Shown in pieces: positions 1-64,000 of a stretch of 64,000 nucleotides of DNA. The notes under the pieces are model-generated. The model was not told the origin of the DNA and searched no databases. It saw only the letters and a list, made by a program, of their open reading frames with translations. Position numbers and translations under genes: made by a program. This stretch comes from Tubulanus polymorphus (Eukaryota; Animalia; Nemertea). The first letter of the stretch is position 1. The number at the start of each line of letters is the position of its first letter. The stretch is from assembly GCF_964204645.1 (NCBI RefSeq), contig NC_134026.1:14542150-14606149 (forward strand). Direction: 5' to 3'.

Positions 1-3000
1 GCTATAATAAGTTGTTTACATCCAACAGAAGATATTACACATAGTTTTAGATTAACTCATTATAAACCATTTGAAAATAATTATAAGATAGATAAGTATC
101 CTGTTAGAATTAAAAACATCCCAAAAATAGAAAGAGATAATAATCTTAAAATAAATGTATTTGATTTAATTAAATTACCAAATACAAAAGGAAATAATAT
201 TAAACATTATACATTAGAACCTTTATACCTATCAAAAGATTATGATTCAAATGATGTTATAGATATACTATATTATGAGAATCATTATATGTGGATTAAA
301 CAAATAGATTTATTTTTCAAATCAGAAAATGATCACCATAAAATATATCTATGTAGAAAATGTTTACATAGATTCAGTAATGAAAGTACATTATTAAATC
401 ATAAACAACTATGTGATAATCATGATTATTGTAAATTAGTTTTACCAAATGAAAAAGATAAAATATTAGAATTCAAAAAATATGATTACAAAAATAAAGT
501 ACCATTTGTAATATATGGAGATTTTGAATCATTAAATAAAGAATTAACAGATAAAGATAGAAAAGATATATATTATAAAAGAAAGAAATTAAATTCTAAT
601 GAAAGTGATTATTCAGATGAACCACCAATAACAAATACTATTAAAAAGATTCATCAATCAGCTGCAGCTTTCGGGTTATATATTAAATCTAATTATCCAG
701 AACTAATCGAAAGTGAATATTATAATTATAGAAATGAAAATGTTATCAATCATTTTTGTGACTTATTAATTGAATATGAAATAAGATTTAGTAAATTATT
801 GAATACAAATAAAGAAATAATTATGACAGAAGAAGATAAAGAAGAATTTGAGTTTGCAGATAAATGTTATTATTGTGAAAAGATATTTAATTATAAAGAT
901 AAAAAAGTAAGAGACCATGATCATTTGAATGGAAAGTTTAGAGGCGCTGCACATGAGAATTGTAACTTACAAGCTAAGAAAATTAACTTTGTACCAGTTA
1001 TATTTCATAATCTATCGGGGTATGACGCGCATTTATTCATCAAACAGTTATGTCATAAAATAGAAGAAATCAATAATGAAATAGAAATATTAAATTCAAA
1101 TAGATCAAAAGATAAAATACCAACTTATAAATTTAGAATGTTAGCTAAAACATCTGAGAATTATATATCTTTCCAATTTGGATGCTTAAGATTTATAGAT
1201 TCATATAGATTTTTAAGTAGTTCATTAGATAACTTATCAAAATCATTAGTTGATGACGAATTAAAGATATTAAAAGAATATTACCCAAATAATGATGATT
1301 TTCAATTAATGAGATATAAAGGAGCAATTCCATATTCATTTTATAAATCACATAATGATTTTAAAATAACTGAATTATTGAAAGAACAATTTTATGATGA
1401 ATTAAAAAATGAATATGTAAAAGATGAAGTTTATAATAGAGCATTGAATATTTGGAATCATTTCGAAATTAAAAATCATGGGCAATTAGTAGATTTATAT
1501 TTAAAATCAGATGTATTATTATTAACCGATATATTCGAAAGGTTTAGAGATGTAAACCTAAAATATTTTAACATTGATCCTTGTCATTGTTATTCATCAC
1601 CAGGTTTAACATGGGATTGTGGTTTAAAATTTACAGATATAAAAATGGATTTGTTAACAAATATAGATCAATTACTATTATTTGAAAAATCTATAAGAGG
1701 AGGTGTTTCAGGTGTATTAGGTGATAGATATTTCAATGTAAATGATAATCCTGGATATAAATTATTATACATATATGCAAATAATCTTTATGGTTGGGCA
1801 ATGATGGAACCACAACCTTATGGGATGTTTGAAATAACTGAAGTTTTACAAATTGATAAATTTGATTGGAAGAAAAGAATTCTAGATATTGCAGATGATT
1901 CAGATACTGGTTACTTCTTCGTTGTAGATTTAGAATACCCTGAAAATATTAAATTCAAATCTAGAAATCTAGCATATTGTCCCGAACATAAAACTGTTAA
2001 ACATGAAGAATTATCAAATTATCAAAAAAGAATTAAACCCGATAATCATATTCATACTGAAAAGTTAATGGTAACTCAAGAAGATAAATATAATTACGTT
2101 GTGCATTATAGAATGTTGAAGTTTTATTTGAATCAAGGAATGATTCTAAAAGAAGTACATAGATATATTTCATTCAGTCAATCTAAATGGTTAGAAAAAT
2201 ATATAGATTTTAATACTACACAGAGAACTAAATCTAAAACTGATTTTGAAAAAGATTTCTTCAAACTAATGAATAATGCATTCTATGGTAAGACTTGTGA
2301 AAATATTAGAATTAGAAATGATATCGAGTTAGTCAGTAATGGTAAAAGAATTAGGCATTTACAATCATATCCTAAGTTTATAGGTAACAGAATATTTGAT
2401 GAAAATTTAGCAGCAGTTAAAATGAAAAGAACTTCAATGAAGTTCAATAAACCTATTTATGTTGGTGCCGCAGTTCTAGAAATTTCAAAATTCCTAATGT
2501 ATAAATTTTATTATAATATACTACAACCTCATTTTGGAGAAAAACACATAGAAATTCTATACTTTGATACCGACAGTTACATATTAAAGATAAAAACTGA
2601 TAACATAACAGATGATTTAAAAACATTAAAACATCATTTTGATTTTAGTAACTATCCTAAAAATCATGAATTGTTTAGCAATGATAATAAAAAAGTTCCT
2701 GGGAAGTTTAAGGATGAATTAGGTGGTGAAGAAATGATAGAGTTCATTGGTATTAGATCTAAAATGTATTCATATAAAACTAAAGAACATGAAGCTAAAA
2801 AGTTAAAAGGAATTACCAAAAGCGTTGTTGAAAAGAATATTCATTTCAAAGATTACATCAATTGTATATTTAATGAAGAAGTTAGAAAACATAAGATGAA
2901 ATGTTTAAGATCTGAAGATCATGAAATGTATATTGAAGAGATAGAGAAGATAAGTCTAAACCCATTTGATGATAAAAGATATATTTTAGATGATGGAATC

Positions 3001-3099
3001 CACACAGTCGCCTATGGTTGCAATTTAGATGAATATATAAAATTCAAAAGAGAAGAAACAAAAGAAAATGAGATTATGAAAAGGATTCTAGCGTGTTAA
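1..3099 (+). CDS. Protein-primed family B DNA polymerase (pPolB), 5'-partial
   Basis: Frame is open from base 1 (AIISCLHP...ENHYMWI). Motifs: exonuclease YGDFES and FHNLSGYDAH; endonuclease VII-like RDHDHLNGKFRGAAHENCN; KLMNNAFYGK; YFDTDS; KLKGI; DDKR. Motif A reads YIYANNLYG (catalytic Asp replaced by Tyr). Confidence 0.95.
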   Translation, partial: AIISCLHPTEDITHSFRLTHYKPFENNYKIDKYPVRIKNIPKIERDNNLKINVFDLIKLPNTKGNNIKHYTLEPLYLSKDYDSNDVIDILYYENHYMWIKQIDLFFKSENDHHKIYLCRKCLHRFSNESTLLNHKQLCDNHDYCKLVLPNEKDKILEFKKYDYKNKVPFVIYGDFESLNKELTDKDRKDIYYKRKKLNSNESDYSDEPPITNTIKKIHQSAAAFGLYIKSNYPELIESEYYNYRNENVINHFCDLLIEYEIRFSKLLNTNKEIIMTEEDKEEFEFADKCYYCEKIFNYKDKKVRDHDHLNGKFRGAAHENCNLQAKKINFVPVIFHNLSGYDAHLFIKQLCHKIEEINNEIEILNSNRSKDKIPTYKFRMLAKTSENYISFQFGCLRFIDSYRFLSSSLDNLSKSLVDDELKILKEYYPNNDDFQLMRYKGAIPYSFYKSHNDFKITELLKEQFYDELKNEYVKDEVYNRALNIWNHFEIKNHGQLVDLYLKSDVLLLTDIFERFRDVNLKYFNIDPCHCYSSPGLTWDCGLKFTDIKMDLLTNIDQLLLFEKSIRGGVSGVLGDRYFNVNDNPGYKLLYIYANNLYGWAMMEPQPYGMFEITEVLQIDKFDWKKRILDIADDSDTGYFFVVDLEYPENIKFKSRNLAYCPEHKTVKHEELSNYQKRIKPDNHIHTEKLMVTQEDKYNYVVHYRMLKFYLNQGMILKEVHRYISFSQSKWLEKYIDFNTTQRTKSKTDFEKDFFKLMNNAFYGKTCENIRIRNDIELVSNGKRIRHLQSYPKFIGNRIFDENLAAVKMKRTSMKFNKPIYVGAAVLEISKFLMYKFYYNILQPHFGEKHIEILYFDTDSYILKIKTDNITDDLKTLKHHFDFSNYPKNHELFSNDNKKVPGKFKDELGGEEMIEFIGIRSKMYSYKTKEHEAKKLKGITKSVVEKNIHFKDYINCIFNEEVRKHKMKCLRSEDHEMYIEEIEKISLNPFDDKRYILDDGIHTVAYGCNLDEYIKFKREETKENEIMKRILAC

Positions 3100-3127
3100 T
3101 AAATTTCAATAAAAATTTGTATAATAA

Positions 3128-3469
3128 ATGGAGAGTAAACAAGTACACAGTGAATTCTTAGATAGAATTAAAGATACCACAAATGTAAAATCTGTAGATT
3201 ATAAATTCAAAAAGTTAACAGAATTAACAATTCACAAGAAATATTTAATTACTAACATTGAAACAATTACTAATAAATATGGAGATAAATTAGTAATTCA
3301 TTTAGAATATGAAGGATTAAAAGGAAATACATATAAATTCAGAACATATTTACCAGATAGATTTCATAGATTATCAAGTGAAGATCTAGAAGAATTATGT
3401 TCTGGAGATTTCTATTTCGTATACAAAGGTAAGAATGAAAAAGGGCACCATGAAATAGATTTCGAATAA
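3128..3469 (+). CDS. Small Polinton protein, possibly OB-fold ssDNA-binding
   Basis: Homologues at 15522-15878 and 39061-39419; beta-rich pattern T-x-x-YG-x-KLVIHL...YLP-x-R. The fold is an inference. Confidence 0.55.
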   Translation: MESKQVHSEFLDRIKDTTNVKSVDYKFKKLTELTIHKKYLITNIETITNKYGDKLVIHLEYEGLKGNTYKFRTYLPDRFHRLSSEDLEELCSGDFYFVYKGKNEKGHHEIDFE

Positions 3470-3486
3470 GAAAATATGTAAAATAA

Positions 3487-4248
3487 ATGGTAGAATTAAA
3501 AGAATACAGAATATTTGTTGATTCTAGAAAACTTACAAATTTTAAATCTCATAATTTATTAGTACAATTAGATAGAGAATTTAAGAATTGTGTAGATTTA
3601 AAATTAGTAAATATAAGTTTATGTAATTCTTTTTACAATGTATCGGATAAGTCTATTGAACATGGAGTCTTTTTAGTTTTTAATAAAAATAAAAATGAAT
3701 GGGTCTATATATATTTAAAACCAGGGTTATATAATTTAGATACATTAGCACAAGAAATTAATAGAAAAGCCTGGCACAAATTAGGTAGTAGTTCTGGGTT
3801 TAGTATTAGATTTTTAAAAAGTGAGAGTTCTGATAGAATAAAGATAAGGTTGTCTAATAGTGAAAAACATAAAATTATGGTAAAAAAACCTATAGCTAAA
3901 CTGTTAGGAATTCTTCCAGATAGATCTTTTACAAATATTGACGCTACTACACCAAACTTAATACCTTACACACATTTTTATATTTATTGCAATTTAATCG
4001 ATCCTACAAAAACATTCGAAGCAACTAAAGATATAACTTGTAATTCTGGTTTACTAAACATTTTACCATTGAAGAATGTTAAAGAATTTGGAACGCAAAT
4101 AAATTATAATTTAACAGAATGTGATTTCAAACCATGCATTCCTAGTTTTAATAATTTTAGATTAGAAATTAGAAATCATAATGGATACTTAATTGATTTG
4201 AATAACTTTCCTGTAATTTATGAATTAGTTATAAGATGTAAAGAGTAA
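3487..4248 (+). CDS. Minor capsid (penton-like, single jelly-roll) protein
   Basis: 253 aa with IFVDSR, PGLYN, FYIYCNLI, LLNILP and LEIRNHNGYLIDLNN, the pattern of Polinton/PLV minor capsid proteins. Confidence 0.75.
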   Translation: MVELKEYRIFVDSRKLTNFKSHNLLVQLDREFKNCVDLKLVNISLCNSFYNVSDKSIEHGVFLVFNKNKNEWVYIYLKPGLYNLDTLAQEINRKAWHKLGSSSGFSIRFLKSESSDRIKIRLSNSEKHKIMVKKPIAKLLGILPDRSFTNIDATTPNLIPYTHFYIYCNLIDPTKTFEATKDITCNSGLLNILPLKNVKEFGTQINYNLTECDFKPCIPSFNNFRLEIRNHNGYLIDLNNFPVIYELVIRCKE

Positions 4249-4264
4249 TTTTTCACCTATATAA

Positions 4265-4606
4265 ATGAATATAACTGTTGGACCGAGTATATGTTTTGGA
4301 TTTGATTTTAAACATGGTAAAGAAATGAGAATTAAACTAAATGATGTAATTACTGATATAAAAAGTAAATAATTTAACAATGCATCAATGATTGATAAAG
4401 AAAAGTATAATATAGAAAAAGTAATTGATTTAATTAAATCACCTTTAGAATATTATGAATTAAATGAAGATGGAATTATTGAAGATATTAAAAACATATT
4501 AACCAAAATATATGATAATCATAAAACTAGTAATGAAATAAATGTTGAATTAATCATAAATAAGTTAACTAAATATTTTGATGATAGTAATTTTTTTGAT
4601 AAATAA
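4265..4606 (+). pseudogene. 113-aa Polinton hypothetical protein with a nonsense codon
   Basis: Intact homologue at 37926-38267; here TCA is replaced by TAA at 4370-4372. Confidence 0.8.
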
Positions 4607-4828
4607 ATGAGTGATAATAAGTGGATAATAACTGGATTATATAATGGTGCATTACTATCAGTTGGAACTGTTGGTTATTCAATGGTATTAAAAAAAGTAT
4701 TCAAAATGGGAAGTGTTAATGTTGATAGATTTGATATAAATGATATTTTAAAGTTAACATTAGCAGTTACTTTATCTAATTTAACTATTGATTATTTGGA
4801 AAAACAAAAATATATTCCTCCCATATAA
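4607..4828 (+). CDS. Small hydrophobic (putative membrane) protein
   Basis: 73 aa, two hydrophobic stretches; near-identical homologue at 37695-37925. Confidence 0.75.
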   Translation: MSDNKWIITGLYNGALLSVGTVGYSMVLKKVFKMGSVNVDRFDINDILKLTLAVTLSNLTIDYLEKQKYIPPI

Positions 4829-4852
4829 ATGCATAATTTTTTTGTTAAATAA

Positions 4853-5275
4853 ATGGCTTCTGCAATTATAACTATTATAGGATCGGCAATTGTTAACGCT
4901 TTAGCATTTACAGGTGGTGGTTATTTATTTAAACATATTGATAAAAATAGTTCATTAGGAGAACAAAGAAGACATAACTTAGCGTTAGAGAAATACAATA
5001 AAGCTGCAGAAGAATATAGAGAAAAGAGACAAAACTATATGGATTACATCAATAAAGAATTATATAATCAGAAGATTTCACACAGAGATTTTCAATCAGT
5101 TGATGATGCAATGAGTTTATATAACACAGTAACAAATAAAGAAAAATTACATCTATACAAACCTAAATTATCAGATTATTATACCCCAAGTAAAGAACAA
5201 CAGAAATATGAAATAATATGGATTTTAGGTGGAACTGTTATTGTTATATTTATTGCTTATAAGTTTACTAATTAG
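4853..5275 (+). CDS. Putative membrane protein (N- and C-terminal hydrophobic helices, central coiled coil)
   Basis: MASAIITIIGSAIVNALAFTGG...IIWILGGTVIVIFIAY; homologue at 37256-37678. Confidence 0.8.
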   Translation: MASAIITIIGSAIVNALAFTGGGYLFKHIDKNSSLGEQRRHNLALEKYNKAAEEYREKRQNYMDYINKELYNQKISHRDFQSVDDAMSLYNTVTNKEKLHLYKPKLSDYYTPSKEQQKYEIIWILGGTVIVIFIAYKFTN

Positions 5276-5294
5276 TAATTTTTATTCTAAATAA

Positions 5295-5729
5295 ATGGAA
5301 GATAAAGTTGATAGTATTGATATTATTCCTCATGATATAAATAAAACTAAATTAAAAACATATTTAGAAAAACAAATATTAGAATTTGAAAGTGACTTAA
5401 AAGTTAAAAAGAAAAAATATTTAAAAAGTAAAATTATATATTATTTGATTATAAGTGGTTCGGTTACAATTAGTTCTGTAATAACATTTTTAGCAATATT
5501 CAGTCCATTAACACCTTTATCTATATCAATTGGTGTGTTAGGATTAAGTTCAAGTGTTTTAACTGGTATAAGTTCAAAATTAAATATAAAAAGTAATAAA
5601 GAAAAAATTAAAACTAATATAAAAGAAATTAATAAATTAAAGAATACACTAGATTATATAATAAGTTTAAATGGTCATATAACAGTTGAAGAACAAGATA
5701 AATTATTAAAAGAATTAATAAATTATTAA
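5295..5729 (+). CDS. Two-TM membrane protein
   Basis: Central hydrophobic hairpin flanked by Lys-rich helices; homologue at 36803-37236. Confidence 0.78.
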   Translation: MEDKVDSIDIIPHDINKTKLKTYLEKQILEFESDLKVKKKKYLKSKIIYYLIISGSVTISSVITFLAIFSPLTPLSISIGVLGLSSSVLTGISSKLNIKSNKEKIKTNIKEINKLKNTLDYIISLNGHITVEEQDKLLKELINY

Positions 5730-5745
5730 TTTTTTAGTTATATAA

Positions 5746-7047
5746 ATGGGGTTTCCAAAAGCTTTCCAATATAATAAATCAATTAAATATGATATTCCGG
5801 CAATAGATTTTAAGAAAAATATTACATATAAAAATATAGTTTTAAATTCATTAACTAATTTAGAAATTTATGTTAATGAATCACAGTTTTTTATTTCTAA
5901 AATGGAAAATATATTTAATACATATGAAGTTACTTTTACTCGAGATGAATATCATATATATAAAGTAAAATCTAATATGAAATATTGGCAGAATCAATTA
6001 AATTTTGCTGTTTATTGTGCAACAACAGGATGTGGAATAAGTTGGAATGATCATTTAAATAACTTAGATAAAAATTTGAAGTATTCTGATTTAAAATTAA
6101 TTCACACAATATTTAGATTTCACACATATTTTCAAATCAGAATAATATTAAATGAATTAGAATGTCCTTTACCTGGGTCTAAATATTTTAAAGAATTGGA
6201 TAATAATATTAATATATCCAAGTTTTATAAAATATGTAATGAATTTAATATAAATATTAATTCCGATTTTAGAGCGCATGGTAAATTGCAAGGTGTTGGT
6301 GAAGAGTATGAAATAAAAAGAATTGATTATATGCATAGAATTTCAGCTTATCATAATTATAAAATTGATAATAATAATGGTTGGGTTAATTTCATTTTAG
6401 AAAATGGTGAAGGTTTTACAAAATCAGGTATACAAAGAATAAATCAATCTATTAGAATTTATTTGATATGTATTTTAGGCGCTCAAGTTGAAACAAGATC
6501 CCCAATAATTGGAAATGATAACACTTCATTCGATGCGCAGAAACAGTTTAAAGTTTTATTTGAAGATTCAATTCATAATGATAAAAATAGATCGATTCCA
6601 GAAAACATTATAAGATATCAAAATTATTTAGATAAATCTCATGTAAGACTTAATTATTGTATAGGCCCTAATCTATTAATTATTTCTAATGATTTAGTAT
6701 TGAAGATGGGAAATATAATTGGTTATAATAATCTAATTAAAACTGCAACAATAAATAATTCATTTGGGTTAAATGATATAAATAAAAAGATTATTACTGC
6801 TCCAAAATTAATGGAAGGTGAAAAAAATAAAAAACATATTCAATCAACTGAAACTAAAACTAAGAATATTAAATTGGTTAATGATTCCAAAATAAAAGAT
6901 TACAATACATCAGAAAATAATAGAACTGATAAAATTCAACATGATATAATTAAACTAAATGATGATAATAAATCCCATGAAAATACTAAATTAGCTATAA
7001 CTTGTATAGGAATTGTAATCGGAGGAATATTATATTTTAAATTTTAA
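5746..7047 (+). CDS. Conserved Polinton protein of unknown function with C-terminal TM anchor
   Basis: 433 aa, motif YWQNQLNFAVYCATTGCGISW; ends AITCIGIVIGGILYFKF; split homologue at 35372-36786. Confidence 0.8.
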   Translation: MGFPKAFQYNKSIKYDIPAIDFKKNITYKNIVLNSLTNLEIYVNESQFFISKMENIFNTYEVTFTRDEYHIYKVKSNMKYWQNQLNFAVYCATTGCGISWNDHLNNLDKNLKYSDLKLIHTIFRFHTYFQIRIILNELECPLPGSKYFKELDNNINISKFYKICNEFNININSDFRAHGKLQGVGEEYEIKRIDYMHRISAYHNYKIDNNNGWVNFILENGEGFTKSGIQRINQSIRIYLICILGAQVETRSPIIGNDNTSFDAQKQFKVLFEDSIHNDKNRSIPENIIRYQNYLDKSHVRLNYCIGPNLLIISNDLVLKMGNIIGYNNLIKTATINNSFGLNDINKKIITAPKLMEGEKNKKHIQSTETKTKNIKLVNDSKIKDYNTSENNRTDKIQHDIIKLNDDNKSHENTKLAITCIGIVIGGILYFKF

Positions 7048-7063
7048 TTTTTTTATTATGTAA

Positions 7064-8530
7064 ATGGATGTAGAAGGTGGAGAAGATTATGAAATGGGAG
7101 AAATGGGAAATAATAATGAAGGATATATTGATGATGATTATAATGATGCAGAAACTAATATCGATAATGATAATGAATCAGCATATAATTCTAATTTAGC
7201 AGATAGTGGTTCTAAAGGTCAATCAACAGATGAATTTGATAGAAGAACTAGATCGAGAATAAATCCTGAAAATGAAAATCCAGATTTAGTAAAACAAAAT
7301 TTAGAATATAATGAATATATTTATAATTTCAAACCTATATTTGAAAAATCTGGATATAATATCAATGTCAGAGGCGCTAGACTTTTAGTACAAGAATTAA
7401 AGTTTTTAGATGGTGAATATTATTATCGTTTGAAAGATGATTATTATATTGATATCTCTTATAAAAAACAAGAAAAAATATTAGCAGAATCAACTTTGCT
7501 TAAGTTAGACCTATCTAGAATTAAAAGAATAAGAAATAGTAATGAACCAGAAGATGTAACACAAGAAGAAATTATTAAAAATGAAAGAGTATTTAAACAA
7601 AGAATTAATGAATTATTTGAAACAATCGATAATAATTTAGAAACAGAAACAACTTCTGAACAGAATAAAACTTCTAAAACTAGTAAACTTAAATCAAATA
7701 AAGTTCCAATTGAAAAACTTTTACCGAATGGGTTACTTGATGCAACAGATCAAGAATTAGAAGATTTAGATATATTTTCTGACAAAGCAATTAGAGAAAT
7801 TATTAGTATAAGACTTGCATCTGATAAAATTGCGCATGATAAAAGTATAAGAGATTTTAAAATTAGAACTTTAGAAAAAGAATTAACTGATAAAAATAAA
7901 GAAATAGAACAATTAAAATTAGATAGAGATAATAAAGTTATTGAAGAAATTGAATTTAAAAAAAGAAATGCATATTTAGAAAAAGAAATTGATGATTTAG
8001 AATATAACATAGAATTACAAAAAGAAGAAATTAAATTATTATTAAAATCATATGATTATAATATAAATAGATTAAAAGTTATTTTTAAAGATTTGTTGAT
8101 AAAACCAAATTCTGAAATATCATTAAAAGATAGAATAAGATTATTATTTAAGTTAGAAGGTATAACAATTCTTTCAATTCTAACAGCTGTAACTATGTTA
8201 TTTACAACAATTGGTTTAGCAATATCAAATGCTTTGAAATCTACTCCTACTCCTACTCCCAATAAACCGGATAAACCTCCAGATAATAATTCTATACAAG
8301 ATAAAGTTAAAGATGGTTTAAAGAAATTAGCAAAATATTTATGGGAACTATCAAAGAAATCTGCTGCAGCATTGCCAGGAGTTATTGCTTCAATTGTTGG
8401 TTTTATATTGAAATCTGCAGGAAACATTATTAACTTTGCTGCTGAACATATTATTTTATTTTTAATTACGGTTGTAAGTGCTATTATTTTTGGGTTAGTA
8501 AATATGATATCAAAAAATATCAAAAAATAA
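7064..8530 (+). CDS. Acidic N-terminus, coiled-coil and C-terminal multi-TM protein
   Basis: 488 aa; D/E/N-rich start, heptad-rich middle, hydrophobic C-terminal segments around a Pro linker; homologues at 10301-11359 and 34004-35356. Confidence 0.8.
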   Translation: MDVEGGEDYEMGEMGNNNEGYIDDDYNDAETNIDNDNESAYNSNLADSGSKGQSTDEFDRRTRSRINPENENPDLVKQNLEYNEYIYNFKPIFEKSGYNINVRGARLLVQELKFLDGEYYYRLKDDYYIDISYKKQEKILAESTLLKLDLSRIKRIRNSNEPEDVTQEEIIKNERVFKQRINELFETIDNNLETETTSEQNKTSKTSKLKSNKVPIEKLLPNGLLDATDQELEDLDIFSDKAIREIISIRLASDKIAHDKSIRDFKIRTLEKELTDKNKEIEQLKLDRDNKVIEEIEFKKRNAYLEKEIDDLEYNIELQKEEIKLLLKSYDYNINRLKVIFKDLLIKPNSEISLKDRIRLLFKLEGITILSILTAVTMLFTTIGLAISNALKSTPTPTPNKPDKPPDNNSIQDKVKDGLKKLAKYLWELSKKSAAALPGVIASIVGFILKSAGNIINFAAEHIILFLITVVSAIIFGLVNMISKNIKK

Positions 8531-8554
8531 ATAATTAATTTTTTTGTTAAATAA

Positions 8555-9904
8555 ATGAGTGGGAGTTATATAAGTCCCTCTAAGATTTCTAGAATATCTA
8601 ATGCTATTAAAGCAGAAAGATCACATCATATAATTACTCATAACCCTTCAAATATTAATCCCGATGAAACTTTATATGTTAGAATTCCTAGATTAACACA
8701 AAATACTTTTTACGTTCCAAATAGTATTTATTTATCAGCTGATATATAAAAGTAATCGGTAATAATAATAATTATGTTGTTGATAATGTTGGAAGATATT
8801 TGATTAACAATAAAGATTGGTCCAGAAACAGTTTTCTCATTAGATGATTGTAATTTATTTATGCACTATAAAGATTTATGGTTAACTAAAGAAAACAGAA
8901 ATAATATGATATTTCAAGGAATCCAATCAGAAAACCAAAATAAATTAAGATCAGAAGCTAATAGCGCAATATTAACAAATGATGTAGATAAATTGATAAA
9001 AAGTATATATGGAAGCAAATATAAAATTCCATTAGACTTTGAATTGATAAATAATAATGCACCTTTATATAAATACGCAATTCAAGAAGATATTATATTT
9101 GAGATAACATTTGCTCCTGTAAATGAAATTGTAATATCTAGCGTTAATAAAGATATGAGTTATAAATTATCGAATATATGTTTAGAATATGATACAGTAA
9201 CTGATGAAAATATTGCTAGAACAATTCAAACTCAATACAACCAAGGGTTTTCATTATTATATGATTATATTGATAAATTTAAAACTGTAACTATTAATGC
9301 AAATGATGAAATAATAAATGAGAATATTAACTTTCCTAGAAGATCTATTAAAGGTATATTAATATTTTTTACTATTGGAACGTATACTAATGGTGCAATA
9401 AATGTTGACAATTATTATAATCCTGAAATAACAAAAGTAGAAATAACTATCGAAGGAATAGCAAATAAAATATTTTGTCAAGGAATGAGAATGATAGATC
9501 AATGGGTAGAAATAAAAAAACATTTTATGAATGAAAAAGTAAAATCATTTGAAAATTGTAACATTAATCAAATTGATTATTATACCGGTAATAAATATGC
9601 ATTATGGTTAGATTTTAGAACAACAGAGGATAATTCATTACATGGTTCTGGAAAAAAACTACAGAACACTAAAGATGGAATACAATTATTCATGACAAAG
9701 AATAAAGGAATCAAAAATTTTAAAATGCACATTTATATTATATCTGACGCACAACTAAATATTGTAAATTCTCAATTAAATAGTGTTATGAATCAAAATT
9801 TTAACTTTAATAAACATTTATATAATAAATGGAAGGAGGTAAAGTATATAACCATATTCCATACATCGATACACATGAAAATAATGATGGTTTATATCAT
9901 ATAA
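8555..9904 (+). pseudogene. Major capsid protein, frameshifted and lacking its stop codon
   Basis: ORFs 8555-8749 and 8861-9904 align end to end with the intact MCP at 11400-12647. Confidence 0.85.
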
Positions 9905-10003
9905 TACCTTGTAATATAGCTTTGATATTTGATCCTATTTTCAAAATTTATAAAACTAAACTAATAGAAATAGATAATAATAAAAGTTAAGTAGTTGATA
10001 ATT

Positions 10004-11359
10004 TATTACTGCTCCAAAATTAATGGAAGGTGAAAAAAATAAAAAACATATTCAATCAACTGAAACTAAAACTAATAATATTAAATTAAATAATGATTCT
10101 AAAATAAAAGATTACAATACATCAGGAAATGGTGCCGTACGGCACCCACATGGTGATATTAAAACTGATAATATTCAACATGAAATAATTAAACTAAATG
10201 ATGATAATAAATCCCATGAAAATACTAAATTAGTAAAACTTGTATAGGAATTGTAATCGGAGGAGTATTATATTTTAAATTTTAATTTATTATTATGTAA
10301 ATGGCAGAAGGTGGAGAAGATATTCCATTGGGTGACATGGGAAATAATGATGAAGGATATATTGATGATGATTATAATGATGCAGGTGCTAATCTTAATG
10401 AGACTAATATTGATGATGATAATTCATCAGCATATAATTCTAATTTAACAGATAGTGGTTCTAAAGCCCCATCAACAGATGAATATATTAGAGGAGCTAA
10501 ATCGAGAATACCTACTGAAAATGATTTATCAAAGAAAAATTTAGAATATAATGAATTTATACATATATTCAAACCTGTATTTGAAAGATCTGGGTATAAT
10601 ATAAATGATAGAGATGCTGATTGAGTGATTTAGATCCAGATAGAATTAAAAGAATAAGTAATAGTAATGTAATAACTGATGTTACCGACACAGAAATAAA
10701 TAAAAATAGAAGAGTATTTAAACAAAGAATTAATGAATTATTTGAAATAATCAAAAAGAAATCAGAAACAGAAACAACTTCTGAACAGAATAAAACTTCC
10801 AAAACTAGTAAACTTAAATCAAATAAAGTCCCAATTGAAAAACTTTTACCGAATGGATTAATTGATGCAACATATCAACAATTAGAAGATTTAAATAATA
10901 TATTTTCTGATGAAGCAATTAGAGAAAGAGTTAATAATAAAACCAGTTTCTAAAATATCATTAAAAGATAGAATAGAATTATTATTTAAGTTAGAAGGTA
11001 TAACAATTCTATCAATTCTAACAGCTGTAACTATGTTATTTACAACAATTGGTTTAGCAATATCAAATGCTTTAAAATCTACTCCTACTCCAAATAAACC
11101 GGATAAGCCCCCAGGTAATAATTCTATACAAGATAAAGTTAAAGATGGTTTAAAGAAATTAGCAAAATATTTATGGGAACTATCTAAAAAATCTGCTGCA
11201 GCATTGCCCGGAGTTATTGCATCAATTGTTGGTTTTATATTGAAATCTGCAGGAAACATTATTAACTTTGCTGCTGAACATATTATTTTATTTTTAATTA
11301 CAGTTGTAAGTGCTATTATTTTTGGGTTAGTAAACATGATATCAAAAAATATCAAGTAA
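10004..11359 (+). pseudogene. B-type fragments of the 433-aa and 488-aa genes
   Basis: Near-identical to the reverse complement of ~34004-35655, including the same frameshifts, with an extra ~0.3-kb deletion at ~10925. Confidence 0.85.
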
Positions 11360-11399
11360 ACATGATAAAAAATAAATATTTAATTTTTTTGTTAAATAA

Positions 11400-12647
11400 A
11401 TGAGTGGGAGTTATATCAATCCTTCTAAGAATCATAGAATATCTAATGCTATTAAAGCAGAAAGATCACATCATATAATTACTCATAACCCTTCTAATAT
11501 TAATCCTGATGAAACTTTATATGTTAGAATCCCTCGATTAACACAAAATACTTTTTATGTTCCAAATAGTATTTATTTATCAGCCGATATAAAAGTAATC
11601 GGTAATAATAATAATTATGTTGTTGATAATGTTGGAAGATATTTGATTAAAAAATTATCAATAAAGATTGGTCCAGAAACAGTTTTCTCATTAGATGATT
11701 ATAATTTATTTATGCATTATAAAGATTTATGGTTAACTAAAGAAAATAGAAATAATATGATATTTCAAGGAATCCAATCAGAAAACCAAAATAAATTAAG
11801 ATCAGAAGCACATAATGCAATATTAACTAATGCTATAGATAAATTGATAAAAAGTATATACGGAAGCAAATATAAAATTCCATTAGAGTTTGAATTGATA
11901 AATAATAATGCGCCTTTATATAAATACGCAATTCAAGAAGACGTTATATTCGAAATAACATTTGCTCCTGTAAATGAAATTGTAAGATCTAGCGTTAATA
12001 AAGATATGAGTTATAAATTATCGAATATATGTTTAGAATATGATACAGAAACTGATGAAAATATTTCAAGTATAATTCAAACTCAATACAATCAAGGATT
12101 TTTATTATCATATGATTATATTGATAAATTTAAAACTGTAACTATTAATACAAATGATGAAATAATTAATGAGAATATTAACTTCCCAAGAAGATCTATT
12201 AAAGGTATATTAATATTTTTTACCATTGCAACATATACTAATGGCGCAATAAATATTGATAATTATTATAATCCTGAAATAACAAAAGTAGAAATAACTA
12301 TCGAAGAAATAGCAAATAAAATATTTTGTCAAGGAATGAGAATGATAGATCAATGGGTAGAAATAAAAAAACATTTTATGAATGAAAAAGTAAAATCATT
12401 TGAAAATTGTAACATTAATCAAATTGATTATTATACCGGTAATAAATATGCATTATGGTTAGATTTTAGAACAACAGAGGATAATTCATTACATGGTTCT
12501 GGAAAAAAACTACAGAACACTAAAGATGGAATACAATTATTCATGACAAAGAATAAAGGAATCAAAAATTTTAAAATGCATATTTATATTATATCTGACG
12601 CGCAATTAAATATTGTAAATTCACAATTAGATAGTGTTATGTATTAA
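11400..12647 (+). CDS. Major capsid protein (double jelly-roll), intact ORF
   Basis: 415 aa, beta-rich (NPSNINPDETLYVRIP, YKIPL, LSNICLEYD, NINFPRRSIKGILIFF, YALWLDFR, LHGSG); size and position fit a Polinton MCP. Confidence 0.82.
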   Translation: MSGSYINPSKNHRISNAIKAERSHHIITHNPSNINPDETLYVRIPRLTQNTFYVPNSIYLSADIKVIGNNNNYVVDNVGRYLIKKLSIKIGPETVFSLDDYNLFMHYKDLWLTKENRNNMIFQGIQSENQNKLRSEAHNAILTNAIDKLIKSIYGSKYKIPLEFELINNNAPLYKYAIQEDVIFEITFAPVNEIVRSSVNKDMSYKLSNICLEYDTETDENISSIIQTQYNQGFLLSYDYIDKFKTVTINTNDEIINENINFPRRSIKGILIFFTIATYTNGAINIDNYYNPEITKVEITIEEIANKIFCQGMRMIDQWVEIKKHFMNEKVKSFENCNINQIDYYTGNKYALWLDFRTTEDNSLHGSGKKLQNTKDGIQLFMTKNKGIKNFKMHIYIISDAQLNIVNSQLDSVMY

Positions 12648-12679
12648 AATTTTAACTTTAATAAAAATATATATAATAA

Positions 12680-12940
12680 ATGGAAGGTAAAGTATATGAA
12701 AGAATCAAAGCTGATAAAGAAATCAATGATGATTTGTATTATGTAATACCTTATAAAAGAATAAATGAATATATTGGAACATTTTTATTAAATGAATTAA
12801 ATCAATACAAAGAATATTTAATTGAACGTAATAATAATATTGATATAAAAATAGAAGATAATATTGAAACAAAAATAGCATATTGCATCAGTGAAATAGG
12901 CATTATTTTGATAAGATTCTCAGCATATGCATTATTGTAG
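12680..12940 (+). CDS. Truncated Polinton ORF downstream of MCP
   Basis: TAAATG start; MEGKVY...DDLYYVIP resembles the copy-B ORF MEGGKVY...DGLYHIIP (start 32683, -); the tail runs into non-Polinton DNA. Confidence 0.5.
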   Translation: MEGKVYERIKADKEINDDLYYVIPYKRINEYIGTFLLNELNQYKEYLIERNNNIDIKIEDNIETKIAYCISEIGIILIRFSAYALL

Positions 12941-13419
12941 ATATCAAGCAGATGTATGCAAGGATTAATAATAATAATAATATTTTATTTCCACAAGAAA
13001 TTGTAACAAATTTTATATTTATAAAGGATGTTCCAATATCAGTGGTAGGTGCTCATTTAAAGCGAGGTTGCTTGTCGGGTATGAGACACCTATCCCTCAC
13101 ACGCATTCAAAACACATATACTCATCAAGCATGCATGCATTCACACATTCAAATTTACAAAACTACAAATGGCGGGAAGGGGGGAAAATATTCCCCTAAG
13201 ATATGAGTTAAATAAACAGAATACATCAAATAGCATTATGTAGGGTCGTTCATTTGGTTTGGACGCATGGAGGGGAAGCGATCACCCCAAGACACAGGAA
13301 AAAATGGCTGACCTTGTGCAAAGGGGGAGGGACCAAAATCCAGGAACCAATGCGTACATACTGAATGAAGGTCCCTTAAAGAATTACTAAAGAAAGCCGG
13401 ACTATGAGGTCAATATTTA

Positions 13420-15030
13420 TATAACGAAACAAGTTTAAAGTTTGAACGTAGAGATTTCAATGTAGGCGAATCTCTTAGTGATTTTGGGGCATTTTGCCAT
13501 CGATTCGGAACGAGGCGCAGAAAACATTTGTTGTAGATACTTTTGGTATGCTGCTCAAAACATTTTCAAACAATTTCGTTGCCGAGTATTATGCTGTTGA
13601 TTATTTGAATTATGAAGGAAAAAAAGTCGAAATCTGCTAGGTAGCGTGTTACTAATAAACATGTGACCAATCTTTAATATTTCTTATTCTAGGATATCTT
13701 CTAGTTTTAGGATTCCTAGATTTTTAAATAGAGGACCAGTGGGGCTGTTATATTTAGCGTTTGAAATTACTCGAATGGCTTTTTTCTGCAATTTGAATAA
13801 TCGTTGTAGGTTTGCTTTTGATATAAGCGGCCCCCACGAACATAAAGCGTAAAAAATATGACTATGGAAATAACTATAGTACAGAGATTTCAAGCAAAAT
13901 TGTGGTACTACTCGTTTAGTGCAGTTAAGCTAATATAAATTTCTAGATAGCTTACTACATAATCTATTTACATGAAGGTCAAAGTTTAAGTTATCGTCTA
14001 GACGATGATCCTTGACATTAATACAATATTGTAAAGTTGTGTTAACACTGATATCCCTAGGTTTGAATAACATCACCTTGGTTTTTGATAAATTGAGCGT
14101 TAATTTGTTGGCGTTAAACCAGTCATACATAGTACTTAAATCATTGCTCATGTTTGAAATAAGGGAGTCAATTGACCCACCCGTGATGAACAATGTGGAA
14201 TCATCAGCGAATAGGATTGATGAACACTTTTTGAGGCACATATACATATCATTTATGAAAATTAAAAATAGCACGGGACCTAGGACTGGCCCCTGGGGGA
14301 CTCCATGATCGACCTGTTTGTGATGGGAGGATACACCTTGGAAATGTACATATAAAGAACGTTCTTTCAAGAAACTACTAAACCATGAGAGTGGGACTCC
14401 TCTAATGCCAATGTTATATAACAAAATGTCCAGGCTATCAAAAGCTTTACTGAGATCCTAATAGGCGGTTAGAGTATAATTATTTTTTTCTATTCCTTTG
14501 ATTATATTTCCTGTGAGTTCTAATATGGCCTGTGTGGTTGAATATTGAGGTCTAAAGCCGTATTGGCTTTCATATAAAACTGAGTGTTTGTCTAAGTAAG
14601 CGTATAATCGCTTGTGCATTAGCTTTTCAATAACCTTAGAAATAGACGGTAGCAATGATATGGGTCGATAATTAGTGAATAGACTTTTATCATCCTTTTT
14701 ATAAATTGGTATGACTTCGGACAATTTGAGTTTGCCAGGGAATACCCCTTCAATGAAAGACTTGTTTATGACATATACTAAAGGCTCAATAATGGTTGGA
14801 CCGATGGCTTTGAGTATAATGCTGCTTACATTGTCGTATCCGGCAGACGCTTTGGATTCAAGGGAATTCAGACACTTAAGAACCTCGTTTGTGGTAGTTG
14901 GAAATATGAAAAAGTTACTGTTTAATAATCTAGGCATATAAAAATCATAGGAGTGAACAGGGCGAGCAATTTAGCTAGAAAGTTTCTTTCCGACTCCACT
15001 AAAAAATTTACAAAATCCATTGCTTATAGT
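13420..15030 (-). mobile_element. 5'-truncated, decayed non-LTR retrotransposon (CR1/L2 group) reverse transcriptase
   Basis: NYRPISLL, QYGFR, GVPQG.VLGP.LF, LFADD, LNLSKTK and LYYSYFHSH in frameshifted ORFs 14458-14937, 13930-14424 and 13684-13893. Confidence 0.9.
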
Positions 15031-15521
15031 AATACAATGCTATAAGCTTATAATGCTATAAGTAGGTATATTTGTACTATATAATGTTATTGTTATATGT
15101 GTGTGCTTTGAATGGCGATGAACTATTAGGTATCATACAATTCTATCCATGTGTATCAGGTAAACAAATATATGTGCAATTTACTTACCCTGTTCAAATG
15201 AATGTTCCTGCCGCTTAATGAAATATTGCAGTTACACTGAAATTATATCATGTAGACATATTTAACCCTTCGATTAAAGCTAATATATGGCCTATACGAC
15301 ATGACCTAAAAAATAGGGAATGTATTGTTCTAGATCAAAGGTCGAAAGGTCGAGTGAGTAAAAAATTAAAAATTAAAAATTCTCGCACACTCGAATTTAT
15401 TTTTCATTTTTACTCTCTCAAGCTCTCAACATTTAATCTAGAACAACACATTCCCTATTACTCTTAAAATATTAATCTAATAACCTCTAAAATCAATTTT
15501 AATAAAAAATTTGATATTAAA

Positions 15522-15878
15522 ATGGAGAGTAGTAAACAAGTACACAGTGAGAACAACAAATCATTTCTAGATGGAATAAAAGATATCACAAATGCTAAAT
15601 CTGTAGATTATAAATTTAAGAAGTTAACAGAATTAACAATTCATAAGAAATATTTAATTACTAATATTGATACAGTTACTAACAAATATGGGGATAAATA
15701 AGTTATCCACTTAGAATATGAAGGATTAAAGGGAAATACATATAAATTCAGAACATATTTACCAGATAGATTTCATAGATTATCTAGTGAAGATTTAGAA
15801 GAATTATGTTCAGGTGATTTCTATTTCATATAAAAGGGTAAGAATGAAAAAAAGCACCATGAAATAGATTTCGAATAA
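15522..15878 (+). pseudogene. Copy of the 113-aa OB-like gene with internal stops
   Basis: Aligns with 3128-3469; in-frame TAA codons present. Confidence 0.8.
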
Positions 15879-15927
15879 AATATGTAAAATCAATTTTAAT
15901 AAAAAATTATGAAAAAAAAATATAAAA

Positions 15928-18696
15928 ATGGAAGCAAATAAGTACTACTGTTCAACATGTAAAATTCATATAGATAAATCTGAAAAAGCAAGACATAATA
16001 AAACTAAAACACATTTAGAGAATAAATTGAAATTAGAATATAAAGATGATATATTAGAAACTATATTAGATGAATTGAAGAATGAAAAAGAAACATACAA
16101 ATGTGACACATGTAATCAATCATTCAGCGACAAAAGATATTATAAAGAACATTTAAAATCTAAAAGTCATATTAGAAATATGAATAATGATATTTTAGGT
16201 GAAGATAATTTTGATAAAGATAATGATAAGAAACAGAAGACAATTAAAAGAATAAAAAATAAAATAAACAATAAAAGACGATACATGGAAGATGTAAGAA
16301 ATTATATTTATTCATTAGATAATAAAAAAGAAATAGAAATAACCGAAGCATTCAAAAGTGATATTGGACCAGCTGCTATTGAATTTAAATTTCATAAAGG
16401 TAAAACATTAGAAGAAAAAAAAAACATTTAGAAAATATGAAAAATATTATGAGAATAATTACTGATGTTGAATACCCTAGAATTAGTATATCTTCTTAAA
16501 GTTACATTCATAAAATCTGGAGATAAACCAATATATAATATAAATTCTCATTCACAAGATATTATATCTAAACAACATATAGCTGATAGATTAAATAAAT
16601 GTTATAATGAAATAAAAAGTAAAATAGAAGAGAAATATTTTGAAGGATCAGGTTTAATATTTGATGAAATAATATTTATGACTTTACATGTTTATAATGC
16701 AAAATATAATAAGTAAACTAAATCAAAACCAATTGATGAAAATAATTTATCATATTAAAAAGATGATAATATTAATGGATCAAGTTATATCAAATTACCA
16801 TTTAAAACTAATGCTGTTATAAATGTACAAAATTATGATGATAAATGTTTTCTATGGTCAATTATAAGTTGCTTACATCCTGCAACTGATAATATTTGTA
16901 GAGTATCAAATTATAAACCATTTGAAATTAATTATAAGATAGATAATTATCCTGTTAGAATTAAAAATATCCCAAAAGTAGAAAGAGATAATAATATAAA
17001 GATAAATGTATTTGATTTAGTCAAATTACCAAGAACAAAAGGGAATAATATAACCTCTATACTTAGCAAAGGATTATGATTCAAATGATGTCAGAGATAT
17101 ATTATATTATGAGAATCATTATATGTGGATAAAACGTATAACTAAATTCAGTAATGAAAGGGCATTATTAAATCATAAACAATTATGTGAAATCATGATT
17201 ATTGTAAAATAGTTTTACCAAATGAAAAGGATGAAATATTAGAATTCAATAAATATAATCACAAGAATAAAGTACCATGTGTAATATATGGAGATTTTGA
17301 ATCATTAAATAAAGAATTAACTGATCAAGATAGAAAAGAAATATATTAAAAAGAAAGAAATTAAATTCTAATGAGAATGAAAAGTAATTGATTATTCAGA
17401 TCCTCTAATAACAAATACTATTAAAAAGATTCATCAATCAGCTGCAGCTTTTGGATTATATATTAAATCTGATTATCCAGAACTAATTGAAAGTGAATAT
17501 TATCATTATAGAAATGAAAATGTTATCAATCATTTTTGGAACTTATTAATTGAGGATGAAATAAAATTTAATAAAAAGTTAAATGAAAATAAAGAAATAA
17601 TTATGACAGAAGAAGATAAAGAAGAATTTGAGTTTGCTGATAAATGTTATTATTGTGAAAAGATATTTAATTATAAAAACGTTAGAGACCATGATCATTT
17701 GAATGGAAAGGTTAGAGACGCAGCGCATGAGTATTGTAACTTACTTACAAGCTAAGAAAATTAACTTTGTACCAGTAATATTTCATAATTGATCAGGGTA
17801 TGATGCACATTTATTCATCAAACAGCTATGTCATAAAATAGGAGAAATCAATAATGAAATAGAAAGATTAAAATCAAATACATCAAAAGATAAAATATCA
17901 ACTTATAAATTTAAGATGTTAGCTAAAACATCTGAGAATTATATATCTTTCCAATTTGGGTATCTAAGATTTATAGATTCATATAGATTTTTAAGTAGTT
18001 CATTAGATAATCTATCAAAATCATTAGTTGATGATGAATTAAAAATCTAAAAAATTAAAACAACACTATCCAAATAATGAGGATTTTCAATTAATGAGAT
18101 ATAAAGGAGCAATTCCATATTCATTTTATAAATCACATAATGATTTCAATATAACTGAATTATTAAAAGAACAATTTTATGATGAATTAAAAAATGAGTA
18201 TGTTATAGATGAAGTATATAATAGAACATTGAATATTTGGAATCATTTTGGAATGAAAAATCATGGACAATTAGTAGATTTATATTTAAAATCAGATGTA
18301 TTATTATTAACTGATATATTTGAAAGGTTTAGAGATGTAAACCTAAAATATTTTAATATTGATCCATGTCATTGTGTTTCTAGTCCAGGTTTAACTTGGG
18401 ACTGTGGTTTAAAATTTACAGATATAAAAATGGATTTGTTAACAAATATAGATCAATTATTATTATTTGAAAAATCTATAAGAGGAGGAGTTTCAGGTGT
18501 ATTAGGTGATAGATATTTCAATGTAAATGGTAATCCCGGATACAAATTATTATATATGGGTGCAAATAATCTATATGGTTGGGCAATGATGGAACCTCAG
18601 CCTTATGGAGTATTTGAAATAACTGAAGTTTTACAACATGAAAATAATGATAGATTTGATTGGAAGAAAATAATTCTAGATATTGCAGATGATTCA
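15928..18696 (+). pseudogene. pPolB pseudogene: N-terminal zinc fingers, vOTU-like region, exonuclease and partial palm
   Basis: Two CxxC...H zinc fingers, EGSG, GSSYIKLP, INVQNYDDKCFLWSIISCLHP, ENHY; many stops and frameshifts; motif A reads YMGANNLYG. Confidence 0.88.
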
Positions 18697-19731
18697 GAGA
18701 CTAAAAAACTGTATGGCGCGCGTAGTAGAAAAAAAGATATGATAAAAACGCAGGGTTTCCTTGATCGTTACAAAATGTCCGTTACTCTTTATTGGGAAAG
18801 ATTGTAGCGTGTATCCGTACCAAGAAGAAAACATCAGGCGTGAAGCCCAAATGAGGAAGTTTAGAGGATTTCTGGTGCCATTTTTGTGCATTCCTATGTT
18901 ATCATGTGGTATTTGCCGTAATTAAAACTACCAGTTAGGAGTAGCGCCTGCCACATTCATTCATTCATTGAAGCATCGCACACAAAAAACACAGTGTCAT
19001 TGTGTGGACTATACCCCTATGGAAAATAGGGTAGGTAGGATGTCTGGGCAATTACACTACTTTGTAGGGAAGGTAGATGCACGCTTTTTATTATTGAAGA
19101 GATCGTTACATTGAAATAAACTAAAAAGAACACTAAAATGTCTTTAGAGAACAAATAATCAATTTATTTTCACAATTCCAACAAGGATTTTTCAGGATTT
19201 GGTGAAAATAGGACCACTTTTGCCAGGGGGAAAATATTTATTAACGGTTAAAAAAAGAGCTCACATAACCCGTGGAAACGTGAAAGTTTGAAAATTCCGT
19301 AGACGGCGGCTTTATAGCGGCAGTTCTCCGGGTCTATTCGTGACATTGGAGAGTAGAATTAATAACAAGATTTCCGGTGCCAACTGGTTGTAAATAGTGT
19401 CATTAATTTTACTTGAGTCGGTACTACCGCTACGCAAAATCAGCTGTAGTAGTTCGCAATGCGTTCCCTCACTCGCGTCGACCGGGCGTCGTGGGCGTAT
19501 TTCCACATACCAGACCATGGGCGTGTCATATCAAAAACATTCCATGCAGTTATCAAAAATGTTCGATGATAGACGTTGTTGACATAGTATAGTGAATGTA
19601 CATGTACGTGTATTAGGTATTTTATTTTATGCGTTTTCAAGGGAACACTATGTATTTACCAAGAATGAGCTTATCTATTCACGATACAAATTGAAATAAT
19701 ATAATATCTAAATCATCATTGTATATTACAG

Positions 19732-19907
19732 GTGCTGAAGTTGGAATAAGTACATCGCGTATTCATGCCAGAGGTCCTGTCGGTGTTGATGGTCTGTTGA
19801 CTACTAAATGGCAACTGGTAGGAACTGGACAGACTGTTGCTGATTTCAATGATGGAAAAATTTCATACCTTCACCATCGACTTCCTAATGTTGATGATAG
19901 CTCTTAA
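19732..19907 (+). CDS. ALDH18A1: Last coding exon of delta-1-pyrroline-5-carboxylate synthase (gamma-glutamyl phosphate reductase C-terminus)
   Basis: Acceptor tattacag|GT, then (G)[26 protein letters not shown]...YLH, the conserved animal P5CS C-terminus; TAA stop and AATAAA ~60 bp downstream. Confidence 0.9.
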
Positions 19908-20587
19908 ATTCTATTGAGATGGTACCATACTACTTCCCTAAGAAACCGACGGTCACTCCGTTCCGCGTAATAAAAATAGCAATCTTATCCGTTAAAGCCT
20001 ATCGTTACAATTGATCAGTCACCATAATCGTCCTGGAGAAGAGAGAGCCCTTTCGGTTACTTAAGGAATATGATTTAGATATAACGGTTTCGTTTAGGTT
20101 TAATCATCTTGCGTTTGACATCGATGAAACCGTAGTTTATTTTAACGAAGCTAACAAAATATCGGCGTTTTCAAATATCCGGTATGGGTATTCCAAGTCA
20201 CAGCAAGGATCCATACAATACGAAAGTCTTACTCTGACTTAATTTTAGAAGCTATTTATATCTCACATAAACTAGACATGTTTAAGACATGCCTTACACA
20301 TTCTCAAAGAAAATGACGAGTACAACTACTCCGAAACAGATGGCAAATTGTTGTACAAACAGTGACCAAATACTATCAAGTCGATGCTCACTCAAGTAAA
20401 ACGTTCACTGTCTCCAGTTAGTGACAACAAAGAAGATATAACACAAAATACAAACAGATACCCATTAAACAAATAACAGCTTGAAATTAATAATCATATA
20501 TAATGCTAGATCATATCTGGGCCAACTACACTATACTCCCCCATTGACCGTCTCGACGTTTACGTGTACTCGCTGAAATGCCTCAAA

Positions 20588-20742
20588 CATAAAGTTGAAA
20601 ACCAGAGGTCCTCGATTATTTGATACCATTAAACGCTTTATTCACTATCACAAAACACCATTGATCACGCAACAATTACCCACACGACCTTGACCTAAGT
20701 TCTATTGTCAGTCACCACTAAAGCACGGAGCAGAACATTACA
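20588..20742 (-). repeat. 3' LTR of the Gypsy (Mag-like) element
   Basis: 155 bp, 7 differences from 55301-55455; begins TG on the minus strand after purine tract AGGGGTGGA. Confidence 0.88.
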
Positions 20743-20920
20743 TCCACCCCTAAGCAGATATTAAGTAAATGATTAATTACTATAATGCTTTAACGGTCTA
20801 AATGCAGATCCTTTTTTAAAATACAATTAAAACAATCAAACCAAACTTAAATTGTATAAGGGCAACAAATAAAACTACAGAATTAACACAGCATTAGATC
20901 TAATCAAATTATCATAACGT

Positions 20921-22321
20921 TTACAAAACACTACAAGGCAATTTAACTGGAGCTATTCTGATTCTGGTAGATCTTCGCAAAGCGGGTGCGGTTATCATAG
21001 TCCCTTTCTTACGCGATATTGTGAGTGGCACTATTTCATACGGAGTGTTGCCTTTCATCATATTGAACGGCCTTCTCACAAGTACATTGTCGCCGATTTC
21101 GAGGTTGCCTGGTTTGACATAATTCTTACATTCCGCATATTCTTTAATTTTTGCCTTTTGCGCCGTGTCATGCTTCATAATTAAATCCGCAATTGTGTCG
21201 TGTTCCGGAAGCCGAGGAAGCTTGTTCCTTACACCCCTTTTCAGAAAGAGGGTAGCAGGCGCAACACCGGTTGTGCAGTGAGGAGCAGTGCGATAGCTCT
21301 TGAGGAAAGCTTCAAGAGCCTTCTTCTAGTTCTCCCCGGCAGCCTTTGCCACCTTCACATGCTTCTTAAGAGTCTTTACGAAATTCTCAACCTCGCCGTT
21401 GGCTGGTGGCCACAATGGCATTACTTTACGGCGACGGAAGGATAACACGTGGGCAAAGTAAGCAAACTCACTGCCATTAAACGGCGGACCGTTATCCGAT
21501 TTCACTGTCCCCGGAGCACCGAACATCGCAAATATTTTATCAAGTTTCGGGATCACGGCAGGTGCGCTAGTACTACTGACCGGTTCCACGAACGGGTAAC
21601 GCGAATAATCATCTATCAAGATCATGACTGTTTCACCGTTGATACTGGCGAAGTCGACGCTGGTTTCCTCGAACGGCGCATTCGGTAAAATAGTCATTCG
21701 GATTGGTTCTCGAACAGTAACTGGCGTAGCGATTTGACACGGAAGACACGATTTGACTCTCTGCTCGACTAGTTTGTTCATAAGAGGGAACCAGACCTTC
21801 TCCCTAAGCAAGGCTTTGGTTTTCACGATTCCCATGTGCCCTTCGTGTGCAATTTCGATAGTCTTTGACTGTAAGGCCGCTGGAATGACGATTCGATTTG
21901 ATTTTAGGAGTAGAGAGTCATGACACGTAAGCTCCACTTTAACCTGTTCATAACGCGCGCGAGTTCTGACGCAGAGACTTCTGGTGGCAGGTCGTACCAC
22001 CGTCCAGTCCTTACTGCAGCGCAAACTGCTTGCAGCACTGGATCGTCAGCTGTGGTATCCTTCACTTCTTGCAGAGTCATAGCCCTGGGTATAGCATTGT
22101 ATGCGACATACGCGACATTCAGCACAGTTTTTATCTCCGCTTATCTCTGCATCGACAGGGTGCCTGGATGCATAATCAGCTGGATTTGTCTTTCCAGGCT
22201 GATATTCAACTACAAAGCGATATCATTGTAACTCCATCAGCCATCTTTCTATCCTGGCTGAAGGTTTTGAGGTCGGGTTGTTATAAAGCGACACGAGAGG
22301 TTGATGGTCGGTTACAATGGT
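20921..22321 (-). pseudogene. Gypsy pol: end of RNase H and integrase
   Basis: TIVTDHQPL; H-x-x-H...C-x-x-C (AHEGHMG...CLPCQ); IDDYSRYP; SDNGPPF; ANGEVE. Confidence 0.9.
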
Positions 22322-22670
22322 AGTAATAGGGAATAAGTTGTTTCATACCAAAGGTCGAAGGGTCGAGCTCACTCTCCCCTTCAACCTTTGACATGAAACA
22401 ACTTATTCCCTATAACTCTAATAGTATTCATATATATGAACATTACTTACATGAATTTCATATATTTGAAAATAAATTATGAATTATTTTTATATTAATC
22501 ATAAAATGTGAGTAAAGTGTGAAATAAGATAGAAATTAACGATTAATTAACGAGTTGATCAAAATTAGATTTTTTTCACATTAAAGTGTGAGTTAAGTGT
22601 GAGAAATAATTCATATTTTAACGTTGAATATTTATATTTGAATGAGTTTTAATAAATGTTTTGTTATAAA

Positions 22671-23300
22671 ATGAACACAGAAGAAGAAGAAACGATATTC
22701 AAAATCGAAATCAATGAAACCATAAATTATTTTCATTGTTTAACATTAAAAATTATATCTCAGCAACAAATTTAGAGTATGGAAGACAATATAAAATCGA
22801 TAGTATTACAATGATTAATCAAATATCATTAAAGGAAACTTATTTAATCACTGAACTTGTCGATACTTTAGATAATGGCGCCAAAAATCCTAAAATATTT
22901 AATACAGTTTTAAATTGTGAAGGTAATTTAGATGAAAACATAATAAATATACTTCAAACTCCTTTCAATGAAATAGATAGTGATTTGATACTTTCTAAAA
23001 GTTACAATGATTTGATTAACTTAAGAATTGAAAAAAGACAATTATATTAGTTCAATTTTGATAATAAACAAATTATCTATAGTGCAAATTCATCAAATAT
23101 TGGCATTCAATGTGAATCATTTAATGAAAATTCATCAAATATTGGAATTCAATGTAATTTTGATGATGAATTTAAAAATTTTAACCCTAATGAAAAAGTG
23201 TATTGTTATTGCGGAGGTAAATATTTAAAATCACATAAATCAAAACATTATCAAACAGTTAGACATATCGAATATGGAAAGAATAATAATTCTATATTGA
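22671..23300 (+). pseudogene. Decayed mini-element ORF ending in a CxCG...H-x5-H zinc finger
   Basis: ATG at 22671, ORF 22736-23050, then EKVYCYCGGKYLKSHKSKHYQTVRH. Confidence 0.5.
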
Positions 23301-23479
23301 AATAAGATTAAGCTGTATGTTTCAAGTATATAGTAGTTAAAGCATTGAGAAATTTGTTAATGAATAACTGTAAGGTAGTAAGTATAATTGCTATTTGATT
23401 TGAAACATATAAAAGTTAAATATCTTAAGCATATAAATCAAATTACTTATCAATCTTTTAATTTGTTTTCTTCAAATAA

Positions 23480-23671
23480 ATGGATCGTTTCATCACGACT
23501 GGGAAAAGTGATTTGAAACATTATTTAGTTGCAGGAGAATTAATTTTGGTCGCGCTTTTCTTTTACTATGAAAATATCAGTAAGGATCTAATAAATGAAA
23601 ATATAAAATTGAGCAAGAAATTAAAGAAGTTAAATGTAAATAATCATAAAAATAATCATAAAAAAAGTTAA
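23480..23671 (+). CDS. Small single-TM protein of the mini-element
   Basis: TAAATG start; hydrophobic LVAGELILVALFFYY. Confidence 0.4.
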   Translation: MDRFITTGKSDLKHYLVAGELILVALFFYYENISKDLINENIKLSKKLKKLNVNNHKNNHKKS

Positions 23672-25224
23672 TATTGAATCAGTTTTGTGAGTTAATCTTA
23701 TAAATAAATGAGTGAAAATTTATTAAATTCATTACACCTTATTTACAGAAATGAACCTTAAATGAATATTAAATCAATTATTATGCTTACAGGATTAGTT
23801 TCTTAAACATATATATAAAACAGTTGTTAGAATTCTATGATAATTGCAAAATTAGATACGCTGAATTAAAAGATAATATCAATTATCTATCAGATAGAAT
23901 TAATAATATTAAGTGTTGTGAAAAATGTAATAAAAGATATAAAAATGAAATCATTAAGAAATCATAAATATATTCATGAATTAGATGAAAAATTACATGA
24001 ATCAAAATAAGAAATTAGACTGTTAAATTGGTTGAAAATATAAGATATATTAGTTGAATATATGAAATATTGTATGAAATATTAGTTAATCAAAAAGGGG
24101 GGTTTTAGGTATTAATGGTATTAAATACGTATTAATGGTATTAAATACATATTATGCTTTATTTCTGAAATAATTGAAGTCACAGAAGTAATTTATTTTT
24201 TAATTTATTCATATATGATATTGTAATTCTTTACATTTGACCTGGATAATACAATAGCGATATTAGTTAGTTGGTTTATTCAAATAGAAAAATATTAAAA
24301 TAATACAAGAGTGATATTAGCAGTTAAATCTTTTTGATTTCTTTTTAAATCTAGTCAATTCTTTTTAACCAATAGCGTGAATAGAAATAAAAAGATTTAA
24401 ATAAAAAAAACAATAAGTTACTTTATCTTATACTAAGTTATTTTACTTATTGTTTTTTTAGTTTACAGTTTTAATAGAAAAATATTGAAATAATACAAGA
24501 GTGATATTAGCGGTTAAATCTTTTTGATTTCTGTTCACGCTATTGGTTAAAAAGAATTGACTGAATTTAAAAAGAAATCAAAAAGATTTAACCGCTAATA
24601 TCACTCTTGTATTATTTCAATATTTTTCTATTAAAACTGTATTAGATATTTTAGGATTTTTGGCGCCATTATCTAAAGTATCGACAAGTTCAGTAATTAA
24701 ATATGTTCCCTTTAATGATATTTGATAAATCATTGTAATACTATCGATTTTATATTGTCTTCCATACTCTAAATTTGTTGCTGAGATATAATTTTTAATG
24801 TTAAATAATGAAAATAATTCATTGGTTTCATTGATTTCGATTTTGAATATCGGTTCTTCTTCTTCTATGTTTATTTTATAACAAAACTTTTATTAAAACT
24901 CATTCAAATATAAATATTCAATGTTAAAATATGAATTATTTCTCACACTTAACTCACACTTTTATGTTAAAAAATCTAATTTTAATCAACTCGTTAATTA
25001 CTCGTTAATTTCTATTTTATTTCACACTTTACTCACACTTTACTCACATTTTTATGATTAATATAAAAATGATTCATAATTTATTTTCAAATATATGACA
25101 TTCATGTAAATAATATTCATATTATTAGAGTAATAGGGAATAATTTGTTTCATATCAAAGGTTGAAGGGGGGAGTGAGCTCGACCCTTCGACCTTTGGTA
25201 TGAAACAACTTATTCCCTATTACT

Positions 25225-25664
25225 AATGTTGAACTCCTTTCATACAAGTAAAGGTGGAAACGCCTGACGGACCAGTAAATGGCGAGCGCTTCGCGATCAA
25301 TTTGCGGATATCGAGCCTCGGTCGCTGACAGAGGATGACTCGCGAAGTGTATCGGAGTTATCACATTACGATTAGGTTCTTTCTGGGCAAGAACTGCGCC
25401 AAGCCCGATCGGACTGCCATCTACATACAGGATTGTCTGTTTTCCGGGATCGAAATAACCCAAAATGGTTTTGGCAGATAGGGCAGCTTTTAAGTTGATC
25501 CAAGGCCAACTGCGTCAATTTCCGTAGCGGTCTGGTAATGAGCGCGAAATCTTTGATGAATCGAGAACAGAACGCTGCGGAACTAAGGAGGCTACGAATC
25601 TCTGTTACGTTGGTCGGTGAAGAGATTGCAAGTCATCTACCTTACGAGAGTCAGGTGAGATACC
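25225..25664 (-). pseudogene. Gypsy pol fragment: end of RT and RNase H
   Basis: GISPD.RKV, YFDP, VDGSPIGLGAVLAQ, YPQIDREALAI, FHLYLY. Confidence 0.88.
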
Positions 25665-26131
25665 AGTAATAGGGGTAATAGGCTTTCAGATCAAAGGTCG
25701 AAAGGTCGAGCTCATAAAAAATGAAAAAATATGAAAATAACAATAATTTCTATTTGAATTAGTAGCAAAACTCATAAAAAATGAAAAATAATTCTCGCAC
25801 GCTCGAATTTATTTTTCATTTTTTATGAGTTTCACTCCTATTACCCCTATTACTCTTAAAATATTCATATATATGGATAATATATATATGAATAACATTT
25901 AAATTGACAGATTATTCAATATAAATTAAGTGTTAGTAAAAAAGTAACGAGTAATTAACGAGCTCTTATATAATATATAGATAGATATATTTACAACATT
26001 ATTTCAATATTTATATTTGTATGAGTTAGATTTTTAAACATTAAAAGTGTTAGTAAAGTGTGATTGAAATAATACATGATATAAATCATTGAACTTCTAA
26101 AATCAATTTCGTAAAAAAATATGTATAATAA

Positions 26132-26800
26132 ATGGAATCAGAACACAGAACAACCACAAACTATAAATATTACACTGGTGTTATAAATATATACTACAAG
26201 AAGTGTTCTAAATGTGATTTAGATAAATTAGCTTTAACAGAATTTAGTAAGCGTAAGATTAGCAAAGATGGTTTTCAATATTGCTGTAAAACTTGTACTA
26301 AACTATATACCAAACAATATCGAGAAGATAATATAGAACATTATAATTATTATATGGCAGAATATATGAGAGAAAGATATCAAACAGATCTTAATTTTAG
26401 ATTGAAACAATGCTTAAGGACTAGATTAACACAATTATTCAACTAAGAAATACATTCAGAAACACTATCTAATTTATTGGGTTGTTCAGATGAATTCTTA
26501 AAATCATGGATAATATATCAATTCGATGATAAAATGAATATAGATAATTATGGTGAATACTTTCATATTGATCACGTGATGCCGATTTCTAAATTTGACA
26601 TGAGTGATGATTATAATAAGAAGCTAATCTGGAACTGGAGAAATTTAAGGCCTTTAGAAAAGAAAGAAAATATAATTAAATCTAACAAACTAGATATGAA
26701 ATTATATTTAGATCAACTGGATAAAGAAAAGACATTTGTTGAATTATGGAATAGTATTTCACAGAATCAACCGCATTCTGAGGTTTTAATCAGTGGTTAG
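26132..26800 (+). pseudogene. HNH-type endonuclease with N-terminal CxxC zinc motifs (giant-virus-like), one internal stop
   Basis: CSKC...CKTC, LGCS, HIDHVMP, NLRPL...EN..K. ORFs 26132-26446 and 26477-26800 are in the same frame, split by one TAA. Confidence 0.75.
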
Positions 26801-27254
26801 AAAGCTGGCAATTCTATTTGAGCTTTGTATGTCTATAATACATAGCTTTTGCTTACTACTAAAACATATGTTGCCAAATATATCTTGTTTTCAATTCTAA
26901 AGAATTAATTAACTTCATCATAAAGAACATCTGTTACAATCCAGGCAAACATGCAGAAATAATTAGTTTCGTCGAACGTGCGCCACGTCGGCAGTTAGAA
27001 ATCAACTTTCACATACATAGTACGTATTGGATATTCTCTCTCAAAACACAGTTTACAGTTCTAAATCTAAATTTAAGTACCGTTTTTGTAGTTATTATGA
27101 AGTAGGGAAACCTTTAAACATATTTAAGTACAGTAATTCATTTTCACGACATCTTTTAGATTAAAATGGAATACAGAGATCAACCAGAAATTCCAAGCCA
27201 ACCATCGGAAAAGGAACTAATGCTGCTGGATAGTGAAAACAGGAATCAATAGAA

Positions 27255-27614
27255 ATGGAGGATGAAACTCTCGTAATTGACGAACAAACTTCACCAAAAT
27301 TACAAGAACATTTGGACTATCATCAAGAAATGGTGAAGATTCTGAGTGATGTAATACATAATAAACAATTACCAAAATTACCAGCAACGCGACTTAAATT
27401 GCTGTTGGGACTCAAAGAATCGAAAACTAAGAAAATGAGTGGAGATATCAGCGCCAGCTTTGAAAGAAAACTGAGAAGAATAGGTAGATTAATAAAATAT
27501 GAAAAATTCAAAATATTAGGATTAGCATTTAGTGAAGTAGTCAGATATTTACCAGAAATTGAAGAAATGATTGGAAACAATCCAGTAATTAAAGAATTCT
27601 GGACAAAATTATAA
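27255..27614 (+). CDS. Polinton hypothetical protein
   Basis: 119-aa helical-looking ORF inside copy B; no motif recognised. Confidence 0.55.
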   Translation: MEDETLVIDEQTSPKLQEHLDYHQEMVKILSDVIHNKQLPKLPATRLKLLLGLKESKTKKMSGDISASFERKLRRIGRLIKYEKFKILGLAFSEVVRYLPEIEEMIGNNPVIKEFWTKL

Positions 27615-27681
27615 ATTATAACACTGAAGGTCTTAGATATAAAAAAATGTAATCTCGATTGTATATATCTGTTTTAATATT

Positions 27682-28035
27682 GTATTGATTACTGTTAACT
27701 AAGTATTGCGCAATAACCGGTCCGATTGGACCGCTTTTCTGTTGTTCTCCATTGTTCTATTATTGATCGTTGTTAATGGCGGCGGTTGTTCTGTATTGAT
27801 TGTTTACTGTTAACTAAGTATTGCGCAATAACCGGTCCGAATGGACCGCTTTTCTATTGCTCTCCATTGTTCTATTATTGATCGTTGTTGACGGAAACAG
27901 CTGCTCAATTTTGATTGGTTACATTTCTATGTTTGAATATTGTAGTTTACAGAATAAAAATGTAACTGTGTATTGCGCAATAACCGGTCCGATTGGACCG
28001 CTTTTCTATTGTTCTCCATTGTTCTATTATCGATC
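27682..28035. repeat. Three-copy palindromic repeat inside Polinton B
   Basis: TATTGCGCAATA-AC-CGGTCC-GA(T/A)T-GGACCG at 27704, 27819 and 27971. Confidence 0.9.
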
Positions 28036-28766
28036 GCTAAAATTACATAATAAATATATGTGTTTATGAAATAATATTTCCACCAGTCGTTTCGTTGAAT
28101 TGATTTTCAGTTGAGGATTTATTATCGAGGATCCGAAATGACTTATCAAAAGCAGCGAGGAATGAAAAAGGATGACGTTAGTCGAAGAAATGGAAGAGGA
28201 TTCTAAAATGTTAATCAATTTTAATAAAAATTTGATTTATAAATGGAAAGGAATGATGAATACAATAAAAAACTTATTTGGAATTGGAAAAATTTAAGAC
28301 CTCTTGAAAAGAAAGAAAATAAAATATAATCTAATAAACTAGATTGACAGTTATATTTAGAACAGTTAACAAAGGCAAAGAAATTTATTGATCAATGGAA
28401 CAATGATCCAAATAATGAACAATACGTTGAGGAATTTGATATCAAGGATCCGAAATGACTTATCTGGACAGTTATAACTACTGCTCCTAATAGATAAACA
28501 AAAGTAGTGAGATATCAAATAGAATTCAAATAAAATATATTAAAAAAGCAATAACTTCAACTAGCCATTATTTCTATTTTAATTTTTAATAATTTCTTTT
28601 ACAATTCTTTTCAAAAGAGAATACTTTATATCGCAAATAAAAAATCCTAAAAAAACAATAACTAATACTAAAATTTTTTACCTTTAACTAACTAGTATTA
28701 ACCCAAAGAGATGCTGGTATCATTTTATAATACTTATATTTTTTTTCGCTTTTTTCTCTAATATAA

Positions 28767-29369
28767 ATGTCAAAGAAATCGAGTAAGAATAGTATTGATA
28801 TTGAAAAGACATTAGATGATTTGGGTATAAGTGATAATAAAGATACAGTTGTAACTAATTGTGCTCAAGTTAATTGTAATATTGATTATGAATACTATTT
28901 ATATTGTAAACACCATCTTGAATTACTAATTGCTGGCGGGAAATCTAAAGAGTTTTTAACTAAGACTATTACTTTTCAAGAATTAGATGCTATGAAACCA
29001 GATAAAGTAATAAAATATTTTAATATTTATGAAGAAGCTAGATTAGCTAGAATAAATGATTCTATTTCAGATGGTATTGTCAAATGTTATTCTAAGTTAT
29101 GTAACCAGTTAATACCAATTGATGATGAAAATAAATTATATAGTGATTTAAAAAATGACTACTTAGTTATGACTGAATTACAAAAATGGGTTGGTTATGC
29201 TTCATTTCAATTAGGATCTGTTATGACATTAATTTCTACTGGTGTCATAATATTTTCGAACATCAAGCCTATGGAATATAAATCAGGTAAGAACGAAACA
29301 GATGTACTACAACCAAACGTCGAAACAGAAAATGAATCAGAACAAAAATTAACTAAAATAAATGAGTGA
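28767..29369 (+). CDS. Polinton hypothetical protein with a C-terminal hydrophobic segment
   Basis: 200-aa intact ORF with T-run/TAAATG start. Confidence 0.7.
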   Translation: MSKKSSKNSIDIEKTLDDLGISDNKDTVVTNCAQVNCNIDYEYYLYCKHHLELLIAGGKSKEFLTKTITFQELDAMKPDKVIKYFNIYEEARLARINDSISDGIVKCYSKLCNQLIPIDDENKLYSDLKNDYLVMTELQKWVGYASFQLGSVMTLISTGVIIFSNIKPMEYKSGKNETDVLQPNVETENESEQKLTKINE

Positions 29370-29758
29370 TGGCGTTAAGAAAAAGCCTAGATCCGAGAAA
29401 CAAATTAAATGGACAAGAGAATTAGGTAAAAGATCTTCAGAATTAAAAAAAGCTAAGAAAAAAAATTAACTGATATAAATGAATCACAGACTTTATCTGA
29501 TATTAATTCAAATAATAATCCATCTGATTCTTCTAATAGTGAAAGAAATAATTACTTATATATTACAATTGGGTTAATCACAATTATTATATTATCCGGT
29601 GTAATATATAAATCAAAATTCAAATCTGATGATAAAGATGATTCCAATGATAATCGGAAACTTAGTTATCCGTGTACAGGCAATAAACCTATCATACCAG
29701 AAAATAAGTCAAATCATAAAGTCATTGAAACTAAATCTAAATTATTATTAATGGATTA
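29362..29758 (+). pseudogene. Basic N-terminus, single-TM protein, frameshifted in an A-run
   Basis: MSDGVKKKPRSEKQIKW..., then YLYITIGLITIIILSGVIY in another frame. Confidence 0.55.
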
Positions 29759-29765
29759 AAATAAG

Positions 29766-30844
29766 ATGAAAAAAGAACAATATTTAAGAGATTTATATTA
29801 CAACCCAGAAAGTGAAGTATCATATTCTAACGTTTCAGAATTATGGAATAAAATTAAATCTGATAATGAAAATGGTAATATAAAATATAGTGAATTAAAA
29901 TCATGGTTACAAAATCAACCAACATATCAAATCCACAAGAAAATGGATAAAACTTATTTTACAAGAAAAGTTAAGGTTTCATATATCGATCAACAATGGC
30001 AAGCAGATTTAATTGACATGAAGAACTTAGAAGAATACAACAAAGGATATTTCTGGATATTAAATGTTATAGATATATTCAGTAGATATGCATGGTCAAT
30101 TCCAATCAAAAATAAAACTGGTATAGAAGTAACAAATGCTTTTAAATCTATATTTAAAGAAGCTATTCCAGATAAGATACAATTTGATGAAGGTAAAGAA
30201 TTTTATAACAAACATTTAAAAAAACTATTATCTGATAACGATGTAGATTATTTTCAACACATTCAGATAAAAAAGCATCTAATATAGAAAGATTTAATAA
30301 AACATAGAAAACTAGAATGTGGAAATATTTTACTGCTAATGAAACATATAAATATATCGATGTGTTAGATGATTTAGTGAAAGGTTATAATAATTCTAAA
30401 CATAGTTCTATAAATATGAAACCTATACAAGCTAGAAAAGAAGATAATTCGGAAATAGTTTGGAATAATTTATATGGAGCATTTGTTACACATGATTTCG
30501 GAGAACCTAAATTTAACAACACAATATCTAAATATAGAAAAACCTTTTATAAAGGTTATACCCCTAATTTTACAGAAGAAATATTTAAGATTAAAAAGAT
30601 AATATTAACTAAACCTTTTGTTTATAAATTAGAAGATTTAAAAGATGAAGAAATATTAGGTTATTTCTATGAACAAGAATTATCACTTGTACCAAATCCA
30701 GATGAAATAGAATACAAAATAGAAAAAGTATTGAGAACAAAAACTCTTAAAGGAAAAAAGTATTCTTTGGTGAAATATAAAGGATATGATGATAAATTTA
30801 ATGAATGGATTTTATCTAGTAAAATTAAAAGAATAAATGAATAA
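29766..30844 (+). pseudogene. Retroviral-like (rve) integrase with C-terminal chromodomain, frameshifted
   Basis: WQADLIDM, IDIFSRYAW, FDEGKEF, IERFN, YNNSKHSSI, FYEQEL; chromodomain YKIEKVL...LVKYKGYDDKFNEWI. Confidence 0.93.
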
Positions 30845-31452
30845 AGATTTATTTATATTTGAACCGCATAATATGTTAGTTACTGATGTAACCAATTGTG
30901 GTAAAACACATTTCATATTAGATTTGTTAGAAACTATTTATAAGAATCATTTTGATAATATGATATTATTCTGTCCTACTTATGAAATGAATCAAACATA
31001 TAATAGAGATATAGTTAAAATAAAAAAGTGTATTATATTAGATCCTAAAACAGTAAAAGAAAATTTAGATAATTGTATAAAAATAGCAATTGATACTTAT
31101 AAAGGATCAAATACATTATTCATTATAGATGATTGCGCAAATTTACATGATTCAAAAGTAAGAGAAAGTGAGTTATGTTATTTAGCTTTCTCTTGAAGAC
31201 ATTTCGGGATAACAACATGGGTTTTAAATCAAAAATATAATTCAATTGTTAAAGACTTTAGGGAGAATATAAGATTTCTAGTTTTATTCTACAATAAAGA
31301 TAGAAAATTTATGCAACAATCATTGGAAGAAAATCACATTATACCTACTGAATTACATGATGAATATATGAATATATAAATTAAAGAATAATAAATGTTC
31401 AAAATTATTACTGAGACTACAATTTCCATATGAATATAAATTTATAAAATAA
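30837..31452 (+). pseudogene. A32/FtsK-like DNA packaging ATPase
   Basis: Degenerate Walker A (DVTNCGKT), Walker B LFIIDD, then S*RH (TGA in place of the SGRH Gly); the frame continues past 31196. Confidence 0.88.
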
Positions 31453-31795
31453 CTATTTATATACCTATGTATTAGATACCCTATTTGATACCCTAATACC
31501 TGATACCCTATTAGATACCTTAAATACTTAAAACCCCCTTTTTTAAAATAAATATTATTTATACAATTTTCAACCAATTTATTTTTATTTTTTCAACTAA
31601 TATATGAATAAGTTTGAAAATAATAAAGGTTATTTATTATTACTGAGGTTTCAATTTCCATATGAATATCAGTTTATAAAATAAGATATTTTATGTATTA
31701 GATTGTATTAGATTGTATTAAATATGTATTAGATACCTTAAATACCTTAAATACTTAAAACCCCCTTTTTAAAATAAATATTATTTTTACAATTT

Positions 31796-32683
31796 TCAAC
31801 CTTTATTACTTTTTGAGTTAAATATAATTAATATCTTAATCACTTTCACCATCAGACCCCCTAACAATTTATTCAAATGCTCTATCGAATCTTCTTCTAA
31901 TCCTTCATTATTTTTATACTTATTCTTCACCCTTTTTACCGCATCATCAATAGTTGTTTCATTGTTATGCTTATTCATCCAATCAAATTTATCATTATTT
32001 TCTACTTTATGTTACATAGAATCTTTATTATCAATATCTGTAACTATATTTTCATTATTATCTTTATTAGTGTTTGCTCCTAATATTTCATTTACAATGT
32101 TTGATCCTAATATTTTATTAGCATCGGTTAAATCTAATTCATCTTTATTAGGTGTTGCTAATAATAAATGTTCATATAATTGTTTACCATTTACTTTTTT
32201 ATTTGAAACAAACTTTGTAACATATCTAAATGGGTGTTCTATAAATTCTCTTAAACCAACACGTTCTATAACATTAGTAATATGTACCTTTGTATTCATA
32301 TGTTTATTCCAATTTGATGGAGCGTTTGAAAATTCACCTTTACAATAATCACAAAAATTTCTTTTTTCACTAATATTTAATATTATTTCATTATTTGATG
32401 TAGAAGGTATTACATTATTAGATGTAGAAGGTATTACATTATTAGATGTAGAAGGTATTTCATTATTAGATGTAGAAGGTATTACATTATTATCAATTAC
32501 ATTATTTAAATTATCAACAACTTAACTTTTATTATTATCTATTTCTATTAGTTTAGTTTTATAAATTTTGAAAATAGGATCAAATATCAAAGCTATATTA
32601 CAAGGTATTATATGATATAAACCATCATTATTTTCATGTGTATCGATGTATGGAATATGGTTATATACTTTACCTCCTTCCAT
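31796..32683 (-). pseudogene. Decayed ORF downstream of MCP with a 21-bp repeat and CDYC...H zinc finger
   Basis: TAAATG start at 32683; TTAGATGTAGAAGGTATTACA x4 at ~32396-32490; FCDYCKGEF...HMNTKVH. Confidence 0.55.
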
Positions 32684-33963
32684 TTATTATATAAATGTTT
32701 ATTAAAGTTAAAATTTTGATTCATAACACTATTTAATTGAGAATTTACAATATTTAGTTGTGCGTCAGATATAATATAAATGTGCATTTTAAAATTTTTG
32801 ATTCCTTTATTCTTTGTCATGAATAATTGTATTCCATCTTTAGTGTTTTGTAATTTTTTTCCAGAACCATGTAATGAATTATCCTCTGTTGTTCTAAAAT
32901 CTAACCATAATGCATATTTATTGCCGGTATAATAATCAATTTGATTAATATTACAATTTTCAGATGATTTTACTTTTTCATTCATAAAATGTTTTCTAAT
33001 TTCTGGCCATTGATCAATCATTCTCATTCCTTGACAAAATATTTTATTTGCTATTTCTTCGATAGTTATTTCTACTTTTGTTATTTCAGGATTATAATAA
33101 TTATCAATATTTATTGCGCCATTAGTATATGTTGCAATGGTAAAAAATATTAATATACCTTTAATAGATCTTCTTGGGAAGTTAATATTCTCATTAATTA
33201 TTTCATCATTTGTATTAATAGTTACAGTTTTAAATTTATCAATATAATCATATGATAATAAAAATCCTTGATTGTATTGAGTTTGAATTATACTTGAAAT
33301 ATTTTCATCAGTTTCTGTATCATATTCTAAACATATATTCGATAATTTATAACTCATATCTTTATTAACGCTAGATCTTACAATTTCATTTACAGGAGCA
33401 AATGTTATTTCGAATATAACGTCTTCTTGAATTGCGTATTTATATAAAGGCGCATTATTATTTATCAATTCAAACTCTAATGGAATTTTATATTTGCTTC
33501 CGTATATACTTTTTATCAATTTATCTATAGCATTAGTTAATATTGCATTATGTGCTTCTGATCTTAATTTATTTTGGTTTTCTGATTGGATTCCTTGAAA
33601 TATCATATTATTTCTATTTTCTTTAGTTAACCATAAATCTTTATAATGCATAAATAAATTATAATCATCTAATGAGAAAACTGTTTCTGGACCAATCTTT
33701 ATTGATAATTTTTTAATCAAATATCTTCCAACATTATCAACAACATAATTATTATTATTACCGATTACTTTTATATCGGCTGATAAATAAATACTATTTG
33801 GAACATAAAAAGTATTTTGTGTTAATCGAGGGATTCTAACATATAAAGTTTCATCAGGATTAATATTAGAAGGGTTATGAGTAATTATATGATGTGATCT
33901 TTCTGCTTTAATAGCATTAGATATTCTATGATTCTTAGAAGGATTGATATAACTCCCACTCAT
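32608..33963 (-). CDS. Major capsid protein, copy B (stop codon lost, 36-aa extension)
   Basis: Near-identical to 11400-12647; TATTAA changed to AATCAA removes the stop. Confidence 0.82.
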   Translation of the reverse strand: MSGSYINPSKNHRISNAIKAERSHHIITHNPSNINPDETLYVRIPRLTQNTFYVPNSIYLSADIKVIGNNNNYVVDNVGRYLIKKLSIKIGPETVFSLDDYNLFMHYKDLWLTKENRNNMIFQGIQSENQNKLRSEAHNAILTNAIDKLIKSIYGSKYKIPLEFELINNNAPLYKYAIQEDVIFEITFAPVNEIVRSSVNKDMSYKLSNICLEYDTETDENISSIIQTQYNQGFLLSYDYIDKFKTVTINTNDEIINENINFPRRSIKGILIFFTIATYTNGAINIDNYYNPEITKVEITIEEIANKIFCQGMRMIDQWPEIRKHFMNEKVKSSENCNINQIDYYTGNKYALWLDFRTTEDNSLHGSGKKLQNTKDGIQLFMTKNKGIKNFKMHIYIISDAQLNIVNSQLNSVMNQNFNFNKHLYNKWKEVKYITIFHTSIHMKIMMVYII

Positions 33964-34003
33964 TTATTTAACAAAAAAATTAAATATTTATTTTTTATCA
34001 TGT

Positions 34004-35356
34004 TTACTTGATATTTTTTGATATCATGTTTACTAACCCAAAAATAATAGCACTTACAACTGTAATTAAAAATAAAATAATATGTTCAGCAGCAAAGTTA
34101 ATAATGTTTCCTGCAGATTTCAATATAAAACCAACAATTGATGCAATAACTCCGGGCAATGCTGCAGCAGATTTTTTAGATAGTTCCCATAAATATTTTG
34201 CTAATTTCTTTAAACCATCTTTAACTTTATCTTGTATAGAATTATTACCTGGGGGCTTATCCGGTTTATTTGGAGTAGGAGTAGATTTTAAAGCATTTGA
34301 TATTGCTAAACCAATTGTTGTAAATAACATAGTTACAGCTGTTAGAATTGATAGAATTGTTATACCTTCTAACTTAAATAATAATTCTATTCTATCTTTT
34401 AATGATATTTTAGAAACTGGTTTTATTATTAACTCTTTAAAAATAACTTTTAATCTATTAATATTATAATCATATGATTTTAATAATAATTTAATTTCTC
34501 CTTTTTGTAATTCTATGTTATATTCTAAATCATCTTTTTCTTTTTCTAAACGTAATTCTTTTTGCCTATATTCTATTTCATCAATTACTTGATGATCTAA
34601 ATCAGACTTGTTCTATTTCTTTATTTTTATCAGTTAATTCTTTTTCTAAAGTTCTAATTTTAAAATCTCTTATACTTTTATCATGCGCAATTTTATCAGA
34701 TGCAAGTCTTATACTTTTAATTTCTCTAATTGCTTCATCAGAAAATATATTATTTAAATCTTCTAATTGTTGATATGTTGCATCAATTAATCCATTCGGT
34801 AAAAGTTTTTCAATTGGGACTTTATTTGATTTAAGTTTACTAGTTTTGGAAGTTTTATTCTGTTCAGAAGTTGTTTCTGTTTCTGATTTCTTTTTGATTA
34901 TTTCAAATAATTCATTAATTCTTTGTTTAAATACTCTTCTATTTTTATTTATTTCTGTGTCGGTAACATCAGTTATTACATTACTATTACTTATTCTTTT
35001 AATTCTATCTGGATCTAAATCACTCAATCAGCATCTCTATCATTTATATTATACCCAGATCTTTCAAATACAGGTTTGAATATATGTATAAATTCATTAT
35101 ATTCTAAATTTTTCTTTGATAAATCTGGATTTTCATTTTCAGTAGGTATTCTCGATTTAGCTCCTCTAATATATTCATCTGTTGATGGGGCTTTAGAACC
35201 ACTATCTGTTAAATTAGAATTATATGCTGATGAATTATCATCATCAATATTAGTCTCATTAAGATTAGCACCTGCATCATTATAATCATCATCAATATAT
35301 CCTTCATCATTATTTCCCATGTCACCCAATGGAATATCTTCTCCACCTTCTGCCAT
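34004..35356 (-). pseudogene. Coiled-coil/TM protein, copy B, frameshifted
   Basis: Fragments homologous to 7064-8530. Confidence 0.82.
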
Positions 35357-35371
35357 TTACATAATAATAAA

Positions 35372-36786
35372 TTAAAATTTAAAATATAATACTCCTCCGA
35401 TTACAATTCCTATACAAGTTTTACTAATTTAGTATTTTCATGGGATTTATTATCATCATTTAGTTTAATTATTTCATGTTGAATATTATCAGTTTTAATA
35501 TCACCATGTGGGTGCCGTACGGCACCATTTCCTGATGTATTGTAATCTTTTATTTTAGAATCATTATTTAATTTAATATTATTAGTTTTAGTTTCAGTTG
35601 ATTGAATATGTTTTTTATTTTTTTCACCTTCCATTAATTTTGGAGCAGTAATAATCTTTTTATTTATATCATTTAATCCAAATGAATTATTTATTGTTGC
35701 AGTTTTAATTAGATTATTATAACCAATTATATTTCCCATCTTAATGACTAAATCATTCGAAATAATAAATAGATTAGGGCCTATACAATAATTTAATCTA
35801 ATATGTGATTTATCTAAATAATTTTGATACCTTACAATGTTTTCTGGAATCAATCCATTTTTATCATTATGAATTGAATCTTCAAATAATACTTTGAATT
35901 GTTTCTGTGTATCAAATGATGTATTTAAATTTCCAATTATTGGGGATCTTGTTTCAACTTGTGCACCTAAAATACATATCAGATAAGTTCTAATAGATTG
36001 ATTTATTCTTTCTATACCTGATTTAGTAAAACCTTCACTATTTTCTAAAATAAAATAAACCCAACCATTATTGTTTTCTTGTTTTAGATGATCATAAAAT
36101 TTCGGTAATTTATTGAAATTTAATGTTTCTAAATCCTTAGTTTCTATTTTATCATAACCTAATTTATTATTATAGATATTATAAAAACTATTAGATGGTA
36201 TGGGAAGTGCACAATATTCTGGAATCTTTTTAGGGCAAGGAAGTGATCTTATTGTTCCAATTTTTGTTCTAAAATGAGAATTATTTATATCTATATTAAA
36301 TTCATTACAAATTTTATAAAACTTTGATAAATAAATATTATTATCTAATTCTTTAAAATATCTAGATCCTGGTAAAGCACACTCTAATTCATTTTATTTA
36401 ATTCTGATTTGAAAGTATGTATGAAATCTAAATAAACTTTGAATTAATTTATATTTAGAATTATTCAAATGATCATTCCAACTAATTCCACAACCTGTTG
36501 TTGCACAATAAACAGCAAAATTTAATTGGTTCTGCCAATACTTCATATTAGATTTTAATAACCATTGTTTTTCATCTTTCAATTTTTTAAAATTAATTAA
36601 ATTTACATGAAATATATTTTCCATCTTTGCATTAAAATTATTAGTTTCAGTAACATAAATTTCTAAATTAGTTAATGAATCTAAAATTTCATTTCTATAT
36701 GTAATATCTTTATTAAAATCTATTGCTGGAATATTATATTTAATTGATTTATTATATTGGAAAGCTTTTGGAAAACTATCTACCAT
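35372..36786 (-). pseudogene. 433-aa conserved protein, copy B, frameshifted
   Basis: Same YWQNQLNFAVYCATTGCGISW motif as 5746-7047. Confidence 0.82.
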
Positions 36787-36802
36787 TTATATAATTAAAA
36801 AA

Positions 36803-38267
36803 TTAATAATTAACTAATTCTTTTAATAATTTATCTTGTTCTTCAACTGTTATATGGCCATTTAAACTTATTACATAATCTAGTGTATTCTTTAATTTAT
36901 TAATTTCTTTTATATTAGTTTTAATTTTTTCTTTATTACTTTTTATATTAATTTTGAACTTATACCAGTTAAAACACTTGAACTTAAACCTAACACGCCA
37001 ATTGATATAGCTAAAGGTGTTAAATGACTGAATATTGCTAGAAATGTTATTACAGAACTAATTGTAACCGAAACACTAATAATAAGATAATGTATAATTT
37101 TAGATTTTAAATATTTTTTCTTTTTTATCTTTAAGTCACGTTCAAATTCTAATATTTGTTTTTCTAGATATATTTTTAATTTAGTTTTATTTATATCATG
37201 ACGAATAATATCAATATAATCAACTTTATCTTCCATTTATTTAGAAAAAAAATTACTAATTAGTAAACTTATGAGCAACAAATATAACAATAACTGTTCC
37301 GCCTAAAATCCATATTATTTCATATTTCTTCTGTTCATTACTTGGGGTATAATAATCTGATATTGTAGGTTTATGTAGATGTAATTTTTCTTTATTGGTT
37401 ACCGCGTTATATAAACTCATTGCATCATCAACTGATTGAAAATCTCTATGTGAAATCTTCTGATCATATAATTCCTTGTTAATATAATCCATATAGTTTT
37501 GTCTCTTTTCACTATATTCTTCTGCTGCTTTATTGTATTTTTCTAATGCTAAGTGATGTCTTCTTTGTTCTCCTAATGAACTATTTTTATCAATATGCTT
37601 AAATAAATTACCACCACCAGTAAATGCTAAAGCGTTAACAATTGCCGATCCTATAATAGTTATAATCGCAGAAGCCAATTATTTAGCAAAAAAATTATGC
37701 ATTTATATGGGAGGAATATATTTTTGTTTTTTCCAAATAATCAATAGTTAAATAAGATAAAGTAACTGCTAACGTTAATTTTAAGATATCATTTATATCA
37801 AATCTATCAACATTAACACTTCCCATTTTGAATACTTTTTTTAATACCATTGAATAACCAACAGTTCCAACAGATAGTAATGCTCCATTATATAATCCAG
37901 TTATTATCCACTTATTATCACTCATTTATTTATCAAAAAAATTACTATCATCAAAATATTTAGTTATCTTAGTGATGATTAATTCAACATTTATTTCATT
38001 ACTACTTTTATGATTATCATATATTTTGGATAATATGTTTTTAATATCATCAATAATTCCATCTTCATTTAATTCATAATATTCTAAAGGTGATTTAATT
38101 AAATCAATAACTTTTTCTATATTATAATTTTCTTTATTAATCATTGATGCATTGTTAAATGATTTACTTTTTATATCAGTAATTTCATCATTTAGTTTAA
38201 TTCTTATTTCTTTACCATGTTTAAAATCAAACCCAAAACATATACTCGGTCCAACAGTTATATTCAT
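36803..38267 (-). CDS. Copy B cluster of four small genes (homologues of the 113, 73, 140 and 144 aa proteins), some damaged
   Basis: ORFs 37926-38267, 37695-37925, 37256-37678 (start codon TTG) and 36943-37236 (frameshift) are colinear with 4265-5729. Confidence 0.8.
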
Positions 38268-38284
38268 TTATATAGTGAATAAAA

Positions 38285-39043
38285 TTACTCTCCACATCTT
38301 ATAACTAATTCATAAATTACAGGGAAATTATTTAAATCAATTAAGTATCCATTATGATTTCTAATTTCTAATCTAAAATTATTAAAACGAGGAATGCATG
38401 GTTTGAAATCACATTCTGTTAAATTATAATTTATTTGCGTTCCAAATTCTTTAACATTCTTCAATGGTAAAATGTTTAGTAAACCAGAATTACAAGTTAT
38501 ATCTTTAGTTGCTTCGAATGTTTTTGTAGGATCGATTAAATTGCAATAAATATAAAAGTGTGTAAAAGGTATTAAGTTTGGTGTAGCTTCAATATTTGTA
38601 AAAGATTTATCTGGAGGAATTCCTAACAGTTTAGCTATAGGTCTTTTTACCATAAATTTATGTTTTTCAATATCAGCCAACCTTATCTTTATTTTGTTAG
38701 AACTCTCACTTTTTAAAAATCTAATATTAAACCCGGAATTATTACCTGACTTGTGCCAGGCTTTTCTATTAATTTCTTGTGCCAATGTATCTAAATTATA
38801 TAACCCCGGGTTTAAATATATATAGGCCAATTCATTTTTATTTTTACTAAAAATTAAAAAGGCTCTATGTTCAACAGTTTTATTCGATATATTATAAAAA
38901 GAATTACATAAACTTATATTTTCTAATTTTAAATCAACACAATTTTTATATTCCCTATCTAATTGAACTAGTAAATTATGAGATTTATAATTTGTAAGCC
39001 TTCTAGAATCAACAAAAATTCTGTATTCTTTTTATTCCGCCAT
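38285..39043 (-). pseudogene. Minor capsid protein, copy B (stop at codon 4)
   Basis: ATG GCG GAA TAA; the remainder is homologous to 3487-4248. Confidence 0.78.
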
Positions 39044-39060
39044 TTATTTTACATATTTTC

Positions 39061-39419
39061 TTATTCGAAATCTATTTCATGGTGCCCTTTTTCATTCTTA
39101 CCTTTGTATACGAAATAGAAATCTCCAGAACATAATTTTTCTAAGTCTTCACTTGATAATCTATGAAATCTATCCGGTAAATATATTCTGAATTTATATG
39201 TATTTCCTTTTAATCCTTCATATTCTAAGTGTATAACTAATTTGTCTCCATATTTGTTAGTAACTGTATCAATATTTGTAATTAGATATTTCTTATGGAT
39301 TATTAATTCTTTTTTTTTAACTTCTTAAATTTATAATCTACTGATTTGACATTTGAAGTATCTTTTATTCTATCTAGAAATGATTTGTTGTTCTCACTGT
39401 GCACTTGTTTACTCTCCAT
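39061..39419 (-). pseudogene. OB-like small gene, copy B, frameshifted
   Basis: Homologous to 3128-3469; slip in the homopolymer at ~39310. Confidence 0.75.
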
Positions 39420-39448
39420 TTATAATACATATTTTTATTAAAATTTGA

Positions 39449-42400
39449 TTAACACGTTAGAATTCTTTTCATTATCTCGTTCTCTTTTGTTTGTTCTCTT
39501 TTAAATTTTAAGTATTCATCTAAATTACAACCATAAGCAACTGTATGAATTCCATCATCTAAAATATATATTTTATCATCAAATGGGTTTAGACAAATCT
39601 TTTCAATTTCTTCAATAAACATTTCATGATCTTCAGATCTTAAACATCCCATCTTATGTTTTCTAACTTCTTCATTGAATATACAATTGATGTAATCTTT
39701 GAAATGAATATTCTTTTCTACTACACTTTTGGTTATTCCTTTTAACTTTTTAGCTTCATGTTCTTTAGTTTTATATGAATACATTTTAGATCTAATACCT
39801 ATGAACTCTATAATTTCTTCACCACCTAATTCATCCTTAAACTTCCCTGGAACTTTTTTATTATCATTGCTAAACAATTCATGATCTTTAGGATAGTTAC
39901 TAAAATCAAAATGATGTTTTAATGTTTTTAAATCATCTGTTATGTTATTAGTTTTTATCTTTAATATGTAACTGTCAGTATCAAAATATAATATTTCTAT
40001 ATGTTTTTCTCCAAAAAGTGGTTGTAATACATTATAATAGAATTCATACATTAGTAATTTTGATAATTCTAAAACTGAAGCGCCAACATAGATTGGTTTA
40101 TTAAATTTCATTGATGTTCTTCTCATCTTAACTGCGGCTAAATTTTCATCAAATATTCTGTTACCAATGAACTTAGGATATGTTTGTAAATGCCTTATCC
40201 TTTTACCATTACTAACTAACTCAATATCATTTCTATTTCTAATATTTTCACAAGTCTTACCATAGAATGCATTATTCATTAACTTGAAGAAATCTTTCTC
40301 GATATCAGTTTTAGCTTCAGTTCTCTGTTTGGTGTTAAAATCTATATATTTTTCTAACCACTTAGATTGACTGAATGAAATATATCTACGTACTTTTTTT
40401 AGAACCATTCCTTGTTTTAGATAAAACTTTAACATTCTATAATGTACTACATAATTATATTTATCTTCCTGAGTTACCATTAACTTTTCTGTATGAATAT
40501 GATTTTCGGGTTTAATTCTTTTTTGATAATTTGATAATTCTTCATGAGTTACAGTTTTATGTTCTGGACAGTATGCTAGATTTCTAGATTTAAATTTAAT
40601 ATGTTCAGGATATTCCAAGTCTACAACAAAAAAGTAACCAGTATCTGAATCATCTGCAATATCTAGAATTATTTTCTTCCAATCAAATTTGTCATTATTT
40701 TCATGTTGTAAAACTTCACTTATTTCAAATACTCCATAAGGTTGTGGTTCCATCATTGCCCAACCATAAAAATTATTTGCATCTATATATAATAACTTAT
40801 ATCCAGGGTTATCATTTACATCGAAATATCTATCACCTAATACACCTGAAACTCCTCCTCTTATAGATTTTTCAAATAATAATAATTGATCTATATTTGT
40901 TAATAAATCCATTTTTATATCTGTAAATTTTAATCCACAATCCCATGTTAAACCTGGACTTGAATAACAATGACAAGGATCAATATTGAAATATTTTAGG
41001 TTTACATCTCTAAACCTTTCGAATATATCGGTTAATAATAATACATCTGATTTTAGATATAAATCTACTAATTGCCCATGATTTTTCATTCTAAAATGAT
41101 TCCAAATATTCAATGTTCTATTATATACTTCATCTTTAACATATTCATTTTTTAATTCATCATAGAATTGTTCTTTTAATAATTCAGTTATATTAAAATC
41201 ATTATGTGATTTATAAAATGAATATGGAATTGCGCCTTTATATCTCATTAATTCAAAATCATCATTATTTGGGTAGTGTTGCTTTAATATTTTTAATTCA
41301 TCATCAACTAATGATTTTGATAAGTTATCTAATGAACTATTTAAAAATCTATATGAATCTATAAATCTTAGGCAACCAAATTGGAATGATATATAATTCT
41401 CAGATGTTTTAGCTAACATTCTAAATTTATAAGTTGGTATTTTATCTTTTGATCTATTTGAATTTAATCTTTCTATTTCATTATTGATTTCTTCTATTTT
41501 ATGGCATAACTGTTTGATGAATAAATGCGCATCATATTCTGATAGATTATGAAATATAACTGGTACAAAGTTAATTTTCTTAGCTTGTAAGTTACAGTTC
41601 TCATGTGCAGCGCCTCTAAACTTTCCCGTTCAAATGATCATGGTCTCTTACTTTTTTATCTCTAAAATTAAATATCTTTTCACAATAATAACATTTATCT
41701 GTAAACACAAATTCTTCTTCTTCTGTCATAATTATTTTTTTATTTTTATTTAACTTTTCATAAAATTTTATTTCATATTCAATTAATAAGTCACAAAAAT
41801 GATTAATACCATTTTCATTTCTATAATGATAATATTCACTTTCAATTAGTTCTGGATAATCAGATTTAATATATAACCCGAAAGCAGCAGCTGATTGATG
41901 AATCTTTTTAATAGTATTTGTTTTTGGTGGTTCTTCTGAAAAATCATTTTCATTAGAATTTAATTTCTTTCTTTTATAATATATTTCTTTTCTATCTTGA
42001 TCAGTTAATTCTTTATTTGATGATTCAAAATCTCCATATATGACAAATGGAACTTTATTTTTGTAATCATATTTTTTGAATTCTAATATTTTATCCTTTT
42101 CATTTGGTAAAACTAATTTACAATAATCATGATTTTCACATAATTGTTTATGATTTAATAATGCACTTTCAGTTCTCAATTTATGTAAACATTTTCTACA
42201 TAGATATATTTTATTATCAAAATCATTTTCTGATTTAAAAAATAAATCAATTCTTTTAATCCACATATAATGATTCTCATAATATAATATATCTATAACA
42301 TCGTTTGAATCATAATCTTTTGATAGGTATAAAGGTTCTAATGTATAATCTTTTATATTGTTACCTTTTGTATTTGGTAATTTGATTGAATCAAATACAT

Positions 42401-43293
42401 TTATTACATATATTATTATCTCTTTCTATTTTTGGGATGTTTTTAATTATAACAGGATACTTATCTATCTTATAATTATTTTCATCTATTGGTTTTGATT
42501 TAGTTAACTTATTATATTTTGTGTTATAAACATGTAAAGTCATAAATATTATTTCATCAAATATTAAACCAGATCCTTCAAATTATTTCTCTTCTATTTT
42601 AGTTTTTACTTCATTATAACATTTATCTAATTTATCATCTATATGTTGTTTAGATATAATATGTTGTGAATGAGAATTTGTATTATATATTGGTTTATCT
42701 TCAGATTTTATAAACTTTACTTTAACTGATATACTAATTTTAGGATATTCAACATCAGTTATTATTTTTATTATTTCTTTCATATTTTCTAAATGTTTTT
42801 TATTTTCTTCTAATGTTTTTCCTTAGTGAAATTTAAACTCGATAGCTGCTGGGCCAATATCACTTTTAAATGCTTCGGTTATCTCTATATCTTTTTTATT
42901 ATCCAATAAATTAATATATTTTCTTACATCTTCCATGTATGGTCTTTTATTGTTTAATTTATTTTTTATGCTTTTAATTGTCTTCTGTTTCTTATCATTA
43001 TCTTTATCAAAATAATCTTCACCTAAAATATCATTATTCTTATTTCTAATATGACTTTTAGATTTTAAATGTTCTTTATAATATCTTTTATCACTGAATG
43101 ATTGATTACATGTATCACATTTATATATTTCTTTTTCATTCCTTAATTCATCTAATTTAGTTTCTAATATACCATCTTCATATTCTAATTTCAATTTATT
43201 CTCTAAATGTGTTTTAGTTTTATTGTGTCTTTCTTTTTGGGATTTATCTATATTGATATTACATGTTGGGCAGTAGTACTTATTTGCTTCCAT
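39449..43293 (-). pseudogene. Full-length pPolB, copy B, broken into four or more ORFs
   Basis: ZnF ORF 42823-43293, then 42583-42783, 41616-42266 and 39449-41419 join into one gene; YIDANN and YFDTDS are intact. Confidence 0.93.
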
Positions 43294-43370
43294 TTTAATA
43301 CTAAATTTTTTGTTAAAATTGATTTTAGAAGTTCAATGATTTATATTTTATTCATATATATGAATACTTT

Positions 43371-43598
43371 ACGACATCCGGTATATTTGAATCAGACTGG
43401 TTTTCCGTACTCGTCATTTTCGGTTTCTCTGGATCGGATTGCGTATTATCGCTCACATAATTTGCCACTTTGATGAGACAAAGTTTTTGCGAAGTCTCCC
43501 AGCTAAGTAACGAGCTACTGGGGCCAGACACAACGTATACGCTCTCCCTACGCGATTGCGCGATTGTTGCATAATTCAGCTTCGGTTTACCAAGCAGG
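43371..43598 (-). pseudogene. Gypsy protease C-terminus and linker fragment
   Basis: LLGK...YVVSGPSSSLLSWETSQKLCLI continues KPL(E) from 54024 across the transposon TSD. Confidence 0.75.
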
Positions 43599-46399
43599 TC
43601 CAAACACATTATTATTCGAAAATGGAATTATTAAATTCATGGAATCAATTGTAAAGCTGAAAAAAGAAAACGGTTTTGCTTCGGTCAAAGGATTGATAGA
43701 TAATTTGTTACCTAGCAGTGCGGGTTTGCATAGAACGTGTGATTCAGCTGTTAGCACTGACCGAGGCTACAATATTGTAACCTAGGTCGGTTCACTGCAC
43801 AACTTTTTTTGTAAACACTGACCGAGGCTACAATATTGTAGCCTAGGTCGGTTCACTGCATGACCATTGCTTGCGATTACTGGCCCAACCCCAGTCGGTT
43901 GTTTTTACAGTATTTGAAGTACTGGCCAATTGGATGTTACCATAAATAAACAGTATTTTGAAGATGTGGTGACAGAGAGAATCTGTTTTTATTTTGTCTT
44001 GAGAAAGTCCTACTGTTCGCTATTCTGTGTCAAAATATGAATTGAAATATAACGGATGGATTTAGTTTCCTTTCCCGATACTGTATTTATGCTTTTAATC
44101 ATGAAGGATAATTATGTTATAGCAATTATAGTGATAACCTACGACAGTTTCAGATTCACGTATTAGAAAACGACAATTACCTTTAAATTCCAAATTTCAT
44201 TTGGAAAGCGGCGTTTATGCGCACAATTCCTAAAATGTCAGAATTCCGAAAACTAGGGATTCACACGGTTAGAATGTTAACTAAATAAGTTTCGTCCGAG
44301 CAAATGATTACTATGAGAAACTAACGGCGAAACTTCACGGGTCGGTGCGATCTGTGCGCTGCATGAACGGGTTTTTGGTATCAAATGTAAAATATCGGCC
44401 GTGTACATGTTCGGATTCGTACCGATACATTGAGTTTAGTTCAATTGTTTGATCATTATAGTTTAGGAGCTCTGTGTGACGTCACTGAGCGCGCTGATCA
44501 AAAATAGTGTGCACACTGTGAGCATCACATGTTGCTTGGTTTTAAAGGACAGTGTGCTAATTGACTATACACGAAAATGGGCTTGACCAAAATTCTCTTC
44601 CTGACAGAGGAATGTATAATCGCACTGATATAGCTGTCCTGCTAGGTTGAAGGGTGTTTGAACTTCGCCGAATTCAGTTAAAATTCAATGAAATACCATA
44701 ATTAATAAAATCTTATTGACGGATATTTACCGCTATATCTAAGTTATTTTTCAGTGCGTTTTAAAATTACATTGAATTCATCGTTCGAGGTCAATGATGG
44801 CGCAAAACATTTTAAATTGAGTCTAGTTGGGAGAATATTCCTTTACTTTAGGGTGATTTAGTATTTTATGAATCAAGAAATTATTTACAATGGACTAATT
44901 TTCCGCTAGCAGCAAAACAACACACTGTTATCTGAACTGTCAATCATTACGTCGTGTCTAGTTTAACAAGTAGATATAGACTAAAAAAGGATGCGTGGTT
45001 CCCACGCGAGAACCAAACAAGACGGTTGTTAGTGGACGTACTCAAGTTGGATGGTCAGGAGTCAACAACGGTTTAAATAATTTATAAAAACAGATGTAAG
45101 CAGTTGTAAACTTGTGAACAGAGGAAATATCAACATATATACACAATTGTGTCTAACTTTCTCCTGTCTGGTTTTATGTTAAATATATATTTTGTTTGAA
45201 TAAATATTCAAATATCGATCCGGAAGAGCAATGCGGCCAACAACATTTTATTTTGAGTTTGAAAAAAAGACCTGTTGACTCGGTAAGACGGCTGTTCGAT
45301 TTACCGGGTGCTCACTACTATGTTTTAAATGGCTATGAAAACGGAGTCGAACCAAGAACAGCAATTAAGCTTGATGTCTCGTTTCCCTCACAGATGACAT
45401 ATATCAGAATCAGTTTTCTCAAAATATGTTTCTTATTGAAGTCCTTGATTCGTGCTTGAATATATACATAAGATTTTACAAATGAACACAAAGATATAAC
45501 AAGAATTGAGGTCTTGGTTATTTGGTGACAAGTCGAATCGTTTGGAACTAAGAAAAATCCTCAGACTTAGAAAAGTCTGACTTAAGTTGAATTTCCGAAA
45601 AGTACGACTACTAATTGTTTCTGTTATCGGAAATTAAATCAACATCTACATCTAATGTATCTATTGATACGAAACGGTTTTAGGACCGTAGATTGATTGA
45701 AAGTTACGGAGAGGGAGGGGTAGCTCTATCGCATTAAAATATTATTGCTCAGTTATACACATGGCATTCATCCATTTAGCTCAAACAACAAACACACTTC
45801 TGCGCAGAAAAATACCAAGGCTATATATGCTTAATCATGTATTTCATTGATACAGACAATAAAATCGCTGTCCGCATTTTGTCCCCTTGCTTATAAGTCA
45901 CGTTTGTTATCTAATACAAATTAATAAAGGTCAGCAGAATTTAAGGGCTTTCACCGTTGAGTAGTAGCCTATCTGCAATGAGGCCTGGTCATGCACATGT
46001 GTTATATTAGAAATACAATATAGCTTTTCAATTTTTTAGGCGAAACGTTGCTTTGAAAATATTCGCCGCGTCTTGATTTTCTTGAGGGATTTCTCTTGAT
46101 TGTTAAAATTATATCAAATCATCCTGTCTCAAAAAGTATGAAACCTAGAAATATGTAACCAATTTGGAATTGGATGAAAGGTTCAAATTCAAAATAAGCC
46201 ATTCGACCCTGTTATCAAACATATCAGTGTTCTTTAAAACACTTGTTAATCGGAGGATTTTTAAGCCGAGCTTCAAACATTTCGATTCCTGAACTAAAAT
46301 GATTATGTGGCATGTAATTATCCAAGACTATGAATACGTTTCAGGCAACCGTTTAAGGTGTTCCTTTTATCCGGGAAGGATTTGTTTCAATCTCACTTT

Positions 46400-48330
46400 T
46401 AGGATATCAACAGATCACTATGAAAAGTAACGGTATCGAGTGGTCGCTGGCAGATTTAGCAGTTAAAATCGCCACACGTGTTAAATGTTTGCATTGATAC
46501 AGGCGATTAGAGGGACACATGGCATCCACTGCATATAAAACAGTAGATAGATTTCTGGAGATTTGAAGTTTGGATGCTCTGATGAACTCTATCAGCTGTT
46601 GGTTAAAGCATAGCAGTGCTAAATTTCTATGGTTATAGTACATTGCAGGTGACCCAAATGATTCGCCTGCTGCCTGGATACTATAAACCTGGTACCTACG
46701 AGCATGGAATCTTTTAGATGGATATCTGGACGTTATAGTACAGTGTTCATGACTATAGAACCAGGTGACCCGAATTCCCCACCTGCCTGAAAATCTCATA
46801 GCGGAGGTAACGCGTATACCTTTGCTGCACACCGATCTCCTTGAAAGGTCAAAATGGTATTTTTGTGAAGAAGTAGACGGGATCTCCATCTGATTTAACA
46901 CAGGGTACATAAATATTTGACTAATACTTTTAAACAAGATTTCTTCAGAATAAAATCTACGTCCAAATATCTGGCTCTGGGCACTTTTTCTGATTCTCAC
47001 ATTCGGCAAAATATGGATCTTTTAGACTAACTCAAAAATCTCAAACCTAATGGCCAAAAAATTATATGTTTCGACGCTATATCCTTGTTTACAAATATAC
47101 CATTGGAACCAACTCTCAATTTATAAAGAAGAAAACTCCCGGACTCCAATCTTGATCTCCCGGTTCCTGTAGATTGCTTACTTGAACTTTTGGAGCTCTG
47201 TACAACCAATCTATACTTCCAATTCCAAGACAAATTCTATGAACAAATTTTGGGTTTCGCTATGGGCAACCCATTATCCCCTATTTTGGCTAATCTTTTC
47301 CTTGATCATTTTGAATGCGAAATTCTTCCGAAATAACGCTGGCTCTAAACCTAACTTTTGGATTGGATGTGTTGATGACATTCTGTGCTTAGTTTCTGAT
47401 GATTTTGATCTTAACTCTTTTATTGACTTCATCAACTCTCAATATCCATCTTTGAAATTCACATTTGAATGGGAACAAAATGACCAAATCCCGTTTTTAG
47501 ATGTTCTAATTCACAATAAATACTCTCATTTGTTTTCTCCAAGGCCTCTTTCTCCGTGCACTGCGAATTTCCGATGAACCCTTCCTTTCGGCTGAATTTG
47601 ACCACATATCGAACTCTCTTAAAAAATTGGCTTACCCTGATCACATTTTGAAAATCGCTATTTCTAAGGCTAAACGTACTTTCTTTAATTCTAAACCTCC
47701 AGAAAATAAAAAAACACATTTCAGAATTCATTGTAGTTCCGTATGTACCTGTTTTGGAAAAGTTTCGTCACTCTCTCCCTTTATTGGATAGACAAATCAT
47801 TTTCACGTATGAAAACAAAATTAGCAAGACTTTGGTAAAAAACAATCAATCTTAACCTTTGGACTGCGGAGTTTTCAAAATTCCTCGTTTTGGCTGTGAT
47901 AAAATGTACTTTGGAGAAACTGGTCGTGATTTAAAAACTCGAATTTCGGAACACAAAAAGGATATAATAAATCAAAAACCGGCTAGTGGTGTAGCCAATC
48001 ATGTTTGGAACACTGGTCATCGTTTTAATTTTGATAAAGCCGAAATTATTTATACTTCCAGCAATTACACTAAACGCCACACAGTTGAGTCTGCCCTAAT
48101 TACTCGTCACTCAGATATTAGTACAAATTTAAATAATGGCTTTTCTCCTCACAATTCCCTTCTTTCTAAGTATATTACTTCATGCCATGCCATACACTAA
48201 TTAGTTACTCACCCACCAATTTACTCAATTAACCTGTTCACCTCTTTATATATACCCTTGTTTTTAGCCAATATCTCACACCTGACGATGATCTCTAGTG
48301 TGAGATCGAAACGCCATGTTCTTACATTTT
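46400..48330 (+). mobile_element. Decayed Penelope-like element (RT plus GIY-YIG)
   Basis: FDAISLFTNIP, AMGNPLSP, VDD, FTFEWE...IPFLDVLI; GIY-YIG GVFKIP...YFGETGRDLKTRISEH (47859-48200). Boundaries approximate. Confidence 0.85.
48275..48320 (+). ncRNA. Minimal hammerhead-ribozyme-like core at the Penelope 3' end
   Basis: CTGACGA-T-GATCTC-tagtgt-GAGATC-GAAAC; the stem I partner is not evident, so it may be degenerate. Confidence 0.55.
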
Positions 48331-50324
48331 AGATTATTTCAATAAATAATTCTCGATTTTAGATTTTTATTTTTAAATAGTGGGTTTTATCTTACATCTG
48401 ATAATATCATCATTTTTTATGCATGTTGCTTGCTAAAAGTCACGAATTATGTCATCTTATATGTAGGTACGCAGCTTAGTAAAAGTCACGGATTATTCAA
48501 GATGAATATTGGGAAAAACAATACGGAAAATTTGAAATTTTTGAAACGATTTAAGCTTTTCAAAATCAGAATATTGAAGTATTTTATTAAATGTTGCTGT
48601 TAGCAAGGGGGACATTTACCTAGAGGAGATTTTTACCGGGGGATATTTACTGGGGTATTTTTCCGAAAATAAACCATTTTAATGACAAAAATAATCGAAA
48701 ATCATGTTGACCTATACTTGAAAAAGCTGCATTTAATCTTCCAATTGAATTTTCATTAAATTATTGCCATGAAATAAAGGCAATTTCGATTAATCTTGAA
48801 ACTTCAAAGCATATTCAGAATATTTTAACTGCCCTGAAAACTATATAGCGTTTGCATACAGTTTTGCACTACTGTTTATATTGTCACGTATCACTGCAAA
48901 TCTGAAGCATATGTAGCTATTTATAACAGGGAACTGGCAATAACTGGCAAGCGAATCCAAACTGAAAAGAAGACGCTTTGGGAGAGTGGCATGATCGCGG
49001 GGGGGAGGGCGGCAGACTTGAAATAAATGCCATTGAGTAAAGGCTAACATAAATTCAGGCTAACCTCTCATTATTGAAATGGTGGTTTATTTTCAACGGG
49101 GGTCTGGATGTCTTTGCATCATAAATTTAGATTTGCATTTTGGAGTGTTCGAACCTCCCATGATTTTATATTAATTTCGCTGAAATGTTGATTTAAAAAA
49201 ATTAAATATGCTGTATCTATAATAGATTTATGTGGATCTATCAATGCATTCTAAGGAAATCTTCCGAACTGAGGCCGAATTTAAAAGAAATAAGAAATTT
49301 CGTATAGTATTCAAGATTTCATTTGGATTACGGTAACGGCCTTTGGTGATCTTCACCGTGAGGTCATGAATGAAGAAATACCGTAATAGAACTCTTAATA
49401 TGATAACATGTGTTGAGATGAAACCGCAACGTTTTGACTGTTGACTAACAGCCATCATCAGGTGGAATGAAGACATTCCAGTGATTTGAGCTTTAAGTCA
49501 GATGGCAGTCACTGAAAATCCGAACGTTGTTGCGGTTTAATTTTGATAATTAAATGTCGTCGTATAAAATTTTATTGCAGAATTTCTTCATTTATCGGAT
49601 TAGTGTTCTATTCGACTACTTCGGGTCATGTAGTCGTTAGATAGAAAATTATTACTTGTCGCCACGGAAAGTATATGCAACCGTGTCAGTCGCTACGGGA
49701 GAGATTCTCTGTATATCGGCATCTTAAATCGGCACCTTTGTTTGGTCCTAGCCTGCATTCACTTCCAATCTAACGAAATGGTAACGTTATTCTTACCATG
49801 AATGCCTTTTTGTCGTAGAATATGGTGCCACTGATATAAAAGTAGTTTTTATTCTACGATAATTTGAGAAAATGAGTTATATTGGAAAAAAACTGATGAA
49901 GTACCTTAAAATTCAGCGATTCATTGGCATTTTATTTCATTGGCATCTTCAAATAGAGTTTTGAGGTGCTAAGTTTATTACTATTAAGAGGTCATTATTT
50001 TTGGGGGTCAGTGCAGTTTATTCGTTCATCAATCACTGTCTAGTTAGCCAGTTTAATTCACCTGTTGACCGATAGCTGCTGCTGGGCTTTTGATAACCTA
50101 TACAAACAATTTACTCAACAAAGTAGGAAAGCATGTGAATCTGAAATTTCAGCCTTGCATTCTTTTACTTAGACCAGAAGAGGTTTTTTTTATCAAATTG
50201 GAATAACTGATTTCAAAACTACGTGAACATCTCAACTGAATTTATTTCAGTATTTATTCAATCAATAATGGTAATTGTTAGGCTTATTCTCACTAGCATT
50301 CCCTCAGTGAGTAATGGGTATTAG

Positions 50325-51929
50325 TGTAGCGGAAAATCCCTTGCCGTAGTTGTTTTTCGGGGTGTTTTCTTCTGCAAAGCTCCTCCGCCGCCCTGCGCGT
50401 GGTTGATTTTATAAATTATAGTTTTGTATTTCCGGTGTTGGAAATGGTCGGTCGGTTTTAGGCGGTAATTAGCGCAACTTTTCTAAATCTCCCCTTTTTG
50501 CAATTTTTTCCGATCATTTCCCACACCTTTAAATTATCGTATCGCTTTGAAATTTGCACAGAATGTATAAACCTTGGATCAAAATGTTTTCACGTATTTT
50601 TCTTATCGTTCCGTCCATTTATAACTTAATTATATTAGGTTTTATATAAAAATTACCTCCTCTCGCTCTAATGTCCTCCATTTTGTTGTAATGTGACGTC
50701 ACGTTGCTCGCATTCCTGACGTCATTGTGGCACTCAGCCAATCAGCGCTGAGTGCAGCGTGATGTCACCTTGCACTTTTTTGAATTGAGAAAGTCAGTTC
50801 GCTCAAATTATCTGAGGTACGTAGTTCAACCCGGCGCCGAGTCCTCTTGGCGTCGGGTAGGACCCTCGTTACGAAGTCTATTGCTTAATGATCTTGTGCT
50901 CTGGGTCAACTTGGCGACCTATAATCACTTTGATTCCCTTTTGACTTTAATAGATCAACCTGGCGATCTATTAAATCTCGTATTATATAGGACAACGTGG
51001 CGACCTATATATAAATTCTGAGATGCCGTCAGTTCAACGTTATCGGGGTCAACTCGGCGACCCGGTTCTGTCAATTCTTTTCTTGACACATGATCTTTGA
51101 GCTTAATTTATGTATATATCCGTAGACATATAAGCTCGACCTTTTTAAATTCCGGGCAAATGCAATAATTAGATTATTTATTAGATTGTTAAAAATAATG
51201 AATCAGAGCAAGTTTTCTACGTTGATTTTTAAAAGTTTATTCTGTTTAATTATAGAATATAATATACATTTCATTTATATGAACGTACGAGTTAAATTTG
51301 GAAAATATTATTAATATATATTGAATTTTAAAACTCTCGTTTTCTCTGTCGCGAGTAGAGGAGGAGGCCTGTGTCCCTTTTATTCCCCTAATTTGTGTGT
51401 CACATGAGTCCATAGTAAGCTGGGGCAAGCCAAAGAAGCCGGTTGCGAGAGCTACGTGCTGGAGGCACTTGGAATGACACTTTACACCAGAGGATAACAG
51501 AGGAGAAGTAGGCGCCGGTGCTCGGGTGACCGTGTGATCTCGCGTCTTGTCAAGGGCCCTGACTTGACTGATCACACGGCGGACACTCGTCCTGACTGGT
51601 CTGGTGACCCATTCATCCAGCCATGGGGTTGTGGGGTACGATTCGCACTCACCTCTGACACTATTTTAGCCCTCGTGGAACCCCTTTTTCCCTTGAGTCA
51701 GCCGCTATCCATTTATCAACCTTCGGAGGATGACTTTTCCCCTTTGCAGTCCTACTACCCGGGATTGTTCGACGAAGGCGGACCCTTGTAGCCATGCCCT
51801 GACGAAGAAGCCTTGGAACTCGGACACTTTGAGATCGTACCATCCTTTATTCCGTAAACGCTACCCTGGCGCCACCTCTCCGTTGAGTCACCTACCTCTC
51901 CGAGGGAGGCTCCGGGCGTCGCGGCTACA
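50325..51929. mobile_element. Solo LTR (1.6 kb)
   Basis: TGTAGC...GCTACA termini with exact 4-bp TSD TTAG on both sides; no internal retrotransposon ORF. Confidence 0.78.
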
Positions 51930-52147
51930 TTAGGTTACAATTTAATGCACTATTATTTTGATCTTATATTAGAAGTTGTAATATCATTTCAACCAAACTG
52001 TATAACTATGAAATGAAATTTCGGTTAAGGTATCAATTCTAACAAGCATTAAAAGGTTCAATATTCATAAACGAACAAGCAGAGAACAGCGTGACAAAGT
52101 GAACATCACATGGATTACTTAAAAATTGATTGTTTCGAAATAAACAA

Positions 52148-53341
52148 TAATTGTAGGTTAATTCTAAGTATTTTAGATACATTTTTTGGGAAAATTTTTT
52201 GTGGTCTTTCATCCAAGTAAAGAGATCTAAAGACATAATCCATTTCATGAACATATGATTTTATTTGTATTTTCGTCTCTCATATATCCTTGAAGACAAA
52301 TGAAGCCAAATTCAAAAAAGACAAATTCATTTCTACAGAATCAAAGATTTATGACAGTATGAATGCACCAGCATGTTTTATAATCGCAAATATAAAACAA
52401 AAATCATAAAATTCTAAATTAGATCTGGCACAATACTTGTTTTAACGGATTGAATACATAATGATGTTATATAAATCAATAGTTTTCTATCGGTTATTCC
52501 CAATTTGTTGAGCGTGATATAATTTAGGGGTTCTTAGCAACTCAGAAACTAGGATTTCTATTGACAGAACTGTATTCAGAGTTCTGTATACAAAGCATAC
52601 GGGGTTTAACAGTACCTTTGACCCTGTCACGTATCACTGCAAATCTTTAACAGATGTGGCTATTTTGAACAGGAAATTACTGTGCCATCTCAAAATGGTC
52701 AATTTTTCACTAGTTGACTTTTAGAAACGATGTGGTTTGAGAGTAGCTATTGTGGTAGGAGTTACTATCACTAAGTCGCTGTTTACAATCGGTTGGTTAC
52801 AGTCACATCTACTGCCAGTGTGCACTATCAAAATGCTAGCACACTAGCCCATCAGATGTTTTACAACAGTCGCTTTTCAGCAGTAGACTCTTTCAAACAG
52901 CTACTGTGGAAAACCAACTGAATTGAAAGGTAGACTATTTCGGCGTCATTTATTTGTTATTTGTAATTACATCCAGCAGTCAAATGATTTCATTTCAATC
53001 GTTGCCTCAACTTACAATCGTCACGATTTTTTGTATATTTTTCTGTCATATCTGAAACTTGGGTCCCCAGGGCGAATCACTATTAAAGCCGTGAGACTAC
53101 ATCGAAGTACCGATGACGTAAGCCGAAAGCCGTTACCGCTCTCCGCAAAATACATTCGTTACCGTAATCCAACTGAATTTTTATAGAATATATGTAATGA
53201 AATTTATCAATGAATCATGGCAATTGCGCAATATAAGTATAAGGCTCGCACTTAAACTTCTTTTAAACTCTTAATTTGGAATGCGTACGATGTACATTCC
53301 TAACTGTTTAAGTCATTCCTCAATGATAGGAGACGTTTGAC
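52148..53341. repeat. Dispersed repeat; inverted copy at 62627-64000
   Basis: Long colinear reverse-complement match (e.g. 52923-53190 vs 62965-63240); a short related patch at ~48880. Confidence 0.88.
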
Positions 53342-53481
53342 GGAAACACTTTTGGATTCCTCGTCAGTCAAAACTACAAATCAACCGACTGATATCGGAC
53401 CAGCAATAACTTCAAAAACTGATCAAGTTAACTGACTGATCTTAATCTTGGATTAGTGAATACTGCAAATATAATGCAGTA

Positions 53482-53870
53482 AACCGACCTAGGTTACAAT
53501 ATTGTAGCCTCGGTTAGTGTATGCAGATAAATCCGCGCAAGTCAACCGACCTAGGTTACAATATTGTAGCCTCGGTCAATGTATGCAGATAAATCCGCGC
53601 AATATTGTAGCCTCGGTCAGTGTATGCAGATAAATCCGCGCAAGTCAACCGACCTAGGTTACAATATTGTAGCCTCGGTCAGTGTATGCAGATAAATCCG
53701 CGCAAGTCAACCGACCTAGGTTACAATATTGTAGCCTCGGTCAGTGTATGCAGATAAATCCGCGCAAGTCAACCGACCTAGGTTACAATATTGTAGCCTC
53801 GGTCAGTGTTTGCAGATAAATCCGCGCAAGTCAACCGACCTAGGTGCAAAATTGTAGCCTCGGTCAGTGT
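53482..53870. repeat. 62-bp tandem array (sub-terminal repeat of the TIR transposon)
   Basis: Units start at 53482, 53544, (partial), 53647, 53709, 53771 and 53833; core CCGACCTAGGTTACAATATTGTAGCCTCGG; two inverted copies at 43755-43860. Confidence 0.92.
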
Positions 53871-54022
53871 TCCACTGATGAATCATACATTTGCCTCAAC
53901 CTAGTCTGCCAGGTTACTTATTGCTTTGTCTTTATCCTGACCCAATCATAACCGTATTTCTTTTTTCAGCTTTACAACTGATTCCACGAATTTAATAATT
54001 CCATTTTCGAATAATAATGTGT

Positions 54023-55169
54023 TTCCAACGGCTTGTCCGACATATACGGAAAAATGCGAGATTTCGATTGAATCAGTGTAGGTCTCGGATACAAGTTGAG
54101 GTAGTCATTGTGGTTGAGAACATTAACCGTTGCACCAGAATCTGCCATAAAGCGAGTCTTGGTTCCACTCACTGATATATCGAAGAACGGTTTAGAGCGA
54201 GTCATATCAGCAGTATAATGATTTGCGCGAAATACATACTCATCATCGCTGCCTTGATGAGCTAAGGTTGCGGTGATTGCAGCCTCCTCGGTAGGTGAGG
54301 AATCAACGAGTCTGTTTTCGGTTCCTATTGTAAGGTTGTCTACGTGAGTTGTAGTCTCGATTTCGACTAGGGTCACGGTTACGGTTTCGCTCTGACTGGT
54401 TCGGCTTTCTAGCAAAATGGTTACGCTTGCTACAGTTATGGCACTCCTGTCCCTTCGCAGGACATTGTGTCTGGTGAGGATATACACCACCACACAATCC
54501 ACAGATTCTTGTATCTGACGAGTTCCGATTCGGTTGACTTGGTCTATTCAACGTCGCATGTTTCCATGGTAGTTTCACTCTCAACTTATTCATTGGTGCT
54601 GACAGTGTATGTTGTTCCATCTCTGATGTCCGCTCATCAGCAGTCTCCATACCGCGAGCGGTATTTAATAGCTGATTTAACGTGAGCCCTTGCTCGACAG
54701 CCTTGCGTCTAAGGCGGGACGATAACGTACCCTGGATTATTTGCCGCTTAATTTCAAGTGTACTATCGGTGAAGTCACACTTACTGGCTAGTGTTGACAG
54801 TCTCGTGTAAAACTCGGCAGTCGATTCGTCTGGTTTTTGAGATTCTTTTCGGAACAGGTACACAAGGTGATCAGTACATTTTTGAGGTTCAAAATGTGTC
54901 TTTAACGCTAAGACTGCACATTTGAACTCGTTCGCGCGGTTTGCATCTCCCGGTGTGACTGCAGAAATTTTCCGTGTTTCATACACATCATTGGCAGGTT
55001 CACCGATGTAATGTAGCAGTATTGCCTTCTGACGGGTAGCTTCATCGATAGCCATGGCTACAAACATGTTTTCTAGGCGCTTGATGTATTTATCGAATCG
55101 AATGGGAGCCGTCTCTCTTGGTTGCAGGTCGAATTCGGGAAAAGAAGGTAGTCCGATAGCGGTAGCCAT
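54023..55169 (-). pseudogene. Gypsy (Mag-like) gag and aspartic protease
   Basis: Gag with tandem Zn knuckles CGLCG...H...CPAKGQECHNCSKRNH; protease ADSGATVN; frameshifted. Confidence 0.88.
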
Positions 55170-55282
55170 GTTTTCTCGAATTTTTACGTGTTACTACAGG
55201 GTGCGATGAAGATCGATTAAAGGTTACTATATTGTGGCTCTGTGGATTGAAATGATTACTCACAAACAATCGTCGATATTCG

Positions 55283-55300
55283 ATCCCATCCTCGTCGCCA
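55283..55300 (-). other. Primer-binding site complementary to the tRNA-Ser(GCU) 3' end
   Basis: TGGCGACGAGGATGGGAT directly after the 5' LTR. Confidence 0.85.
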
Positions 55301-55455
55301 CATAAAGATGAAAGCCAGAGATTCTCGATTATTTGATACCATTAAACGCTTTATTCACTATCACAAAACACCATTGCTCACGCTACAATTACCCACACGA
55401 CCTTGACCTAAGTTCTATTGTCAGTAACCACTAAAGCACGGAGCAGAACATTACA
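55301..55455 (-). repeat. 5' LTR of the Gypsy element
   Basis: Direct repeat of 20588-20742, followed by the PBS and gag. Confidence 0.88.
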
Positions 55456-57319
55456 CTCGCGGATAAATCGACAAATCTAAAATTACAGTTAAAAAATGAT
55501 AATCGATGAAAAATAAGAAATAAATACAGATCGAAGATCCGAAAACGATACTCATATATAGAACATACACACACATTATATTCATAAATCTCACAGACAT
55601 TCAGTTTGAAATAGCGATTGCTCTGGCTAGACACAGAAAACATACAGCTAGAAAAGTACAACTAGAAACACACTTTCTAACAGGACGTCGTTTGTATATG
55701 TATGCACTTACTTTCATGGGCAACATGAATATTATATGGGTGGAGAAAACAATGCTGACTAGAAGCAGTTTCATAAACACTGACGGTAACTATTAGGTGG
55801 ATCTAGTTGGCGTCATTTGTAACAGTACCAGGCCTAAAATCTGGGCAAATCTGACCTACAGCAATTCTATCATAGAATGCAGTAGGTAGCGACAGCGACC
55901 CATGTCAATTTTTTAAACCTGCAGCATTTTTCAATTTCAAATGTGCCGTAGAAAATTATCAATTCATTGGAGGGACAAATCTCCATCAAAACACTTTTAA
56001 ATCAAATTAACAAAAGCAAGGATCATTTGCCTGCAGAACCCTAGGTATGATAGGGAATCTAGCGGTAATTTTTGCTGCATTTGTTTCAAAATAGATGTGA
56101 ACTGTACAGAAATGTTGATACAAGTCCTTGGTAATGTTATTCCATGAAACTGAAATCTTGACTAAAATGTTATCCCATATAGTGTCACAATCTCAATTTG
56201 GAAAGCTGATGGATGGAGGTGTGGGCCAGATATCCTGCTGAACTGCATGAAGAACACCAAGATTAAATATAAAGAAACATGTAAAAATAGTTTTATTTGC
56301 TAACTTAACAACTGATCTTGTTTGCTGATTATTCACAACACAGGTATTGAATGTACACGTTATGTATAAGACTATAATATATTGTATAATATTAATTAGA
56401 CACCTAATCAAATTGTACCGAATGTGTGCTAAACCATGTTTCAAAAACTGTTTTAGTTCGAATGATACTGTTTGCAATTGGTAATAATTACAACGCATAG
56501 GTTTAGGTATCTTAATACTGAAACAATCTGTGTTTTCACCGAGGTCGCATAAAAATGTTCCATCGGTTGAATCTATCTTTTCAATGGCAAGAATCTCGTA
56601 GTTTTTTGTTACCCTTGGTGCTCTCAGAGTCTGAAAAACAAAACAAAATCAATCAACAAATATTTCATATTGCATTTGGTAGATATGAAAATGCAAAACA
56701 AGAGTTTTGTCTTAATTTTTTTAAGATTAAGTGGGGATGATTTGAGGAACTTCTCTTCAAAGAACTTGCTGAAGTGGTTAACTAATGAAATGAATACCTT
56801 AACCGTTAGTACCTCTGGTCCACACATTTTCAATATTAGCTGCAATCTAAGCTATAAAAGGGTCCAAAATAATTGCTTGAAAAGCCCGTTGACTGGAGTT
56901 GACACTTAGTACATAGTCTTTATGATAGATGGCGTCACGTATGTGTGGACATAAATGAAATTTTTTTAACCTGGCTCTATAACCTGTTCTTCTTTGAAAT
57001 ATGAAAACTTTTTTCTAATTTTTTTTTCAAACTGGTACTAAATTTGTAGGTGTTCGTGCCTGATAAACCTAGGCATTTTTACAAAATTCGGCTTTAAACA
57101 AATTGCTTGTAAATAATATTGTAAATAGAGTTGTTAAGTGTGGCTACTTTAAGAACTCAGTTGCATCATCTGTCTCAACTTGGTGCTCCATTTTCATTGT
57201 TATGTCTCAATTTTTTTTTGTAAGCATTTCATTTGGTTGTGACTGCTTTTCTTTCTCCTTGCTTATGTTCATTGACAATCTTTGTATGTACAGATTTTAT
57301 GAATAAATTAAATTGAATT

Positions 57320-57375
57320 GCCGTGGCTGAGTGTAGCGAGGCCATTAGGTTCGAATCCCTGCTGAGGGGGGGATG
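57320..57375 (+). mobile_element. tRNA-derived SINE-like head
   Basis: Box A-like TGGCTGAGTG and box B GGTTCGAATCC, too close together for a full tRNA. Confidence 0.45.
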
Positions 57376-58218
57376 TCTTAACAACAAGCGAGATAGGCAG
57401 TGTATACTGCTGTATAGTGTAGGCCTACTTCACTGCTATGCTGTGTTGTGTGCACTGTGCTGTCACTCTTAGGCTATGACTGTATTTTAAAGCCGAGGAG
57501 GATCGAGCACATACTACGTAGGCCTCATTTCAACCCAGTCGGTCGAATTGTTATTCACTAGAGACGAAACCGACTTGCATATCAAAGAAATTAAGGAACG
57601 TATTCTACAACGACCGGCTTCGCAACCGCTTAACTTGACCTATTATAACTAAGTAATATGGATCCTCCGGGTTTAATTCCCGGCGAATTAAGTGCTGCTT
57701 CTCATCTTAATTTACGATCTCATAAGTTTTCCCGATAAAGCAGTGCAAGCGTGTGATGTTTTGAGACATGTGAGATACACAATTCACAAAATAAAATGAA
57801 CAATACTTACTGCGGAAACTTGATTCTTGGAAAACGGCGCACGTGTACGTGTACCGCTCCGACTACTCCACTTCCTGTCCAGCGAGAACAGTCCCGCAAA
57901 TATTTATTTTTTTTCAATAAAATGAAAGACAAACACCACCAATTTATGCCGATTGAAAACATATATATTTTTTATTAATAAATATTCATATCTCCATCAA
58001 ACATCATCTGTATAATTTGTTTTTATTGCGGTATCCCATAACAACAGCATAGCGTTAACTCTTCGACCACGACGTACAACCAAAATGGGCCAAAATCGCA
58101 TGTTTTTTAGAAATTTCTCAGCAATTACCGCATAGAATTCCACGAGAAACAAATCTCAATCCTTTAAAATTCATGACTGAAATAATGTGCAAGTTACAGC
58201 ACAACCCTTATGAAAATG

Positions 58219-58495
58219 GTACACGTGTATTTAGCTATATACACGTGTAATATGAAATTACACGTGTACTTTTGACGTGTATTTTGAAGTACATGTGTAA
58301 AACACGTGTATTTCTAAAATACACGTGTAGTTTGGACATGTATTTTGAATCATACATGTACTGAAGATGTATATTTTGAAATACACGTGTTACTTAGGAC
58401 GTGTATTTTAAAAACACGTGTAAATTCATGTGTGGCTTCTGAAATACATGTGCAATCTGGATGCATGTACTACGCTAAAAAAATTATACATGTAC
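58219..58495. repeat. Degenerate ~20-bp minisatellite rich in TACACGTGTA/TACATGTA palindromes
   Basis: Repeated CACGTG/CATGTG cores at near-regular spacing. Confidence 0.75.
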
Positions 58496-59004
58496 CTTGT
58501 TTCTCATAATTGGTCACTTTTGTAAACTGCAATTAAATTTGTAATTACATCATTTAGCTTCACATGATTTCATAAAAAGTAAGATTTTGCATGTAATGTT
58601 CGGAGAATTGAAGGAATCTCCTGTCTTTTTAATTGTTTGATCCTCATCTAGTAGTTTTTTCCAGGATGCCGTGTCAAAAAAATCATGTTGTTTGTCCTGA
58701 TTGGGTCCTGTATGAATGAAGCACATGTCTTTGTTGCCCTCTGAATAAATCCAAAAACTGTTTCACAAAAATCATGATCTGAACAAAAAATTTTGGATAT
58801 TTCATTTATTATCAAGATAACTAGAGGCTTAGGGGACTGCCCAAGCCCCGAATTACAATGTTATTTTGAAAAATGTTGAATATATTGCTGTCACCAGCTC
58901 CAAGTGTTCTGCTTTCCTTGTAGGCCCATACACAAAAAATGTCCTTTTTCCTCTAATGTTGCCTTATCATACTGTATATCACATAATGAACATTTGTATC
59001 ATAC

Positions 59005-59490
59005 CTGCAGTTTTTTGAATAATGTCTTATATACAGCGCAGTAATATTTGTTCATCTCCGCATATAGAGAAAATCTTTTCAAAATAGGCATTTAGAACTG
59101 CGTAGAAGCACTTCTCAGTAACAGTAAATTCAACCGATCCAGCAATCCAGTCAAAACAGTTGATATGGATCCAGCTTTGAGGGAGAACGTCATAATAGTA
59201 GTAACAGCCCCACGAAGGGTCACCTCAGCATTTGTGTGGAGAGGATCATCTATTTCCATCAATGAGCTGTGGCTGCAAAACAGATTAAACATTTTGGTGA
59301 TTGGTCAAGTTCATATCGGATGAGTAGGTTGGCAATTATGATTGCATTCACTTTAGTCATAAAGCACTGTATTACTAACTTACGTCGTCACAACCATTGT
59401 CTGCATTATTGGTGGATTGTGGCCATTTTCAATTCTTAAATCTTCCAGATTCTCAAAATCGACTTCTTGAAAAATCGAAATGTCCATCAT
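59005..59490 (-). pseudogene. Possible spliced, decayed CACTA/EnSpm-like transposase N-terminus
   Basis: ATG exon ending in GTAAGT, acceptor TTTTGCAG, then DPLHTNAEVTL...IMTFSLK...LLDRLNLLL; family assignment is tentative. Confidence 0.3.
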
Positions 59491-59809
59491 TTAGCAACAT
59501 ATTACAATCTACAAAACAAGAAATAATTTGAGAATAAATTATTCCCAAGCATATAGAACTTAAGGCTACAGTAGGCCTATACGTAGGTTGGTTTCCAGCT
59601 AGCGATTTCGTAGCCTATTTTTGCGATGAACATGCATAACGTACCAGATCAGACCTGGATTTTTTGTCTGTAAGGGCTTATATACATAGCATTGTCTATC
59701 ATACATTATCCATTATATATGTATACACCATATTTTGTATGTTATACACATAAAAAGTATGTGGTACAATGCGATCGTCCAATAGGTAAGATTCGAGAAT
59801 AGGGGACTA

Positions 59810-62626
59810 GTGGTTAGGTTTAGGGTTAGGTTTAGAGATAGAGGTTAGGGGACCAAACCGAAGGTTTGGAGACCCCACTAGTGCACGGGCAGCGGGTAAT
59901 CCCTGTAAACAAGTAGTAAGAGTTAATTGTTGTAGTGAGGCGGTCTACGGGACGTTCATGCCTCGGGGCGTGTTCGTGTCGAGTCGTCGTATCCAGTCTT
60001 GTTCGGCTGCTTCGCGGATCGGTCTCGTGGAGCCTGGTAGGTGTTGGAGACCGTACACCCGAAAGTGTTCGCGGGTGTGGTCGACTTGGTTGAAGTGGTC
60101 CGAGACTGGAGTCGAATTCTTCGTTCTGATGCGTGAGACGTGATGAGTGACGCGTCTTCGTAGAGACATTCCGGTTTGGCCGACGTACAGCATGTTGCAC
60201 TTGGTGCATTCGATGCAGTATACAATTTCACGGGTCGCGCAATTAATTATGTTGCGGATCGCGTGCATTTTGTTGTGGCTGCGGCAAACGGTTGTTTCTC
60301 GGACGAGTGGACACGTACGACATCTCGGTGTCCTGCATTTCTTGTGCCTCGACGTCGGGTTGACGGAGTTCTTTGAATAGACCTGGAAATAGAAGAATTG
60401 GAAACAACGGAAGTATTTCTGTTACGATGCGGTGAAGAGGGGACTCGGGGAGGGGGTGGCTCCGTGGGTTTGAGCTGCGACGAAGTTAGGAGATCTTTGA
60501 GACTCTTGTGCTTGGTGTAGGCGGTGACCGTGGTTACCTCGTCCGACCGGCCGGTGGCCGTAGCCAGTTCCGTAAATCTGGTTCGGATGTTACGGGCTAG
60601 GGTTCGGTTGGCTTCGGAGTGAGGTAAGATAAGCGGTAAACGCTTTTTCGGCGGTTCGTCGGCCCGTTGTTGTTCTCGTAGATCTCGTTCGGCGTGGTGC
60701 CGTAGAGCTTGGCTTTTGATGTGTCGCAGTTCGCGGTCTTTGTAGCCACGACCTCTGAGTACTTTAAGGACGGTTCCGGACGCTGCGTGTAGGTCCGAAT
60801 CGTTATTGCAGATGCGCCGGAACCGGAGAATTTGACTTTTAACTATACCGGAAAATGTGTGTTTGGGGTGAAACGAAGATCGATGTAGTAATTGATGCGA
60901 ATCGGTTGGTTTGAAGTAGACTTTGGTGTCTACTGTACCACTTGTCTCGAATCGCGGGCCTTTGAAAGTGGTTACGGCCAGGAAGTTGACGCTGGTGTCG
61001 CTGATTTCGAACTTGAGTTTGATGGATCGGCTCACTGTTTGTAGGACGTCGATGAATTGCATCAACGTTTCGCGGCCGTGTTCCCAAACTATGTAGATGT
61101 CGTCGATGAACCGAGCGTATAGCGATGGTTGGAGTTCGCTTCTGGACAGACCTTCTTTTTCCCATTCGGCTACAAAGATATTGGCATAAGAAGGAGCAAA
61201 ACGCTTACCCATTGCGGTACCTTTTACCTGTAAATATGTGTTTTCGTTAAAGTTAAAGTCGTTTTTCTTCAGGCTGATTTCGAGTAGTTTCAGCAGCTCG
61301 GCATCCGGGCGTCCCGGGTTTGGGTTATCTCGGAGAGCTTGTCGGATGCTGGCGATACCCTCTTCGTGGGGGATGTTGGCGTAGAGCGAATCGATGTCCA
61401 TGGTGACGAGTAACGCATCGGCGCTAAATTGTTTACCGGCCAAAATATCTAGAAAGTGGTTGGTATCTTTGACGTACGACGGGTGACCGTGGGCGATCGG
61501 CTGCAAATAGTAGTCGATCCATTCCGAAATTTCGTAGGTTTCGGAGCCGCAGTCGGAGACGATCGGGTACTGTCCACTTCTCGCGTTCTTTATGGATTTT
61601 GGGAAGCAGATAGGACTGCCTCTGTTTCGGATTATCGGGCGGTAATAGATATTCGGCGGTTTTTAGCGGGATGATTTTTCGTCGAGCCATATTTTCGATG
61701 ATTTCGCGAATTTCTTCCCCGGTCTGTTCGAAGATCGGTTGCTGCAGCGGCTGATAATACTCGAGATCGGCTAGTTGGCGCATGGCTTCGTGGACGTAGT
61801 CGTCGCGGTCCATGATAACCGTGGCGGAACCCTTATCGGCGGCTTTGATGACAATATTAGTGTTGTCACGCAGCTGCTGGAGGGCTTCGCGTTCCTGTTT
61901 AGTGAGGTTATCATTTACGCGACGCGTATCCCTGGTTTGTTGAGCCAATTCGTGCGCGTCGTTGCAGAACCCGGCGATTACTAGTTCTATTTCATCCGGA
62001 GCCCAACTGCTGGGCAGACGGAAACGCGGAGCCTCGCGGTCCGGTTTGTCTCGGAAGTGATGGTCGAGTTTCACTAGCCGGTTGAATCGGCACACTCCCT
62101 TGGTGCGCTCGGTCGCGGCGGCATCAGAACCGATTTTTGGAGTCGGGCAATAAGTGAGGCCCTTTCGGAGTAGCTGATGTTGCGCCGGACTTAGGCGGAG
62201 TGAACGTGTGAGGTTGACCACCGGGCTCCCGAGAGCGGTGACCGGATCGCGTCGCGCTTGGTTTGGTGCCGGTTCTTCGTGTTCGTCGGACCTGGAAATG
62301 GAAGAAATTAGAGAAGCATTGGTTAATTCCGGTTGATTTAACTCACCAATAGTGGACCCGTTGGTCTCACTAATACTTAGTTTAAACCACTGAGCCAGTG
62401 GTCCAGCAGGGTGTTAGCTGTACCACGGTTCCAGTGGATCCCGTCTCCAACAACTCTGAAGCGTCGATCATCGATGGGTGGTATCGCGGTGACGTCGTCG
62501 TGATTTTCGAGGAGTTCGTTGAACTTCCGGGCGAACTGCTGGTGTTCGCGGGTCGTGTTGAGTTGAACGAAGTGGACGAACGAGTGCTGATACTTTTTGA
62601 CTGCGGCGTTGATCAGGCGCTGTGTA
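59810..62626 (-). mobile_element. Penelope-like element (Neptune-like, Cys linker) with upstream ORF, 5'-truncated
   Basis: KGLTYCPTP, ADKGS, LPKIHK, MDIDSLY, GTAMG, RFIDD, KPTD; linker CRTPRCRTC; GIY-YIG VYCIEC...YVGQT...GMN; frameshifts at ~61560 and ~60340. Confidence 0.92.
62377..62626 (-). CDS. C-terminal part of an SGNH/GDSL-like esterase ORF1 of the Penelope-like element
   Basis: FNELL...GDGIHW (DxxH block V) followed by a helix ending GLN*; same high GC as the RT ORF. Confidence 0.6.
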
Positions 62627-64000
62627 GTCAAACGTCTCCTATCATTGAGGAATGACTTGAACAGTTAGGAATGTACATCGTACACATTCCAAATTAAGGG
62701 TTTAAAAGAAGTTTAAGTGAAAGCCTTATAATTGCGCAATTGCCATGATTGATACGAAAAAGGTTTCTAGAATCGGATGACAATTTATATAGAATTGGAG
62801 TCAGATGTGCATTGTTTTGGGGGTGTTCGAACTTCGCTGAATCACTGAATCGTTGATTATTATATTAATTTCGCTGATTTGAATTTACGCTGAATCCATG
62901 CACATTTTACATATTCTAAAGAAAATGTTTCATTTGACCGATTCATTGATAAATTTCGTTATATATATTCTATAAAAATTCAGTTGGATTACGGTAACGA
63001 ATGTATTTTGCGGAGAGCGGTAACGGCTTTCGGCTTACGTCATCGGTACTTCGATGTAGTCTAACGGCTTTAATAGGGATTCGCCCTGGGGACCCGAGTT
63101 TCAGATATGACAGAAAAATATATAAAAAATCGTGACGATTGTAAGTTGAGGCAAGGATTGAAATGAAATCATTTGACTGCTGGATGTAATCAAAAATAAC
63201 AAATAAACTGATGCCGAAATAGTCTACCTTTTAATTCAGTTGGTTTTCCTTAGAAGCTGTTTGAAAGAATCTACTGCAGAAAAGTGACTGTTGTAAAACA
63301 TCTGATGTGCTAGTGTGCTAGCATTTTGATAGTGCATACTGGCAGTAGATGACTGTAACCAACCGATTGTAAACAGCGACTTAGTGATAGTAACTCCTAC
63401 CACAATAGCTACTCTCAAAACACATCGTTTCTAAAAGTCAACTAGTGAAAAATGACCATTTTGAGATGGCACGTTAATTTCCTGGTCAAAATAGCCACAT
63501 CTGTTAAAGATATGCAGTGATACGTGGCAGGGTCAAAGGTACTGTTAAACCCCATATGCTTTGTATACAGAACTCCGTATGCTTTGAATACAGTTCTGTC
63601 AATAGAAATCCTAGTTTCTGAGTTGCTAAGAGCCCCCTAAATTATATCACGCTCAACAAAATGGGAATAACCAATAGGAAAACTATTGATTTATATAACA
63701 CCATTATGGATTAAATCCGTTAAAACAAGTATTGTGCCAGATCTAATATGGAATTTTATGATTTTTGTTTTATATTTGCGATTATAAAACATGCTGGTGC
63801 ATTCATACTGTCATAAATCCTTGATTCTGTAGAAATGAATTTGTCTTCAAGGATATTTGAGAGACGAAAATACAAATAAAATCATATGTTCATGAAATGG
63901 ATTATGTCTTTAGATCTCTTTACTTGGAAGACTACAACAAATTTTCCCAAAAATTGTATCTAAAATACTTAGAATTAACCTACAATTAACCTACAATTAT
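62627..64000. repeat. Inverted copy of 52148-53341, running off the window
   Basis: Reverse-complement match with a ~0.2-kb insertion near 62750-62940. Confidence 0.88.

Follow-up and report, generated by a model that had tools for sequence, protein, structure and literature searches.

Fusion of the start codon to a TAAATG motif, together with a fixed T farther upstream, is a trait of one branch of polinton-type elements, and most other branches are without it. The 64,000-nucleotide stretch of Tubulanus polymorphus DNA analyzed here (the window) contains decayed copies of such an element among animal-type retroelements. As judged from sequence comparison, the promoter-like architecture is real, branch-specific, not due to AT content, and like that of vaccinia late promoters. 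Activation of these elements likely depends on a large DNA virus and not on the host cell, and they probably undergo leaderless transcription by a helper of this kind. Our literature search found no prior report of a TAAATG start motif on polintons.

Four hallmarks of Maverick/Polinton elements (Polintoviricetes) are present in the family (Table 1), namely pPolB (PF03175 at 289-3099 and 39449-41419), a retroviral-type integrase, an A32-like packaging ATPase (PF04665 at 30837), and a double jelly roll (DJR) capsid. The integrase-chromodomain gene at 29766-30844 is broken, with PF00665 at 29766 and the chromodomain (PF00385) at 30317, and forms one intact frame in the related loci L001 and L044. 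Foldseek matched the capsid model to the PBCV-1 capsid (E 5e-17) and the mavirus major capsid protein (E 5e-13), and a profile of the 253-aa family matched PBCV-1 P1v1 weakly (E 0.12). Aside from its C-terminal helix, the modeled 433-aa protein matched no known fold when compared with PDB and BFVD and in a wide search. An adenain-like cysteine protease was found neither by Pfam among 30 window and 20 locus proteins nor by eye among the L044 ORFs, and Rfam gave zero matches in the window. The non-autonomous derivative at 22322-25224 has a 6-bp target duplication (5/6 match), and the gene-bearing copies are truncated.

Table 1. Coordinates of polinton-related features in the window
Feature	Position	Strand	Remarks
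pPolB with EndoVII insert, copy A	1..3099	+	Open from window start; PF03175 E 7e-13, PF02945 E 4e-5
A-rich-core promoter-like stretch before 113-aa gene	3100..3130	+	A run, T, TAAATG
113-aa gene	3128..3469	+	No Pfam match; homolog in L003
253-aa gene, candidate penton (minor capsid)	3487..4248	+	TAAATG
Broken copy of 113-aa gene	4265..4606	+	T5, 8-nt spacer, TAAATG
73-aa conserved gene	4607..4828	+	T7, 6-nt spacer; sole copy-A start whose TAA is the upstream stop
140-aa conserved gene, two hydrophobic segments	4853..5275	+	T7, 6-nt spacer, TAAATG
144-aa gene, two hydrophobic segments	5295..5729	+	T5, 8-nt spacer, TAAATG
433-aa conserved gene, C-terminal hydrophobic helix	5746..7047	+	T6, 7-nt spacer, TAAATG
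488-aa conserved gene, three hydrophobic segments	7064..8530	+	T7, 6-nt spacer, TAAATG
Broken major capsid gene copy	8555..9904	+	T7, 6-nt spacer, TAAATG
Duplicated broken pieces of 433-aa and 488-aa genes	10003..11359	+	10301 has TAAATG but lacks a T run at 6-8
Late-type promoter-like element, capsid gene	11384..11402	+	T7 11384-11390, 6-nt spacer, TAAATG 11397-11402
Major capsid protein, double jelly roll, 415 aa	11400..12647	+	Model pLDDT 83.8
A-rich-core element before gene at 12680	12657..12682	+	
Copy B, with a palindromic terminus, a piece of the 113-aa gene, and a broken pPolB	15312..18702	+	
Non-autonomous derivative	22322..25224	.	~600-bp terminal inverted repeats; TAAATG at 23480
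Block: palindromic terminus, HNH-like gene (26132), 200-aa gene (28767), 29362, integrase, ATPase	25665..31196	+	
Copy C, inverted relative to copy A	32507..43327	-	Identical gene order

The original prediction placed 17 ATGs of the window in TAAATG, and 17/17 are indeed enclosed by it, where about 7% would be expected. The comparison that it proposed with internal ATGs and shuffled sequence gave 7.3% in both controls: TAA precedes 17 of the 232 non-start ATGs on the plus strand of 3100-12960, and it stands before the same share of first-ATG-after-stop positions in 200 dinucleotide shuffles. Chosen starts in this interval carry TAAATG at 13/13 (P ~2e-15), but these 13 were partly taken from the earlier list, and counts across loci are the fairer test. 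Three of the 17 ATGs open broken frames, of 35 aa at 4265, 64 aa at 8555, and 35 aa at 29362; the copy at 38267 on the minus strand yields 113 aa. Copy C has TAAATG at 39419, 39043, 38267, 37925, 37236, 36786, 35356, 33963, and 32683. Window starts outside TAAATG, which had been missed, lie at 29766, 15928, 43293 (minus strand), 15522, and 27255. The integrase start at 29766 has TAAAAT a few nucleotides upstream, and the pPolB N-terminal ORFs at 15928 and 43293, like the start at 15522, read TAAAATG or TAAAAATG; the copy B starts 15522 and 15928 combine an A-rich core with TAAAA(A)TG. After filtering by homology, TAAATG is found at 12/16 window starts.

The promoter strings quoted in the original prediction were correct on re-reading the sequence, and its T5-7 run at 6-8 nucleotides upstream was borne out in part. 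The run occurs at 8/12 listed starts in 3100-12700 (4265, 4607, 4853, 5295, 5746, 7064, 8555, and 11400) and at 28767, whereas it is absent at 3128, 3487, 10301, 12680, 26132, 29362, and 30837; the run upstream of 23480 is T4. A more constant feature is a single T located 9 nucleotides before TAAAT at 73/81 starts, versus 28% of 119 non-start TAAATG sites (P = 2e-19). T frequency reaches 90% at this position (9 when counted from the first T of TAAAT and 10 when counted from its first A) and 77% at 10. Runs of T4 or longer at a spacer of 6-8 were counted at 41/81 starts versus 4/119 controls, and at 13/13 capsid genes. Capsid and membrane genes have this T-run (late-like) form, and the polymerase and several non-structural genes have an A-rich-core form, sometimes with TAAAA (intermediate-like).

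We then compared 80 related loci, 62 of which retain the capsid N terminus. TAAATG is present at the capsid start in 13/14 close loci, versus 1/46 of the others that have an ATG. Enrichment across family copies, a further test put forward in the original prediction, proved to be clade-specific: among homology-filtered starts, TAAATG was found at 40/49 in the 16 loci of the window's capsid clade and at 8/8 in locus L044, versus 2/258 in 60 outer loci, where 199/258 have a purine at -3. Many diverged copies are also present in contigs from two DNA-like runs among three sequencing runs. L044 is near-complete, has a different pPolB type, and carries 12/13 genes in TAAATG. It lies in an unresolved fork with L015 and L058, both without the motif, and a single origin of the TAAATG branches is not rejected (p-AU 0.57).

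When only overlapping GC ranges are considered, TAAATG occurs at 28/34 clade starts versus 0/46 AT-rich outer starts (P = 5e-16, with the caveat that orthologous starts have common ancestry and P values therefore overstate their independence). The element DNA is 20-25% GC, and choosing the first ATG after a stop slightly favors TAA, so that composition and ORF-start calling might be suspected of generating the motif by chance. The probability of this is negligible, since the matched null of 7.3% and the 0/46 AT-rich outer starts refute it, and the motif persists in loci of 36-44% GC.

Because TAA is by construction in frame with the ATG, the motif could instead be a translational signal, either for stop-start reinitiation on read-through messages or for blocking N-terminal extension. 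This explanation is highly improbable. The TAA of TAAATG doubles as the stop of the upstream ORF at 3/79 starts, including 4607, but 76/79 starts do not adjoin a stop, and alternative stops before the ATG number 0/49 for TAG and 1/49 for TGA. Furthermore, eight divergent gene pairs have TAAATG in both directions, four exceptions retain TAAA(A)T out of frame a few nucleotides upstream of the ATG, and the T at -9 would be left unexplained.

Short intergenic gaps and the lack of introns had also been offered as signs of viral transcription. The gaps do measure 16-32 bp (0 at 4607), but neither property is discriminating, because short gaps are family-wide and shared by motif-less relatives with Kozak-like starts; short tandem and divergent gaps occur in outer relatives as well. 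That outer relatives are just as compact fits transcription by host RNA polymerase II from an unusual compact core promoter, with TAAATG acting as a lineage or host initiator or start context and partly as an upstream AATAAA signal. The chromosomal location of this integrase-bearing element and the sequence AATAAATG at 35/81 starts agree with such a scheme. We consider it unlikely nonetheless, given that AATAAA is missing at 46/81 starts and present in 23/119 controls, that divergent pairs require no upstream poly(A) signal, and that AATAAA is undepleted in clade genes (~3 per kb). Likewise, T at -3 is the poorest animal start context, and a purine occupies this position in the outer relatives, the subclade of bivalve protein P0069 among them.

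Other signals were compared between the groups. AATAAA after stops is scarce in GC-rich members (2/59 and 2/78), and likewise in outer relatives. In coding regions, AATAAA (O/E 0.96 in the clade versus 0.89 and 0.90), splice words, and TTTTTNT (O/E 0.48 in the clade and 0.67 in AT-rich outer loci) do not separate the groups, and there is no avoidance of TAAAT within genes (O/E 0.98). Trans-splice acceptors were rejected, as there is no fixed AG before the ATG and G does not exceed 0.14 at any of the five positions that precede TAAAT.

No RNA polymerase gene was recognized in the window, L003, or L044, where several conserved genes have no assigned identity; therefore, an outside polymerase appears to be needed. 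Those genes could in principle include an unrecognized polymerase of the element itself, or a cytoplasmic linear-plasmid-like partner might supply one, as for yeast pGKL (PMC6211774, in part). We regard both variants as very unlikely. The larger proteins (433 and 488 aa) bear hydrophobic segments, the 433-aa model matches no polymerase fold, and conserved genes of both types also occur in relatives without the motif.

Of the originally proposed use of a pox-like or other NCLDV polymerase, the branch-specific, vaccinia-like architecture and the lack of a recognized polymerase gene stand in support, and the gaps and introns drop out. Under transcription by a helper virus, the sites would serve as post-replicative promoters for a cytoplasmic large DNA virus that co-infects the cell and whose polymerase uses poxvirus-type initiators; this virus may be related to poxviruses or belong to a different lineage of Nucleocytoviricota. 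As in vaccinia, messages would begin with the first A of TAAAT and gain a 5' poly(A) leader through slippage on three template Ts. Such a leader could allow translation to tolerate T at -3, a position mostly occupied by a purine in outer relatives. Each gene would have its own promoter of ~15-25 bp, back to back in divergent pairs, and the late-like and intermediate-like forms could provide ordered expression. Integrated copies would perhaps stay silent until helper infection, as for mavirus. Coral polintoviruses, which may not belong to the TAAATG clade, are reported to be expressed in control and stressed colonies alike (PMC11131425), and we counted this observation against dependence on a helper.

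That the helper is a true poxvirus is a tentative proposal. In support of a helper generally, we counted the literature on vaccinia promoter architecture, initiator slippage, and the salmon gill poxvirus, the promoter sharing of virophages with their helper viruses (PMC6723459, in part), and the polinton-like viruses of entomopoxvirus occlusion bodies. Our estimate for a poxvirus is lower because non-pox giant-virus bins have TAAATG at 18/98 ORF starts, a proportion biased upward by the selection of bins through motif matches, and the motif therefore does not single out poxviruses. The four giant-virus bins contain Capsid_NCLDV in 2/4 and VLTF3 in 2/4, and one giant-virus stretch (L194) has the same upstream T in 6/7. 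Searching viral_contigs with a degenerate promoter pattern yielded 109 matches, all of them single, and no contig in which they accumulate; no capsid relatives were found in viral_contigs or genome_contigs, none of the 38 homologs of the L003 dNK gene pointed to a helper, and these searches together disclosed no helper virus. A bolder and rather doubtful extension is that the branch represents provirophages of an undiscovered poxvirus or poxvirus-like lineage in invertebrate genomes, with intermediate and late promoters, poly(A)-leader messages, and a germline record, whose sister branches switched promoter words along with their helpers. A TATAG-like candidate promoter word is found in L015, L055, and L058.

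The findings bear on the expression of animal Polintons and on their capacity to form virions, both of which are open questions in the field. With a start-fused motif, thousands of elements could be divided at little cost into those that depend on a helper and those driven by the host. If the helper interpretation is true, the mavirus-type provirophage strategy reaches animals, and hosts without known large DNA viruses would be marked by the motif as carrying pox-like or other viruses of this kind.

Among known systems, yeast pGKL elements are pPolB-based and are not known to carry a capsid or integrase gene. Like the present elements they are AT-rich and have a TAAAN initiator, with slippage and 5' poly(A) leaders, but on pGKL2 there are genes for a capping enzyme and for an RNA polymerase of its own (PMC6211774, in part). 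Animal Maverick-Polintons and aquintovirus-related elements share pPolB, rve, the A32 ATPase, the DJR capsid, and terminal repeats (seen here on the derivative), and include a bivalve homolog at 38% identity (bioRxiv 10.64898/2026.06.19.733378, in part); the present elements differ from them in the lack of a detected cysteine protease, in several hydrophobic proteins, and in the start-fused motif. Polinton-like viruses (PLVs) occur in entomopoxvirus occlusion bodies and are proposed poxvirus hyperparasites, one of which has integrated into the genome of a beetle (Barth et al. 2024, PMC11296320). As described in portions of that article, they have a protease and no rve integrase, the reverse of what was detected here, and the terms promoter, TAAAT, motif, and transcription do not occur in the searched main text. 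Mavirus with CroV and Sputnik with mimivirus resemble the present case in that an integrating pPolB and rve element has one motif before nearly all genes (before all genes in mavirus; PMC6723459, in part). The mavirus motif is TCTA, not a TAAATG fused to the start codon, and here the host is likely an animal and no protease was detected. Promoter-like sequences of the poxvirus type are here found on a small integrating element without a recognized RNA polymerase, and no early-type class was seen. Vaccinia late promoters have TAAAT overlapping the ATG, a T-rich upstream region, and a 5-7 nt spacer (PMC11980589 and PMC5294985, in part), with a conserved T 10 nucleotides upstream of TAAAT in the numbering of one review (PMC11980589), perhaps one base off the position found here. 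The likeness to poxvirus late and intermediate promoters extends from the TAAAT-ATG overlap, the T-rich element at 6-8 nucleotides, and one strongly conserved T to a second, A-rich-core form with TAAAA variants (PMC11980589, PMC5294985, PMC12917281, and PMC4542343, in part).

Element copies in the window belong to one AT-rich family, have 20 to 25% GC and 82 to 99% mutual identity, and carry broken frames and internal duplications. Their gene set includes a DNA polymerase B of the protein-primed type (pPolB) that carries an EndoVII insert, an rve integrase with a chromodomain, and an A32-like ATPase. The 415-aa ORF at 11400 has a predicted double jelly roll fold (model pLDDT 83.8) that matches the PBCV-1 capsid (E 5e-17) and the mavirus capsid (E 5e-13), and the 253-aa family is probably the penton, judging from a weak match (E 0.12). 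Hydrophobic segments occur in four genes, and neither a protease nor an RNA polymerase gene was recognized among the window element genes. The 433-aa protein (5746-7047) has C, H, Q, and N residues that are invariant in its family; its model is confident (pLDDT 78), yet structure searches returned no fold match. Many diverged copies are present in two public runs (14307 and 3706 contigs). At position 3486, upstream of the 253-aa gene, five contigs of public run X1 carry different sequence, which suggests that gene order varies and that the start signal is the point of joining.

The window element ends are palindromic and, from their sequence, able to form hairpins. The 6-bp target duplication that flanks a non-autonomous derivative matches at five of its six positions. 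Flanking DNA holds LINE, gypsy, and reverse transcriptase pieces, the last of which we take to be Penelope-like, a type of element found mainly in animals; judging from these flanks, the host is probably an animal.

Features of the element family and its flanks in the window
Feature	Positions	Strand	Remarks
Element copy	1-13000	+	AT-rich, one element family
Element copy	15300-18700	+	AT-rich, one element family
Element block	25665-31200	+	AT-rich, one element family
Element copy	32500-43330	-	AT-rich, one element family
Palindromic element ends	15312-15462, 22322-22417, 25129-25224, 25665-25854		Imperfect, 96-190 bp
Non-autonomous derivative	22322-25224		Inverted repeats of ~600 bp; further internal palindrome at 24283-24641
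LINE	13930-14940		
Gypsy pieces	20900-22080 and 53970-55190		
Penelope-like reverse transcriptase and GIY-YIG pieces	47200-48200 and 59945-62413	-	

The original prediction that these genes start within TAAATG was confirmed for all 17 listed ATGs, and the enrichment test it called for was positive: only 7.3% of non-start ATGs (17/232) lie in TAAATG, and shuffled sequence gives an equal rate when the ATG that comes first behind a stop is counted. The integrase start and the N-terminal ORFs of the polymerase depart from the pattern but keep TAAAA nearby. Of the 12 starts listed between 3100 and 12700, 8 have the proposed T-run with a 6- to 8-nt spacer and 4 do not.

Capsid homologs (147 by word search, 3600 representatives by profile) were then used for comparison, with 80 loci fetched from 186 confirmed. 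The capsid gene starts with TAAATG in 13 of 14 loci with at least 50% identity, all 14 of which belong to one supported branch, whereas among 48 other loci the start is ATG in 46 and TAAATG in L044 only; 18 loci lack the capsid N terminus. Extending the count to all conserved genes, we required that the N terminus align with a homolog of less than 90% identity and removed 52 of 383 starts as duplicates. TAAATG was then found at 40/49 starts in the clade loci, 8/8 in L044, and 12/16 in the window, versus 2/258 in 60 outer loci, where 199 of the 258 starts have a purine at -3. Nine clade starts lack TAAATG. We read four of these as internal methionines in frames that are broken or cut and four as starts with TAAA(A)T retained a few bases upstream, which leaves L007 as the single true miss; in the window, internal methionines account for three of the four misses. 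Where GC contents overlap, the difference persists (28/34 in clade loci of 29 to 44% GC versus 0/46 in outer loci of 26 to 38% GC, p 5e-16).

L044 is near complete and has TAAATG at 12 of 13 genes, the other being its polymerase gene at the contig end. It shares the capsid module and promoter type with the window, but its pPolB is of a different type, and no EndoVII-type match was seen among ORFs checked by eye. In the tree, it meets L015 and L058, both without the motif, at an open fork, and a single origin of the motif is not rejected (p-AU 0.57). Within a clade element, L003:10340-10981 (-) encodes a deoxynucleoside kinase (PF01712) with a TAAATG start and three close homologs (60 to 67%). 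Protein cluster P0046, a capsid within the TAAATG branch, has database entries under nine Bartonella sp. names; the contigs are short (0.5 to 1.6 kb where length is given) and probably co-assembled eukaryotic DNA. If its source were an arthropod, the TAAATG branch would reach entomopoxvirus hosts.

Upstream sequence was compared for 81 TAAATG starts (66 from 14 loci and 15 from the window) and 119 non-start TAAATG controls. The ninth base before TAAAT is T in 73/81 starts (90%) versus 28% of controls, the tenth in 77% versus 30%, and the eleventh in 70% versus 36%; p-values for this architecture are too small because the starts share ancestry. A run of at least four Ts ends 6 to 8 nt upstream of 41/81 starts versus 4/119 controls, and the ninth-position T is present in 13/13 capsid genes. 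Of 21 occurrences of a second form, TTTAAYAAAAA, 8 precede AAATG by 21 to 22 nt, at genes that include the polymerase, the 113-aa family, and the 253-aa family (L003). Another eight are T-run promoters read on the opposite strand, one is 31 nt ahead, and four are elsewhere. From these few gene families, we read this form as intermediate-like.

Stop-start coupling, in which TAA would be the stop codon of the upstream gene, was rejected, since TAA serves as such in only 3/79 starts, neither TAG nor TGA takes its place, and TAAATG stands in both directions in eight divergent pairs (gaps of 19 to 30 bp and one overlap; near-copies among them, two). TAAATG might double as a poly(A) signal where AATAAATG is present, but this holds for only 35/81 starts and so is not general. 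A splice acceptor was rejected because no fixed AG lies upstream.

The short intergenic gaps of the original prediction do exist, but they are not diagnostic, since they are family-wide and include outer loci without the motif: median tandem gaps are 26 bp in the clade and 6 to 29 bp in outer loci, and divergent gaps in the latter are mostly below 50 bp, in lists to which broken frames add noise. Word tests on coding regions did not separate clade from outer groups. AATAAA after stops is scarce in GC-rich outer members (2/59, 2/78). Loci L022, L032, L035, L039, L041, L045, L069, and related GC-rich loci combine divergent gaps of 3 to 46 bp with almost no AATAAA after stops, and thus may not be ordinary Pol II units either. 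Near their starts, AT-rich outer loci have TATATA/TATAA, and GC-rich ones have TTGAA at variable distance. In a sister lineage with the same genes as the clade (L015, L055, and L058), TATAG and ATAGA are each near 6/11 starts (<1 expected), resembling the TATA late initiators of asfiviruses.

The poxvirus-type promoter layout is real and clade-defining on this endogenous polinton-type virus. Motif, spacing, clade specificity, and gene set are direct observations; that a large-DNA-virus polymerase reads these promoters we infer as probable, and helper dependence is likely. In the proposed mechanism, the helper's multisubunit polymerase would recognize TAAA directly (as described in PMC12917281), start at the first A, and slip, giving the message a poly(A) leader (PMC6211774, PMC4542343). 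With such a leader, the start codon would no longer need the purine that the host has at -3. Like mavirus, integrated copies would stay in place until the helper comes (PMC6723459). The narrower proposal that the helper is a poxvirus or close relative is tentative and somewhat doubtful. No helper was found by a promoter-pattern search of viral contigs or through deoxynucleoside kinase homologs, and no transcript turned up either. In giant-virus bins, which were chosen via motif match, 18/98 ORFs start with TAAATG (six stretches, four bins), which shows that poxviruses are not alone in having the layout. In one such stretch (L194, bin G003), several gene starts combine T-rich sequence with TAAATG and closely resemble those of the element, and the conserved T is present at six of seven TAAATG starts.

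It is established that small viruses can have promoters matching those of giant viruses (PMC6723459, PMC11502894, PMC11788076, bioRxiv 2026.07.28.741278). Occlusion bodies of entomopoxviruses are known to contain PLVs (PMC11296320); a term search of that paper's main text returned no promoter analysis. A full-text literature search, covering main texts and few subscription journals, gave no report of TAAATG promoters in polintons. In vaccinia late promoters, TAAAT(G) is described as overlapping the start codon, with a T conserved 10 nt upstream (PMC11980589), and the spacer is given as 5 to 7 bp (PMC5294985). Intermediate promoters have TAAA, with TG only sometimes, and an AT-rich stretch 15 to 19 nt upstream (PMC11980589). 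When TAAA is numbered -1 to +3 (PMC12917281), the element's conserved T falls at -10; if the count begins at the T of TAAAT, it differs by one base from the published place.

What the first reader, a model, noticed from the sequence alone, without database searches (positions are those of the whole stretch)
15312..25854. Every intact Polinton end is a long fold-back hairpin with covarying arms
Seen: 15312-15462, 22322-22417, 25129-25224 and 25665-25854 all run AGTAATAGGG...CCCTATTACT (the first lacks AGT; the second ends CCCTATAACT). The arm sequences differ between elements (AATGTATTGTTCTAGA, AATAAGTTGTTTCATA, GTAATAGG) yet each pairs with its own partner. A fixed CAAAGGTCGAA(A/G)GGTCGAG box is kept on the outer arm. 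Known: Polintons have TIRs starting with AG and are assumed to be protein-primed; hairpin ends typify parvoviruses and poxviruses. Inference: the structure is maintained or regenerated, suggesting self-priming/hairpin-resolution replication or a doubled integrase/terminal-protein site.
Basis: partly seen in the sequence, partly recalled or inferred. Interest (0 to 1): 0.8.

Follow-up and report, generated by a model that had tools for sequence, protein, structure and literature searches.

The report
Polinton ends with lopsided terminal hairpins
Four ends of a virus-like Polinton transposon family in this animal genome are palindromes flush with the tip whose two arms change together except at one conserved box kept intact only on the outer arm, and since the polymerase keeps its predicted protein-primer domain, the fold-back likely rebuilds or repairs a protein-primed origin on the 3' strand instead of replacing protein priming.

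Summary
The four ends fold back (z -10 to -13), but two are the TIRs of one 2.9-kb insertion (TSD 5/6), 25665-25854 has only an 18-bp outer stem, and a fifth end near 43367 has lost the palindrome. Anatomy: terminal decamer, variable 16-nt spacer, box at 27-46. Spacer changes between elements are mirrored on the inner arm (5 of 6; 7 of 7); the box is intact outside, degenerate inside. Reads show a high-copy family joined to host DNA at the outer AGT, with at most 14% flipped ends. A relative (pPolB 63%) keeps register and box without a palindrome; a distant one (35%) has a flush palindrome without the box. Arm mismatches are G-T wobbles on the 3'-end strand (10:0). Terminal-protein and vOTU domains are retained, so parvovirus-style self-priming is not favoured. 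Best reading (0.5): protein-primed ends whose 3' strand folds back as a local origin or repair template, arms matched by template switching. Terminal palindromes are published for protist virophages/PLVs (mostly non-pPolB), and this scan noted similar Polinton hairpins in other genomes.

The parts
15312..15462 (+). End E1: left end of a rearranged, truncated Polinton copy; 151-nt terminal palindrome, first three bases missing; intact box 15335-15354, degenerate inner box 15417-15436
15463..18807 (+). Body of the E1 copy: small ORF, then broken pPolB gene (zinc fingers, terminal-protein loop motif at 16642, vOTU Cys motif at 16837, EndoVII-like motif at 17684), cut off by other retroelement DNA
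22316..22321 (+). Left copy of a 6-bp target-site duplication (5 of 6 identical to 25225-25230) in the RNase H region of a Ty3/Gypsy pol gene
22322..22417 (+). End E2: 96-nt terminal palindrome of the 2.9-kb non-autonomous element; intact box 22348-22367, degenerate inner box 22372-22391
22322..22913 (+). Left TIR of the 2.9-kb element (92% to the right TIR; 0 of 46, 4 of 50 and 45 of 509 differences from tip inwards)
24283..24641 (.). Nested internal fold-back duplications inside the 2.9-kb element (perfect 69-bp arms at 24464-24641), likely template-switch scars
24631..25224 (-). Right TIR of the 2.9-kb element
25129..25224 (-). End E3: 96-nt terminal palindrome; intact box 25179-25198, degenerate inner box 25155-25174; host junctions in reads at 25224
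25225..25230 (+). Right copy of the target-site duplication
25665..25854 (+). End E4: left end of a ~17.7-kb Polinton; 18-bp flush stem (25665-25682 with 25837-25854), intact box 25691-25710, inner box absent; other copies have longer matched arms
26132..26800 (+). Broken HNH-like ORF next to E4 (weak GmrSD_C match, E 0.017, below cut-off)
29766..30844 (+). Retroviral-like integrase with chromodomain, broken into two ORFs
30837..31196 (+). A32-type packaging ATPase fragment
32608..33963 (-). Major capsid protein gene of the E4 element (97.6% DNA match to the copy at 11400-12647)
39449..43293 (-). Broken pPolB gene of the E4 element, terminal-protein loop motif at 42579
43294..43367 (-). Right end region of the E4 element: interior sequence present, terminal palindrome missing, no matching TSD
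1..3099 (+). pPolB of a third copy (open frame from the window edge), with vOTU His motif and EndoVII-like domain
11400..12647 (+). Double jelly-roll major capsid protein (intact ORF)

Best explanation
These are ends of a capsid-encoding Polinton family in which a palindrome lies flush with the tip, its two arms carry the same spacer changes, and a box 26 nt from the tip is intact only on the outer arm; the polymerase keeps a predicted terminal-protein primer, so the ends are likely protein-primed origins whose 3'-ending strand would fold back on the inner arm. Shown: geometry, mirrored spacers, box asymmetry, insertion at the outer AGT, retained TP-vOTU fold. Inferred: (1) decamer + fixed 16-nt spacer + box is the origin/attachment signal, older than and independent of the palindrome; (2) the palindrome arose when a nascent protein-primed strand folded back and copied itself up to its 5' tip, which explains why it is flush; (3) later template switches keep copying one arm onto the other, giving multi-base mirrored changes; (4) selection keeps the hairpin usable on the 3'-ending single strand, where it would re-create a duplex origin locally on a displaced or excised strand and template repair of lost terminal bases, and keeps the inner box dead so that the inner arm is not used as a second origin or integration end.
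For: Mirrored spacer changes 5 of 6 (E1 vs E2, p about 3e-5) and 7 of 7 (E4 vs E2, p about 6e-5); box 0-2 of 20 differences between outer arms but 4-6 of 20 between own arms; in reads no variant of 2% or more at the diagnostic box base on either arm. Same register and box without palindrome in L004; inner arm with degenerate box in L001; flush palindrome in L096. Transition mismatches are G-T on the 3'-ending strand 10:0 (p 0.002; 6:0 if likely private changes are dropped, p 0.03) against 11:7 in six control palindromes (Fisher p 0.03). TP (LF/PAD fold, Z 8.3, rmsd 3.0, 103 aligned) and vOTU (Z 7.7, rmsd 2.8, 92 aligned) in the 80%-identical relative P0003; Ser-Gly 87 of 90, Cys 89 of 90, His 90 of 90. 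Junction reads at the outer base: 1788+523 and 620, 273. Fresh internal fold-backs in the same element show that template switching happens here. Tested precedent for fold-back repair of protein-primed ends in Streptomyces (PMC5449611, abstract and section 18).
Against: No biochemical or extrachromosomal data. L004, which also has vOTU and EndoVII motifs, lacks the terminal palindrome, so the hairpin is dispensable in the clade or that copy is a derivative. E4 has lost most of its inner arm. A flush 3' hairpin is also a good self-primer, which would compete with protein priming. The G-T bias was noticed after the fact, rests on 6-10 events from four elements, and could be single-strand deamination instead of selection. 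Read tables are not phased and place reads by best match, so arm-specific allele counts are partly circular. The TP fold was modelled on a relative; Foldseek gave no match with E below 0.001 and Z near 8 is at the tool's caution limit.
Confidence: 0.5

Rival explanations
1. Neutral by-product: the palindrome is a snap-back scar of protein-primed initiation, homogenised by quasi-palindrome template switching, with no function; only the outer decamer and box matter, and the inner box simply decays at its CpGs.
For: L004 has the box and register but no terminal palindrome; internal fold-backs without any role in the same element; template switching alone creates and perfects stems (PMC8794818 abstract); degenerate positions are CpG sites.
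Against: All five inner-box CpG changes seen (E1 two, E2/E3 one, L001 two) go the same way, and arm mismatches favour the 3' strand 10:0; homogenisation spares exactly the box; flush palindromes persist at 80% and 35% polymerase identity.
Confidence: 0.22
2. Hairpin self-priming with resolution: the 3' hairpin primes second-strand synthesis on an excised single strand, and the closed end is opened by the polymerase's EndoVII-like domain, a free HNH protein or the integrase; the box asymmetry directs one-sided resolution as at the MVM left end, or flop ends form but cannot integrate because their outer box is dead.
For: Geometry is that of a parvoviral ITR: 3' base paired flush, interior sequence next; wobble bias points to the 3' strand; an asymmetric arm directs one active origin in MVM (PMC1185569 passages); the same model is proposed for palindromic virophage/PLV ends (bioRxiv 10.64898/2026.07.28.741278 section 7); EndoVII-like domain in pPolB.
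Against: TP and vOTU are retained, whereas the published palindromes go preferentially with non-pPolB elements; flop ends at most 46 of 319 junction reads; the EndoVII motif is in 110 of 121 relatives including palindrome-less L004; no HUH protein among 45 ORFs scanned; full hairpin copying would not by itself match the arms.
Confidence: 0.2
3. Doubled integrase or excision site: the palindrome extrudes as a cruciform or offers two end motifs that the integrase binds for excision or insertion.
For: The terminal decamer is present on both arms in 4 of 4 ends; one end in the window breaks about 6 nt from the inner boundary.
Against: Host junctions are at the outer base; none of the six top loose-end rows lies at the inner boundary; the break at 43367 has no TSD; the inner box is degenerate; wobble bias implies a single strand, not a two-armed cruciform.
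Confidence: 0.08

Closest known systems
Polintons/Mavericks (animal forms also called adintoviruses); PMC8097293 section 7, PMC8502044 passages, PMC11161782 sections 6-7
   Same: pPolB with TP-vOTU N-terminus, rve integrase, A32 ATPase, double jelly-roll capsid, two convergent gene blocks, TIRs beginning AGT, 6-bp TSD, about 17.7 kb.
   Different: Ends are flush palindromes of 96-190 nt with an asymmetric box; tip reads AGTAAT, not (AGT)2; 'hairpin' and 'palindrom' have 0 occurrences in PMC8097293, PMC8502044 and PMC10748475; no adenain protease detected.
Terminal palindromes of endogenous virophages and PLV subtype 4 in Halocafeteria seosinensis (bioRxiv 10.64898/2026.07.28.741278, section 7 read)
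   Same: Palindromes inside TIRs adjacent to the TSD; hairpin priming proposed.
   Different: There they go preferentially with non-pPolB replication genes; here they sit with a TP-bearing pPolB in an animal Polinton; arm covariation, box asymmetry and strand bias are not described in the section read (supplements not seen).
Streptomyces telomeres with Tap/Tpg (PMC5449611, abstract and section 18)
   Same: Protein-primed ends with a terminal palindrome; clipped 3' ends are restored by extension on the fold-back.
   Different: Bacterial, internal origin with end patching, 13-nt palindrome, unrelated proteins; works-like analogy only.
Parvovirus hairpin termini, MVM left end (PMC1185569 passages)
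   Same: Flush 3' hairpin; an asymmetry between arms; a single orientation retained.
   Different: Needs the NS1/Rep HUH nickase and a single-stranded genome; no such protein found; the element encodes its own protein-primed polymerase.
Adenovirus ITR origin (recalled, no call)
   Same: Terminal core plus a protein-binding box at fixed distance; displaced strands re-form a duplex origin.
   Different: Adenovirus uses a long-range panhandle between the two ITRs; here each end could fold on itself.

Membership tests
Polinton/Maverick | Protein-primed family B polymerase | tested here: met
   Pfam DNA_pol_B_2 in three copies
Polinton/Maverick | N-terminal terminal-protein and vOTU domains on pPolB | tested here: met
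   Model of the 80%-identical relative matches LF/PAD (Z 8.3) and OTU (Z 7.7); motifs present in window copies
Polinton/Maverick | Retroviral-like integrase | tested here: met
   Pfam rve at 29766-30287, chromodomain behind it
Polinton/Maverick | A32-type packaging ATPase | tested here: met
   Pfam Pox_A32, E 4e-5, above cut-off
Polinton/Maverick | Double jelly-roll major capsid protein | tested here: met
   Model pLDDT 88.9; PBCV-1 capsid Z 27.8, rmsd 3.6, 356 aligned
Polinton/Maverick | TIRs starting with AG and 6-bp TSD | tested here: met
   592-bp TIR, TSD 5 of 6
Polinton/Maverick | Adenovirus-type maturation protease | tested here: inconclusive
   No Pfam match among 45 ORFs scanned; copies are broken and shorter ORFs were not scanned
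Parvovirus rolling-hairpin replicon | Palindrome flush with the 3' end | tested here: met
Parvovirus rolling-hairpin replicon | Flip and flop ends in equal amounts (AAV-type resolution) | tested here: not met
   Among integrated ends at most 46 of 319 junction reads could be flop; free DNA not seen
Parvovirus rolling-hairpin replicon | HUH Rep/NS1 initiator | tested here: inconclusive
   None among 45 ORFs scanned with Pfam; no complete element scanned
Parvovirus rolling-hairpin replicon | Single-stranded genome with hairpin-primed conversion | not testable with these tools
   Needs extrachromosomal DNA
Covalently closed hairpin telomeres (poxvirus, N15) | Covalently closed ends in the free genome | not testable with these tools
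   Integrated copies carry the whole palindrome as duplex with a TSD, so ends were open at insertion
Streptomyces-type fold-back end repair | Tap/Tpg proteins and internal origin | not tested
   Analogy of mechanism only

The most novel reading that the evidence does not exclude
Animal Polintons of this clade run a hybrid cycle: the 3' terminal hairpin self-primes conversion of the excised single strand, protein priming then amplifies it, and a live-outside/dead-inside box makes resolution or integration one-sided, a parvovirus-like origin switch inside a protein-primed DNA virus.
Probability: 0.18. Interest if true: 0.85.

Novelty: new variant of a known kind. Interest (0 to 1): 0.56.

Why it matters
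How Polintons leave the chromosome and start replication has never been shown. These ends give a compact, oligonucleotide-sized test: a tip, a fixed spacer, a candidate protein-binding box conserved to a relative without the hairpin, and a fold-back that appears to matter on the 3' strand only. They separate three models (local panhandle or repair, self-priming, neutral scar) and show that terminal palindromes are compatible with an intact protein-primer, unlike the published protist cases.

Tried and rejected
No whole genome is held, so no phased family alignment or R-scape-type test was possible. Exact end patterns found nothing in viral contigs or metagenome contigs; the single polymerase found no viral locus. 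The capsid protein had no PDB sequence match. Foldseek on the N-terminal model gave no E below 0.001, though nearly all listed rows were Y-family polymerases. The EndoVII-like domain as a hairpin-specific resolvase was rejected: motif in 110 of 121 proteins, also in L004. Opposite-strand joints at the E3 hairpin centre (3-7 reads each) were not taken as evidence; they may be library fold-backs. The joint 25665-25882 (155 reads) is expected from inner arms of longer copies and does not show flipping. Of 120 related loci I could read an end in 4 (L001, L004, L096, tentatively L069); palindromes near contig starts in L042, L049, L046 had no recognisable AG tip and were used only as controls or left out. 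The 34 'hairpin' hits in bioRxiv 10.1101/2022.05.25.493380 are protein beta-hairpins. Kapitonov and Jurka 2006 was not held; its model is taken. The sequence look-up of earlier findings gave an unrelated bacterial note and nothing for the polymerase.
Full report
Observation. The four stretches exist as described. The box pattern has 6 matches in the window and none in 100 shuffles; four are exact and lie on outer arms, two have three mismatches and lie on inner arms. Each end folds at -34 to -43 kcal/mol with z -10.6 to -13.5. Limits: 22322 and 25224 bound one 2.9-kb element with 592-bp TIRs and a 6-bp TSD matching at 5 of 6 bases, inserted between consecutive parts of a Ty3/Gypsy RNase H region; so there are three independent arm types. 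E4 pairs for only 18 bp at the tip. The far end of the E4 element, near 43367, lacks the palindrome altogether and has no TSD.

What the element is. The window holds three related copies with pPolB, integrase, ATPase and capsid genes. The 415-aa ORF at 11400 folds as a double jelly roll (pLDDT 88.9; Z 27.8 to PBCV-1 capsid). 25665 to about 43367 has the two-block layout and size of a Maverick (PMC8097293 section 7). Earlier unchecked notes call the host a ribbon worm; I did not test this.

Anatomy of the ends. All follow one register: decamer (1-10), 16-nt spacer (11-26), box (27-46). Between elements the spacer differs at 6 of 16 (E1/E2) and 9 of 16 (E4 against the others); within an end the two arms differ at 1 of 16 in E1, E2 and E3. 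Mirrored changes: 5 of 6 for E1/E2, 7 of 7 for E4/E2 over the paired part (p about 3e-5 and 6e-5 under independent mutation). The box behaves the opposite way: 0-2 of 20 differences between outer arms, 4-6 of 20 between an end's own arms, with GGTCGA read as GGTTGA or similar on the inner arm.

Family-wide reads. One search found 4 runs of 2 studies; X4 is a raw DNA run with the same species label, 12% read. Depth is about 3900 on the E4 box against about 15-25 on the neighbouring retroelement, whose own copy number is unknown: a high-copy family. Heterogeneous host flanks pile up at the outer base (1788+523 reads at 25664-25665, 620 at 25224; 273 at 92% likeness). Loose ends at 25728 (331 reads) and 25840 (313 reads) are exact reverse complements, so many copies have longer matched arms than E4. 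About 150 reads join the inner-arm side to the outer-arm side of E3 across other loops, 317 reads show a further spacer type on outer arms and 50 show a related spacer on inner arms joined to interior DNA. At the inner boundary of E3 depth is about 88 and 42 reads run on into the interior, so at most 46 could be flipped ends or inner-boundary insertions, against 273 at the outer base (at most 14%); 40 loose-end rows were hidden. No variant of 2% or more is listed at the diagnostic box base on either arm; a private E3 base in the inner spacer is read as the pairing base in 74 of 89 reads. These tables are unphased and placement is by best match.

Relatives. Of 120 loci fetched with a polymerase alignment, I could read an end in 4. 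L001 (P0003; 80% to the window polymerase) starts inside the loop and shows an inner arm with a doubly degenerate box in the same register. L004 (63% to P0003) has an AGT tip, the same 26-nt register and a box 3 of 20 different, but no terminal palindrome. L096 (35%) has a flush 129-nt palindrome starting AGTAGT with a 19-bp perfect stem and no such box. L069 has a subterminal palindrome, end tentative. So box and palindrome are separable: the box with its register looks like the signal, the palindrome recurs or persists across the clade.

Strand bias. Transition mismatches between arms can form a G-T wobble on only one strand. They do so on the strand that ends 3' at the tip in every case: E1 5:0, E2 3:0, E3 2:0 (shared with E2), E4 1:0, L096 2:0; six control palindromes give 11:7. 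Distinct events 10:0 (p 0.002), 6:0 after dropping likely private changes (p 0.03), Fisher against controls p 0.03. This was noticed post hoc. Selection for pairing or deamination of exposed DNA would both point to a single-stranded 3' end.

Polymerase. Full-length relatives are about 1360 aa. A model of the first 500 residues of P0003 matches the Y-family little-finger/PAD fold at 150-266 (Z 8.3) and OTU proteases at 300-415 (Z 7.7), the signature of TP-vOTU in PMC11161782 (sections 6-7). The predicted priming Ser-Gly is in 87 of 90 aligned proteins and in two window copies; Cys 89 of 90, His 90 of 90. The EndoVII-like motif is in 110 of 121 proteins, including palindrome-less L004, so it does not track the hairpin.

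Mechanism. Shown: flush palindrome, mirrored spacer, asymmetric box, outer-base insertion, retained primer domain (by model). Inferred, 0.5: a protein-primed origin; fold-back copying of the nascent strand to its protein-linked 5' tip made the palindrome flush, recurrent template switching keeps arms matched (PMC8794818 abstract; internal fold-backs at 24283-24641), and the 3' strand hairpin would serve as a local duplex origin and repair template, as shown for Streptomyces telomeres (PMC5449611), with the inner box kept dead. Rivals: neutral scar 0.22; hairpin self-priming with one-sided resolution as at the MVM left end (PMC1185569 passages) or with non-integrating flop ends 0.2; doubled integrase site 0.08. 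Absence of flop among integrated copies cannot exclude flop in free DNA.

Comparison with print. Searches found one report of terminal palindromes in this virus group: Halocafeteria virophages and one PLV subtype, preferentially with non-pPolB genes, hairpin priming proposed (passages and section 7; supplements closed, they may list pPolB-bearing cases). Casposon TIRs have internal palindromes (passages). 'Hairpin' and 'palindrom' do not occur in three animal Polinton papers checked by term; an entomopoxvirus-PLV preprint mentions hairpins only for poxviruses. Subscription journals and Repbase entries were not searchable. This scan noted hairpins at Polinton ends in other genomes (e1-8618573 also favours arm copying; my reading to that effect was entered before). 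I found no account of the live-outside/dead-inside box or the strand bias.

Verdict. Interest 0.56.

Noticed in passing
window 24283-24641: Nested fold-back duplications inside the 2.9-kb element, one with perfect 69-bp arms (z -20), next to the right TIR; the element also keeps the junction sequence found between the convergent gene blocks (matches 31494-31798).
   Followed up: partly
window 25224 and 25664-25665, reads: Host flanks next to the tip are heterogeneous but their first bases lean towards a short palindromic pattern like the TSD seen here, hinting at a weak target-site preference of the integrase.
   Followed up: no
window 25665-25682: The E4 spacer begins with a direct repeat of the terminal motif, as a slip during protein-primed initiation would give.
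   Followed up: no
window 25691-25710; L004 183-202: The box is a direct repeat of a GGTCGA half-site with 2-nt spacing, resembling a nuclear-receptor half-site pair (resemblance recalled, untested); binder unknown.
   Followed up: no
window 22322-22367 vs 25179-25224: The two TIRs are identical over the outer 46 nt but differ at 45 of 509 positions further in (p about 0.014 if decay were uniform).
   Followed up: partly
window 1-13040: The third Polinton copy carries an internal duplication of the capsid block (about 10003-12756 repeats 6791-9914).
   Followed up: no
window 3128-3469, 15524-15820; L001 338-714: A small conserved ORF lies behind pPolB in two copies but in front of it in the E1 copy and in relative L001, so the E1 gene order may be native, not a rearrangement.
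   Followed up: partly
L096 (contig of a MAG titled Nitrosopumilus sp.): A Polinton end with pPolB inside an archaeal genome bin, probably host-animal contamination; 17 other prokaryotic bin contigs also carry such polymerases.
   Followed up: no
window 43756-43852 and 58260-58433: Palindromic repeats belonging to other repeat families (z -8.4 and -7.0).
   Followed up: no
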